Below are positions 1 to 64,000 of a stretch of 64,000 bases of DNA, piece after piece; position 1 is the first letter of the stretch, and each line of letters begins with the position of its first letter. The stretch is from Trichodelitschia bisporula (taxonomy: Eukaryota). Under the pieces are notes generated by a model. That model ran no database searches. It was given only the letters and a program-made list of their open reading frames with translations, and was not told the DNA's origin. Made by a program: the position numbers and the translations under genes. The stretch lies in NCBI GenBank assembly GCA_010356995.1, contig ML996692.1, positions 941,933 through 1,005,932 of the forward strand, written 5' to 3'.

Positions 1-91
1 TCCAATCGGAAGATAAAAAAGCACAGAAGAAGCAGAGCGGAGCGCGTAATGACGATGCAAGAAACATAAAATCAACATCGATCTTCCATAC

Positions 92-218
92 CTCCATGTC
101 CAAATGCCTCCTCATCGTCTCCATACTCTTTCGGTGCACAGCACCTTAACGGCGAAAGCGGCGAGTCCAGCCAGGAGCGCTTTGGGCCCGCAGGAGTGTT
201 CTGATTATTATATTCCAT
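92..218 (-). CDS. Possible first coding exon of a gene continuing beyond the window start (product unknown)
   Basis: ATG at 218 in good context (gcaaccATGg) encoding MEYNNQNTPAGPKRSWLDSPLSPLRCCAPKEYGDDEEAFGHG, then a consensus donor GAG|GTATGG at 91 and a pyrimidine-rich intron-like tract to the edge. No family recognised. Confidence 0.35.
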
Positions 219-257
219 GGTTGCGATGGTTGCGATGGTTGCGATGGTTGCGATGGT
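217..257. repeat. 9-bp tandem repeat (ATGGTTGCG)x4.5
   Basis: Direct reading: atggttgcg x4 + atggt, abutting the minus-strand ATG at 218. Confidence 0.95.
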
Positions 258-2218
258 GATGTTTGGGTGTGTCGTTCGTCTCAACAGTTCAGCCTTTCCA
301 TGCTCTTTCTTCCGATAACAAAAGCTGCAATGACGACGGTCTCTCCAGATTAAAGCTCAAGGGAAAATAGCGATTAGACGGCAGGACCAGCTTCCAGAGC
401 TCAGCAGGTTCGATAAAATACGTCAACTCGCCCCAGGCGGTCGGAATGCGCAAACGATTATCGCAAACGTGAGAGAGGTCGTGAAGTGGCAACCAACGAC
501 CAAAAAACACAGTCGAAGGAAGAACAAAAAAAGCGGAGAGAGAGGACGAGAGAGGACGAGAGAGGAAGAGATAGGAGAGAGGACGACAACTCCTCTTCGT
601 AGGGAAAACAGCTGCATACAAAGCGGGGCGGCAAACCCATCCATCGAAGACCAGAAACAGCCTCTCCCCTCCCCCCGCCGCCCAAAGGGCGTCGTCAACG
701 TCTCACGCCTAGCCCATTTCCCCACGCGCCCAATAGCGCGCCCCGACGGCGCCGCGAGCGCTTGGGGCCCGCAGATCCGGCCGCAGGCCAGTGCCGACCG
801 TCCACGCGGGCTCCGCTGGGAGGGAGTGTGGTCGGGAGGGGTACGGATGGACTGTTTGGTGGTGGAGAGGGCGCGAGAGGCGTGCCGGGCTTGACCCCGC
901 GCAGGGCTCGGCGTTAGAGGACTGGCCAGATACGCGCCGCCATTGGGCCCGGGGCCGCCGCGCTCAAACACACCCCGCCCACTGCTGGCATGCCAGGCAC
1001 GGAGAGGGATTGGGGATACGGATATGGGGTGCGTTGCTTGGGGGGTGTGGGTGTGGCTGCGACGGGAGTGATGCTGGAAAGAGTTGGGATGGGGAAGTTT
1101 GCGTCGTGGAGGAGAGAGAGATGTGGAGAAACAGCGAGAAGAGACGGAGGTTCGTGAGGGGGAAGGGACCGGCTCTTTGCGGGGGGGACGTCATGATCGT
1201 TCCCTTTGATAGCGATAGGCACTGCGGAGAGTTTGTGCCTGCATGACACCAGGCCCGATTGACGACGACCATCGCTGCGAGCTGCGAAATCGGCCAGACG
1301 CAGGCCGATGAATTGCAAATCGCGCACGCACTTTGCTGCACGTCGTCAATGGCCCCAAAGACAAGCCTCGTCAGTCCCCGCGCTACACTACTATCCTACC
1401 CAATTTACTCCATCTGATCTGACATGGCTCCTCTCAACCCGCGAGATACCTGCCGCCCACACGCTGGCTCGAACATGCCTCAGCCGCGCCATGTCATCGT
1501 CGACATGTCACCGTCGCATCGTGCAGCCGCTCCCATCGCTTCCGTCGAGCCGAAGGAAAGAGAAAAAAAGAGGCTGCATCGCCTGCCGACCGCGCAAGGC
1601 CGAGATGGCCATCTTCTGCACCTCATTGGCAGACCAGCCAAATACCGTACAACCCCCCCGGCCCATCTCACTCTCTCTCCAACACTCCCCCTTTCAATGA
1701 ACCACTCGGACCACGACAGTCATCCAGAAGCCGACGGACAAGCTCTCCTCTTGCAAGAAACAAAACAGCAATCTGCAGTTCTAGTCTTCTCTAACCCTTC
1801 TGTGCTCTCCTCTAAAACACATCTGACATTCTCTGCTACGGCCCGTCCCATCCCTGCTATCTCCCCCCGCATGTCGCAAGGCCTTGTGCCAGGCCACAGA
1901 GGCTTGGATACCGTAAATGCAGGTCTGGAGCATGCACCTACGCACAGACACACACCCACTGCTGCTCGTGCTCGCAAGGTGGAATTCAAATAGCTGCAAG
2001 GCTTCACATACTACCCGGTATTCCTACGCCAGAGCAGGGCTTCCGACGCCGCGCTATGCATGTACATGTACGGGACTGCACAAGGGATGCAGACCACAAA
2101 CCAAGGCCAAATGCCCAAGTAAACCAGCACAAGAAGTCCGAAAAGCCGTGACCAACAAGCCCCCTCTTGCATACCCGCTAGCACGCGAACCATAATCGAA
2201 GAAAAGTCCCGGTCAAAT

Positions 2219-4489
2219 CTATTCCCTAGAACTAGAACCCCACGCATCCTGTTCATCGTGGAAGCTGCCGTACTTGGGCCGGCTAATGTTTTCGGCTTCC
2301 TCTTCGGCCTGTTCATCGTCCTCGCTGCCATCGTAATTTCTCTGTTGCCATTCCGAAGCCTCTTCGTTCTCGTGGCCGAAATCCTCACCTCCGGGCTGGT
2401 CCGGATCGCCCTCGGCGAAGGGCATGTCGAGGTTGTGGCGGTTCTCGGGGTCATGCGGCTGCCTTGGCTCGAGCTGCCCTGGCTCATAGCCCTCGCGCAC
2501 TACCTCCGCCTGCTCAGCTTCGGGATACGCACGCCTGCTTCCAGTCAGCCTTGTTACAAGGCACATCACACACACACAGGCAAGTACTCACACGTAGTGC
2601 TTCTGCTCTGCCTCGTTCCACGCCGGGCCGCCTTCCTTGCGCGCTCGTACCCGCTCCACCTGCTCGGCCTCGTGGTCCTCGACCATCAGATCAACGAGCT
2701 GGCTCCGGTCCGTCTTGGGGTCCGACTTCTTGGAGCTGGACGACGAATTTGACGACATGATTCTGCTCAGAAGAGGGCGCTGTGACTCGGATCTTGACTT
2801 GGATTTCGACCGCGAGGCTGAGGCTGATGCATCGCTAGAGCTATCCCGATGCTTGCCCTTGTCGGCAGATTCCTGGATGCTCTGGATGTGGCGCTTCCGT
2901 CGCTGCTTGTTTAACTTAGTAGGTTGGAGGACATGGCGGTTTGATGATCCGGTGACGATGGTGGGATCTCGGTACAGCACAGCTTCGCGGGAAGCCGTGT
3001 GGGCGGTAATGACGGGGTACTGTCGTTTGTCAGCAGAGTGTAGCGCCGAAACAAGCTCCCACGAACATTGTAGTCCCCAAACTCCAGCGCTCTAGCCGCA
3101 TCATAGAGTTGCTCATCCTCAGGATTGAGCGACGGGTCTTCGGTGTTCTCATCCGTAGCGCCGTAGCTCCTTGGAGGCGTGTGGCTGGCCCCAGGGCTCA
3201 TGGTCCGGGCCTGGCTAGACCCCAGCAACGGTGCCTTGTGATGTTGAGCCCGCGCTGGAATCCAGTATTTGCCCTTGCCACCCCGCTCATACCGCATCCC
3301 GGCCATCATTCGAGCTGTGCGCGCAGACGACTGCTCGTGGGCCAGGACGTTATCGTGCGCGTCGTAGTCACGGTACTCGTATTTCTTGCCGCCAAACGTC
3401 TCCCTTGTATCTTGAATCAAGTCCATCGGACCAAAGGCATCGCGCAATGCGTACTTCACCGGCATCCTAGCAGCCGATATGGTCACGTCCGCGTAGTCGT
3501 GCCAGGAAAAGGCATACCAGTGGGCGAGGGCGAAGGCAGGCATCTCGAAGCAGATGAGCGCGTCTTGAATGGAAGCCGCCAGGTTGTCTGGCGTGTATCC
3601 AGGCACATTATCAGGCAGAGCACCGAGCCAGACAAGGATGGAGAGCATGAAGCCTTGCCAGTACGAAGCAAAGATTATGCCCTTGATGCACAGGAACTTG
3701 GGCATCGGTCGGAACGGCTGAAGGTCCTGGAGCATACACACCCAGAACAGGGCTAGTGCATAAAGGCATACCGTGATGCTGATGTTGTAGATCAGGCCGC
3801 TCCAAAAGTATCCCGAGGACACGCCGATATATCCCTCTTGATACGTTCCTGTCGCCTTCATTATGATCGTAGCTATCGCCAGAATGGGCTTCACCCATGT
3901 GTACTGCAATATCCCACGCTTGATGGCCACGAAGGTATGAGGATCGGAGATGTCGACTTTGGGGAAGATGTAGTGCAGTGGCCACAGGTGCGAAACCGGA
4001 CGCCGACCGTACATGAGGATGATGAGCGCGCGCTCTCCTCCGATGAAGTTGATAAGGAGCTGGAAGAAGGTGTAGATGGTAAAGGCTTCGTACACATCGC
4101 GCAGTGGATCTATCCAGAAAGCGACCTTAAGGGATATGAGACTCGCCCACGATGCTGCCGCGAAGATGGGAACACTGAGCCGTCAGTAAAATACCAAAAT
4201 GCAGAACTTGTTCTCACATCAACAGTATGCGAATGACATATCTCTGGAGGAGGGGCTTCCGATAGTTCTTCCTACGCGCGGTCGTCAGACTCGGCCGTTA
4301 ATCAAGCCCACGGGGAACATACGATTGAAGCCATACTGAGCTAGGGGAGTAGATCAGTACTTGTAACTCGATATCCACAAAATATACGTACATGAAAGTG
4401 AGCAACGTCGCCGACAAAGCTGCGACTCCGGCCAGAATGACCACTATGCGACCAAGTCGCGAGCCTGTCCCCCCCCATTTCGACTCCAT
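2219..4489 (-). CDS. HFL1: TMEM184/OST-alpha (DUF300) vacuolar membrane protein, Hfl1-like; 6 exons: 4489-4392, 4340-4323, 4271-4218, 4174-3067, 3019-2592, 2534-2219
   Basis: Spliced translation gives KNYRKPLLQRYVIRILL, YEAFTIYTFFQLL, KRGILQY, PKFLCIKGIIFASYWQG, typical of the family. The C-terminal EDEQLYDAARALEFGDYNYPVI resembles the Atg8-binding segment of Hfl1. All introns are GT-AG and keep frame. Confidence 0.9.
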
Positions 4490-4923
4490 CGCGAGAAGCT
4501 GTGAGGAGCTATGCAGCGGAGAAGCTGCCGATCGTCGAAAACCAACGACTAGGCCATTCTAGTCGCAATATCGGGCGAGAAAAAGCACGACGATGCGCAA
4601 TGGAAGCGGGGCGGATGAGGAGCTGCCTGGTCTCGTGTCTCGCCCAAACAAGTCTCGCTGCCTGTGAGCGATGACATGTGGTGGCCCGTGCTCCATGCAA
4701 GCATCCCATCCCCAGTCGCGCTTTTACGACTTCCACCTGGTCCGACTTCCATAATCACCATTCAGGAACTACGACCCGCCCTGCCATCTCAACTTGGTTG
4801 CAACTCACATTTTAGTTTGTCTCGTCGTCACTAGTTCCCGATACTATGCGCAGCTTTCTTCCACCTCCGCCCGACTCTCCACAATGAAACCAGATCCAAC
4901 CGAACCTCGGATAGTCAGCTTGC
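4490..4923. promoter_or_regulatory. Compact bidirectional promoter between HFL1 and CSF1
   Basis: 434 bp between two divergent start codons (4489 minus, 4924 plus). Confidence 0.7.
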
Positions 4924-7900
4924 ATGGCGGGCGGCGACCTCATTGCGCAGCCGCTCAATGCGTCCAAGAGCTTCAATTGGGTTCTTCTGATTGAGCTTCT
5001 GGTCTGTGGCATATTGTAAGGGCTCTCCAGGAATTCTTCCGCCAACGATTAACTGTGCTAGGGGCGTCTTCTTCCTCGGATACTTTGACCGGCTCGTTTC
5101 CACCCTCATATCGTACGGCATACGTTTCTACACCTGGCGCAAATACCATGCCTTCATCGATATTCAATCACTTCAGCTGTCGCTGCTTGGGGGCCGAATC
5201 TTCTTCAAGGGCATACGCTACCATGCACACAACGAGACCATCCTCGTTCACACCGGCTACATAACCTGGAACTACTGGCTCCGGCATGTTCGGGATGCCA
5301 AAGTCTTTGAGCCCGGAGATCTAGGAGAAAAACAGGAACCAGACAGCTTGCTGCCCAGCAAGAATCAGGACGAAGAGGGAGGTCGCAAGCCGAAGAACCT
5401 ACCCTGCCGGATCAGCATCCACCTCGAGGGCGTTCAGGCCTTCCTCTACAACCGGAGCCCTGCTTACGATGCGGTGGTCAACCATATGACAGAGGCCAGT
5501 GAGGCAAAACACACTCCGCGCGCGAGTCAAGACCGTGTGCACTCCACCAGCTCCGAGCATGCAAGGCTCGCCGCGTCCGCGGTTGAGAGGATTGCCTCTG
5601 TGCTCAAATCATCCGTTTCCTCCATGCATAGCCGATCTCGGGATGGAATGGGAAGCCGTAGCGAGAAGCCCAAGGAGCGCGAACACGCGTACACGAAACC
5701 GACGCTACCCATGTTCCTCAAGTTGTTACCGATTCATATCAAGTGCGACAAGGCCGCAGCGGTTCTCGGCAACTATAACACTCGTTCCATCATCACCGCT
5801 ACTGTCGAGGGGGCTTCAGGGACAATTGATGCGGGAAAAGCTGGCCTGTTAGACTTGTACAAGCAACTCTTCGAGTTTGAATTTCGTCATCCCGTCGTCC
5901 AGATGCGGACGAATCCCGACTTCAAGGAACCGCAGCTTGCAACTGCCTTGCGGCTGAAGGACAATGGTCCCACCCCTAAGCAGCAGACCAAGCGTAGTCC
6001 GGGTTGGAGTTCGCTGCTCAATTTGCGCCGCCGCTTCAATGCGTCGGTCGAATCCATCAAGGCGTCGCCAGATGGTAGTGGAACCAGCTCCCACCGGATG
6101 GCAAATCTTCCCGGACAGGAACGCTGGCAAGGCCTGAGCAGGTATATGGATTCCAGCCTCTACAGCGAGCATGATGAGTGGGATCCCGTCGAGTACGGCC
6201 GGTCCTCGACGATCATCGACTGTCCCAAGATTGGAATGACCTTCTACTGGGACGTCCCAGGTGTTGTACCACCTTTCGAGCCCATAGGTGCAACTGTCGA
6301 CGCGGTCAATGGCTCCGCGCCTCCGGAGTATGGTCTGGATCTGCGAATCCACGGAGGTACGGTCACTTATGGACCTTGGGCTGACCGGCAACGTGTCAAT
6401 TTCCAGGCAATATTCTTTCCCGCCATTTGGGCTGACGCGATCCCCGGCAAGGTGCTTACTCCTGGCGAAACTCGTGTGTCTACCGTCTTCAAGATATTTA
6501 TAAGTGTAGAGGAAGAGCTGGTGCTACGCGTTCCTGTTCGAGAGTCTTCCAAAGACTGGAAGTGGAAAGGCAAGGCCGAGACGGTAGTCGGCAACCAAAA
6601 CGGCAATGCCCAGGCAAAAGACAAGAGCAAAAGCAAGAGAAGGACCTTTTGGCGCACACGAGATAAAGGCCCTGTTGGTGCCAACGTCCGCCCCTTTGCA
6701 TGGCTGGACGTTAAGATCGGCGCAGACTCGACAGTCACTTATGTCATGGATATGATTGCTCGCAGCAGTGGCTATCAGAACGCCGTTAGCGCGGATGTCC
6801 GTAAGATGGAGATCTTGACGAGCGTAAACCATGGCCTACTTTGGCGGTCTGGTCCTCTCACTGTAGACTGCGATCTGTCGGCCCCGCTTGCCTGGAATGG
6901 ATTGCGGGAGTGGAAGTTCAACATCTGCAATGACGACCTGCAGCTGTTCATCCTGCGAGACCACCTCTTCTTGTTGACGGATGTAATCACAGACTGGACC
7001 TCTGGGCCCCCACCAGAATACGCCACCTTTGTGCCGTTTCGATACTCCCTCAATGTTCGCTTTCGCAACTTCAAGCTCTTTCTCAACACAAATGACTCGA
7101 ACATCATCAACGATCCGTCATCGCTGGAAGACAACCAGTTTATCATTCTGTATGGCCGAGATCTACATGCGGATTTGACGATTCCTTTGGACAAGTTTCG
7201 GCCTGTGCGTAACGAAATTTCCTTTGACATCGTCGGTCTCGACCTGGGGTTGGAGCTGGCGTTAAATTCAAGGAATACCGCTACAGTTTTTGTTGACACT
7301 AAGACCATCGCCGAGTTGGCCAGAGTCACATTCAAAGGCAGCCACGCGTATTTCTCACGAACATCTCACGATCTCACCGACCGCCTCACCTTCATCATTG
7401 CCAGCGATCAGCTGAAGATCAACGCTTACGGCTTCGCTGTCTCCAGGCTTATCAAGCTGAAAGACAACTACTTTGGCGATGACTTGCACTTCAAGACTCT
7501 GGAAGAATTTCAAGAACTGGTGGCGGGCAAAAGTCAGACTGCTGAATCGGATGCAATTGCTCAGAAGTCAAATCGTTCCAATGATCTCGACATCATCATG
7601 TGCGTAACTACCACCAACATATCCGCGCTCCTTCCAGCCAATCTGTACTCTGTCGACCAGGGCATCGTTGTCAACATCCCGTATGCCTCAGGTGACTTGC
7701 GATTGACAAATTATTACATGGACCTTCAGGTTGACTTCAGCCCGCTTAATGTATCTCACCGTGCTCTCAAAGGAACCAGCACAACCACAACTGGTACAGA
7801 GATATTTATCGACAGTGCAAGTCTCAACGGGCATCGTGTTTTCGGCCTGCCCCCAACTGAGCCGACTTACGTTTGTACCTGGAATGTGGCCGTCGGCCCT

Positions 7901-10900
7901 GTCTCGGGCGAGTGTTCTGACAAGTTCCTTGAGACGTTGGCACGCTCCCTTCAGTGCCTCACGTTTTCTATCGACGACGATGAGAACTCGGTCAGTTTGG
8001 TTGAACCGCTTATCATTCATGACATTACCTTCTTGCAGGTCCGGACGCAGGAGGCCAAGGTCTGGCTTCACGTGAAAGACTACGCCTTCCTTGTCAGCTT
8101 GGGCCCGGCATCCGTGGATTTCAACGACTGGGCCGAATCCATGTTTTCAATGCGCTTGAACCTGCTGGTTCCCGATCTGGCTGTGGCTTGCGTCGACGCC
8201 AAATCTGCCATTGGCCGCAAGGCAAAGGACTATGCAGGCCCGGCCAACACCTTCGCGTGTCTACAGACCACGGTTTCGGTGAGCGTTTTGCATCGAAAAT
8301 TTCACTTTAGCGACGAGCGGAAGAAGCAGCAAGCGCACCTCCTCGAGCAGGATTCTCGCACCCGCCGTGCCCCGTTTCTGCTGGCGCAAGAAATGACTCC
8401 CAGCGTCCTCCAAACCCTGGCTGCAGAGGCTGATCCACCTGCAATGATATTCCCCCCTATTCCGGCACCCGAATTTGACGAGTCACCATACGGAAGTACG
8501 CTCTCTAGCTCCGCCAATTCACTCTATGAAGCCGAGCATAGTCTACAATCACAGCCGTCTGACGTAGCGTTCACCGATGTCAGCCGAAGTTGGAAAAGCC
8601 TTCGACCCAAAAGCTCACATGCTTCGCTGGCATCTTCCATTCGACGTTCCACGCATGCTTCAAGGCACACCGGCCCTCGACCCTCCCTCTCGCATGCGGA
8701 ACGCTCACAGCGCAATTCTTACCATAGTTACCAAACTCAAGCTGGCGGAGAACGGCACGCCATACCCTCGGTTAAAGGTTCCTTAGCCGTTCCATGCTTT
8801 CCGCTCCTGAACGTGAGTCCGGACTTTCACGACTTGCCACATTTCGAAAAGGACGCCGAGAACTCTATGCATCTTGACCGGCGGTATGATGCTGCTCGCG
8901 AGGGGTTCGACGAAGACTTGTCTCACACCACGTTTATAATCACCGCTGAGCCTGGAGTCCGGGGGTACTGCAAGCCGGAAGCTGTCATGGCAATAGCAAG
9001 CCTGATGGATTTACTTCAACAAAGGGATCCAGAGGACCTTCTGGATGCTTTTCAGCTGTCTGTCATGACTCAGATTTTGGACATAGAAAAGAAGAAGAAG
9101 GGGGCGGGGAGGTCTTTAGAACTGGCAGTCCGCGTACCATCGATCCTCTTCCGTTTCATCAGTCCGTTTGACTCCCCAGCTCATGAATCCCGACCCGCAG
9201 TCGATCGATACGACTTGAGTGTCCGTCATCTGACAATCGCCGCACGATCGAAGGTCTACCCGGCGGCCAAAGAAATGCCCGATCGGAATACCCTTCATTG
9301 TACAGTGGGATCCGTCACAGTCTCTGCTCGCGAGAACCCGATTGGCCTTGATACTGAAGATCTCGCTTTACGCGCGCAAATTCAACAGCTGACCTTTTGG
9401 GCATTTTCTTCCGAACAAAATGAGGCCAACCTCTCCTTCCACACTCTCGAGTTTGCTACCGCCGGTAAAGAGATCGGATACATCGCTGCGCTCATTCACC
9501 GCACAACCCTGATGGGGAACCGGTTTGCTGCTACCTTTGTTCGCCTGCTGGCTGAAAGCAAGTCTCGTATGGCATATTTGGCATATGAGCTCAGCTTGAA
9601 AAGTGACAGTATTGTCGACCCTCCTTTTCTCACAAAGCCGTCTCATGCTATCCGCGTCGCACCACACCATCTCCGCAACCATGACTCTTGGAAGATAGTC
9701 CACCGCTTCCGCATCATCTACCAGAAAATGGACGAGAACTCTAGGCAGCGACTGAAGAACGCCTTGTTTCAAGGGTCAGCGGTGTGCCCGGATGACTATC
9801 TCGGCGCTGTGCTCAAGAAGTGGGAACGCTGGCGCGTGGAAGATTTGGCACACGTCAAGAAGAGCCTGGCAATGCGATACCTTTTTGGTCCGCACCTTGG
9901 AAGCGAAGATGCCTTTACGATGAAGCCAGCTTTGCCGCTGGTTTTCCATGTCAGAGCCCACGTTATCAGATTGCTGGTTGACCCTGGGCCCCATCAAACT
10001 GAGGTTGCACTTAACACAGTGGTCGCTGGCCTGAGTATCAAGCCTCCAGTCTTACCGGAGGGCTTGAGGCTGGTCCAACTGGACGGCTCTCACCCTACAG
10101 AAGATGTTTTGCTCCAAGCATCTATGCAATCGTTTACGGTCAGTGTCGACTGGGAGATTACCGCACTTATCCGGAACGTCGTTCATTTGTTCCAACGTGA
10201 GAGCATACAGCCAATTACTCCTCCGACGTGCCCAGCACCACCTCAGCTGCAACCCGAACGAGCTACGTGGCGGTCCATTCAAGTTGTCCTGGCTATTGAT
10301 GCGGTAGTGTGGAAAATTGGGTTGATCAACATCCGAGGCGATGTGACCTGCGAGTCGTGGCGCCTGTCCCTGCTGATGCTGGATAAATCCGCCACCAAGG
10401 AAGGTCTGAGGATGAGCGCTCTGATTCATGCTGCAAATGCCCATGCCAATGTGTTTGCACACTCTCGCCTTTTACTAGAGGGGACGGCCGGGGCTCCCAA
10501 TCTCTATATTTCCCGCGAAGCTCAAGTCCCTTCCACCTCAATGGAAGACAAGTGGCGCATAACGGGAAGCAACAAGCTGATGACCATCAAGGTTCGAGAG
10601 GAGATTCTAGGTGTCCTCGAAGTAGCGGATAAGGTGCTGCGCGATGAAGTGGCATATTTTAAGGAGAGGTTCACTTCTCTCACTGCCGGCAAATTCCCAC
10701 AGACCCCGGAGGTTGGAATCACTGAGCAAAGGTTGCCAAAGGTTACGGTTGCCCTGCTGATGGACACATACCGGTTCGACGTTGCACTCCTTCAATCTCT
10801 CACCTACACCCTCGCTGGGAAGCTTGGCCGGATTTCCGTGTCCCCGGCACTTCATCGACTGCTCTCCATGGAACTAAATTTTGACGTCGATGAGCATACC

Positions 10901-13900
10901 CACGGCCTCTGGAGCCACAGTCAAGAAGGCAATGACGTCATATCGACATTCAAGCTGCCTCCTGTCAACGGTCAGATCAAAGTCTACGAAACCAAAGAGC
11001 GTTTGGATCTTTTGGTTACCATGATTGTAGAGACTGTCGTACTTGATGCGACACCCCTCCACGCACTCATGAGCACTTTCAGCCGGCCAGAGGTCTCCAG
11101 GACCTTCGGCGCCATTCAAGCCGATATTGCTGCCCTTCGGCGACGTTTCAAGCTCATATTTCCCGAGTCCCCTCCACGCACGCCCGCTACCGAGGTGGTG
11201 CTGTCCCGTTCTGTCACATACAACGTGGCTCTAACACTTGCGGGAATCAGCGTCAGAGCCGATGCCCCAGCAAAACATCCCGGTGCCGGCATCGCAAGCC
11301 TATCTCTGGGACTTAAGCGTGTGAAGCTCCGCGCTTTCAATGCCTCCAACGGTGGGAGTATCATCCTTCCACTTCCTGAAATCCATGCGCAGCTACAGGA
11401 GTTCTTTGTTGCGCTCTCCATTGCCAACAAGCTTGGTTCGCGCCCTTGTGGAAATATTAGACTTTCTGCCTCGGTGCATTGCACGATACGCAAGTCTCGG
11501 CGGAAAGAGCCGAAGCGAAACTACCGCATACGCGTTGATGGAGTTGAGATCAATGCTTTCGCCGAAACTGCGTCAGCAGTTGTGGACGTGCTCAACCACC
11601 TTCAAGACAGGATCAGAGATTTAGACCTTTCGCGGGAGAAGAAGTATTTGCAACGACTACGCGCTCCGACGCGAAAATCTTCGGCACATCTCATGGATGC
11701 TTCCGTGTATTCGGAAAGCAGCATGACTTCCAGTGGCCTTTTCAACTCGGCGTTCGCCGTTTCAATCTACGGAGTCCAGGTCAGCTGGATAGTGGGAGCC
11801 TCCGTTCCGGCATTCCCTGGCTACGAGAACGAAGATCTGGTCTTGTCCATAAAGATGATTGATTTGTCGACGAAGTCAGAGCATTCTTCAACACTAGCGA
11901 TTGAGGCTTTGCAGCTCCAGATGGTACCTGGTTCTCAGGACAAGAAGCGCCGATCAGTCAATTCAGCCCTCCTTCCCGAGGTGGTCTTTAATGTTGGCTA
12001 TGTCTCAACCGATAATGAGCGGAAGATGTCATTCCACGCCGCCGGGAAATCACTGGACCTTTTAGTGGACTCCAAGTTCATGGTACCAGCGAATTCGCTA
12101 CAGCGTTCCATCGGCCTTGCCGTCGATAAATTCCGCGATGCCACAGCCTCCTGGCAGATGACTCCAACTGCTACCGGAGCCCAGCGCAAGAACCCCTTTG
12201 GTGACAAGCGGTTGTCTTCTTTGCGCGTTGACGCCGATTTTGCCGGTGCTGTTGTCAGTCTTCGAAGTCGAGCGCGGAGCGAGCGTTTGGGCCCGAGCTC
12301 GCCCCTTTCCGGTGTCGAGCCTCATCAGGGACGATATGGCCAGTTTACAGGCGAAGGGGCAGCGTCAGGTGCCACCTTGAAATCTCCGGGCATTGCCATC
12401 AAGGTCGAGTACAGCGACACTGGTGTGGATCCGTCTCTCAGCGTCGAGGTGCGGGTGAGCGGATCATCGAATACGCTTACCCCGACAGTGGTGCCGATAA
12501 TCATGGAAATCTCGGACAGCATCAAGACTGTTGTAGGCGATGCTGAGAGCCCGACTGAAAATTCTGACAAAAAGATGACCCAAAGCTCTCTTCTTGATGA
12601 GAACCTTCTAACAGCGGATCCGAGCACCTTGCTGGGGAAAACGCGCTTTAACCTGGGCCTTCGTATCTGCAAACAGGAGTTCAGCCTCAGCTGTCAACCT
12701 ATAGCTCGCGTTGCTGCCTCGGCAAAATTTGAGGACATCTACGTCACTGCGAACAGCGTCACCTCGCACGACAACGATGCCTTCTTTTCAGTATCGGCGG
12801 CATTCCAGGGGCTCGAGGCTGAAGTCAAGCATGTGTATTCTCGAGAGCCAACATTTAGCTTCAACGTCCCGAAGATTGCTTTATCGATCATGAACAGCAA
12901 GCATCTTAGCGGCACAGCTGGAATTTCCGCGATTCTCAAGCTTTATCCAATGCATACAAGAATCAATGCTCGACAACTTCACGACTTTCTCCTTTTCCGC
13001 GAGATTTGGATTCCTCCCGAAATTCGCAAAGCTACTCCCTCATCGCCGACAACGAATCCTGCTTTGCCCCAGGACTATCTTGTTCAGCGCTACCAACAAG
13101 TTGCGACCGCGACGGCATTCCCTTGGAACGCTACGGTCGCTATCGAGAGCATTGCGGTAGAGCTGGAATTGGGACAAGCCCTAGGGAAGTCAAGCCTTTT
13201 GATCAACGACATGTGGGCATCATCTAGGAAGGATTCAAACTGGGAACAGAACCTCTGCGTCGGAATAGGGAGCATCGCTGTCACCAGCGAGGGTCGGATG
13301 AGTGGCTTTGTCGAGCTCGACAACTTCAAGGTCCGAACCTCGATCTCCTGGCCGGAGGTTGAGGGCGGCCATCACCAAACTCCAGCCATCGAGGCCTCCG
13401 TCGGATTCGACAAGCTGAGCATGAAAGCTGCATTCGACTACCAGGCATTTGCGATTGCAGATGTTGCTTCCTTCGCATTCCTCATGTACAATGTTCGAGC
13501 CGACAGAGAAGGCACCAAGGACCGGCTAGTTGCGATTCTGGACGGAGATATGGTTCACGCCTACTGCACTGCGTCGGGTGCTGCTCAAGGTCTTGCTCTA
13601 TACCAGGCATTTGAGCGGTTAGTTCAAGAAAACCAAACTGCGTACACCCAGTCCCTTAGAGACATTGAGAAGTATCTGCGACGGCAATCGGTGCTGGTCC
13701 CCTCGCATTTTGGGCCGATAGTGAACCCCGAGGCCAAGAAAGAGACAGACGACTTGAAGACACCGATATCCCTCTACACGGACGTCGTGGTTACGTTGAA
13801 ATCAATCGACATTGGAGTCTTTCCAAGCGCCTTCTACGACACACAGGTCTTCCTCGTCGACGCATCAGACGTCCAAGCCCGCTTCGCCGTCGCGCTAGAA

Positions 13901-14593
13901 GCCGGCAAAATCCATTCCGCCCTCGGCATGACCCTCGGCCAGCTGCAAATCGCCGTAACAAACACGACATCGCACCCAGACACCCCCAAGAAACTCGGCG
14001 AAGTCACAGTCGACGGCGTCGTGCACAGCATCCCCAGCACGCGCTCGGGCATCATCCTCCGCGTGCCCAAAGTCATCGCCACGATGCAGACATGGCAGGT
14101 GCCCGGCATGTACTCCATTGAGTACATCTTCAAGAGCCGGTTCGAGGGCAAGGTCGACGTGGGCTGGAACTACTCGCGCATCGGCATCATCCGCTCCATC
14201 TGGAACACGCACTCGCGCACCCTGGCCTCGCGCCTCGGGAAGCCGCTGCCGGAGTCGGCGGTGCGGATCACGACGGGGTCGAAGAGTGTGGATTCGGCGG
14301 TCGCGAGCAGCGCGGGCGGCTCTAAGCCTGCGTCTGAGGACGGCAAGGACGAGAATATTACGGCTGTGGTGGTCAATGTGCCGCAGAGCCGGTACGAGTA
14401 TGCGGCGCGGGAGCCGCCGGTGATTGAGACGCCGCAGCTGCGGGATATGGGTGAGGCGACGCCGCCGTTGGAGTGGATTGGGCTGCAGAGGGATCGGCTG
14501 CCGAATATCACCCATCAGATTGTTATTGTAGCGCTGCTGGGCGTGGCGAAGGAGGTTGAGGATGCATATGGGAGGATCCTGGGGAACAGCTGA
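4924..14593 (+). CDS. CSF1: Csf1 / BLTP1 (KIAA1109, Tweek) bridge-like lipid transfer protein, ~3200 aa; exons 4924-5015, 5062-14593
   Basis: N-terminus MAGGDLIAQPLNASKSFNWVLLIELLVCGILGVFFLGYFDR (TM anchor), SLQLSLLGGRIFFK, YGPWADRQR, and C-terminal PPVIETPQLRDMGEATPPLEWIGL are Csf1 hallmarks. Intron 5016-5061 (GTAAGG..TTAAC..TAG) joins the true ATG to the 3200-aa ORF frame. Confidence 0.95.
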
Positions 14594-17500
14594 AGGTGCT
14601 TGCGGATTGTGGCTCATCGAGGTTCACGTTACCGTCCATGTGGCGATGCACTTAGGATTGTATTTTGACGGTGCACATTGTGATTGCATTTTTTCATAGC
14701 GAAGGACAGGGGCGTTTATTGTACTGTACATATTGGGATCTTCAACATGCTGTACTGCTCAAAGAATCAGTTTCCTTCAACACTATAGGGCCTTGTCCCT
14801 CGGCATCGCTTGAACATGAGCTATTTCCCTGGCCATCCTTCCTCCTGCCTTCAACATCGTGTCGTCCAATACAGCCAAAACCAGTGCTTGTCATCGATCT
14901 CCTAGCCCACCACTAACGACCCCCAGCCCGAACGAGGCACCCCTCCAAATCCAACCCCATAAGCCCGCATCAATCTCACCATCAGCACGAGCCCCACCCA
15001 AAAACCGCCTCCACCTGCCCTTACCAACCCAATATCTTATGCACTCACTCCGAACTCCAGCCTCAGCCATACTCCACACTTCCAAATCCCAGAGATCTCC
15101 TCCGAAATCCTCTCCGTCAGCCCTCCCTCTTCCGGCGTTTCGGCGCCAAACAAAGCCCGGCGCAAGCCTCACGTACGCACACCACCCAAAGCATACGGTA
15201 CCCTCCCCAATCGCCCTATACACACGCCCCACTCGCCCTATGCACAAGGTTGCCGACGCCGCTGACGCCGATGAATCATGACCCGCGCCTTACACTCGTC
15301 GGCATCACCATCCAGGTTCGCGCACCCCTGTAAGCAGCGGGCAGCGGCGGGCAGGCGACCGACAGCGGGTGGCATCTAAAAGAAACCACCTGCAGCCCCC
15401 CGGGCCGGACTCCAATTCGCTCCCGACGTCTCAAACACGCGTCTTCCCCCCTTCCCCAACCCCGACCCCAGCTCGTCAGATCGCGCAGCCACCCGCTATG
15501 GCGCCGATAACCCGCTCCTTCTGCTCTGTTTCAGAGGCCTCCAGCCGCGAGCCGGTGGGCCGCCCGAGCGCCGGATGGGAGCGTCGTGCGAGGGCAGACG
15601 TTGGATGCGGGGTGGCCGGCCAATGTGCTACTTGATGCGGGGCGTGGGGCTTGTGTTTCTTTGTCTAGTAGGATGCGGATCCTGGCGTGTTGCAGAAGAC
15701 TGACTGATCAGGAAGAGTGGCGTTGAATTGGGAAGGTGGTGTCACGTGAAGGGAAGGCTGAGATGAATACATGAGTGAGGAGGGGGTTGTGTGCTTTTAG
15801 GATGCAGTTCGGAAGTTGATACTTTGGAGTATGGAAAACAAAATTGGTGATGCAAAATTCGCCCTGATCCATAGTTCGCGTAGGAGGGAGCTGAAACCGG
15901 TATACGAAAGAGCTCCTGGATGTCTAAGTCCCCTTGAGCGGGTCCAATATGAGGCTTCGATGCTCAGCAGTCGTTGACTTTAGGCTCGTATGCTCATCCA
16001 AAAAGGACTGTGCAAACTAATTTGTACCCTTTCGGGTCGTCTTTGACTTTTTCCACAATCTCTTCCTTTTGGAAATCAAAGCTTTGTGAATATGATTAGC
16101 CAGGTGCCTCAGGTCATAAGCCTTATATTATAGAGTTCAATACTAGCCCATTACTCCTCCGCATCCGACTGCTTTGAATGTGTTGCGCTGAGATTCATGC
16201 CTTCGTCGGCTGGTCGAAGTCATCATTCTTTGTACAGCCGAATATTCCCACCCAGGACCGTGAAAGACATAGGATGTCGCTCACTAGGGGACGAGGACTG
16301 GAGTGGAGAAGGATAATGCATATTTGTAGTCCGTGTTTATGCCAGGAGTGCAATGGATGTCGCCGCTGAGGGTAGGGTTTATGAGAGGAAGTCTGGTTAC
16401 ATATGACCTGTCAGAGGCCAGTTAAAATTGGGAAAGTATTGTCATTATAGGAGTCTCACTGGGCTGAGTGTTATGAATATATTGGTGGTACTCCGGTGGG
16501 TTGTGATTGTCGCTTGTGCATCAAGTGTGCGGAGGTGAGCCTTCTGTGTAGAAGGGAATTACCTTGTCTAACGATGCCTCTTCAAAGCGTCTTCCAGATG
16601 AAATTTTGCCGTTTTGTCCATGAAACAGCCAGTCCCTCGTACTCCATGGTTACTAAGTTTGGAAACAAAGTGAGGTGCCTCCGGTATTCGTCAGTCTCTG
16701 GACACGATGCTGATACCAGCAACGGCGAATCACCATCGCTCATCATTTGGCACCTTGCCCAAGTAATTGAGGAAGACTGACCGGTAAAACCAGCGCTTCA
16801 ATGCCGTGGGTTTTTGGTCAGCCAGAATCTTCGCGGATGGAGGCTATCTAGACGTGCTAGGCTAGGTACGAAGTCAGATCAACGTCAATATGAAAGCATT
16901 TGACGTACATTGAGGTATGTCCACATGTGTACACCCTGCAGCCTTCTGTTTGTCCTTATTCTCAAAACCAGCTCTATGTGCTCACACACACCGCAACGTC
17001 CGGCCGGTTATGTATTCGTACTCGCGAGCATCTAGCAGAGTCACTAGGGGAAATTTCGGAGCTTCGGGTCGGAGGGCAGACGACGGGTTCCTGTCAGAGC
17101 AACTGGTGCCGATCATGGTGTTATCAATTGGCCGGTGTAAGCTCTTTGCTTCAGGAATTTATGCTTACTTGGAGAGCTCAAAGGAAGGTCGAGAGGTGGT
17201 AGACCAAATGGAACGCGGTTGCTTCAAGTCGTGATGTTTCTCGGTGTCCATCAGACTGGTCGTATCCAGCGCAACAAGCATGGCTTTGAATGCCAGTAGC
17301 TGAGAGTAGAACAAAGTAATAGCTGCTCACGGCAGTCCTAACTTCCATCTTCAGTGTGAAGGTGGAGGATGAGAAGGAAACGCCGAGAGCTGGAAGCCTT
17401 TCATTTTGGCAAAAGTTCGGCTTCAAGGTAGCAGACGAAGTACTTGATAGCATCGGGCAAGAGAGCATGGTAAAGAGAGCTATCGAAAGAGAGATGGTAT

Positions 17501-20500
17501 CAGCACCAGCAGGATTTTGCAGACACATGAATGAAGCTGTGGGAGGTGCGAGTTGAGATGGAAAGTGCAGTCGCCCGAAGACAGCAGCTCATCACATCAG
17601 TGAGACCACGTCGGATGCGTTTTCCGCTTTGGCCAGTCACAGCCGGTGTCAAAGAAGTGTCAACGCCTATTCGACTCTTCGGCCATGATTTCCTAAGTTC
17701 TGCCAGTCTCTCTGCTTTTTCGCGATTTTCATTCTGTTCTTCGGCATGGGGTTGAGAAAATGACTCGTCAGATTCAGCATGAAGTCACAACAAAGGCTGT
17801 CACATCCAGAGAAAAATATGGAAGATATCATAGTAATCGGTATTCAGCTAGCACTATGGTACCAGAAGGCTCGATACATTCGTTACAAAGGACACTAGTT
17901 CTACTGTGAGGTAAAAGTGAAGAGAGCTTAAACTTCAGTCATACAAGCATATAGCTACTCATTCCGTGCATAGCAGCTTAGACAATACTAACGAGTCACC
18001 GCATCAAAGCTAGAGATAACGTTAACAGTCCAAGACCTCGTTGCCAATTTATCCACCGGATGCAGGAAGATGCAATAGCCGAGGGTTCCGTGCCTTCAGC
18101 GTCCATCGTCTATCACATCATAAAGTAGCAAGGCTGGGCAAGATCCAGAAGACGGAGACGCAACCAATACTGGAGGGCTCTTGAACACAAACCTTCCTGG
18201 TACTGTCCCACCGCTAGACCATACATCCCACTCCATAAGCCATGACGTGGGTTCATCGGCGCACTGGTATGGCGAACTCAAAGTGCGAACCAAGAAATCC
18301 GCCGTAGTACCGGAATGGAAGCTTTGGCTGAGTTAGGGAGAGCATTAATCCAGCCTCTTTCACCTCCCATTTGCAAGTCTGCATCCGTGATTCCACCAAA
18401 ACCTTGAGATAATGCGCCTGAGTGAGACTTCATCACTCGCCTCCATCCCATGCTGCTAAGAGCACAGCTCTGATGCGCAGGGATATGCCTCACACATCGC
18501 CGCTGCCTGTCGCCACCTCTATAGCGTGCCCACTGCCTCCCAATGCCTGCATCGTGGCAGCGCACGATTTGACCACATAAGACCAAAGGGAGACTCCTCC
18601 GCACGAGAAGGGGCAAACAAATCTCGGTCGAAGGTCGCAGTGGCAGGTCGGGCAGGGCGTTCGAGGCGACAAGTGAGGTATGGGAGATTTTCGTCGCGAT
18701 ATGCAAGGGTGTAACGGTAACGGGCAGTGGGGCGAACGGTTTGTGTGTTGCGACGCAGCGACAAACAGGAAACTGGACGGTGTACCGCGGGGACGTGCTG
18801 GAGGGCCTGGAGAGCGAAGTATGTTGTTAGCGGGTGGGAATGGTGATGGAGTGGCCTTGACGTAGTTTGCGCTGCCCCTCGCTCCTGCATTGCTGTCCCC
18901 ATTTGTGTAATTCTTCATGCTTGTGTTCCCAGTCGGCTCTGACAGTATGGACACGCAGTCGCTGTGGGTTGGATTTGAAGTCGAGTGTGGTATTTTCGTG
19001 CTCCGCTGGGTGTGTTGAAGGTGGTGTTAAGAGATTTGGAATCTTCAAATTCCGGACCAAGAGAGGGGCAAGGCGTGCTAGTTCTAGTTGCAGGAATCGA
19101 GATCCTCCCTTGAACAATCTCCGGCTTGAGTATCCGTCGGTCAGCGGTACGTTTACTGAACAGGAATCGACAGTCCCGACACTGGAGTTCGGGCTGCTCG
19201 AGGACCAGAAGGAAGGTGAGTTCGGTTCCTTTTGCTCCATTCCTTCTTCCTTTCGGTAGATGATGCCTCAAAACTTCCATAAAATGCAATTCGACCTTGA
19301 GGAATGAAGCAGAGCGAAGAGAGGATGCCAGTGACAGTAACAGCTTGACTGGATTTGCCATGCAAAAACCAAACTCCGCCTGCGCTTGCAGACCCGCAAG
19401 CCAGATCGTGCAACCCACCATTCAGGAAGCAGCAGAAAGAAGCACCGAAGTCTCCCTGTGATGGGCGTTTCATGTGTTTTCGTGACCTGGTTCTTGGAAA
19501 GGGCCATCCTGGAATTACAGCCGGCCATCCGACCCTCCGTCAAATCCTTGCAGCAAAGCCGAAAGAGCGGGCATCATTGTGCAACCACCGATGGTCCAGC
19601 TACCAGGTCCCTTTGCAAACGAAGTCTGCTTTTGATCAGCGTGTACACCATGCCTCGGAGTGCTTTGAGGGCTAGCAGATTGCGGTGCCCTTGCAGCAGA
19701 CGAAATGCGCGGTTAGAGGGGTTGAAGAGGGATCGTGGATACTGAAGGAAGGTCAGTGTTTGCGGTACGACATCGCAGAGGTCGTAGTTTGAAAAGCATG
19801 CATCTGCGGGGCAGGAGCGCTGACTGCGAAGGGTACCGTACGCCGCCAAAGGGCTCCAGGATTCGGACATCAATAACATGATATCGTATGCTTCCCCCAC
19901 GCCGTACGTGCAAGCTGATGCCAAGCAGGTGGATATATGGATAGCTAGTCGAAGTAGGGGTTCGGCAGGTAAATGCTATTGGCGAAAGCCAGAAAATAAT
20001 GACTCAATCAGCAGGCACAGCTCAAACCCGTGATAGGATACGGATATGCATGTCCATCACGAAGATGCCGAATGGATGATGCAGCATGGATCCGACAGGA
20101 AATCATTCACACCCACTCTGCCCCAAGAGTTTTGAACAGCACCTTGTTGCTACCCCTCCTTCTCAGGCTCAGCCAGCCGCGGAGGGCTCTGGCACAGCAA
20201 CCACCCAAGCCAAGTCCTCAAGCAACAACGCCGCGCTTGCCTCACCATCGGAGGCAACTCTCCCGGTCGACCTCTTCGGGTGGGGAGGCCCCAATGTGGG
20301 GCGATGTAGCAACAAGCTGTGATTTTCTCGAAGGGTCGAGTGGCAGCCCGCGTTGCTGGATCAAGTTGCTTCTTGGATGCAGCCACGACTGTCATTGACG
20401 TGCGACTGCATACCGACCCCAGCCATTCGAGCGCGCGGCAGCACGCCCTGTGAAACTGGCAGTGCACGACTTGATCAAGCGGTTGTACTCGGCGCGAGCC

Positions 20501-23500
20501 TGGTGGGGTGACGATGTTAGCCTGAAGCTGCGGAACCACAGCGGCGGATGCGAGGCGGTCAGAAAGGCGTCGGCGCGAGCATCAGATAGGATGAGATAAG
20601 AAAGGATGGACGGTACTTGCAGTGCGAGTTCATATGGGCGTGAAAAGCTCCAAGTACGGAGCAAGGTGAAGGAAGGAAGTTCGGGAGAGATGTTAGTCCG
20701 TGAATAGGAGACGGTTAGTCGGGCGCATCGCCCGTGAAGAAGCAACTAATATGGGGATAAACGAGCGCAAACCTTGCCAAGTTGCTTCGCATTCTGAGTC
20801 TCGAGGTTGCTCCAGAAGGTCCCGAAAGCCATCGGGTTCCTCAAACGCCCGGTTAGTAGAGGACTGGAGATCAGGGAACGTAAATGGGGTTTACACTCCA
20901 ACGAGACACATCTCCGTCAAAGCAGTGGGCGTCATTCCCCAGGGATGGCGACTGGAGGAGCACAATGTTGATGCGACACCAGATCTGGTGGGTTCCGTTC
21001 GCGTGCTTGTGGTAGCTTACGGCGAAGCCCGAGGAGTGAAGGACGAAGAGACTCTCGTTGGTCAAACTTGAAAGTACGAGAATTAGCAGAGCCCCGGTTT
21101 TACTCTACCTGGTTCATGATCAGGCTCGGGACAGTATGACTGCTACGGGGAACGAAGAGGATGTACTGAATGGTACATGTGGGTACAGCAAGACTCCATG
21201 GTGGTCGGGCACAGGTCCGCCCGACGTAAGTTGAAGAGAGCCTAAGGTGACAATGAGCGATCGGCGAGGCGGGGAAAGCGCACCCTCACCCGTTAGCCGG
21301 AGGTTACATATGGGGCGTGCGTCGCGTGAAAGCGCGTCGTCCGCATCGAGCGATCACAGCAGCTTCTGACGAATTGCTGAGCTCAGCAAGCTACCATTGG
21401 CATCAGATGGCCTCCGCCGCACCAAGCTCGCAGCAGGCCTGGGCAAAAAGCGGTGGGAGAGCAACACGCCGTTTTCCGGTAGATATGCCAACAGCAGCAG
21501 AGCGCAGCAAGGCCAACCCGTCAAGTAAAAGTCTGCTCGGCTGGGCAGCATCTTAACCTGCGTCGGAATACGGCCTTTGTGGTTCTTGGCCGGTCCGGGC
21601 GACATTTGCCATCCGTATCTTATATCCATCCCATCAGCGGAAGGAACGGGGAAGCTGACGGTGAAGGGCGTGCACGGAGTGGCGAAGCACCAACAGCAGC
21701 AGCACCGTATCGTACAGCGGTAGGCTGGCGGCAACGTGAGGATAGAGGCGCGTCTTTATCATTATTTCTTCGGAGTTCCAGCACTGGGACGGACGCGGGG
21801 GCTGACTGGAGTGCATGTAGGCGCGGGAGGAGGCCACGCGCCGTTGGCTCTAAGGGAGCCTCCCGAAAGGCGCAGTGCAGAGGCCCGTCTATTCCGCAAT
21901 CCGCACCAGTCCGCAGTGTGGTCATTGAAGAAGACGGGGAAAGTTCCTTTTTCCTCTTCATCAAGCTTTCCAAGAGGTCCGCTATCCTCAGGCACTAGGG
22001 TACTGGAAGCCATCGCCCCCACACACGCACACATATCGGCTGTTCTCGCATGCGTTAAGCTGAGGGAGGGAAGGGTAAAAAGAGAAGGTTGGCTTGGGTT
22101 GAGGTGAGGGCGAAACCCGATTTTCAGCTCTTCTGCGGTGTGGGGGAGATTCGGGTGAAGGAAGAAAAGTTGGAAGCTCGTTTTTCTCTCTTGACCTCTT
22201 GTCGTGCAGGTGTGCAGAGCGGAGGCGGAGCTGGAGGGCAGTGGCTGTCTAATATCAGCCACAGAGCGCCACAGATGGGCGTATGCAGAGCCCCGTTCGG
22301 GAGGGAAGAAGTGGCGACCAATGACGATTGCTTTCTTTGGTCTTGGCAGCCGTGGGCGATGGGATTGGCGTTTCTAGTGCTGTGGGACACCCAGCGGGGA
22401 GGGGCGGCTGGAAGCTAGCGGATATGGGAGGAGGGGCGGAGAGAATGAAAGGAAACTCAGAGCAAGTGAGGTTTATCTACGGATGTATCAAAGAGAAGAG
22501 AAGAGAATCGAAGGGCGTATCGGGAGTGTCGGATGTGTTCGGAGCCCCCAACTGCTTCCTCAAAGAGCCTCAGCCACAGCCAGCCAGCCGCGAAGGGAGG
22601 CCACTTTATCGACACGCACATGGAGGTCGGCGGTCTCTTCCCTTGCACACTCCGTCTTTCCCTTTGGCCACTTCTTCTCTTCTGCACGCGCGCTTGCTCC
22701 TCTCTTTCTGCGCCTGCAAGCGTTGCCGATATGCGACAGAATTGCCTCATCACAACTTCCCTAATTCAGGAGTTTTCTGCTAGATTCAAGACTTAGCACT
22801 CAAAATAGGTTCTTGACATTGCAATTGCCGTGAGACGTTCCCACTCACTGGCCCTACTGAAAGGAGACCCTTTTGCGCTCTCTCTTTTCCCTTCCGAGCA
22901 TAAAATAAGCTGATGTGCCCTTCAACCTCATCCATCTCCTTCGCTACAATCTAGCCTTCATCCACCAATTCTCCATATCCTAGACGAATGCACTTCCTCG
23001 GTCTGAGCCCAGCCAACCGTCTCCAATTACCTTGCTCTCCGCATCCTGTACGCTCCGCTCAGTCGAGTGGAGCCCGGTCAACCCATTCCGTTGATGGCGA
23101 CAAGAACAAAGAAAGATACGCCCTCCGCTGCTCGTGCGTCCGCCCCCTCCTTTTTGGGCCCCCGGCTGAGAACGCCAGCAGGTTGCAAAGGACGAAAGCA
23201 GGCTGGACGCCGACGCATCTTCTGGAGAATTTTTTTGGTTTGTTTGCCGCAAGGGATGAATTGGAGAACAAGTAGCAGCAACCAACAACTGAAAAGATTT
23301 GCAGTAGCATGCAGCATCAAGCATAAGCACGCAGCAGAAATGGAAAACGAGTTGACGCGTCGTTTGATGCGGCCACACCGGCTTTGAAGCTTGGCGCTAA
23401 GGCTCCCCCAAGCTAGGCACTGGTGGGAGGGAGAGCCCTACTGGTTGCCAGGTCGGCGACCGGCGTCGTTGTTGGAACTGTAGCCGCGACCCCCTCTCTT

Positions 23501-26500
23501 CCCCCCACTCCCTCCTCACGTTATCAGACGTTGGGCATCCGTCCAGCGTGCTAACCGATCTTTGGTTATGGTTGTCAACGGGCGGATGCGGGGCCGCCCC
23601 TAGAGCATGCTTGAGTTCCCATGAGGCAACGTCAAGTTAACATTAGTACGAAGCGAAAGCGCCTTTGTTAGTATACCGCCTGGCGCTAGTTGCCCAACAT
23701 TGGCAGTTTTCTGTCCGCCAGGCGGCTAACGGCCTGCCGGATTGACGGCCATTGAGTTCTGCGCGCGGGAAAGGTCTTGCGCGGTAGTGCGGCGAAGAGA
23801 CCCAAAACACTCCCAGGACAATTTTGAGCCTTTTGAACGACACGTTCTCATCGCCGCCATCCCTTTGAAGCAATTGATGTACGGATGTACGCGCTGCTGC
23901 TCGCGCTGGCAGCGGAAATCTCCAAAGGCTAGAATGGTCTGGTAAGGCATTAACGATCTTCTCCGAACCAAACAGTTTGAAGTCTTGGTAAGTCCCTTCC
24001 TGGTCCCTGTCCCGGATGTTTATCCCGCCATGATACTATCCTACACCTCACCTCATGTACGCTTTACGGGAGATAAGCCACCATGCTGCCCTGCGCCGGA
24101 TCTTATAGTACCGCCCAGTGAGAGGCTCCGCGGTAGGCATCGTTACGCCTAATCACAGACTCCGCTGGCTGGAGCAACGCAACGAGACTGGAGGGTGACG
24201 ATTGTCTACCGGCCCCACCGCCACGCAAACAGAGGATGTGGAGAAGGGTCATCTCGCCCGTGCACGCGGAAGCCGTAATCCTCTCTCTTACCGTCCCGGC
24301 AGACTCGAACGGAGCCTCTCCTCCCCCTAACCACAGCACCAAATATTGCGCTTTCCGATTCCTGTCCCTGCGTCGGGCAACGATCAGTGCCTGCGAGAAT
24401 CATTGGGAAAGGAAATAAAAGCGCCTGACGAAACCCTCAAAAAGGAAGCGGTTCCTGTATCTGGGATTCATTCTCGCAAGGCCGAAGCCTTCAAACACGA
24501 AAGCAATGGGGCCTTGACTGCTTGAACGAGGCGGAAGGCGCCCATGGCTGAAAAAGAGGTCGTTCCTGCGGCGCATTGAACAAAAGCCAATTGCCAACAA
24601 TAGATCTACTTGGGCGCGGCCTTCAAGCCTCCGAGATCACCTGCAGCCTCGTATTAGGGAGTCGCCCGGCTGTGTTGGTTTGGGACCTCCTAGCATCAAT
24701 TTTCCCCCCAGGGCCGCAACAAGAAAAAAGCCATAGGCTTTCACGATTCCTTAATGCGCCATCAGCAATGCTCACGCAGAAAAATGGAAAGCATGAGCTC
24801 CGCACCCCGGGGAGGGGATAGCCACTGACCCATCTCCTGGCCCGTACGCTGTGGAGACTCCACCATAGCCAAAGGCTCGACGGATGGCGAAGCTTAACAT
24901 GATTGCATTGGCTCTTGGGCGTCGTCCAGTCACGCTGTGCATCAGCAGTCCATGAGCTGTGGTCGTCGCGCGCGGTACTTCTTGGAGTCTTTTGGATGGA
25001 CGCCGCCCCCAAGATCTTCTCCCGTCGAATCCTGGACGGCACTCTTTTCCTACGCTTCATCATTACTAACTGCTAGCTTATATTCTTCATCGTCTTCCTT
25101 CGTCACTTTTCGGTTCAAACCCCTTCCCCGCGAAACCTACTGCCCACCCTCCCCTCCCCCACCTTTACCGCACATCCACTGATTCCCCTCTCCCCCTCCT
25201 CCCCCTCCTCTTCACCTCCCCCCCCCACCCTCCGTCATCCCGTGCCTAGTAGTATCCTACAGTCATTCGGCCTGGAGCTCGTCCTACCTGGGTGTGGCAT
25301 TTTCATCCGTCCTTAGCTTAAACCACCCTTGAGGCTCCCCTTCCCCTCCCTCTCATCTAGCCCGGCCTTGTCCAACTCTGTGTACCTTCATCGAGTCTGT
25401 CTCTCGTTTACCCCAATTACCGCTTCCGGTTCACGCCTCATCTCCGGCACGGCCCCCCGGATTGCGCCCATTCAGACGGACCCTAGCTTTCACTGGGCAT
25501 TCTTTCAGAGAAGTACCCGGGCCAGAAGTCAGCCATTCTACCCCGGTCCGCCCTCACCTTTTGGCGTCACTCCCGGTTCAAGCTCACATCAACCTTACGG
25601 TGCCGACTAACCAACCAACCTTCCGATCACCTGAAATTCACACACGCGCGCCTCCACAATCCATCATCCAAAACCACCTCGCCAGTTTCCGTTCATCCTT
25701 CGCGCATCCCAGCGTGCTCATCTTGCGGCGCTGCCGAAGCATCTCCAGCCCATCGGTTCCAGTCTCTCACCAGCATCGGTAAATTAGCTCCGCGGCATTC
25801 AAGGCTTCAGCTGAAGTGGGCTGCTTAGAGCCTCAAAGGTGTGCATGCCCTTTGACAGCGCAGGTTGATGGGCTTGATCGTTCGTGCATGCACTCTTCCG
25901 TCTACCCTTCTACCAAAGGGCCCACCGGGACTCCATTGGTCGAGGTCCACTGTTGTGCGGTACTTGAGTACTTTCTCTGACGTGAGTGTCAACGAGTTTC
26001 TTTCATTATCTTTCTCTCTCCAGGGTTTAGGCACATCGTCCTAAATCAAGTTCGATTTGGCTCTGCCGGTCGGATGTGGCCAGCAGCCGACTAGAAAACC
26101 GATCACCCAAACCACATGTTGTCCCAGTTCCCTTGCTTTGGCGCATTTCTTTAACTCCAGTGCGAGCACAACTTCCCCATATCTCTAGAGTATATGTACT
26201 TCTCCCACTTGTTCCCCTCGTGGTTCCGTCTCGACATCCCGGTTCAGTCAGTTCTGATTCAACTACACCAAGAAGCGTCTTGCAGACGGCAGGCATCACG
26301 GAACTGTTCTTCAGATTAGCCTTTTTCCTCTATCTCTTTCTCCCTCTCTCCCTTCCCTGCCCTCCAAAGTCACTGAGGCAACGTCGCTAGTGCGAAGATC
26401 CCAGCCTCACTCACCGCGAAACACTTGATTCGCCTCTGAAGCCTTTGTTCTGGTAAGACTCCATCGCAAGACTAATGTACCTATGCGAACCACTCATCTT

Positions 26501-27384
26501 AAATCCCAAAGACGAGTTCGCTTGTTGCTGCTCATTCATATCGCTGCCATCGAAACAAGTCTCCCCTTCTGAATTGATTTGTTTCGCCCTGGCCGAAACA
26601 CATAGTAACAGCGTAATAGTCAGCCTGGTGGGCCGTCCACAACATCTGGGTCAATTCAAAGGGCCGCCGCCGCCTTCTCGCATTCTGGCATTCTCTACTC
26701 TGGCAGTTGAAGGGAGATTCTCAATTCTCTTTTTATTTTTCGGTGCGCGAAGTAGTGCGGCTGTCACCTCTCCACGAACCCCCACCCCAATCTCCATCTC
26801 TGTGACCGGATTCAGCCCGGGGATACCAACTCAGTTGACCTCACCTTCGGGTTGGAGCACATGTGAGATTCGAGCACGCCAGACGCATCGCTCCTTCCCA
26901 TCTGGCCGCACGTTGGACCCTTGCACCTTCCCCACGGTTGCACAACCGCACAACCGCACCCCCGAAACCCACGCCTCTAGCAAGAACAGCAACAATCTTC
27001 AACCTCCCAAACCGCCAAACTGGCCTGTGTTATAGGTTATCAATGCATTGAGGTACGTGTCACTCTTTATTTCCCTCGTTCTTCTGGTCTTGTAGTTTAT
27101 GATCGTCTCATTGGCTCCTGACTGGGTTGGTTACTGCGCCTCTTTGATATTGCCTACTTGGGTGATATGAGCCTCTTCCTGGCTGCTGCCTGGACTTGTT
27201 GACGACTCTTTACCACACTAACCGAAGGCTGCCATGCTAACTTCTATTTGCACGCACTCTATAGTCCAAGCCTAGCCTCAAGGCGATTTTAACCGACTGG
27301 AGGGGACCGTTAATATCTTCAAGCGACATATTCGACGGTCGGCACTCGGCAGCCGCGCCAAATCCCGCCGCCACACTGCTGTCG

Positions 27385-29733
27385 ATGTCTGGCTACGACG
27401 AAAAGGCACAGGACTCACATGAAGCACAAGACTCATATGTGTACAGTAAGTGCTCTGTGGCTCAGATGACCCCCATGTCTTTCCAAGGCTGAGCAACCCC
27501 ACTCATGGCTTGCAGGCCCGGGACGACCCGGCCTTGGGGCTCCCTGGGAAAGTACAGTCCCGATGACTGGAATACTGACATGTGCGCCTAGACTATGCCT
27601 CCACGCGGTCGAGTCAACCGGAAGGCTATGCTGGGTTTACGCAGCCTTCCTTTGGCCCTCAATACCCTGGCCCCCATGCTCTCCTAGGGCCTTTCGAGCC
27701 TCGTGATGTCGCCTACCCTCCATCTGCCATTCAGCCGTTCATGGATGGAGGAGGCCGGATTCCGCTTGAAATAACAACACTCGGTCCTTGGAATGGCATC
27801 GCCGGAGACACGTTTCGCCTGGATCTTCGCAGCAGGAGCAGCCCTACCGCGCAAAGGGTCACTTTCAGTTTTATTTTCGGGTCCCTGTCGGTCAAAGCAA
27901 AGCTCACAGAGAGCTCACGGTCGGACAGCCTCCACCATTTTACCATTTCAGCCAAGATTCCTCCTGCACAACAAGCCCAGATGACGGTCCCACTGTACCT
28001 CGAGATACAGGACGAAAATGGCCACTCACTTGAGATGAAACAGATGAATTACTTTACCTACCTGCAAGCTGGTCAGACATATTCTGCTGCGCCTCTGGCG
28101 AACCCGTCTAAGCGAAAGTCGGAGTACTCTGACGACCACGCAGACTATGCGCCATCACCCAAGCGCTCGGCTATTCAGCCGATGCAGTCAACTAGATACA
28201 GAGATGCTGCAGACATCTACCAAACGGGCCCGGGCGCAGGCTCTGGAGGTTCGGGTTATCTCAGCAACAGTAACCTCTACGCGTTGCCAACGGCGCACGA
28301 TCGGCCTTCCCAGCATCAGCGTTCTTTCGGCCAACCGCTTGCACGGAAGCCGACGTATCATTACCCGTCGAGCCAGGGCCAACAGGCGACGGGATCATCG
28401 AGTCTTGTCGGACTCTACGACTACTCAACCATCTCCCGAACGAACCCCAGCCCAAGGTTGACGGCTCCACGGACGTTGTTAACTCCCCAGCATTCGCAAC
28501 CGCAAGAGGGTGGAGCAAATCCACCGCTTATCCGAACTTCCATTCTGCAGCCGTCAGCTCAAGTTTCCTCGTCAACCTCCGCCGTACCCACCGCAAATGC
28601 CTTCAATCCATACATCTTATACCCCAATCTCAAGGCAACCCTCATTATCCAGGGCGATTTATCGTCAATGAGCGAGAACTGGACTGAAGATGAGACCAAG
28701 GCGCACAGGCGGCTCGTTGAATTCCAACGTTCCCAGTCGGGGAGCACCATCACCACCGTTTTCAAAGCAGTCACTCCCGAGGAGCGCGTCCAGAACAGCC
28801 CTTGTATCAGCTGCATCTGGTGGGAAGCCAGACGGGAATGCTACGTAACGAGCGTCGACACCATTTCCCTTTTGGAATCCCTTGTTGCGGTGCGATTTAC
28901 GGTGGAGGAGAAGAATCGCATCCGCAGGAACCTCGAGGGCTTCAAACCGCTGACAGTCTCGAAGTCCAAGGAAGATACGGTAGACTTTTTCAAGATTATA
29001 ATGGGCTTTCCAGCGCCCCGGCCGAGGAACATTGAAAAGGATGTCAAAGTTTTCGCTTGGTCCGTTCTTCCATCCGCACTGAAGAAGATCATCAGCAAAT
29101 ACGTGAGTGCAGTATATGGATTGCGAGGTTATCACTAATGGTGGAAAGCAGTCCGCATCCTACACCAGCACCTCATCACTCCTTGTTCCAAACATGGCCA
29201 CGCCAATCCCAACGACCTACGAAGATAGTTCGCAGGCTCCCGTAACCACTCACGAAGTCCTGCCGCCGAGCAACTCGGGGCCACAGCGCCCCACTGCTTC
29301 CCCCCACTCCACGGCAAGCTCAGTCGTGTCCGTATCAGGCGGGTATCAAACCAGCATGACTTCGTCCGCCTTGTCGCCCAAGATCGCCGGATCAACAGGT
29401 CTGGAGGTCACAGCCTCAGCAGGTCATGGACACCACGGGGCGATGGGGTTGGGGCAGATGATATCTGCCTCCGGGCATGGGCATGGGCATCAGGGCATGG
29501 GGGGAGGGGGACAGTGGTCGGCACAATATGCGTCGGCACAGGTTCCACAGTTCGCAGCCGCAGCACTACCAGGCGGGAACCCGGGTCGCCATCCTTCATG
29601 GGACATGGGTCTAGCATCGGGATTCCTTGAGCACAGTCCCGGAAATGCGACGGTCACCGGTGCCAACGTTGGATCGCGCTCCGATGCGACGGGCGGTTAC
29701 CCACCATCGAGTCAGCAGACCAAGAGGTCCTAA
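27385..29733 (+). CDS. medA: Medusa (MedA/ACON-3/ACR1/REN1) developmental regulator; exons 27385-27445, 27592-29102, 29152-29733 (possible CUG-initiated extension from 27020)
   Basis: Conserved domain CISCIWWEARRECYVTSVDTISLLESLVAVRFTVEEKNRIRRNLEGFKPLTVSK...MGFPAPRPRNIEKDVKVFAW...LKKIISKYSASY; also NPPLIRTS. Introns 27446-27591 and 29103-29151 are canonical and in frame. Confidence 0.93.
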
Positions 29734-32700
29734 AACGAGCGATATGGAGAGAGCGCAAACAGTGTTTCGCGAGATGCTGAGTGTGTGCGAGTTGCGGGTG
29801 GTGTGGGGGCTGGGATTATTTTGCTTGCCTGCTTCATCGGCAGCGGGGCAGCAGACTAGAGAGGCCAGCATCCAGCACTCGGCATCATGCACGCTTTCGT
29901 ACCTTGCCTTGCCTCCCGGGCCTGGTAGGATTAAAGCAAGGCGTCGAAGGAGGAACATGCAGTCATGCGCCACTCACCTTTGGGGCACCGGACACCATTC
30001 AGCTAAGCCACTTTGGGAATAGCTCCTTGCTTTTGGTTGCATCCCCCCACCACAACTCTCTTGCACCATCTCTTCTTTCGGACAACACCACCCTCTACTC
30101 TCACCACACCATCACCACCAGGACTCATCATCACATGGAATAATGCATTTGGCTTGCGTCCTTACGCAAGCGCACCGTCACCTTTTCGTCTCTCCTCGCT
30201 CCTAGGTGAGCACTCGGACAAGCCTTCGGGTCCCCTCGTATTTTCACCGTTCCATGGCTCTCGAACTGTGCATTTCTCTCACTTTTCCTCACAGCGCAAG
30301 CACATAGATCCGGATTTCTCTCGCGAGGACCTTCATTCTCTAGTTTCGAACGTCGACGGCTCGACTGTTAGCATGGCGCCTTCTAGTCGGCGGACTAGTT
30401 CCTTTATATCCGGGCATCGGGGCGGCTATTTCGTCTCGGATGGCCTTTGTGCCACCGTGGACACTCTTTTTAGCGATTGACAGTATCCATTCACAGCATT
30501 ATTTAACATTGCATTGGCGTTGGATTTTCTTCATCTTCATTTCTTTATCTGGGTTGGGTCGGGCAAGGGTCGGGAATCTATACAGGGGTGACATCGCTAT
30601 GTATGGGCATCAACGGGACGACAGAGCATCATGAGGCGCACCTTCATTATTTGCTGGCAGCTGGTCTTTTATTCGGCGTTTTTTGGCTGTGTGGTGTGGT
30701 GTGGCTTAGGTTCGCCAGTTATTCCTCTTCTACCCCGTTGCTATTCACATTCTCACATGCAAGTATGCGTAATCCGCGCAATGTGGTTGCTTTCAGGCTC
30801 CTTGGTTGCTATGTTATATTTTTGGCTTCCTTTGCTTTGATCATTTGCTTCGGTGAAATGGGTGGAGTTGAATCTTCGGAACTCAGGCGCGATATTCCCC
30901 CGGATGCAGCGGTGAGCTTCGCGGACGTTTTCTTGCGAGCTATTTGTTTTAATACTTAATCCCAGGATGACTGGTGGGCAGCTTCTTCTCCATTTCACTT
31001 CTCAGCTTAGTATCCAAGGAACCTGACAGCAGAATGGCAAACCAAGTTTGGAGAACTCTACCTCACTTTGTCTTGCCGAATCATTCTTCTTCGCCGAATT
31101 TCTCTAAACGGAGGTCGCTGTTATCCCGCCTTACCGTACGGCCTAAGCGAGAGCCTCACTTTCTCCGTCAGCAGCGCCGCGCACTTCTTCACCCGCCCAT
31201 CAGGCCATTTCCCCACGGGCGGCACGCCGCAATCGCGGAATATTCCGCGCTCACTCGCCACGAAGCCGGACGCGCGGCTGCGGTTGCGGCACGGTGACGC
31301 GGCGGCGCGGGCCTTACGGCTGAAGCTGAAACGGGTGAATCAACGTCCGGCTCCGCCAAGTTTGGTGGTTGAAAATGAGATCGGCGCATTTCGAGATACG
31401 TTACGGCCTTAATCCTCGCATCGAACTCCCAAGAACGACCATCACAATTCTCAGCGCCGAATCATCATCACTATCCGCGTCTTCCCCGCACCCCGCCCGT
31501 ATTTTGCTTGCCGTGCAATCAGGCACCTGACGCCCAGTCTCGAAGCGCATTTAAACTTCGCGCCGCTTCCCCGCGTGTTGCAGGACCCGCGGGAGCGCGG
31601 GACGAGCGCGGGAGCTAGGGCGCTCGTTGCGAGAGGGAGGCGTGATTGGCGGGTATTGTGATGATCACTTTTAATTTTACGATTTTGATGCGCTGCAATT
31701 GGCGTGTTGTTTTCGTGGCGCTGACGCGTGAGATGGGTTTTTGCGGGCTGAGCTGGACATAAGAGTGGAAGTTAGAAGCTGGATGGGGATGAAGCTGACT
31801 TGGTTATCAGGTGAGTCTGTATGGAGTAGATGTGCTCGCTGCCTGGACGGCGTTGCGGATGAAATTCCGTACAGGGTTTATCGTTCTGATAATGGAGAAG
31901 ATGCTGAGGCCGGGCGCGGCTGAGTGCAGCCCCAGACCGGGAGCCGAGGCTCCAAGTCGTACTGAGCGTTGGGCGTGGACGCCGGGACGCCTTTCGGGTG
32001 GCTTTCGAAGGGAGTGGGGGCAGCAAAAGTGATGAACCCGAACATCCCGGCGTTCATTTCTCAATGCAGCTGTGGGGGCACGAGAAAAATCCCAGCACGA
32101 CGGATTGCGCGAGTGGCTGAATTATCGCCAGGCCGCGATGAAGGAAGCCGTTTCTGTACGCCCACGCCGGATCAGCAGGCGATCGGGCATCAGCACCAAA
32201 CATCAGTCCCAGCTCTGCGGGCCCTAGCAGCAACGTCGCACGCATTATCGCTCAGCCCGCGAACGAACAAACACTAGCCAAACCTTAACCTCGCAGCAAT
32301 ATCATTGCCGCCGATCCCGATCGCCATCCCACCTCTGCGATATTTCATTACGCCTCGCCAGGCCCGCCATAACTGCTAGAAGTACAGCCGGTACGCAAGT
32401 CATCACGAGCCGGGCCAGCCCTCCTAACCACCCCCGTCCATGAGAAAAAAAAAGCAAGCAGCCCGGCGCCCGTTAGCGCGCGCCCATCGCGTGCGCACCA
32501 CGCCGACCCCTTGATATCTTACCACGCCCCATCCTTACGTCCAGTCAGGCGGCGTAGCAAATTGTGGCACTTGTCGCGGCGTTCGTGGGCGTTCCTCGGG
32601 CGTACCTGGCGACCCACTGGGCGGCACGCCTCTGCCAAGCGGCTAATATCCCTGAGCGCCAGCCGCGCGCCTCGTGCGCCACGGGCGCTGCCGTTTGGGT

Positions 32701-34379
32701 TCGTGGCGCGGCCTCGCGAGCACTGCGGCCACGCTCATAGGCCTGTATCCGCGCCGTAGAGATCCGTGCGTGGACCCGCTTCCCCGGCAAGGCTGACCCA
32801 CAGCCTCGGGGGTGGGTGGGGCCAAATCGAGACGCGGGTCAGCCGGGAGGGGAGATGGATAGCGTTTCCGGTTGCTTTTATTTGCGGTAGACACGCGGCG
32901 GTGGTGGTTAGGTGCGGTGGGGACAAGTGTGCTGAGAAGGGAATAGGCGAGTCTCTCCCTGTTGGGCTTGCGTGCTCAAGGTTGGCGTGATGAGCTGCAG
33001 CCTGTGGGGCATAAATTTGACGCCTGACCCGATGTTCTCACGCGCAGTATTGGGGCATACTGCCAGGATGAGCGGCGTGCTCGGCGTGGGGGCTGTGACT
33101 GATGTGATAGTGAGGCCCGAGCTTGCGTCGAATCCTTCAGGCATGAGGCGCCAGCGGCGGTTGCGGAAGGCTTGATTGCCTAGCGGCCGTTTAGGGAAGC
33201 GGCGGCGGCATCGAGAAGGAGTTTTGGATGCAGGAGTTGAGTGAGAGGCTATTGTTTGCCCAGGCTGAAACGCGTTTGCCAGAGCCTTGGACCACCGCGA
33301 CGGACTCAGGAATCAGCTCGCGCCGGTAGTACCCGGCGGTTCATGAAGTGGTGCGGCCTCATGTCGGGATTGAAGACTCGATTGGGAACGTGGAGCCTTG
33401 CGTGAGATAAAATTATCGCATTTACGAAGTGCGGGAGATGCCTTTGGGACTTTCCTGCGTTTGGCGACGCGGTGACGTTCGAGTGAGGCCGGGAAAGGTA
33501 AGGATGAGCCAATCATTGGCTGGACGCGATCGAATCAGAGAAAATCGCAGCCTAATGATCCTGGCTCTGCCTTGCAGTCATCGATGGAATGGCCGGCGTT
33601 CTCGCATATGCCTTGCATGTGGGGAGGCCGCATACTTTTGCAAGATTTGTTTGAGATTTATCGGTATGCCGGGTAATCGTTCGGGGGAAAAGCCGCCGCC
33701 GGAAATGGAATAGTGGCGGTGCGCAAGGCTGAAGATCACGAAACACTAATGGAAGCATAAGCTTGACACGAGAAATGACTATGGTGTGAAGTGGAGAGTT
33801 GATAAAGGAGAAGAAGAGAAGAATGAGGTCAAGAGACAGTCGAGACTAAATATACGATGTGGCAGGTGTCCGCCCATGCTCCTTCCTTCCATCATGAGCG
33901 CATTACATCATGTACCTTCCTTTACAGCAATGCTCCTGCCTTGTCTACCCTCTAGTTCTAATGGCAAGTTCGGATGTCCGCCGGTACATCGATAACGGCT
34001 GCACATGACCGCGGCACTCATAACTTCGTAAGAGCATCGCAGATATTATGGTGCATAGAGACAAAGCCCGGTGGTTTGCAGAGGCGCCTGAAGTCTCTCT
34101 CTATATACCATTCATCATGCTTAGAAACCGTGGCGACGTAGTAATATTTACGGACAGGAGTTTCTGCACTGTCGGCGCTGCAGTCAGTGGCATACTGGAG
34201 AATTCCGAAAATCACAGACTAAGAAAACGACATCTTGGTCACACCGAAGAGCCGAAAAGTCGCAGCTGAATGAGACAAGAACCATGGAATTTCTATGAAA
34301 GGCTCGCCGCTCGAGATAAAAGGAGGACGCAACAAGGAAGAGGGGAAGACATTTCTAACGAGCCTCTTCAACGGAAGGG

Positions 34380-36948
34380 CTAATCCAGACCGCTCCCGTC
34401 GGCTGTTACCCTACGGATAATTAGTGACAGTCTCGATGCGCGCGGGGAAGTGCTTACGCCGGATTTACCATGCAAAAATCAAGATGGCCATTATTGTAAT
34501 TGTTCCCCCAATAGGGCGGGAATGTGATCTGCCACGCGTTAGTAGGCCAACAGTGAAGATATTGGATCAACATACAGCTGTACCTGCGGCGCCTTGCACC
34601 GCAAACGAAAGTATGAAGACTACAACTTGCGTGCCACCGTCCATGGCCGCCGACAGAATGTAGTTGTATTTGATGAACCAGTTCGGCCTGTATCGGCGGA
34701 GGTAAAACTGCGAAAATGCCCCGATCACGAACCACGCCGTCGTGACGCTGTTGATGCCGACATTGAGCAAGCCAATCCAGTTGGCAATAACGGCGGTATT
34801 CCAGTAGTCCAGCCGCAACTTGGGGAAGAATTTGTGCCCGAGCCAAAACGGTATCGGAAGCAAAAAGCCAATGAGGAAGGCCAAAGTGATCCACTGATAG
34901 CGCTGGCCGACGGAAAACAAGCTCTTAGCTAGACCTCCCCACATGACAGCTTGCGAATTGAACGACTGCACACCCTGGCCTGACCATACATTGGTGCCTT
35001 CACGAGAAAGCAAGATATCGCGCTGCTCGGTAGTGATGGAGCTCATCATGATGTAGGAGAAGGTGCTGCCGACGAAAGTGCCCATAAGTTGCATGACAAA
35101 TGTAGCTCGGGGACAAAGATGGGCGTACTGGGCGAACTTGAGATCCCGGAGAAGTAGCTGTCCCTGGACAACACTGTTGTAACCGAAAAGCACAAAGTAC
35201 ATGTTGGCCATCGGACGTCCGGGGTGGAGGTATCCGCCCAGCATCTGCATCACCGGTTGGATATTGTAGTCGTACCCTGTAATGGCATACTGAGCTCCGA
35301 AGAACAGGATGCAGATGCTCGACAAGAGGCAGGCGATGAAAAACCCCCACCATGGAAGCGTTGACTTGGCAAGATACAGCATCGTGAGCCCAAGCACTGT
35401 TGAAACCACCAGAAGACCCATATACCACCAGTCAGGCGCGTCCTTGTAAGCAAGCATGAGGCGATAATGCGGATCGGTTTCCTTGTCATCGGGACCGCCG
35501 CGCACACCTTCAGTATTGGTCCAAAAGCGCCAGTTCCAGGCCCTAGGATTGAAGGCGTGCTTGAGGTTCGCAAGACTCGCAAAGGCCCAGGCCGTTTTGA
35601 TGTCATCGTAGTTCCAGAGGAAAAGATGAGTGAAAGTGGCGGTAATGGAAAGGTTCGTTGCAAGAATATAGGCAGCAAAGGTCCCAGTAAAGTACGGAAG
35701 ACCTTGCTGCATAACCTTAGCCATGTCGACTTCATAGTTGTCATTGAGAATGATTGTCTGGTTGAAGGGGACAAAGTATGTGCTGTTGGACGCTTCTGTC
35801 CACAGCCCCTGGTTCAGGAAGGGGAGGTTGTAACTATTCCAGATGTTCCCATAGTATATGCCCACAAAGACAAAAATGCAGAGAACATAGCCTACAAAGC
35901 TGTTGAAAAGCGTTTGCAGGGGGTACCAAAGCGGACTCGGGTTGGCGATGTATTGCCAGTCGAAGGAGAGCTGCAGGGTCCCAAGCCCTTCGTTGCCGTT
36001 GGTGCCACCAAAGATGTTCGTGAACACAAGACTGTCGCGCTTGGCCAGGCAAAAGAAAGAGATGCCCAGCAACACCGGCATTATCCACTGCGGAATGATC
36101 TCATAAAAGAAGAGCACCAGAAAGCCGATGTAGAAGACGCGCAACTTCTTCTTAACCTGTGACTTTTCTCCATGAAGGGTCTCAAGCAAGGAGTTCATAG
36201 GGAGATTGTACGGGAACAGCATCTTTGTGGGGTAGACCAACGTTCGGCGGAGAAGTCCGGCAATGCCATATCCCAGGCATTGAGACGACCAGATGATGAA
36301 GATGCCGACACCGGCGTTTGGGACCACATTGTAGTACAACTTTGAGACGGCTAGAACCTCAATCGCCAGAGGTGCATTCGTCGCAGCCGACGCCATGACA
36401 ATGATAGCGGCATGTTCCTTGTTATTAAACTAAACTCATTAGCATCGTGCACCCTCCAGGAAGGGTTGCACAGGGACGTACGGGATGCGGATTCAGCAAT
36501 CGCCCGATGATACCTCTCTTCGGAATGACCCACTCCAGCCCTAAGCCGAGCACATAGCTGACGACTGCAACGAAGACTGTCGAAACGACCACTTGCTGTG
36601 GTTTGAAATAGTAGATGGTTGCAAGCACGCCTCCAAAAGTGGATAGGCCGATTCCTGAAACGTTTAGCACATTGCCATAGCTATACCACCAAGGTCTTTA
36701 CCCAGAAACCAAGTTCGGAAAGTCCACGGATTCAAGGTCGGGTCGTCAGTGGCATGAATGACTTCGGTTACGAGGTCCCGGGCGGTTTCCACCGGTGCAT
36801 CAAAGTGTTCCTCGCCATCGTCGTCAATGTGTAGGCGCGGACGCTTCTCGCCTGCCGCCTCTTCGGCGTCCTTCGACATGATCGATTGAAGAACGAACTC
36901 TTCATGCTTCTCATCGGAACCGCTGGTGGGACGGCGTTGAGTTGCCAT
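34380..36948 (-). CDS. OPT-family oligopeptide transporter; exons 36948-36702, 36654-36482, 36429-34576, 34528-34458, 34410-34380
   Basis: DDPTLNPWTFRTWFLG, LNPHPFNNKEHA, DPHYRLMLAYKDAPDWWY, PGRPMANMYF, DLKFAQYAH and WFIKYNYILSAAMDGG are OPT signatures. All introns are GT-AG with branch points. Confidence 0.95.
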
Positions 36949-37383
36949 TGCGGCGGTTTTCCAGGTATGGCTCCGCGAAGGTGATTTCAAGCGGCAATAG
37001 TAAACTTAAATTAAGTCAGAATAGCCATAGGATGAAAGCGCATGTAAAAATAACGTACCTGACCCCACGCCATGAACACATTCAGCAACCGAAAGCGCTG
37101 CGATAAACGGCGGCCGTGAATATGTACACCTGCCTTAGGGGGGGGGAGATTCTCCTGCAGAACGGACAAAATCCCACGTTCGCTCTCGACCCCGAATGGA
37201 ACGGGCAAGACCTTCATCCTCCCCGGAGCGGATCATCTTGAAGGCTCAGTGATTTGCTGGCCTCCTCAGAACCCGGGGCACACTATGGCTAGGGAGGCGA
37301 TTCCCCAGGATGCTGCACGCTGCACCGGAATGACCCTTATCGCGAGCTTCCCATTGCGCTAGAGTACATGAAGTTGTCTAGGT

Positions 37384-38412
37384 TGCAGGGTGAGGGCTGT
37401 TGAAGTGACCGGGATATAGTCGCCGCCAGCAATCACTGTTGGTCCCAGTAGGGCCTCAATATACGTCGGGATAGATACGAGGTGCAGATGTGCGTGTGCG
37501 TGCGGGCCGGCCGCACGTACTTTGATGATCTCGTTGCGACTTGATTGCGGGGACATTGTGCCGAGCTCTACCGAACTCTCGGTCTTTACCACGCAGAGGT
37601 CCTCAACTGCATTATTTGCTTAGGTCAAATATTTCCTCATTGGGCGGGCTGTCACGTTAACATGTTCGTTCGCAGATTGATGTCTTTTCGCGTCGCGTGT
37701 CGCTAACTGATAGCCCCAATGTTCAAATGAAGCAAGTCACCGGGGTCCGTCCAGATAACAGCCCAAGCGTTGTTCAAGCCGGATACCGAAATTCGTCTGG
37801 TAGCTCTAGTTGGGATCGACATGCTGGCAGGCTGCTGGATCGCGAGAACTTCGGGCGGGTGGTCTGAAGGTAGTGTGAAGATGTTCCACCTATCTCAAAG
37901 CGTCGTCCAGGCCGCAACCTCTCGTGACCAACCACAGCCAAGGTGCAGCTGCAGGACTTAGGATTTCGCGCTTCCATGCGTCGGGATCCTTTTCACGGGG
38001 GACATGGATTCGGGCGTCGTCGGAGACATTGGTTTGGATGGTCGTCGGCTCGTTGGAGTTCAGCCAAGGAGTTGCTCAGGTGTCAATGCCAAGACCCAAG
38101 CGTCACCCGAAAAGTTGTGGCCGTCTTCCTTGTGTATCTCTATCAGCGGCGGTGGCCCTGACTTTCTCGAGTGGCCCTTAGACAAGCATGACAAGATGCA
38201 GCTCCTGCTGCACGACATGACTTGCCCACTGCAACTCGTGCTCGCCACCCGTCTTCCTTGAAGCGATACTTGCTCACCTGCTCTAAATCTACCATGGACT
38301 CCAAAGCATTGTGGGGAAAGTGAACAGCATGGAGTCTTAGGCAGCGATGATGACCATGCCGGCTCGGCCTACTTTGGACACATCGCCGACGATGCAGCAT
38401 GAGACGGAGTTG
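37384..38412 (+). ncRNA. Array of about five consecutive long imperfect stem-loops (candidate structured ncRNA)
   Basis: Nested colinear helices read by eye at 37384-37611, 37638-37721, 37830-37939, 38067-38206 and 38232-38412, with G:U pairs on the + strand. No transcript evidence. Confidence 0.45.
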
Positions 38413-38669
38413 AACCAGCACCTCGGAATACTCGAAGTCTGTTGCCAGCTGTAGGCCTCACTGTTTTCCGTTCCAGCCAAAAACATTCACTCCTCTCCTT
38501 TTGTAGGCCTTCGAGTTTCGAGCTTCAAATACGAGTACACAAGGAGCGCGGCTAAGGTTTGATGCCATTTAAGTTATGGAACCTTTTTTTGACTACCTTA
38601 CTCCTCCGTTCATCTCGATAGGACCATGGGAATCTCCATTTCAGGCTTTACGTCTATATTCCGGTCTCC

Positions 38670-39311
38670 TTAGACCCCATGCTCCTCCGCTTCATGGTCA
38701 TAGTAATGGTGCATCTCTGAGCCAGCTTTCTCATAACCACACTTGACATAGAAGCCTTCATTCTCCTCTGAGCAGTCAAGGATGGTCTACTCCGCATCAG
38801 TACCAAGGGCGCTGGAAACAAACTGACGGTAGGACGTACCTTGTAACAGCCAACCTGCTCGGCAATATGGTCCAAAGCATGAAGAAGCTTAACCCCCAGT
38901 TTCTTTCCCTGCTGATCACCTATAACTGCAACGTCTTCGATATGACCTTGGGTCCCCAGCTTGTACAAGCTATGCCAGAGTGTGAGCTGCAGCCCCGGGT
39001 CGCAACAATGCGGCTTACAATTTCTTCTCCACCATCAGTGTCCCGGTTGCAACAATCTTGCCTCCGTCCCGGCTCGGGTCCTCGATCACGGCAACGTAGT
39101 ACGTGCCGTTGCACTTGAGCATCCAATCAAATCGCTCCGTCCACATCTTTTCCGTAATCTCTCCCAGATAGGCAAGATCCCGCAGGACGTCCAGGTGCCC
39201 GTTTGCGAAATCCGAGCGCTTCAGCGGCCGCAGGACATAACCTTCAGGAAGGGTCTCCTGCACCTTAGCCGAGATCAAGGAGGTGTTGAAGAGACTGGGT
39301 TCGAAAGACAT
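38670..39311 (-). CDS. GNA1: Glucosamine-6-phosphate N-acetyltransferase-like GNAT (divergent GNA1 homologue); exons 39311-39019, 38969-38840, 38786-38670
   Basis: LPEGYVLRPLKRSD, GHIEDVAV, QQGKKLG and GCYKTILDCSEENEGFYVKCG match Gna1. Two canonical introns. Confidence 0.88.
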
Positions 39312-39918
39312 GGTTTTCGGTCTGAAGATTTAGGAATACGATGGCACACTGAGCTGGACGGCGATGTATAATGTATCTAGTAGGTCTGTGCCTGAAGGTT
39401 TAGCAGCTGCCTTCCACGCTGACGCCCGCTCGCGATGTTTCAATCCAAGGCCTCCAGGATACTAACCGAGGCCATTACCATTGCCATGCTAAAAGCTTAA
39501 TTGCAAGGAAACATTCGCTGGGCGTTCTTCCGAGATTGGCAGGCAGCTTGCCCTGTCGTGACCGTCTACAAGGGCCATCCCCACCCCTCCAAACATGGAG
39601 TAAGGTGAATAGTGTATCTCAAGCCTTGCAATGCATCGGCCATTGTACAGCTCCATCAGCGCAAACGGCAAACCAGAGAAAGCCGTTTACCTCATGTGAG
39701 CCGTACACGCATCCGTTAACGTATATTGCGTATGCACGCAATTATTCTCACCCCACATCGCGCCCTTAGCGTACCCCGCCACGCTATCATTCCATAACAG
39801 CTACCCCACCTTCACCTCCACTCTTAAAAAAGTACAAGTGACCCGTCGCCGCCCGCCTCCTTCCCCATTTACCCCGCTAAAATCCTTACATCCCAAAGCT
39901 GCCATCCTTCCCTCAACC

Positions 39919-40842
39919 ATGGCGACCGAAACTACGCAAACCGTCACCGATGCGCCCTCCGTAACCCATCTCTCACCCTCCCCCCTCCTAACGGACCTCA
40001 ACCGCGATGGCTACGTCATCATCCCCAACGCGCTCTCCCCGGAGCAACTCACCTCCCTCCGCGAGGCAGCCGGGCACATAACCGACCTCGCACGCAAAGG
40101 CCAATGGCCCTACATCCGCACGCTGCCCAAGCAATTCCCGCCATGGTCCTCCGACCCCTCCAACGGCATCTGGGGCGTGCAGCACTTGATGCACCCAGAC
40201 ATGCCGGGCCAACCCCTCTTCGCAGCGTCCTACTTCACCGACGCCGTCGTGCGCCCCGTCATGGACCTGATCGGCTGCACCGACGACTCGGAGCTCATCA
40301 TGGAGCTGTACAACCTGCTCGTGCGGCCGGACAGCGACTTCGAGCTGCGCTGGCACAGGGATGACATTGCGGCGACGGCGACCGCGGAGGAGGAACTCGC
40401 GCGCCTGAATAAGCCGGCCTGGCATGCGCAGTGGAATCTCGCGCTGTATGATGATGCGAGCTTGATTGTCGTGCCGGGGTCGCATGCGCGGGCGCGGACG
40501 GACGCGGAGCGCGCGGCTGACCCGTTTGAGAAGAATATGCCGGGCCAGAAGATCGTGCAGATGAAGGCGGGCGATGTGGTCTTCTACAACAATAATATCC
40601 TGCATCGCGGGGCGTACTCGGCGAGTGTGGAGCGTGCGACGCTGCATGGGAGCATTGGGCATGTGAAGGGGAATAAGGAGCGGGCGCGCAATGTGCTTCA
40701 GCATGGCGTGGGGGCGTGGGTCGACAAGGTTGATTTTAGTGCCTTGCCGGAGGAGCTCCGCGGCCGGGCGGAGAATATGCGCCGCCGGTTGAAGCAGATG
40801 GGAGACGTGAGCGGGGATGTGGGCTTTGCGCATGACGATTAG
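39919..40842 (+). CDS. Phytanoyl-CoA dioxygenase (PhyH) family Fe(II)/2-oxoglutarate dioxygenase, intronless
   Basis: LNRDGYVIIPNAL N-terminal motif, HxD (WHRDD), LIVVPGSH, MKAGDVVFY and distal His (ILHRG). ATG context caaccATGg. Confidence 0.9.
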   Translation: MATETTQTVTDAPSVTHLSPSPLLTDLNRDGYVIIPNALSPEQLTSLREAAGHITDLARKGQWPYIRTLPKQFPPWSSDPSNGIWGVQHLMHPDMPGQPLFAASYFTDAVVRPVMDLIGCTDDSELIMELYNLLVRPDSDFELRWHRDDIAATATAEEELARLNKPAWHAQWNLALYDDASLIVVPGSHARARTDAERAADPFEKNMPGQKIVQMKAGDVVFYNNNILHRGAYSASVERATLHGSIGHVKGNKERARNVLQHGVGAWVDKVDFSALPEELRGRAENMRRRLKQMGDVSGDVGFAHDD

Positions 40843-41216
40843 GCACTGGATTCGGAGCATAGCATTGAAGCCGGGCACGGGGTTGAGAAGGATGCGTTAC
40901 CTCTTCCGTCCTAGCTTTAGCTGCGTCCGGTGTCGAGAAGGCTCGGATAGGCATGTCGGATACTGCGCAATATCACATGGCGTTAACCCAGCCTCGCGAC
41001 CTTCCCACATACGTGTGTGTACATCTGCCTGCCATCATCGTTGCGAACTGCCTAATTAACTCACAATCCCTAATCTATCCTCGGCTTCAGTAAGTATGTA
41101 CATCCCTGCAAAAGCCGAAGCTTCACCTGCCAAAGCCGCATCAGTCAATAGCTCGACATCTCAAAAACCCTCTGTGCGACTTGCGGCAGAACCTCACACC
41201 TCCTCATCCACACATC

Positions 41217-42925
41217 ATGCTGCAAACTGCCCCTAAACCCTCACCTCACGCCCCGCGCATCCTCACCATCGGCGCCGGCTCGCAAGGACACGCCTACGCC
41301 GGGCCAATCGCGAAGAACGGATGGGGGCACATCGCCTGTGTGGCCGAGCCGATCCCATACAAGCGGGCCGAGTTCGGGGGGCGGTTCATCTGGGGGCTGG
41401 AGGGGCGGGAGGCGCTGCCCTGGGAGCAATTCGTGGGGTGGGAAGAATGGCTCGCATATGAGAAAGAACGGCGGGGGCGCGTTGCGACTGGTGAGATCCG
41501 CGAGGGAGATCCAGAGTTTCGGGGGGTGGATGCGGTGTTTGTGTGTGTGCTGGATGAGATGCATGTGCGAGTTGTGAAGGCGGTGGCGCCGCTGGGACTA
41601 CATATTATGTGTGAGAAGCCGCTGGCGACGAGTTTGGAGGATTGTATTGACATCTTGGGGACGGTGACGAGAGAGTGGAATGTTCTGGGGAAGAAGAGCA
41701 TATTTGGGATTGGGCATGTGTTGCGCTACAGCCCGCAGAATGTGACGCTGAGGAGGCTGGTTAGAGAGGAGAGGGTGATTGGGGATGTGATTAGCATGGA
41801 ACATACTGAACCGGTCGGGTGGTGGCATATGGCCCACAGCTTCGTGCGGTAAGTTCACGTTCCCCTTGCGGGAGAATGGTAGCTGACAAGCAAAGAGGAA
41901 ACTGGCGTCGAGAAGACGTGACCGCACCGATACTACTCACGAAGTCTTGCCATGACATGGACTTCCTGCTTTGGCTCCTCTCTGCACCAACGGATCCTAG
42001 CAAAGGAGATCCGCCTCATATGCCCGCGCTCATCACCTCCACGGGTATGCTCACGCACTTCCGGAAATCACGCAAGCCACTTGCCGCCGGTCCGGCCACC
42101 AACTGCCTCTCATGTCCCATAGAGCAGAGTTGCATATATTCAGCCAAAAATGTCTACATCAAGCACCATTTTGACCAAAACGATCTGGAGTGGCCACTGA
42201 AGGTCGTGGTTCCAGAGATCGAAGACTTGTACAAAGAGAAGGGTAAGGATGCCGCAAAGGCACGGCTGCTTGAGGCATTGGCAGTAGACTACACGTCGGA
42301 CACTCCAGCCTCCGAGGTCAAGCAGCGCTCCTGGTACGGACGCTGTGTGTGGGAGTGCGACAACAACGTCTGTGACGACCAAACAGTAACCATATCCTGG
42401 GAAGATGACCCATTGCCAGAAGGGAGTTCTGCATTAAACGGTACTACCGAAGAGACAAATGGTTTCACCAAAGGTGATGCCGGAGGCCTGAACGGACGAG
42501 CCGCCAAAACTGCCATCTTCCACATGACAGCGCCAACCGAGAGCGTCTGCGAGCGAAGAGGACGAATCTATGGCACCGCAGGTGAAATAACATACGACTT
42601 CGACACCATCTTTGTCCACTCTTTCGCAACCGGCAAGACCGAGACCGTTGTTCCCGAGGGACGTGGAGGTGGCCACGGTGGAGGAGACGATGCTTTGGCA
42701 GAGAACTTCTGTAAGGCCGTGCAAGCGGTGCTGTCAGGCGAGATGGATGCAGAGGAATCGCAGAAGAGGTTCGTGGGATGCGGTATTGAGGAGATTGTTC
42801 GGCACCACATCGCTGTCTTCGCAGCTGAAAGAGCTCGGCGGAGGAGACTAGTGGTCGATTGGAACGAATTCTGGGAGTTGAATGTTGAGCCGCAATTGCG
42901 CAAGGTTGTTCTCGGGGCACCATGA
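41217..42925 (+). CDS. Gfo/Idh/MocA family NAD(P)-dependent oxidoreductase (StrI-like); exons 41217-41848, 41896-42925
   Basis: Rossmann motif IGAGSQG, CEKPLA, GHVLRYSP, HSFVRGNWR (across intron 41849-41895), TKSCHDMD, NCLSC, GHGGGD. Confidence 0.92.
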
Positions 42926-43062
42926 AGCCGTAGATGGTCCTGCAGCTGTATCAGTGAGCTTAGATATCGTGCCAATGGGATGAGCTTTCACAATACTCCT
43001 CGAGACGGCCAAACCTTCAGCCCGACCTAGCGCTGGTTCACCTGCAGCGAGATTCCCCCCCC

Positions 43063-43257
43063 TCAACCCAGACCTAAGCGGCTGCGTCTCCAATGTTGCA
43101 GAGTTTGCCCACTCAATTAATAATGGGGATACTCTCGGCCAACTTCACCATGAGGGTCATCGAGATGCCAAAGATGTAAAGCCTGTGTATCGCCATTATT
43201 AAAGGACTGGACAAACTGAACAACAGTTGAGACACAAGCGGCATAGGCATGAGTTGA
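43063..43257. repeat. Long imperfect inverted repeat (arms 43063-43132 / 43187-43257)
   Basis: Hand alignment: 54 of 71 positions complementary, 1 gap; core TTAATAATGGGGATAC / GTATCGCCATTATTAA. Confidence 0.9.
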
Positions 43258-43590
43258 TCTAACAGGACTGTGTTGTTAGTGGTGATGTCCTTCGATGAGG
43301 TACTTACACTATCGACCAAAGAGCAACACAACAGTAGAGCGAGATAACAGGCCGCTGCCGCAATCCAAGTTAGGCTATCACGAGTCAAGCCAGAAAGCAT
43401 CAAACTAGCCGGCAGGTTGGCCGCTCTACGCTTTGAATGGTTTAGTCAATTGTAAACGGCGGAGGCTCTTCGCTCTGAGGAGTCTCCTCTTCCGGAGACA
43501 GACTCCGCCATGTAAGGCCTGTTATAGACGCTCGCACGAGCATCTGCTCAGCTGCAGACTCTGCTTCCGGATATGGCAGCAACATCATCA

Positions 43591-43860
43591 ACGGCATCTT
43601 CAAGTACGTACGTATTGGGGTTCCGAATACCACAGGGCACACATCGTAAAGTCTTTTGATGGTATCAGTTATTGGCGGTCGGCTTGATGGTCGCTGGCTT
43701 GCCTCGAGATGGTGTAGCTCGGGCCGGGGCGACGGCGTATTATCTAGCTCAAGCCAGCCGCTCTCAAGCCAGCCGCCGTTGACTGATGCCATGAAAAGAC
43801 TCTACGAAGTGTGTCCTTTGGTAGTCGAGAACACGATACGTACGCACTTGAAGATGGCGT
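43591..43860. repeat. Ungapped 111-bp inverted repeat (arms 43591-43701 / 43750-43860)
   Basis: Hand alignment: 88 of 111 positions Watson-Crick complementary with no indels; 48-nt spacer that can itself partly pair. Confidence 0.95.
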
Positions 43861-43937
43861 GGGACGGCGTATTCTCTCGCTCTGCCGAGGTGGTGTGTCG
43901 CCCTTCGGTCGATAGCTGGCGTTTAGCGGATTAGAGA

Positions 43938-44037
43938 TGTTCGGAGATGGGACTGGCTCTTGCCCCATTGCATTATTAGTGATGATCTGTTCGGAGATGG
44001 GACTGGCTCTGGCCTCATTGTATTATTAATGATGATC
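43938..44037. repeat. 50-bp tandem duplication (2 copies, 4 substitutions)
   Basis: TGTTCGGAGATGGGACTGGCTCT(T/G)GCC(C/T)CATTG(C/T)ATTATTA(G/A)TGATGATC twice. Confidence 0.95.
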
Positions 44038-44114
44038 TCTAGTTCTAACGGTATTAGGCTCCTGCTGGGCAGTCACCTTTGACATGAAGAAATGCACCTT
44101 CCATGCGCTCTTGG

Positions 44115-44216
44115 AATGTCGCATCCATGGGAAATATTCGAGAAGCTTACGGTATGTCGGAGAGATAGGATCGCTCCGACGTAAGATTATCGAATAGTTC
44201 CCATGGATGAGGCATT
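44115..44216. ncRNA. Near-perfect 102-nt hairpin, pre-miRNA/milRNA-like
   Basis: 47 aligned stem positions: 41 Watson-Crick, 1 G:U, 5 single mismatches; one 5-nt bulge (44152-44156) and a 3-nt loop (44167-44169). The inverted repeat is certain; RNA function is inferred. Confidence 0.55.
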
Positions 44217-44800
44217 TTGTAGCCCTGAATGACTATATTTGATGACCAAGTTGAGAAGAGACCTCTCATCGAACAACCGCTCAAGAAAATCGATGTTTAT
44301 ATACACTGTTTGGGTCACATAATAGCAGGAAGTGCCGCCAGAGGTGGGGCTTTGAAGTCACGGTTACGGCATCGACGAGCCGTCTCTGAACAATCACGTT
44401 AGTATGGATCAGATGGTCTTCACGTACCTTCCAATGCGTACATATCTTCTAGAACTAGGGCTTAAGTAGAGCGCATCGAAGACGGGATCTCAGAGCGCCC
44501 AACTGACTTTGAGGTATGAACGTCGTTGAAATGCTGCACACACCGCGTCCGCCCCGCGTCCATTCGAACAGGCTAGCGCGGTAAGCTCTCATCCCGCCCA
44601 GCACCTAGCTCCGAACTATCTCCAGACCTCGGTGCAGATCGCATGAACGTGGGGAAAGCTTTCCCGCCCTCACAACAACACCACTTCCGTCATGATGCAC
44701 GGCTTAATAATACGTCCTCAGCACCTCATCGCAATCGAGAGCATAAAACCGACATCCCATCTCCAGCCCTAACACATTGTCCCACCTAACACCCGCAACC

Positions 44801-45930
44801 ATGCCCTCCGCCATCGTCGTCCGCAAAATCGACGGCAAGCCCGGCCAGGTCTACTACCCACTCGAGAAGGTCACCGTCGCGGCGCCCTCCCCGAAGTCCG
44901 ATGAAGTCGTCATCGCTATCCGCGCCGCTGCGCTTAACCACCGCGACCTGTTCATCCGCCAGCACCTGTACCCGGGGGTCTCATTCGGCGTCCCGCTGCT
45001 CGCGGATGGGAGCGGCGTGGTCGTGAGCACAGGCAGCGACCCCGCGGCCAAGGCCTGGCAGGGCAAGCGCGTAGTCATCAACCCGGGCTCGGGATGGGCG
45101 TCCGACCCGTACGGGCCTGAAGACCCGGCCGGGTACAAGATTCTCGGGGGGACGAAGTTTAACCCCGTGGGCACGCTCGCGGAGTATGCGGTTATTGCGG
45201 CGAGCGAGGTTGAGGAGGCGCCGGCGCATTTGTCTGATGGCGAGGCTGCGGCTGTTGTCCTGACCGGATTGACTGCGTGGCGGGCTGTGTTTAGCAAGAG
45301 TGGGAATGCGGAGCCGGGGCGAAATATTTTGGTTACGGGGATTGGAGGTGGTGTTGCGATTATGGCGCTGCTGTTGGCACATGCGGCTGGGGTGCGGGTG
45401 TTTGTCACGAGTGGCAGTGCGGAGAAGCTGGAGAAAGCGAAGGAGCTGGGTGCGGCGGGTGGCGTGAACTACAAGGACAAGGACTGGGAGAAGCAGTTGC
45501 AGGCGCTGCTGCCTAAGGACCGGCCGTACCTGGATGCTGTCGTTGACGGTGCGGGAGGTGATATTGTCCCGAAGTCGACAAGACTTCTCAAGGTGTGTTT
45601 TTTCCTCTTATGTGGTGATGAAGGCTAACTGTCCAGGCCGGCGGCGTCATTGTCACCTACGGTATGACCGTTGGGCCACAGATCGTGTACCCCATGGGCA
45701 CGGTGCTGAAGAATATCGACCTGAAGGGGTCGACAATGGGCTCGCGGAAGGAGTTTGCCGATATGATTAAGTTCGTACAGGAGAAGCAGCTACGGCCGGT
45801 TATCTCGCGCAGCGTGCGCGGCCTTGACATTGAGGCGATTGACGGGTTGTTTGAAGACATGAAGAAGGGGACACAGTTTGGGAAGCTGGTTGTGGAAGTA
45901 TCTAGCGACGGTCAGGCGAGTAAGTTGTAG
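44801..45930 (+). CDS. Medium-chain dehydrogenase/reductase (zinc-type ADH-like / quinone reductase family) with PTS1; exons 44801-45592, 45637-45930
   Basis: AAALNHRDLF, DGSGVV, LTGLTAWRA, ILVTGIGGGVA, GSTMGS, QFGKLVV; ends in -SKL. Intron 45593-45636 with GCTAAC. Confidence 0.92.
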
Positions 45931-46991
45931 ACCGCCTTCGATCCAAATGTATTTTAACTTCGGAATAAAGCAGCTGGCTCGGGACCCTGATGTACTTAGG
46001 GCGGTGATAAATCCCTAGCCAAAGTGTGAGGCTCCGTAGCCTTGACAACAATCTTTGCCACGGTCTTCTTCTAATGTGGAACTTGGAGCGGTGACGAGAC
46101 TGACATCAGTCTCTCTGGCTCGTCCAGCATTCATGTTGGGGCGGTACCCTGGCGTGCATGGACGAGGACGCCGTGAAGACGGGTCTTCAAATTAGACCGA
46201 CTTGGTCAGACTTATTATTTGGACGACGAACATACCCAGGGTGCTCAGACTTATAGAGCAGATGCACCCGTCGGTTCAAAGGACATTGATGAGTGCGAGC
46301 ACGAGGAGTGCACCCAAGTGGTCAGCCTCGTCTTGTCCCAAGTGACGTCAGGATTGGCATCAGGGGTATCGTCTCAAACCACGAACGTCAACCGTCAACC
46401 ATCACCACGCCATCCTCATCTTACACTTCAACACTAACTGTCTACAGTGTACTGAGGAAAGAATTACGTTTTGGAGACCCTTATCATCACCTTAGCGAAG
46501 CCAAAAACCCAGGGCGGAATAGCCGCACCTCAAGCCAGTCCCACCACCCTATTCCGTCCATTATCACCAAGAGAGGCCTTCACAGCACAAAGAAGTCTTC
46601 ACTGGCTGCCCTGTGGGCGGCCTTGAAGCCTTGAAGCCCAGAAAACCGGGCAAACCGATTTTACTGATAACCTAAAGCAAGCTTTCGGTGAACACTGTGA
46701 ACACACAGGTAAACCCAATGGGTGGAAGAATAGGAAAAAATCCAATGGGTGGTAAGGGTACAAGAAAACAGAATCCCCCACAAACTCCTGCAGATCCATC
46801 CGCCGCACAGGGGCCACTTTCCATCTCGCTGCACGACTGCGCTCGCGAGGCACAACCAACTCCCTCGCCCTTACTTTCTAAAAACATCACGCTCGCGTCA
46901 ACCTCACCCCCCATCTTCAACCCCCACACACGTCAACCCTCCCCGTCCGCCAGCTCGCGCCCCTTCCCCTGAACACCCGCCACATCGCCAT

Positions 46992-47027
46992 ACCCACTAC
47001 ACCCACAACACCCACAACACCCACAAG
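46992..47027. repeat. 9-bp tandem repeat (ACCCACAAC)x4, imperfect
   Basis: acccactac acccacaac acccacaac acccacaag. Confidence 0.85.
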
Positions 47028-47870
47028 CATCACCACCCAAGACCGTCAGCCCCACAAAAGCGCCGACCAAAAACGCTCACACAGTCGCAATTAATACGCA
47101 GTGAGAGTCGGCGGGAGAATGATACCTAACCCACGCCCGCCCAGCCCCGCAACTCGCACTGCACCCCGGTCTCCAGGGTCTTTACCCCACCCCCTTGCTC
47201 AACCAAGCGCACCCCAACGTAAAGCCAACCCAATCGCACCAGCAGTGCATGTATTGGTACAAGCTATCTACTGCAGTGCTGCTGGCGCGTGGATCACGCA
47301 TGACGGTGCGCTTGAGTCCTGAGCTGCGTCTCGTGGGCCGAGTGGAAAAGGGGGTTAAGGGAGCGGACGAGATCGCTCGGAATTCCTGGGCTAGATCCAG
47401 AGGATGAGCTGCGGAAATAGAGCCCTGCTTACCGTCATCGCGAGCTTAAGGGGGGATACAGACGACGGGTGCGGTCTGTCCATGCTTGATGCCGACCCCG
47501 GCCCCGCGACCAGGAGGCCATGTTGGTCCAGACGCATCATCGCCCAGGGCAAGCCACACCAACTCCAAACTCAAAGACAACGGCACATGAAAGTCAAATG
47601 GCAAGATCTAGCATTCCCGCTAAGCAACCAGCAGCGCAAAAAAGAGAACTACGCTCAAAAGCCAGCCGGGCAGCCCGCGAAGGCGCCCCGATCTTCCCTC
47701 CAAAGCAGACAAAGAGAAGTCTTCTATACAGTTACATATCCCAATGCCATATTCCTCCCTGCGCGCCATCGCCCGGCGCGGTGCGCTTTTATGGTCTCCG
47801 CGGAACCAGCCAACCGCGCGCTTCCCTTCGCTCCCATATATGCAACCCCGAATCGACAGTGTCCAGGCGC

Positions 47871-49986
47871 TTACAACTTCGCCTTGGGCGGCTCCGCCGT
47901 CGCGCTCAGCACGTCGCGGATGTCATTAGCCGCCTCGCCGAGGTAGAACTGCATGCGCTCAGCGCCGAGCTTCTTGCTGACGATGTTGAACTGGATGTTG
48001 TTCTCGTTGATCATGTAGGCAATACTATTCCAATTAGTATCTCGTCACGTGGAAAAGGCAAAGAGACTCACCCCCAGCCATCATCCACAACCTGGCTCCA
48101 GCCGTACCCGTTGAAGTACTCGCTGCTCAGCTGGCTGCTGCTGATAAACCACGTGGAGGAGTATGTGAACGCCGGGTCCGTGAACAGGGCGGGCGGCTCC
48201 TCGCCCTCACGCAGGCACTTCTTCAGTCCGAAGAGATGGCGATCCACGCCACGGCCATCACCCGCATCGCTGATGTACTTCACATGCGCGTCAACGGCAG
48301 CACGGAAGAGCTTGGCGGCCTCCTGAGGTCCAACGTTGGGGTCAGCCATGGCGTTGCAGAAGGCGACACTGTCGTCCGAGACAGTGCGGCACGTCTCCGT
48401 GCGGCCCTCCTGGAATTTCCTCGTGGCGGCCGACTCGTATGTCGGGCGGTTCTTGCCGTAGAACTTGTGGTAGGCCAGCTGGATGATCATCTGCACGTAC
48501 GCGTCGGGCGAGCACTTGAACTTCTTGATCAGGCCCTTGCCGTAACCCTGGTACGCCTGCACCCGCAACTCGTGTGCGCCGATCTGTCCGTCGAAGTGGC
48601 GCTGCGCGGCCGCCAGATCCTCGGTGATAGTGTCGTTGATCTTCCAGCCCAGGGCCTGCGGCTCGGGGAGGTTGGAGCGCACGGATGGGTTGTCGAAGTC
48701 TAGGGCGTTGGTGAAGATGAGCTGGTTGACGTAGTCGTTGAGGCGGTGGGTCGGCGTGCCGTCCATCATGCTGTGTTCGCCCATGAAGCCCGACGTGCCG
48801 TTGTCGTTGACGATGAACTGCAGCGGCTTGTCGAACCAGCGGTTCTGCCCGTCGCCGTGCCAGTATTGACGTGCGCGCTCCTCGAGCGTAACAGGCGCAG
48901 CATCGTCCAGGCAGACAATGAAGGACGAGGACTCAATCGCCTCAAGAGTGGCCTTGTTCTCCGGGCCCGCAGCGAGGAGGTGCTCGCGCGCGTGTGTCCA
49001 CGCATCGCGGTTTTGCGTGGTGAGGATGCCGACCGGGGCGGCCTTCTCGGCGCGCTGGTAGACGCGGCGGAAAAGGGTTTCGAGCTCAGTGGTATTCAGC
49101 TGCTTACCGTTGATGGTGTGGGGCACCTTGAAGAACTGATTCTTGCGGATGACGATGATGTGGGCGTTCGACTGGTAGTCGTACTTGACCGGATAGTCGG
49201 AAGGGATGGCGGGCACACGGCAGGCGTTGAACATCCACTTGTAGGAGCTCATGGCCATAGGCAGCTTGCGCATGTACTCCGGCTCAAGCGTCTTCTCATC
49301 CACCTGCTTCTTGAACTCAAGCGTCGCGGTTGTGAGCGCGGCGGCGCGCTTGGCAGGGTCGCGACGCTTGCGGTCATCCTTGTGCGAATAGAAGTAGCTG
49401 ACGTACGGGACGACGGGATCGCGGTATCCAAGGTATGCCGAGTCATTCCACCAGTCGATGATCCAGTTGTTGACCTTGGGGTCCTCGCGCTTCGCAATCA
49501 GGCGCTTCTGTAGGGTCTCGCCGATACCACCGGGGCGCACGAAGTCATCGACGGCGGCCTTGGAGACCTCCAGCTCGGACTCGCTGAGCAGCGGGTGCAG
49601 CGACTTGAGGTAGCGGCGCGCCGTCTCCTCGAGGGTGGGCACAGGCAGCTTCGGGAGAGACTCCTCGAAACGCAGCATAGCACCCTTGCTGTGATCCTCC
49701 TTATACCCTGCATGCGGTGTCAGCTATGGCTCTCCCCTCTCGTTTTCTCGCGTGTTCTCGCATTTCGCGGGGTGGACTACCTGCGGGGAGGGAGGAGCTC
49801 TTGCGTGCGGGGGCCATTGCGGCGGAGAACTTGAGATGACGTTAGCGGGGTACGGCCACAGCACGCGATCGGCCAGGAACAGCAACGCACCTTCAAAGAC
49901 GAAGCTGGTGTGAAAGCTCGCTGGCGGAGTAGAGATAGTGATGTGGGAGCACGGGCTCGGGCTATGCCATTGAGTACATTGAACAT
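47871..49986 (-). CDS. CAT2: Mitochondrial/peroxisomal carnitine O-acetyltransferase (Cat2/AcuJ type); exons 49986-49891, 49829-49781, 49707-48072, 48024-47871
   Basis: SLPKLPVPTLEET, NRWFDK, catalytic GEHSMMDG, TYESA, GRTET, GVDRHLFGL. Arg-rich, acid-free exon-1 presequence; C-terminal -AKL PTS1. Confidence 0.95.
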
Positions 49987-50081
49987 TGCCCGGGCGAGGT
50001 GTATATAAGGAAGGCGGGAGAGATGGTGGTCGAAGCGGACACAGTAAAGGGTTTAAGGTGGGAAAATTTCCTGGGCGTGCA

Positions 50082-50669
50082 CCTCGGTCCAAGGGTTGTG
50101 GCTTTCGTAGGGGGATAGTCTAGGATGATGGTTGATGGCGGGGGGGGTGTGTGGTGGGAATGCTTGACCCGCCGCCTATGGAGAAGTGTTGACAACAGCC
50201 GAGGTTCGGGCGACCGCAGGCCTGGGGAGTCCGGAGAAGACGAGGAGCGAGATCCGGGGCACCACGGGGAACACGGGGAAGCGGATAGCTCGATGTGGAG
50301 TCTTCGGGAGAGCTTAACGGCTTGGGTCGCAGGCTGGAATGGTATGAGGGAGTATTTTTGCTATCTTGGGGTTCTCTGAAGTATTTATCTTCGTCTGCTT
50401 TGCTGGTCCCTCTTGCGCCATCGCCGCACATCGGAGCTCCCTTAAAACACTCCCAAACATGCGAACATCCGGCTCCCGAGAGCCGCAACACCGACATTTC
50501 ACAACTGCAACATGCTAAATTCAGCCGAATAACAGGGTCATATGCGATGGAATGCATCACGTCGACACTTCACTGGGCATGCGACAACTCATGTGTCCTT
50601 TGTCTCACTTCTTTTTGAAAGAGCTGATGTTGGGCTGTCGCATGCAGGAGCGTTGCTGCTTCACCGAGG
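50082..50669. promoter_or_regulatory. Three CCTCGG/CCGAGG motifs (FarA/FarB-type fatty-acid response elements) in the CAT2-MDH1 divergent promoter
   Basis: CCTCGG 50082-50087, CCGAGG 50199-50204 and 50664-50669. CCTCGG is the established FarA/FarB (Ctf1) site for fatty-acid utilisation genes. Confidence 0.6.
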
Positions 50670-50934
50670 CCGAAGCCGTTGCTTCGGCATCGCGGCTAAA
50701 TGCCGATATCCCAAAAGCACTCGCTCCGGCTCTCTGCTCCGATCAGCGAAACCCTCATCTGGGGTTATTCCGGATAGACAGGCCTTTTATTGGCCATAAG
50801 CATGGCTTCTGGAAGCCTTTGGTCTCAGATGTCAACGTTTTAGTTTGCGGTGCAGCGGATGTGGGGGTTGATGCGCCATCTTTAGGACAGTGACGTCGCT
50901 TCATGAAGAAGAAGAGGCAGAAAGGGTAGCTCTT

Positions 50935-50935
<1 letters not shown>

Positions 50936-50971
<36 letters not shown>
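50936..50971. repeat. (GA)18 microsatellite
   Basis: Direct reading. Confidence 0.97.
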
Positions 50972-50973
<2 letters not shown>

Positions 50974-51432
50974 GAGGTCTCGGTGATGATTGAGATGGCT
51001 CGCACGACGATGCAGACGGAGTACGGGCTGATGCTGTGACCGTGAAAGCAAACCGTTATTTCTCATACATAGCTTCGTCTCGTTGAGCCCATACTTGGCA
51101 GCCAGATGAAGCCAGAATATATCTTAGCTTCACTGCAAAGAGTAATCGCAAAAACATCGAGCATTAAAACGCGCACGCCATCGCGGCAAAAGAAGTTCTC
51201 GTGATGTGAGAAATCGACAATTTCTTGGGTGATTGCCGCGCGTGTCCGCAAAAGCCCGCACAAATTGCGGGTAACGATGGCGCACGGACGCAAAGTGTCT
51301 CGCTCTTGCCAAGGCGGTGAGCACCGGCGAGAATCAAGCAAAAGCCTCAATTGTCTTTTCCATTTCCTCTTCTCCCAAACATAACCACCACCTCCCCTAT
51401 TGCTCTCCCTACAAACGAACATACTCGCCATC

Positions 51433-52748
51433 ATGTTCGCCGCCCGTCAAGTCTTCGGTGCTGCTCAGCGCCGTGCATTCTCTGCCTCCGCCCGCGCCGT
51501 AAGCTCTTCCCAATATCTGGCAACGTCAGAAACGAACGCAGCGTGCACTCTTGCAATTGCGCCGCTCCGAACGTCAGCACAGCTAACCCACTGGTGCAGA
51601 ACTCCAAGGTTACCGTTCTCGGTGCTGCCGGCGGTATCGGGCAGCCGCTTTCGCTGCTGCTGAAGCTAAACCCTCGCGTGTCTGAGCTTGCGCTTTACGA
51701 CATCCGTCTCGCTCCCGGTAAGAACATCAATTGCGCCCGGTTAGAGCCTCAAGATCACTAACTGCTCACAGGCGTCGCTGCTGATGTCGGTCACATCAAC
51801 ACCAAGTCGACGGTATGCTCGCTTACCCCGCATTTGGTGGCCGGTTCTCACGAAAGCAGGTTAAGGGCTACGACCCCACAAACGCCGGCCTCAGGGATGC
51901 TCTTACTGGAGCTGAGATCGTTATTATCCCCGCTGGCGTTCCCCGCAAGCCCGGGATGACCCGCGACGGTGAGTGTGCATGCTCTAGCCAATGCTCCGTC
52001 TAACATTTCAGATCTGTTCAATACGAACGCCTCGATCGTCCGTGATCTCGCCAAGGCGGCGGCCCAGTACTCCCCGGACGCCAACATCCTGGTGATCTCG
52101 AATCCGGTAAGGTGCCCGCGCGGCTTGTAGCTTCCCATACTGACCCGACAGGTGAACTCCACCGTCCCCATCACGGCCGAGGTGTTCAAGTCTTACGGTG
52201 TCTACAACCCGAAGCGCCTCTTCGGTGTTACCACCCTGGATGTCGTCCGCGCGTCACGTTTCATTAGCCAGCTCAAGGAAACTGATCCCGCTAACGAGAA
52301 CATCACCGTCGTTGGCGGCCACTCCGGCGCTACCATCGTCCCCCTGCTGTCTCAGTCCGGCTACAACCTGGAGGGCGAGAAGCTGGATGCGTACGTGCAC
52401 CGCGTGCAGTTCGGCGGTGACGAGGTCGTTGCGGCCAAGGACGGTGCCGGCTCTGCCACCCTTTCCATGGCCATGGCTGGTGCGCGCTTCGCCGAGTCGC
52501 TGCTGAAGGCTGCCCAGGGCCAGAAGAACGTCATCGAGCCCACCTTTGTTGACTCTCCTCTGTTCAAGGACCAGGGTTGTGACTTCTTCGCCTCGAACGT
52601 TGAGCTCGGCCCCAACGGTGTGGAGAAGATCCACCCCGTTGGCAAGATCACCGACTACGAGCAGAAGCTCCTTGATGTCGCCGTTGGAGACCTGGCGAAG
52701 AACATCAAGAAGGGCGTCGCGTGGGTGAAGGAGAACCCCGGTAACTAA
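51433..52748 (+). CDS. MDH1: Mitochondrial NAD-dependent malate dehydrogenase; exons 51433-51498, 51600-51717, 51772-51812, 51860-51968, 52012-52106, 52152-52748
   Basis: Presequence [81 protein letters not shown]. Five canonical introns. Confidence 0.97.
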
Positions 52749-53427
52749 ATGTTACTGTAGGGGTGTCTGGCATTTCGGCCTGTTCATACATCGACGGGAT
52801 GTTGAAGGGACAGAAATGCGTGTGTGTTTCTGATTGACACTGTTAGCGGGATCTGCTGGTCATGCTGGGTCTAGTGAATAGAGTCTTTCGGGAGTCCAGT
52901 CTGGTGTTGTTGCGTGATTCGTAGTGATGTGAAGTGCCAGTGCCGGCATGTACTCGACATATTCTTTCATTCTACCCAACCCCAATCAGCCCTCTCCCGT
53001 CCAGCCTGCAGCCAACGTTTTCGTTGCTGTCCCAGCCAGATGGTAAGAAAAAGCCAAGCTCCTCCACAGCCTCGTTGGCGGCATGTCCTTGCAGATCATC
53101 TCCACATCCACATCTCGACCTCTATTCCAGCCTCGCCATCGCAGGCCTCCAGTTAACGGGACGAACTAACCGCGCTCAAGCTCAGGCGGACCAAAAGCCG
53201 CTCGGAATATCACAGTTTCGGCCTAGACACGTATCCAGCTGCCACACCACAAAGCAAAGGCGCCTATCGCACTGCTTCACGCACAGCATCGGAACGTCAA
53301 GTCGATCGCAGAGAAGAGTACATCATGTAGCTATCCTAACGCCCGTACCACCACTCCCGTATCCACGTTTTACCCTCCCCAGCGTCCAGCGCCGAGTACC
53401 CTCTCCCTGTCCCTCAACCCTAGGCAT

Positions 53428-53737
53428 CTAAATCGCCACCACCCCCGCTGGCCGCTCATACTTGGAAATGATATACCACGAATCTGCCCGTACGTTAGCA
53501 CCCCTCCCCCATCGGCTTCAAGCAGGGACGTACGCAAAACCCCAGGCAACCACCCCAAAATACTCAAGCAGATATTAATCAGAAAATCCGCACCGCAGCC
53601 GCGCTTCAGGAACACGGGCACGGGAGGGAGGATCAGGCCGAGAAAGTAGAGGAGGACGTCGGACTGTGGGTTAGGTGGTTAGATCGGCAGTGGGGGGGGG
53701 CGGGGGGACGAACCGTTGAGGACGGTGGCTCGGACAT
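53428..53737 (-). CDS. PMP3: Pmp3/RCI2 family plasma-membrane proteolipid (69 aa); exons 53737-53714, 53663-53534, 53483-53428
   Basis: MSEPPSSTSDVLLYFLGLILPPVPVFLKRGCGADFLINICLSILGWLPGVLHSWYIISKYERPAGVVAI; both introns carry CTAAC branch points. Confidence 0.92.
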
Positions 53738-54368
53738 GGCTTCTTTTGCTGCGGGGCGTGGAATGGGGTAGAATGGGGTATAATGCGGAGTCTTGGAGTC
53801 TTGGAGGCTTGGAAGCTGGGGAATCTGCGGTGCACCCTCCGCTTTAATGCCGCGGTGTAATAAGGCGAGGTTGGGCGAGTGACGTCAGATGCTTACGCGG
53901 GGAGTTGGTTGGTGGGCTGGGATATTGAGGGGGAAGGCTGAGTCAGCGATTCAACATGGTCGGCCTGGGATGCGGGGGTGGAAGCTCGTGGCGGGCTGCC
54001 GATTGGGATGGTTACATTTACCGTAATGTGTGGAAGTTGGTGTGTGGTGGGGATGAGTTGATATCGTGGTCGAGGGAGGGTGGGGATCAGCCCACGCATT
54101 GAGCTAACGGCTTGTCCTGCGGTATCGAGGACGGTGGGAGGTAGAGCTACGGTAGGGAGCCACCACGAGGCCGTAGGGGATCAACGCCCAAGGGGCCTTC
54201 GAGGCCATTATCCGCCAGACACGATGTGAGGACCCCGGTGTGGGTTAGGTGTTTCCCCGTATTCGCACAACGGCGGGGTACGGTAGCCCAGGGGGTACGC
54301 GCAGGCGCGAACGCAAGCACAAATATCATGACCACATAAACAACTATCTCCCCAACCTCGCATATCCA

Positions 54369-54616
54369 CATGCCCACGCCCCCACAACCCTACAATCAAC
54401 CAGGACCAGGTATCTCCCGAACGCCCCCCTCCCCTCCCCCCCCCCCCCCCCCCCGGACTCGGCCCCGCGCCCGCAAACTTCATATTCNNNNNNNNNNCAT
54501 GCCCACGCCCCCACAACCCTACAATCAACCAGGACCAGGTATCTCCCAAACACTACCGTCCCCAGTTCCCCTCTCCCCTAAGCGGACTCGGCCCCGCGCC
54601 CGCAAACTTCATATTC
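54369..54616. other. Scaffold gap (10 N, 54488-54497) flanked by a 119-bp duplicated overlap
   Basis: 54369-54487 and 54498-54616 are the same sequence except that the left copy degrades into poly-C in the middle. Confidence 0.92.
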
Positions 54617-55643
54617 GCACTGTTACCGGGACTACTCATGAAGAGCAGCGTGTCGACTGCGTCTTTCTCCGCCTGTTGGCTCGGCATCCGCAGCGGGCGC
54701 CCGGGCGTCCTGGGCGACCCCGCTCCAGCACCGTACCCGTAGCCCCCTGAGTAGCCGGGCTCGTACTGCGGTGCTGAGCCCGAGAAGCGCCCCATGGCTG
54801 AGTCGTATGATGGGCGCTGGGCGTGGCCGCGGCGTGGAGGGTCTGAGGCGCCGGGGAGACGGGGCGGTTGCCGGGCGTATGTGGAGTGGGCGCGGCGGGA
54901 GCGCGGGCCGGAGGGGAGGGGTTGGGGGTGGTAGCTCCCTGGCGGGGCGCGGCCTCCTGAGTAATCGCGGGCTCCTGGGTCCGGGGATGATGCGGTGATA
55001 GCGCTGAGTTTCTGCGCAGCATTGAGCCAGCTAGGGTTTTGGTGCGGGGAGAACTGGGGAAAGGGCTGGGGTGGTGAGGCAGGGGAGAGGAAGATGCGGT
55101 CTGCGGGGTATGCCGACGTAGGGCGGGGTGTTGTGCTTGGTGGGTTGGCGATGTAGGGCGAGGGGGTGGAGGGGGTGGTGCTTGTTGTTGTAGGGAGGGA
55201 TTCGAGTTCGCTGATTGTTGAGCGTTCCCAGCCGTGTTGGACTTTTACCATGGCGTATGAGAGTCGTGTCTTGAGGGCCGAGGAGAGCTGGCTTGTTAAT
55301 CGCTGCCAGAGTGTGGTGTTGACTTGCATACCTCCGCCACCTGGACTGCGCTTCGCTCGCCGTCTGCCTTCACTACGCCGCTTGCCGTGCGTTTTGCACC
55401 CTTCTTGAGTGCGGCGACATCGCGCTTTGGCGACGGCGTCGTCGAGACCCGAGCTGTCGTTGGTGGTAAGAGTAGCTCTTCCCGCCGCTCGGCCACAACC
55501 TCCCCACTCAAGCCTAAACCCACGCCCACTTCGCCGCGACTCGCAAACGAGGAGGCGTCCGACCCCGACCCCAGGCTCTGCTGCGACGACGACGCAGAGC
55601 CATTCCCCAGCGCGTCGGGGAGTAATTCGCGTACCATACTCAT
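54553..55643 (-). CDS. Whi5/Nrm1-family G1/S transcriptional corepressor; exons ~55643-55332, 55287-54553 (start could be 55637; 3' end lies beside the gap)
   Basis: GTB motif LSSALKTRLSYAMVKVQHGWERSTISELE, C-terminal AEKDAVDTLLFMSSP, GAKRTASG, many S/TP sites. Intron 55331-55288 (GTATGC..TTAAC..CAG). Confidence 0.85.
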
Positions 55644-55848
55644 CAAACTCTCAAAGGCCGTCTCGTCCTCAGGCAGCAGCTCAACCTTCGCCGTCAAATG
55701 AACCTCAAACACGTCTCAAACCCACAGATCCCAAAGTCCACAAGGTAAACCAGCAATCCGCACCGGTAACTGCGCGCACAATTAGCCTCTCCTGTTCCCA
55801 AAGCCGCGATACGTGTCGAGGATGTCCAAACCCGCGCTTCGCCACTCA

Positions 55849-56176
55849 CCGCGTCACCCAACGCGTCTCACACACGCGTCCCGCGACCCCGTTTCACGCG
55901 CGACACACCTCGGCCACGTTCCGCCGCGCGCTCTGCTCCACCGACAACACGGCTTGAACAGCCCCTTTCCCTTCACGCGAAAAACGCGCTTCCGTGTGCG
56001 CGAGCCGTGAAAGCGGGCACTCGCGAAGCGGGGCCTAGTTAGCGGAGGGAGCACAAGAAAGCGGGCGGTGCGCGCGGGCCAAGTGCTCTCCGGCCGCGGG
56101 GAGCGATAGGACGAAGAAACACTGGAGAGAGCGAGGCAAGTAGGAATAAGGAGCAGATACCAAGCAAGACACGCGT
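55849..56176. promoter_or_regulatory. MCB/SCB-like element cluster upstream of the Whi5/Nrm1-like gene
   Basis: ACGCGT at 55861, 55874 and 56171; CGCGAAA at 55976; several further ACGCG/CGCG cores. Confidence 0.7.
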
Positions 56177-56752
56177 ATGAGGCGAAGGGAGTTTTTCTCG
56201 TCTACTGTAAGGCAGCGGTGGGAGGTGGTGTGCGGTGTTCGGGACGACAAAGAGGCGATTCTCGACCGGAAGAGCGTTGAGTGGAGTTGAGTGGGCCGCA
56301 CGGACTGGCAAAGGCGCTGCGGGCGGCGCGATGTCACGCGCGTGGCTGGGCGGCTTGTGGCTGATCAAGACGGGTGAGCGCTGGCGGGCCGGGCCTTGTC
56401 CGCTTTCGGGGACGGGAAGATGAGCGGTGGCGGCGGATGGCCGTTGAAGCTGAGGAAAAAAGGAATATGGTGCAGGGCGTCGCGTCGTGCAAACGAGACT
56501 CGACTCGAAGAGGGATTCCAAGATTACACGACGTGAAGAATTATCGTGCAGAATTGTCATGCAGGATCGTACGTGAAGAATCCGGTGCAGAAAACTGAAA
56601 TAGGGATGAAGAAATTGATGCAATAGGATCTAATGCAGAATCCAATTGATCACAAGAATGGTCCACAAATTTAACAGCCTAAACCCCAGCTCAACTAATT
56701 AGCTATCACGTCACTATCTACTATCATGTCTATCCTGTTCTGTTCCCCACAA

Positions 56753-59700
56753 TCAACCCCTCCGCGGTCTCTTCCCCCCACCACCACCCCCACCCCCTTC
56801 CTCACTCCACCCCTTGCGCTTCTTACCCTCGCGACTCCAGAACTCCTTCTTCTCCCTCTTCTCGCGCTCCGACCGCTTCTCTTCGTTCTCCTTCAACTTC
56901 GCCTTGAACCCCTCGCGCCGCGCACTCTGCGCCACGCGTCGCTTCTCGTCCTTGTCGCGCTTCAGGGTAAGCAGCTGCTGCATGAGATTGCGCGCCTTGC
57001 GCTCCTCCTTGTCCGCCACCACAGCACGCTTCTGCATGTATGTCTGCGTCTTCTGTTTCCGCGTCACAACGGGCTGCGTCTTGAACGGCAAGTCCTCGGC
57101 CAGCTTGCGCGGCACACGCAGCGGGTTAAAGTGCCGCTCTTGCCGCACCACAGGACGATACGTCGAGTTCTTGTCCATTGGAGTCGGGATGCCCTCGGCA
57201 CGTCGTACCTCGCCCGTCAGCCGCATGCCGGCCCATCCATCGCCTTTGCCCGACGTGTCAAGCAGGTTGGTAACAGCGCTGTAGAAGCGGTGCGGTTTGA
57301 CTGGGTACCACGCACGCAGGAAGACGATATCGCTCATGAGCGGCTTGTCCTCGAACGTTGCACGGAAATGGCCGTCAGGCTTGCTGAGCGCGCGCTTGAT
57401 CTGCCCACGAATGCCAGAAACTGTCCTGATGCTCGCGCCTTCGAACTTGGCGATTTCGAGCGCCGTGCTGAACATATCCTTGATAAAGGCCGTGTTCTTG
57501 AAAATCTTGTACGGGTGACCCGTGAGCTTGAGCTTCTTGACAATCTCCACTGACTCGTCAACGCTGAGCACAAGGCCTGTAGCTGCGATCCGGAAGCCCG
57601 GGTTCGTAGCCGAGAACGACTGCACGGCGCAGAAGGGCGTGCTAGGCGCAGCAAGCGGTCCGTAGAAAGTCCCAAAACAATGCATGTGCTCAGGCGTGTA
57701 CTTGAGCATGCGATTGCGCGTACGCGAGTCCGAGATAGAGTAAACGGGCATCGTCTGGAAGCGGCGCCAGCCCAGTGAGATGATGAGGGGATCATTCGTC
57801 TTGAGGATCTTCTTGTGCCAGCGATGACGTTTGATGCGTACTTGAACGAAGCCAAAGCGCTCTTCGGTCGGGGTGAGTCCGCCGATGATGATTGGGTAGC
57901 GCGAGTTGAAGCCAGCGGAGAACTCGTAGGGTACAGCCTCGAGGATGATGCGAACGTACGTGCCAGCTTTGTACCCTTCAACGCGGATGCGCGAGCGCTC
58001 GTCGAGGGCATCGAACTCGGCCCGATTGATAGACTGTTGCTTCTCTAGAAGCGCCTTCTGGCCTTCGTACCACTCGTCCTCGCCAAACTCGTCTCCACCA
58101 CCGCCATCTTTCCGCGCATTAGACTTGTCGTTCATGAAGCCCTCGCGGTCTTCCTCTTCGAATCGCAACTTGAGCTCTTCTTTGCGGCGCGCATTTTTCT
58201 CGCGTTCGGCTTCGAGGGTTTTGGCTTCCTCGTCTTGTTCTCCGTCTTGCTCTCCATCCTCCTCGTCTGCTCCAAACTTCTCGCCAGTCTCGAGATCCTC
58301 AAAGTCGCCATCGCCCACGTCTTCCTCATCACCGTCCGAGCCCTCCTCATCCTCGTCACTTCCATCCCCAGACCGCCCATGTAACCCTCCGGCAGCGATG
58401 CGCTTCCGCAAGGCTTCAAAGTTCTCGGGGTCTGTCCATTTTTTCTCCAGCTCTTCGTAATCGTAATCAGGAATCATGCGATCGTCCTGCTCCGCAGCCG
58501 ACTCCTTAGCCTTTCTGAAGAACTCTTCCTCGTCCTCGACTTCCGCCTCCTCGTCCTCTTCCCCTCGCCACCGCTTCAAGACCTCGGTCGGTGTCAAGTT
58601 GTCGTCATACAAAAGTCGCGCGAGCTCTCCTGTCCGATATGGCCTCTTGCGGCCGTGAAGCTTGCGTGCATTCTCAGCAAGGTTTTCTTTCCAGCGCAAT
58701 GCGCCATCGTCATCGTCTTCATCCTCTTCAAAGGCATCCTCATCAACCTCATCATAGGCACCCTGGTCATCAGAATCTTCCTCGTCAAAGTCCTGGTCGT
58801 CAACCGATGACACAGAGCCTAGATCAGAATCACTGTCCGCAAACGCAACATCGCCCTCGACATCCTTATCGGCGTCCTTAGTAGCACCAAGGGAGTCGAA
58901 CTTGGGCATTTCCGCATCTTCAGGGTCAATGTCCTCGTCGCTTCCACTTGCGTACGCCTCATCCTCGGCTACGTTCTCGTCTTCCTCCTCCTCCTCCCTC
59001 TCAGCGAACCTGGCTTTACGCTTGTGTTTCCGCCCTGAATCGGCTTCTTGCACAGCGCTAGGATCAATGGCCTCGCCTTTCGTAAACAGCCGAAGCCCTG
59101 CATCATTCTGGCCTAGTAGTCTCCGCTCACCCTGCAGGTTGACCACCAGCTGTTCGCCCAGGCCCCGCTCCTCCACATCGTCATCAGCGTTGAAATTTGT
59201 ACTCTTAACGTCAATGTACACGGCGTCCTTGTCCACCAGAACGCCACCAACGTCTGACATGGGCGCGTAGAGCACCTTTTGCTTCTCGCCTAGTCGTTTC
59301 CGGTGCGTTTTGCCTGTCACCTTCGACACGGCCTGGTCCTGATAGGGTGTTGGACACGGGTCAGGCAGCGCCTCGATCTCCTTGACGCTCAAGTCGCCCA
59401 CGCCTGGTAGGTGCACACGGGCACCTTCGGCAGCAAAGTTTACTCCTCCTCGTAGATAGCCGTATAATGCGATGGTGCGATCGCATTTCGGGTCCTCCTC
59501 TATGGCAGTAGGAGGAGTGATATCCAGAAAACGATCGGCAAGGCAGTATGGATGGCTTTGACGGAAGATAAGCGGGCGCGGCTTCTTCATGACCGACAAG
59601 AAGCGTGACATATTGAGAATCTCGCGGTCGGGATAGCGGCCATTGACGACGCCGGAAAGGTAAAATAGCTTCGCGCCCTGGTATAGCTCCGACCAAAAGC

Positions 59701-60409
59701 GATGCTTGAGGCGTTTCTTCTGCGTCTTCAACTGGTCCTGCTTCTTGAAGAGATCCAAATGGGTCAGAATGCCAAAAACGTTGCCGGGCATGCCGCTCGA
59801 GCTGAGGATGTTGAGAAACTCCATCGTCTCCATCTCAAACCCGTAATTGCCATCAATCATCAGCAAAAGTATGTCCACCACCTTGGCCGTGTCGACCATG
59901 CTTGCTAACGAGTCGGACGGGCATTCGATGAAGGTAAGGCGGCGGCGCTTCGATGTGACGACAGTGAGCGGGCCCGTGGGCGAAGAGAGTGTCTGCTTAG
60001 TGTAGCGGCGGATAAGAGACTTGATGAGTGTGGTTTTGCCGACCTGCGTATGTTAGATGGTCCTGTCGACGAAGGATGGGCATAACGTACGCCTGGAGGG
60101 CCGACGACGGCAACGACGAGCGGTGGGGGCTCCTCCGGAATGCGGTCGACGAGCGGAACATGTAACCGCTTCTCGCGGACCTGTAACTCTCTCAGTATAC
60201 TCTCCGTCAACCGTATTGTCAACGTACATCATGTGAGCGCGACGCGGTCTTCTGCAGGCGGCCGGGATTCGCAAAGGCAAAGGCTTTAGGATTGCGCTCT
60301 GGGGGCCGTTAGTCGTGCACGTCACGACAGGCAAAGAGCAAAACGTACCTCCCGAGCTAGCCTTCTTCTCCTTTCCCTTCCTATGGGGGCGATTGACTTG
60401 TTCCGACAT
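56753..60409 (-). CDS. BMS1: Ribosome biogenesis GTPase Bms1; exons 60409-60349, 60298-60228, 60180-60091, 60043-56753
   Basis: RNPKAFAF, KRLHVPLVDR, P-loop GPPGVGKTTLIKSL, GFEMETMEFLN, RIKRHRWHKKILKTNDP, RMLKYTPEHMHC. RRPE-like GAAATTTT about 55 bp upstream. Confidence 0.97.
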
Positions 60410-60605
60410 CGTTGGTGAGCGGCACAAAAGTTCCCGCGATGCTTTAGAAGAGAAGTTTCAAAATTTCTCGATGATCCCTGTTCAGCCACTCGACGCCAAG
60501 ATTTCGGAGGTGCACCGCCGTAGTGGAGTCTGGGGTACGGTATTCTCCCTCACGACGACCACGACTACCATCACCATCATCGTCATCATCGTCACCACCT
60601 TCGGC

Positions 60606-61127
60606 ATGTCGACCTGTACCCAAACTGCTAGTCCTCGTACTGCTTCTTTTATCGTCAAAACCAAACAGTCGACGATGGGAGTCCCATTTACCTACCTCTC
60701 CTCCGCCGAGCCACTCCCAACCTTCCAACGGCGCGAATTCCTCACCGGACAGCGCTTCAGTAACCTTCCTATTGCTATCTTTCGCCGAATTCTCGACTTC
60801 CTTCCAGGTGATTCAGTTCCAGAATTCGCCCTTACCTGTCAGGCTACGCATTTCATCTTCGATACTTACGTTACGGAGCTTCCACTGGCCTCCTCTAGAG
60901 GATTTTACGTTCGGATTGATGATTTGGGAGTTGCTAGATAGACAGCAAGTTTTTCTGAAATCGACAGCTGTCCGTGTTGCCAGCTGTATCCCTCACACAC
61001 CGCCTGCCCATACACCCCGCTACCTAGTTCAAGTCCAACAATTGGAGGCCCAGTAATCTGCCCAATTTGGCGACGAGCTATCAAGTATCCCACCATCCTC
61101 TCCTTGCAATCCGTCTGCACGAAGTAA
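60606..61127 (+). pseudogene. Interrupted F-box domain gene (in-frame TAG at 60939-60941)
   Basis: FSNLPIAIFRRILDFLPGDSVPEFALTCQATHFIF fits the F-box pattern. The same frame resumes after the TAG with SCPCCQLY and closes at 61127. Confidence 0.55.
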
Positions 61128-61780
61128 GCTCAAAAGCCGTCTTAAATCTTTTCACACGAAACGTTCCCAACCTTGAGCAGCCTTGGCCCTCAGACGGGGG
61201 TCCGGGACCTTGCGTACCGCAGTACTCGGCTCACCATAATCGTATGCCTAAGTGAGAGGTGAGGCTGGCGGTCAAGCATTGCCGGGTCATGCAGCCAAGG
61301 ACGAGATGTTCGGCATTAGGTAAGGTCAGGCCCGAATGCTTGGGTACTGCAACAAAATGCTTTGCTGGTGGCTACGTCAGGATGACCGTTAGGGAGGCAG
61401 CTGTAGGAAAGGCCTTTGTCTGACTTTTGGAACATGACAGACGGTTAGATGCCGAGTAGAAGCCACCTGGGCCCAAAGACTCAGCCTGACTGAAAGAAGT
61501 GAAGCCTGTGTTGTTGTCGTCGCTGGACATGTGACGGGTAAATAGGTGTGGATTGGGAGGCACGGGAAGGACTGGAACGCCGACCCTAGAAACCCTTGCA
61601 CGGCCGAGCCACGCCCTTGAGCCATGAGGTCGAAACGTCAGGGCTGCAACAAAACTCACCACAAACCCCACAAACCCAACGCCTTCGGAGCTTTCTCTCT
61701 CGTCCTATGACACCTACCACCACTGCGTCCTGTCCAATGTAGCATAACGAATTGCAGCCTATCCCGCACCACCACCCACC

Positions 61781-64000
61781 ATGCCCAACAAAGCTTCCCC
61801 TCCTTCCTCCGCCCGCTCTCGCAGCGTCTCCTCCGTCGACTCTTCCTCTCGCCGCCCTACAGATCCGCACGACCACGCCCCGCACAACCCCTCCCGCCTG
61901 CGTGAGTCCTATGTCCCATCTCCAAGTCCAGAAGAACACATGACGTCGTGGCCTGGCATGCCCGTCGCCGGCGACACCAACGACGAACCAGAGAGTTCAG
62001 TCTCCTGGCACCGCGACGTGCGCTTCGCCGACGACGGTATCCGCGCACCGGACCATGACCCGTTTGCCGGTCCAGCAGCTTCCCGTGATCCGGCGCATGG
62101 AGACGTACTCGACGCAGGGGAACCGACTGCGCACACCAGGTTGCTCGGTTGTGATAACTGGGACAGGGCGTCGGGCTGTGGCTACTCGGAATGCAACCAT
62201 GGGACGTTTTCGCCGCGCGCTACCTCCCCTCCCGCGATGCGGCCTGGGAGTCACCGGAGCTATGGCAGCTTTGGTGGGCACTATGCGTACGAGGATACTA
62301 GCGCTTCTCAGAGGTTGCTGGGCGATGGAGCTATAGACGGTGACAATGGAGGAAATGGGAGGAAAACCAGCACAGCGTGGTTTCCGGCGAAGAAACATGG
62401 CAGCTCAGAGCAGCGGTGGATGTAAGTATTCCTTTGTGGTTGGAAACGCGAAGCTAACGATCTAGGTACATCGCCTACTACGTGCCGTTCTTTAACTGGA
62501 TCCGCCAGTACAAGTGGATATATCTACGAGGCGACTTCATCGCAGCCCTTACTATGGCGTCTTTCTACATTCCTATGGCCCTGTCCTACGCCGACAACCT
62601 GGGTCATGTTCCGCCGGTCCAGGGCCTGTACAGCTTTGTCTTCAATCCGCTGATATACGCGCTGCTCGGCACGTGTCCGCAGATGGTTGTCGGACCAGAA
62701 GCGGCGGGCTCCCTGCTTACGGGACAAGTTGTAAAAGAGAACATCAACAAGGGGAAGTCAGGAGAGGGCGATGACTCGCGCAATGCGGAGATTGCGGGCA
62801 TGGTGACGTTTATGGCAGGCGGGATGATTTTCATGGCGGGTGTGTTTCGACTAGGGTTTTTGGACAACGTGCTTAGCCGGCCGTTTTTGCGTGGGTTTAT
62901 CAGCGCTATTGGTTTTGTCATCTTTATCGATCAGCTCATTCCTGAGCTGGGGCTGAATTCGCTGGCGGAGCATGTAGGCGGCGTTGCGCATGGGAGCTGC
63001 ATCGACAAGGCGATTTTTGTGATTTCGAACATCAGATACACGCATGGCCTCACGGCGGCCGTGTCCTTTGGCTCCTTTGCCATCATTCTTGTGTGCAGGT
63101 AAAGTGGTCTTCAGTTTCTCCGTCCTTTACTAATTGGTCCAGGGAAATGAAAAAGCGCCTCCAACCTCGCTATCCCTCCGTGGCCTATGTCCCAGACCGC
63201 TTCCTCGTCGTCGTCGGGTCCGCAGTGCTCGCGTGGCACTTCAGCTGGGACCGACACGGCCTCGAAGTCTTCGGCAACATCAAGGCACACGGCACGCCTT
63301 TCCGCGTTCACTTCCCCTTCGGCATAACACACCTGAAGTACGCGTCCGACGCCTTTGGCACGGGCTTCGTGATCGCGCTGCTAGGCTTCTTCGAGTCGAG
63401 TGTTGCGGCTAAGAGCATTGGTTCGCATAGCGGTGACCAGGGCCCGGCTATTAGCAATGTGCATCTGAGCGCGAATCGCGAGCTCGTGGCGCTGGGCGTG
63501 GCGAATATAGTGGGTGGGTTGTTCATGGCGCTGCCGGGCTTCGGCGGGTATGGGCGGAGTAAGGTGAATGCGTCGACGGGGGGGCGGACGCCGATGAGTA
63601 GCGTCATCTTGTCGCTCATATCCATCACGTGCGTGCTGTGGCTGCTGCCGTACTTTTACTACGTCCCGGTACGATTCCCCCTTTCCGCAGTTGATCATTC
63701 CTAACAAGAAGCAGAAAGGCGTCCTCTCCGCCATGATCAGCGTAGTCGCCTACTCCCTCCTCGAAGAAGCCCCCCCAGATGTAGCCTTCTTCATCAAAAT
63801 CCGCGGCTACTCCGAGCTCACCCTCATGACGCTCATCTTCCTCTCCACCGTGCTCTGGAACATCAAAATCGGCATCGCGGTCGGGATTGGCCTCTCTGTC
63901 CTCCGCGTCGTGCGTCATTCCACACGCCCACGCATCCAGATCCTAGGCCGCGTCCCTGGCACCACGGATAGGTTTGAGGATGCAGAGCGCGCGCCTGGCG
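61781..64000 (+). CDS. SulP/SLC26 anion (sulfate) transporter, 3'-truncated by window; exons 61781-62421, 62466-63098, 63143-63668, 63715->64000
   Basis: LRGDFIAALTMASFYIPMALSY, GLYS, VVGPEA, FRLGFLDNVLSRPFLRGFISA, ANRELVALG, GFGGYGRSKVN, RPRIQILGR. Three canonical introns. Confidence 0.95.

Follow-up and report, generated by a model that had tools for sequence, protein, structure and literature searches.

A probable CUG-initiated, spliced N-terminal extension of the sporulation regulator MedA in filamentous ascomycetes

The medA locus

The analysed stretch of DNA (64,000 nucleotides, hereafter the window) carries a homolog of MedA, a regulator of spore formation in moulds. The gene is present in a single copy in the genome and its product was assigned to DUF7082/PF23305 (Pfam, 238.6 bits), with the conserved C-terminal domain present. 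The closest stored protein, P0001 (labelled Trichodelitschia bisporula), begins at the ATG at position 27385. The gene and its neighbours, the latter identified with Pfam, are arranged as follows.

4991-14593: Csf1/BLTP1 neighbour
27385..27387, plus strand: annotated AUG (start of P0001), in poor context (T at -3, T at +4)
27385..29733, plus strand: MedA coding region, with introns 27446-27591 and 29103-29151 and the optional intron 28072-28143
ending at 34567, minus strand: OPT transporter neighbour
39700-40842: PhyH dioxygenase neighbour
48068-49723, minus strand: carnitine acyltransferase neighbour
56753-60052, minus strand: Bms1/Tsr1 neighbour

Splicing was analysed with assembled contigs of two public runs (X1 and X2) of one sample, whose RNA status is presumed rather than on record; contigs of this kind cannot define the transcription start, expression levels or intron retention. 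Nine GT..AG joints were found at medA across both runs, which fits an mRNA origin of the contigs. The optional in-frame intron of 72 nt within the coding region (28072-28143) was spliced out in a contig of X2 and kept in the long contig of X1. Its splicing would drop 24 residues, among them the basic cluster KRK; a cluster of this type is present in 26 of 33 aligned homologs and absent from the spliced model P0001. The contigs reach approximately 1.8-2.0 kb beyond the medA stop codon (29734-31747), which suggests a long 3' UTR, and a low-depth joint (31811-31900) lies just past their extent.

Structure of the leader

The medA leader is at least 1.2-1.4 kb long up to the AUG and contains alternative introns at 25779-25828 and 25982-26619. 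The features of the leader and of the candidate extension, all on the plus strand, are listed below.

25231..25778, plus strand: most 5' leader exon seen (contigs start at 25231 and 25243, at a simple repeat)
25779..25828, plus strand: optional 50-nt leader intron (joint in run X2 only)
25829..25981, plus strand: leader exon; each of its three uATGs (25845, 25868, 25888) has T at -3
25982..26619, plus strand: 638-nt leader intron; alternatively introns 25982-26390 and 26453-26619 flanking an optional 62-nt exon, 26391-26452
26620..27052, plus strand: exon with uORF, in-frame stop and CUG, in long contigs of both runs
26861..26866, plus strand: start-stop uORF (ATG TGA) 159 nt before the CUG, in the zone of a common poor-context uAUG
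26978..26980, plus strand: in-frame TAG bounding the extension frame
27011..27025, plus strand: candidate CUG start (27020-27022) in optimal context (A at -3, G at +4), ACCGCCAAA-CTG-GCC
27020..27052, plus strand: extension codons 1-11, up to donor 27052/27053
27043..27051, plus strand: out-of-frame two-codon uORF ATG-CAT-TGA, its AUG 10 nt before the donor and in poor context
27053..27264, plus strand: 212-nt phase-0 intron within the extension (GCTAAC branch, TAG at 27264)
27265..27384, plus strand: final 40 extension codons, all open, leading to ATG 27385

The first-pass annotation of this DNA had proposed that MedA carries a spliced 51-residue N-terminal extension initiated at the CUG, accompanied by the small uORF at 27043. 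Re-reading of the sequence confirmed all of its coordinates (CTG, donor, intron, branch, acceptor, ATG, TAG and small uORF). The context of the OPT gene start, to which that of the CTG had been likened, exists as quoted on the minus strand and opens a plausible N-terminus. Three further leader introns, the uATGs at 25845-25888 and the start-stop uORF at 26861 had been omitted. ATG is absent from positions 25243-25778 of the most 5' exon.

The predicted junction 27052/27265 was found in contigs of both runs of the sample, which skip the 212-nt intron 27053-27264 (joint 27050 to 27263, GT..AG with a cut of +2; short side 183 letters). Long contigs of both runs extend from 26619/26620, pass through the CUG exon and continue into the coding region; the CUG is thus part of the assembled mRNA. 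Four leader forms were built, and in each the MedA frame stays open over the 64 codons that follow the TAG at 26978, with no in-frame ATG between this TAG and ATG 27385.

A different splice form could let an upstream AUG begin the extension, namely by joining donor 25981 to acceptor 27265, which puts uATG 25868 in the MedA frame. The phase fits, rare variants are lost from contigs, and in many database models the extension starts with an upstream Met. However, this joint is absent from the contigs of both runs and would omit the exon with the invariant CTG, the database first exons conflict, even among Penicillium models, and no in-frame ATG lies between the candidate codon and the preceding stop in the 43 analysed loci described below, where checked (all but L038). 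This form is therefore considered extremely unlikely.

The MedA frame upstream of the AUG holds 11 near-cognate codons, and CTG 27020 has both A at -3 and G at +4. The six AUGs from 25845 to 27385 all have weak contexts, which leaves the CUG as the one optimally flanked codon. A strict conserved-context pattern, derived from the relatives post hoc, has a single match on both strands of the 64 kb window, at 27020; on a context matrix this site scores 15.4 bits, and the second-best site 7.9. Among near-cognate codons, CUG is one of the most efficient initiators in fungi.

Conservation of the CUG codon

A metagenome scan yielded 329 confirmed medA stretches, the best 80 of which were examined: 43 were analysed, 13 near-identical twins were set aside and 24 were unusable (23 with contig ends too near the gene, and L013). 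The last of these (L013:1-2700) is a medA copy that has neither of the two 5' exons (with the CUG and the main AUG) and follows immediately after a Ras-like gene; it is apparently 5'-truncated or decayed. An in-frame upstream AUG is present in 13 of the 43 analysed loci and absent from 30; removal of sequences more than 95% alike and addition of the window left 9 and 27 distinct sequences, respectively.

CTG occupies the candidate codon in all 27 distinct sequences without an in-frame upstream AUG (the window and 26 relatives), with C at -4, A at -3, G at +4 and C at +5 likewise invariant and positions -1 and +6 free; the conserved CUG that the first-pass annotation had expected in relatives is thus borne out. 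From this CTG the methionine of MSxYxK is reached without a stop in 27/27, a count that for the genomic loci leans on our acceptor rule, since this rule was revised: its first version chose out-of-frame sites within the exon in 5 of 22 rows and was replaced by one requiring a stronger branch plus YAG (the splice site of L038 was placed by eye). The eight transcript-like loci of this group are independent of the rule, and all eight are in frame without any splice prediction. The extensions measure 132-168 nt (44-56 residues), in every case a multiple of three, and every genomic relative with an in-frame codon has a predicted intron after codon 10 or 11. All 36 sequences keep the downstream ATG.

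The context matrix was applied leave-one-out and codon-blind, seeded from sites seen by eye. It reached the homologous site in 35 of 45 rows; nine rows were placed by eye (eight in the AUG clade, plus L029) and L058 was cut off. In the non-AUG group it landed on the homologous CTG in 30 of 31 rows, the other being L029.

According to a quick tree and to named neighbours, the non-AUG group comprises clades with Venturia, Cenococcum, Pleosporales, Acarospora, Xylographa, Penicillium, Aspergillus and Helotiales-like sequences. On this placement the CUG is kept across Dothideo-, Eurotio-, Lecanoro- and Leotiomycetes-like clades; no Sordariomycetes (acon-3, Ren1, Acr1) could be identified in the named hits, and the counts do not extend to them.

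A profile of the extension and the first residues after the AUG matched 169 proteins among 1.84 billion representatives, and nearly all of the 150 matches listed show the MedA pattern. One Xylographa-like fragment (P0286) reads K-I-A where others have K-L-A at the start position, which may mean an AUU, AUC or AUA start in that lineage. In Botryosphaeriales-type models (P0026, P0029, P0036, P0059, P0066 and P0078) a shared Met precedes the main Met by 48-54 residues; it may represent another genuine gain of an AUG or a model start derived from an intron.

Selection on the extension and its properties

The extension evolves as protein, under purifying selection, as judged by several features of its sequence: (i) stops are absent from 1420 in-frame codons, whereas the two shifted frames contain 39 and 68, and the 1368 codons just upstream contain 39; (ii) pooled pN/pS is 0.41 (14 pairs, 13 of them below 1); (iii) changes at the three codon positions in 11 nucleotide-aligned pairs number 82/54/128 in the extension versus 111/95/89 upstream, with a third-position bias of p=1e-7 and p=0.27, respectively; and (iv) 7/7 indels in the extension are in threes, versus 4/47 upstream. 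The synonymous bias that had been suggested as a check is therefore present in the relatives. Values (ii)-(iv) were computed on pairs of relatives; for the window itself the evidence is the open frame and the homology of the peptide. CTG accounts for 54 of the 163 other Leu codons in the extension, so a preference for this Leu codon does not explain the fixed CTG.

In the window, the exon lengths of the extension (33+120 nt) are the same as in L002, L004 and L006. The whole 51-residue extension beats 1000 shuffles on the profile (9.5 bits versus 6.8 for the best shuffle) and aligns to a Venturia effusa model (z 5-7) and to L002/L003 above 1000/1000 shuffles, also after the first and last two residues are trimmed. 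Its second exon gives 1.0 bit on the family profile and is not matched by the exon-only profile; an acidic motif common elsewhere, P-[IL]-[IV]-x-D-[ED], is missing from the window and from L002-L006, and has probably drifted in the lineage of the window.

This loss of the family motif is what would be expected if the extension were vestigial or untranslated in this species, or if the CTG block were a DNA or RNA element instead of a start. Yet the window retains the best context class, the open frame and the exon lengths of its relatives, and the combination of free -1 and +6 positions with invariant bases fits the shape of an initiation context followed by an Ala codon, not a binding site. We regard this explanation as very unlikely. 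No conserved hairpin was found 3' of the CUG (mean z -0.37).

The net charge of 34 extensions ranges from +3 to -10 and is mostly negative; that of the window extension is 0. A cryptic organelle-targeting function (PTS2 or presequence) was rejected, as none of the 34 extensions matches a PTS2 pattern and they are mostly acidic, not basic amphipathic. AlphaFold2 modelling of L066 gave no secondary structure in the first 50 residues (pLDDT of the block 37-41). Most likely the extension forms an unstructured tail, as this model predicts, with a mostly acidic-hydrophobic composition, and it would fit an activation or stability element. Elsewhere in the same model (L066:989-3229), residues 135-240 form a confident all-beta Ig-like domain N-terminal to DUF7082, with weak matches to many Ig folds, including the IPT/TIG domain of EBF1 (E 9e-4); the region has no Pfam match in P0001.

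Upstream AUGs and the annotated start

The annotated AUG lies in poor context throughout, with a pyrimidine at -3 in 36/36 sequences and T at +4 in 34/36. The small uORF at 27043-27051, which was thought to catch ribosomes scanning past the CUG, is present as described; it is nevertheless lineage-limited (7/27 sequences) and would catch few ribosomes, because its AUG is in poor context. Among the distinct Dothideomycete-like sequences that lie outside the AUG clade, 7 of 9 have an out-of-frame uAUG 10 nt before the donor, opening uORFs of 2-4 codons; none of the 18 remaining sequences has it. The codon preceding it varies (Arg, Gln or Pro) and always ends in A, which hints at selection on the AUG among these related rows.

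Further upstream, 32 of 34 sequences contain a second uAUG, 120-215 nt before the CUG, that the first-pass annotation had not noted. It occurs in 8/8 transcript-like loci versus 9% expected from the frequency elsewhere in their leaders, in a zone picked post hoc. Its uORFs span 1-89 codons, and no conserved peptide was found in them. Reinitiation control of the GCN4/cpc-1 type, which relies on a short stimulatory uORF1 in good context and a conserved inhibitory uORF after it, was considered and rejected: the upstream uAUG has a pyrimidine at -3 in 31/33 sequences, and the downstream one is restricted as described above.

Gain of an in-frame AUG in Mycosphaerellales

The 13 loci with an in-frame upstream AUG form one clade (support 99 in the quick tree). 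Their N-terminus was also found in named proteins of Teratosphaeria, Pseudocercospora, Friedmanniomyces, Dothistroma and Acrodontium, by which names the clade corresponds to Mycosphaerellales. The AUG lies 18-22 nt after the CUG position, six codons on. The CUG position itself holds an in-frame CTG in 4/9 distinct sequences and GTG, TTG or CCG in 3/9, and is out of frame in 2/9. Such loss of CTG is consistent with the prediction of relaxed selection on the start codon; the contrast represents a single evolutionary event, so its p value (3e-4) is overstated. The new AUG is in weak context, and A at -3 and G at +4 of the old site are mostly kept, so both starts may still serve in this clade.

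In L025 the CUG is out of frame and the AUG stands at the old 20-nt spacing. This resembles an intermediate in a tentative and rather doubtful scenario, in which the uAUG that is out of frame in other Dothideomycetes moved into frame in Mycosphaerellales and replaced the CUG there. In this scenario the CUG would be the main MedA start in many filamentous ascomycetes, and a leader with a fixed weak uAUG about 170 nt upstream, an optimal CUG and a weak main AUG would make dose and N-terminus a readout of stringency (eIF1/eIF5 state).

Comparison with known systems

The nearest parallel is cpc-1 of N. crassa with its Pezizomycotina homologs (PMC5487733). Like cpc-1, medA encodes a transcription regulator and has a long leader with uORFs, an in-frame near-cognate codon that is deeply conserved and optimally flanked (PMC5487733 names A-3 and G+4 as the key positions) and an extension under purifying selection that is absent from annotations. 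The two differ in several respects: medA has one invariant CUG, whereas cpc-1 has several near-cognates (CUG, AUU, ACG); the medA extension comprises 44-56 residues with a conserved intron within, versus approximately 180 residues; the uAUGs and main AUG of medA are in poor context, versus good in cpc-1; and medA is without the conserved long overlapping inhibitory uORF. The cpc-1 starts were tested experimentally (used in vitro, with <1% of main-AUG reporter activity in vivo; PMC5487733), whereas that of medA is predicted here from sequence and contigs.

Swaps between weak AUG and near-cognate starts across lineages have been described for fungal dual-start genes (PMC7049704), and the Mycosphaerellales clade resembles these genes in such an exchange. 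The extensions described there are mostly organelle targeting signals, in contrast to those of medA.

In the MedA/ACON-3/Ren1/Acr1 family (DUF7082, PF23305), A. fumigatus MedA is a protein of 683 aa whose residue 1 corresponds to the downstream AUG, and the available part of PMC3503810 describes no upstream start. In a primer given there, in-frame codons upstream match the end of the extension in Penicillium and Aspergillus niger models. The AUG-started protein is nuclear (PMC3503810), so the extension is not required for import. Expression of the minimal complementing fragment relied on 1.5 kb of native upstream DNA (PMC3503810); by inference, complementing constructs therefore still carried the CUG extension, and the alcA-driven ones presumably lacked it.

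The accessible part of bioRxiv 10.1101/627414 mentions a uORF for brlA, not for medA. No paper on a non-AUG medA start was found in a search whose coverage excluded the original cloning papers and genome-wide ribosome-profiling supplements. The probable CUG-started MedA extension is conserved and apparently unreported.

Proposed mode of initiation

The central proposal of the first-pass annotation, a spliced, CUG-initiated extension of 51 residues, is strongly supported by the splicing in the RNA-like contigs and by conservation. Translation of medA very probably starts at a CUG approximately 50 codons before the annotated AUG, and we regard it as highly likely on these grounds that the extension is translated, whether as one of two forms or as the sole form. 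Because this start precedes the annotated AUG, MedA would be longer than database models and published constructs assume.

How the two starts are shared may be explained by leaky scanning, which we consider reasonably probable. The medA mRNA leader is long, multi-intron and AUG-poor, and scanning ribosomes would bypass several weak uAUGs, the last being the start-stop uORF, before reaching CUG 27020, the sole optimally flanked start of the region. A fraction would start there and produce MedA with the 51-residue extension encoded across the 212-nt intron. The remainder would scan on, a few being lost at the weak two-codon uAUG 27043, and others would start at the weak-context AUG 27385, producing the annotated shorter MedA. 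We infer initiation at the CUG, use of both starts and leader control of MedA dose from conservation.

It is also conceivable, if rather unlikely, that the CUG is in effect the only start, with AUG 27385 an internal Met and a single long, low-level MedA set by near-cognate efficiency. Such a reading would account for the optimal context being confined to the CUG, for the pyrimidine at -3 that the annotated AUG shares with the uAUGs of the window, and for purifying selection on the extension; Podospora IDI-4, mentioned in PMC5487733, is a proposed CUG-started fungal transcription factor. On the other hand, the downstream ATG is invariant while neighbouring positions vary, and its poor -3 base may merely follow from a conserved Ser codon. 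Moreover, most scanning ribosomes pass a CUG, and those that do must initiate somewhere.

For leaky scanning, the idea that two MedA isoforms are tuned by start-codon stringency is plausible. Since the main AUG is poor in every sequence, a change in stringency would affect both starts, and MedA may be made mainly in the CUG form; stringency may set total MedA dose as much as the isoform ratio.

Significance

In Aspergillus, MedA controls when conidiophores develop; how it acts is still unsettled (PMC3503810). The conserved, unannotated N-terminus alters the medA gene model in several fungal classes: the downstream Met can be recognised in 100 long stored homologs, of which 19 begin at this Met, 6 at the Mycosphaerellales-type AUG, 75 with other upstream sequence and none at the CUG position. 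This matters for earlier experiments as well, in that native-promoter medA constructs would carry the extension and ORF-only constructs would be without it. The gene offers a cheap test of start-codon stringency feeding into fungal development, and, if the CUG is indeed the main start, the dose and N-terminus of a sporulation regulator would read out this stringency directly.

Follow-up and report, generated by a model that had tools for sequence, protein, structure and literature searches.

A stable hairpin within a transcribed cluster of unrelated hairpins in Trichodelitschia bisporula, a candidate microRNA-like precursor

Introduction

Is a long imperfect hairpin in a fungal intergenic gap the precursor of small RNAs, or a scar of DNA rearrangement that happens to be transcribed? 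The question is raised by a hairpin, here called H3, in a 64,000-nt stretch of the Trichodelitschia bisporula genome. This stretch, the window, lies on one of the 44 contigs of a 25.8-Mb assembly.

Fungal microRNA-like loci are poorly defined, and those studied best are short units transcribed by polymerase III. The rules proposed for fungal mi/milRNA loci ask that more than 80% of the small-RNA reads come from the hairpin strand, that abundance reach at least 0.5 reads per million and that the duplex be free of secondary structure (PMC9757828). In the same source, fewer than half of 1727 published fungal loci met basic read-profile rules. If truly processed, a spliced RNA made by polymerase II and carrying several long hairpins of unrelated sequence would be a cleaner analogue of the primary microRNA clusters of plants and animals. 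If neutral, it would serve as a warning that transcribed hairpins can build up without function even when they are long, very stable and marked by odd mismatch patterns. Our analysis shows that the hairpin is real, that it was partly misdescribed in a preliminary description made from the sequence alone, and that it lies within a more interesting, transcribed hairpin cluster.

Structure of H3

H3 (44115-44216, minus strand) consists of a 37-bp lower stem, a 5-nt bulge, a 10-bp upper stem and a 3-nt loop; its sequence and coordinates agree with the preliminary description. The stem opposes 47 positions (44115-44151 with 44180-44216, and 44157-44166 with 44170-44179), the bulge occupying 44152-44156 and the loop 44167-44169. 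Watson-Crick pairs make up 41 of the 47, with five G.A oppositions and a single G.T at 44119/44212. The G.A oppositions fall at exactly the five sites claimed for them: 44121/44210, 44134/44197, 44142/44189, 44145/44186 and 44163/44173. On the minus strand the same positions read as five U.C mismatches and one A.C. The reported pairing of 42 of 47 positions is thus correct for the plus strand, where the G.T wobble counts, and becomes 41 of 47 on the minus strand. That all mismatches are transversions relative to a perfect palindrome proved true of only five of the six, the G.T being of the transition type.

Predicted folding energies were -54.2 kcal/mol on the plus strand (z -8.80) and -48.5 kcal/mol on the minus strand (z -9.82), and on neither strand was any of 200 shuffles as stable. 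H3 is a real hairpin with a stability far beyond chance. Its lower stem can be divided into many bulge-free duplexes of 19-24 nt, each with 1-3 non-Watson-Crick positions. Nine of these begin with U on both strands, an enumeration that describes anatomy and is not evidence. Fungal milRNAs typically begin with U, as do 31 of 34 in Penicillium chrysogenum (PMC4425646).

The hairpin cluster and its genomic context

H1, H2 and H3, which are longer than any other inverted repeat in the window, all lie in a single 1.9-kb gap between two plus-strand genes; the preliminary description had overlooked H1 and H2. On the left, a GFO/IDH/MocA oxidoreductase gene (41218-42925, start codon placed by eye) ends beside the cluster. 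On the right lies a gene of the zinc-type alcohol dehydrogenase family (44801-45930), which is head-to-head with the minus-strand RNA described below. The nearest homologs of the neighbouring genes are 73-76% identical. Named homologs of a nearby dioxygenase, from Venturia, Verruconis and Patellaria, are 69-73% identical, which suggests a Dothideomycete host.

The hairpins are packed into 1.15 kb at spacings of 250-330 nt. H1 (43063-43257, minus strand) has a stem of about 75 bp with 58 Watson-Crick pairs; its plus-strand reading contains six A.C and no G.T oppositions, equivalent to G.U wobbles on the minus strand, where folding is also better (-89.8 versus -75.1 kcal/mol). H2 (43591-43860) is longer, with a stem of about 111-122 bp and 94 Watson-Crick pairs, and its plus-strand reading holds 11 G.T and four A.C oppositions. 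Here it is the plus strand that folds better (-168.8 versus -145.9 kcal/mol; z -17.1 versus -15.2).

The segment 43309-43414 is a third arm with two complementary partners: 43673-43750, which lies inside H2, and 43846-43915, which lies outside it. The latter segment, the partner of 43309-43370, contains a short direct copy (43863-43882) of 43731-43750, so that the layout of H2 is nested, with an inverted copy and a short direct copy 132 nt apart. To judge from this arrangement, the third arm may provide an alternative or outer stem and would be the trace of a repeated inverted duplication. Between H2 and H3 lies a further 50-nt tandem duplication (43938-44037), its copies 92% identical. Pairwise comparison of H1, H2 and H3 revealed no significant similarity, which implies at least three separate events kept in one place.

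Transcription and splicing

Five sequencing runs, none of small RNA, contain this stretch in whole or in part, and four of them were compared with it. Assembled RNA contigs from runs X3 and X4, which represent one sample and are unstranded, skip the plus-strand introns of both neighbouring genes and therefore derive from RNA. On either side of the cluster they contain two gaps, one on each side, that read CT..AC on the plus strand, i.e., GT..AG on the minus strand, each with a branch-point motif near its end. The first is a 56-nt intron at 44386-44441, with the motif 18 nt before its end, spliced in both X3 and X4. The second, a canonical 51-nt intron at 42946-42996 within the GFO 3' flank, is seen in one X4 contig only, at depth 3.5 and with 30 nt on its short side.

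The preliminary description would have given up H3 as a precursor if no precursor transcript existed. Such a transcript is present: record 3 of X3 crosses the minus-strand junction 44442/44385 and continues through all of H3 down to 43999. Record 2 of X3 extends without a break from GFO coding sequence as far as 43832. Since the contigs are unstranded, only junction-spanning molecules are proven to be of the minus strand. The two introns would delimit a 1389-nt exon (42997-44385, minus strand) containing all the hairpins, which we infer from contigs none of which spans it singly; among the listed pieces X3 has none for 43833-43998 and X4 none for 43814-44243, gaps that prove nothing either way. 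The simplest reading is one minus-strand RNA, arranged head-to-head with the dehydrogenase gene, which carries the hairpins in its 1389-nt exon and overlaps the GFO 3' flank at its end.

At 42916-43026, X4 contains an unspliced form at depth 7.7 beside the spliced form at 3.5. As a separate observation, the spliced minus-strand RNA and the 3' end of the GFO gene overlap in this segment, and the sense and antisense RNAs may pair.

The spliced RNA looks non-coding. Its longest ATG-initiated frame encodes 116 aa, compared with a shuffle median of 79 and a 95th percentile of 125, and this frame had no Pfam match, no other match in the genome and, as weak evidence, no homolog among 140 longer candidates. 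The listed pieces of X1, X3 and X4 contain no sequence differences among them. Run X5, from another organism, yielded two pieces, one of 219 nt that is identical (depth 2.8) and one of 36 nt that matches with six differences, and was not used as evidence.

Mismatch patterns

In the preliminary description, the transversion bias of H3 was the reason for proposing selection on an RNA duplex of Dicer-substrate size. In a simple simulation, the probability that at least five of six mismatches fall in one transversion class was 1.4e-4 with the transition fraction set to 0.58 and 7.8e-4 with it set to 0.41, in a test of uniformity that was post hoc and concerned one of three hairpins. G.A accounts for all five transversion mismatches of H3, versus 7 of 27 in H1 and H2 together (p 0.004) and 4 of 20 in the controls. 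G.A uniformity is thus peculiar to H3. It fits selection for pyrimidine-pyrimidine mismatches; it could also reflect G-to-T damage on the non-template strand, where 8-oxoguanine, which reportedly causes such changes, would have to act with a presumed strand bias.

The mutation-type argument, from transversions to selection on RNA, did not survive comparison with other inverted repeats. H1, H2 and H3 together have 22 transitions and 32 transversions, loop-proximal positions included, versus 22 and 20 in other decayed inverted repeats of the genome (three of five such repeats, the other two being a simple repeat and one that aligned poorly). Against this control, neither the cluster as a whole (Fisher p 0.30) nor H3 alone (1:5, p 0.19) is different. 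Still in favour of the proposed Dicer-size duplex are the spliced transcript through H3, the room for bulge-free duplexes of 19-24 nt and the presence of Dicer and Argonaute domains in the genome. Relative to direct repeats and paralogues, the cluster does have a transversion excess (22:32 versus 189:136, p 0.018), the control consisting of 13 background repeat pairs, coding paralogues included.

Strand-specific wobbles point in different directions: the transition-type mismatches of H1 are all six G.U on the minus strand (6 versus 0, p 0.03), and those of H2 lean to the plus strand (11 G.T versus 4 A.C, p 0.12). Mismatches are spaced at random in all three stems, with no even spacing seen. 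One 30-nt unit is triplicated. Its two copies paired with each other in H2 have eight differences, and the other two comparisons give nine and ten; hence there is no sign of arm co-evolution. Decay by RIP was considered and rejected, as only 3 of the 19 transition-type mismatches examined lie in a CpA context and the RIP indices match those of the window. Overall, the evidence for selection on RNA pairing is mixed.

Rarity and origin of the cluster

Local inverted repeats were scored in 80 stretches of 10 kb each, placed at round rather than random coordinates, 20 of which adjoin the window. The cluster itself holds four local inverted repeats within 1.15 kb, with scores of 61, 30, 29.5 and 26.5. 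No local inverted repeat scoring 20 or more was found in the first 400 kb or in the rest of the window outside the cluster, and the second 400 kb contained one of at least 26 and five of at least 20. Strong local inverted repeats thus number four in the cluster versus one in about 860 kb sampled elsewhere.

A DNA search of the genome returned no second copy of the cluster; few candidates were scored, and weak homology could therefore have escaped. Four 20-30-nt probes covering part of the arms had no second genomic site at up to three mismatches, and the 800 kb of sampled genome sequence contained no copy. The same search and probes, with the same coverage, gave no extended homology of the arms to a target gene in the organism's own genome. 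By eye, the flanks of the hairpins show no target-site duplication. A dispersed family of hairpins of about 110 nt, 74-89% alike and unrelated to the cluster, occurs at L063:1804-1914 and L013:1320-1418, with shorter matches in L063, L089 and L074; its members are probably small transposon relics. At another locus (L091:3970-4413, in G000 C4), inverted 82-nt arms, 82% complementary, flank a 281-nt spacer that includes a tandem duplication of 57 nt. Another hairpin, a weaker one (L091:4805-5008), lies 400 nt away. The pair is possibly another hairpin cluster or element.

In the window, Rfam gave no match at the gathering score and a tRNA scan found none. Three weak matches to Rfam miRNA models, at 17-25 bits against cut-offs of 79-230, were discarded as structure-driven and far below cut-off. 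None of 11 short frames over the arms had a Pfam match at cut-off. A 52-aa frame over H1 returned eight matches with E-values up to 0.001, all of which were rejected as summed chance matches; two that were aligned proved short and many times repeated, in unrelated TPR and Ig-like repeat proteins.

A metagenome scan with both core arms of H3 returned a single locus, L048, which does not align to the window and was set aside as chance or an assembly artefact. The locus itself (L048:1-124), which ends an AT-rich metagenome contig, is a perfect palindrome of 124 nt. It lies next to bacterial-looking frames resembling sugar-nucleotide synthesis genes and is probably artefactual.

Discussion

We consider the locus a good, though unproven, candidate for a multi-hairpin microRNA-like precursor. 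Our preferred reading, with a probability of about 0.5, is that the hairpins arose by local inverted duplication, are carried on a spliced polymerase II RNA and are cut by Dicer to yield small RNAs. One intergenic gap would have acquired three inverted duplications of unrelated sequence, one of which was repeated, most likely by replication template switching; the arms themselves are evident, and the mechanism is the conjectural part. The nested layout of H2 would then follow, because a template switch inside an older hairpin leaves such a pattern. A minus-strand non-coding RNA would have its start in or close to the 5' end of the dehydrogenase gene, cross H3 and probably also H2 and H1, and reach the GFO 3' flank; the two junctions and the coverage of H3 are direct observations, and the single continuous transcript is deduced from them. 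That this RNA is spliced points to polymerase II. Its stems are predicted to fold into long imperfect duplexes, and one of two Dicers might cut H3 into one milRNA-like duplex and H1 and H2 into several hairpin siRNAs, which would be loaded into Argonaute. These small RNAs might repress partly complementary mRNAs or overlapping transcripts of the neighbouring genes; at the sensitivity available, no target of the arms was found. The genome encodes two Dicer-dimer domains and three Piwi (Argonaute) domains, one of the Piwi matches containing stops, possibly introns. Their presence is necessary for Dicer-dependent production and is not proof of it.

We regard as doubtful the more ambitious proposal of a polycistronic primary microRNA in the style of plants and animals, in which a single spliced transcript of polymerase II, oriented divergently to a metabolic gene, would deliver distinct functional small RNAs from three unrelated hairpins. 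The U.C mismatches of H3 would then have been selected, and the third arm at 43309-43414 would let H2 fold in two ways according to the transcribed strand.

In several respects H3 resembles described fungal mi/milRNA loci: it is intergenic, has a transcribed precursor, no second copy found and no Rfam match, occurs in a genome with Dicer and Argonaute, and forms an unbranched stem with room for a 19-24-nt duplex (PMC9757828, PMC4425646). Known fungal precursors are short, however, at 43-89 nt in P. chrysogenum (PMC4425646) with an inter-duplex distance usually below 20 nt, whereas H1 spans 195 and H2 270 nt. A further difference is the presence of three unrelated hairpins in one gap. Neither "cluster" nor "polycistron" appears in the main text of PMC9757828, and its supplementary file 4 contains no match to three U-spelled arm motifs. 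Nor did the literature searched, mostly outside subscription journals, yield a fungal spliced precursor with several unrelated hairpins.

In Neurospora crassa, 92% of milRNAs come from the polymerase III type, and poly(A) reads for milR-5 to -9 suggest polymerase II, so precursors of that kind exist in fungi (PMC3547838). Both milR-1 to -4 and milR-5 to -9 are intergenic hairpin loci, as here. The four major Neurospora loci, in contrast to the spliced RNA of T. bisporula, are polymerase III units with a T run just downstream, pri-milR-1 being about 170 nt long (PMC3547838). On the minus strand no T run follows H3; on the plus strand four consecutive T occupy 44215-44218. We therefore rejected a short unspliced polymerase III unit of the Neurospora type, given the splicing of the minus-strand RNA and the missing T run.

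H1 and H2 invite a different comparison. The Drosophila hairpin RNAs Nmy and Tmy (PMC10292708) are also long imperfect inverted repeats in a non-coding transcript and candidate sources of siRNAs, but they match their target genes over long stretches; within the available sensitivity, the arms studied here had no match of this kind. By analogy, the function would resemble that of fungal milRNA loci for H3 and of Drosophila hpRNAs for H1 and H2. As for origin, template switching can create whole stems in a single event and has produced new miRNAs in primates, where stems were sometimes altered by a second event, in an architecture like the nested one of H2 (bioRxiv 10.1101/2023.04.19.537475). 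The primate cases are backed by ancestral reconstruction, whereas the origin proposed here is deduced without an outgroup.

A serious alternative, though less likely than our preferred reading, is that the stems are neutral fold-back scars. One hairpin would have promoted further template switches and duplications, the arms would decay independently, the RNA would be an incidental divergent transcript of the dehydrogenase promoter, and the uniformity of the G.A mismatches would be due to chance or to G-to-T damage on the non-template strand. Such a history fits the star-like divergence of the triplicated unit, the random mismatch spacing, a mutation spectrum resembling that of other decayed inverted repeats, the opposite strand preferences of H1 and H2, the tandem duplication in the same gap and the failure to find a partner in the genome. 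It is harder to reconcile with three non-homologous stems lying between two same-strand introns in a genome where such repeats are rare, and with the transversion excess over direct repeats and paralogues, although that control includes coding sequence. We think it unlikely that the hairpins act in cis, H1 and H2 serving as Dicer cleavage or stability elements in a long plus-strand GFO 3' UTR while the minus-strand RNA is antisense to GFO and to the dehydrogenase 5' end. A precedent is Fgmil-2 in the 3' UTR of Fusarium graminearum bioH1, a hairpin directly downstream of its gene, as H1 and H2 are behind GFO, potentially on its mRNA; it is, however, one hairpin on a sense mRNA, whereas here the proven spliced RNA is antisense and three stems are present (PMC6804420). 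The unbroken X3 contig leading from the GFO coding region to 43832, the unspliced X4 form alongside the spliced one and the plus-strand folding preference of H2 are all in line with cis control. Against it, unstranded contigs merge overlapping RNAs and so demonstrate no plus-strand UTR, a UTR of about 900 nt would be needed, and H3, being continuous with a minus-strand junction, is left unexplained.

Two further explanations carry little weight with us. Decayed non-autonomous DNA transposons (MITEs or fold-back elements) inserted side by side would account for the size and the terminal inverted arms, and hairpins of about 110 nt do form a dispersed family in this genome (L063, L013). We hold this to be very improbable, given that no other copy was found, that no hairpin end bears a target-site duplication and that, within 800 kb, the cluster has no similarity to that family. 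A structural non-coding RNA such as telomerase RNA, with its long helices as scaffolds, would suit the transcript, which is spliced and non-coding, measures 1.4-2 kb and has long helices. It is scarcely credible here: the telomere-template motif is absent from the minus strand of 42000-46000, and Rfam, with no match at the gathering score, offered weak ones only to three miRNA-precursor models. A genome-wide model search located telomerase RNA nowhere, which weighs neither way.

Additional observations

Two features outside the cluster deserve mention. The dehydrogenase gene ends in the codons for S-K-L followed by a stop (45919-45930, plus strand; region 45919-45993), which we take to be a peroxisomal targeting signal type 1. 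Run X3 reveals an intron at 45920-45970 whose removal deletes the S-K-L codons, the retained form being unseen among the contigs listed; splicing may therefore switch the enzyme between peroxisome and cytosol. Splicing-switched targeting of this kind is already known in fungi. Elsewhere in the window, 54369-54616 contains two direct 119-nt copies, 129 apart and identical at both ends; in the first, a long C run takes the place of the middle, perhaps as an assembly or sequencing artefact.
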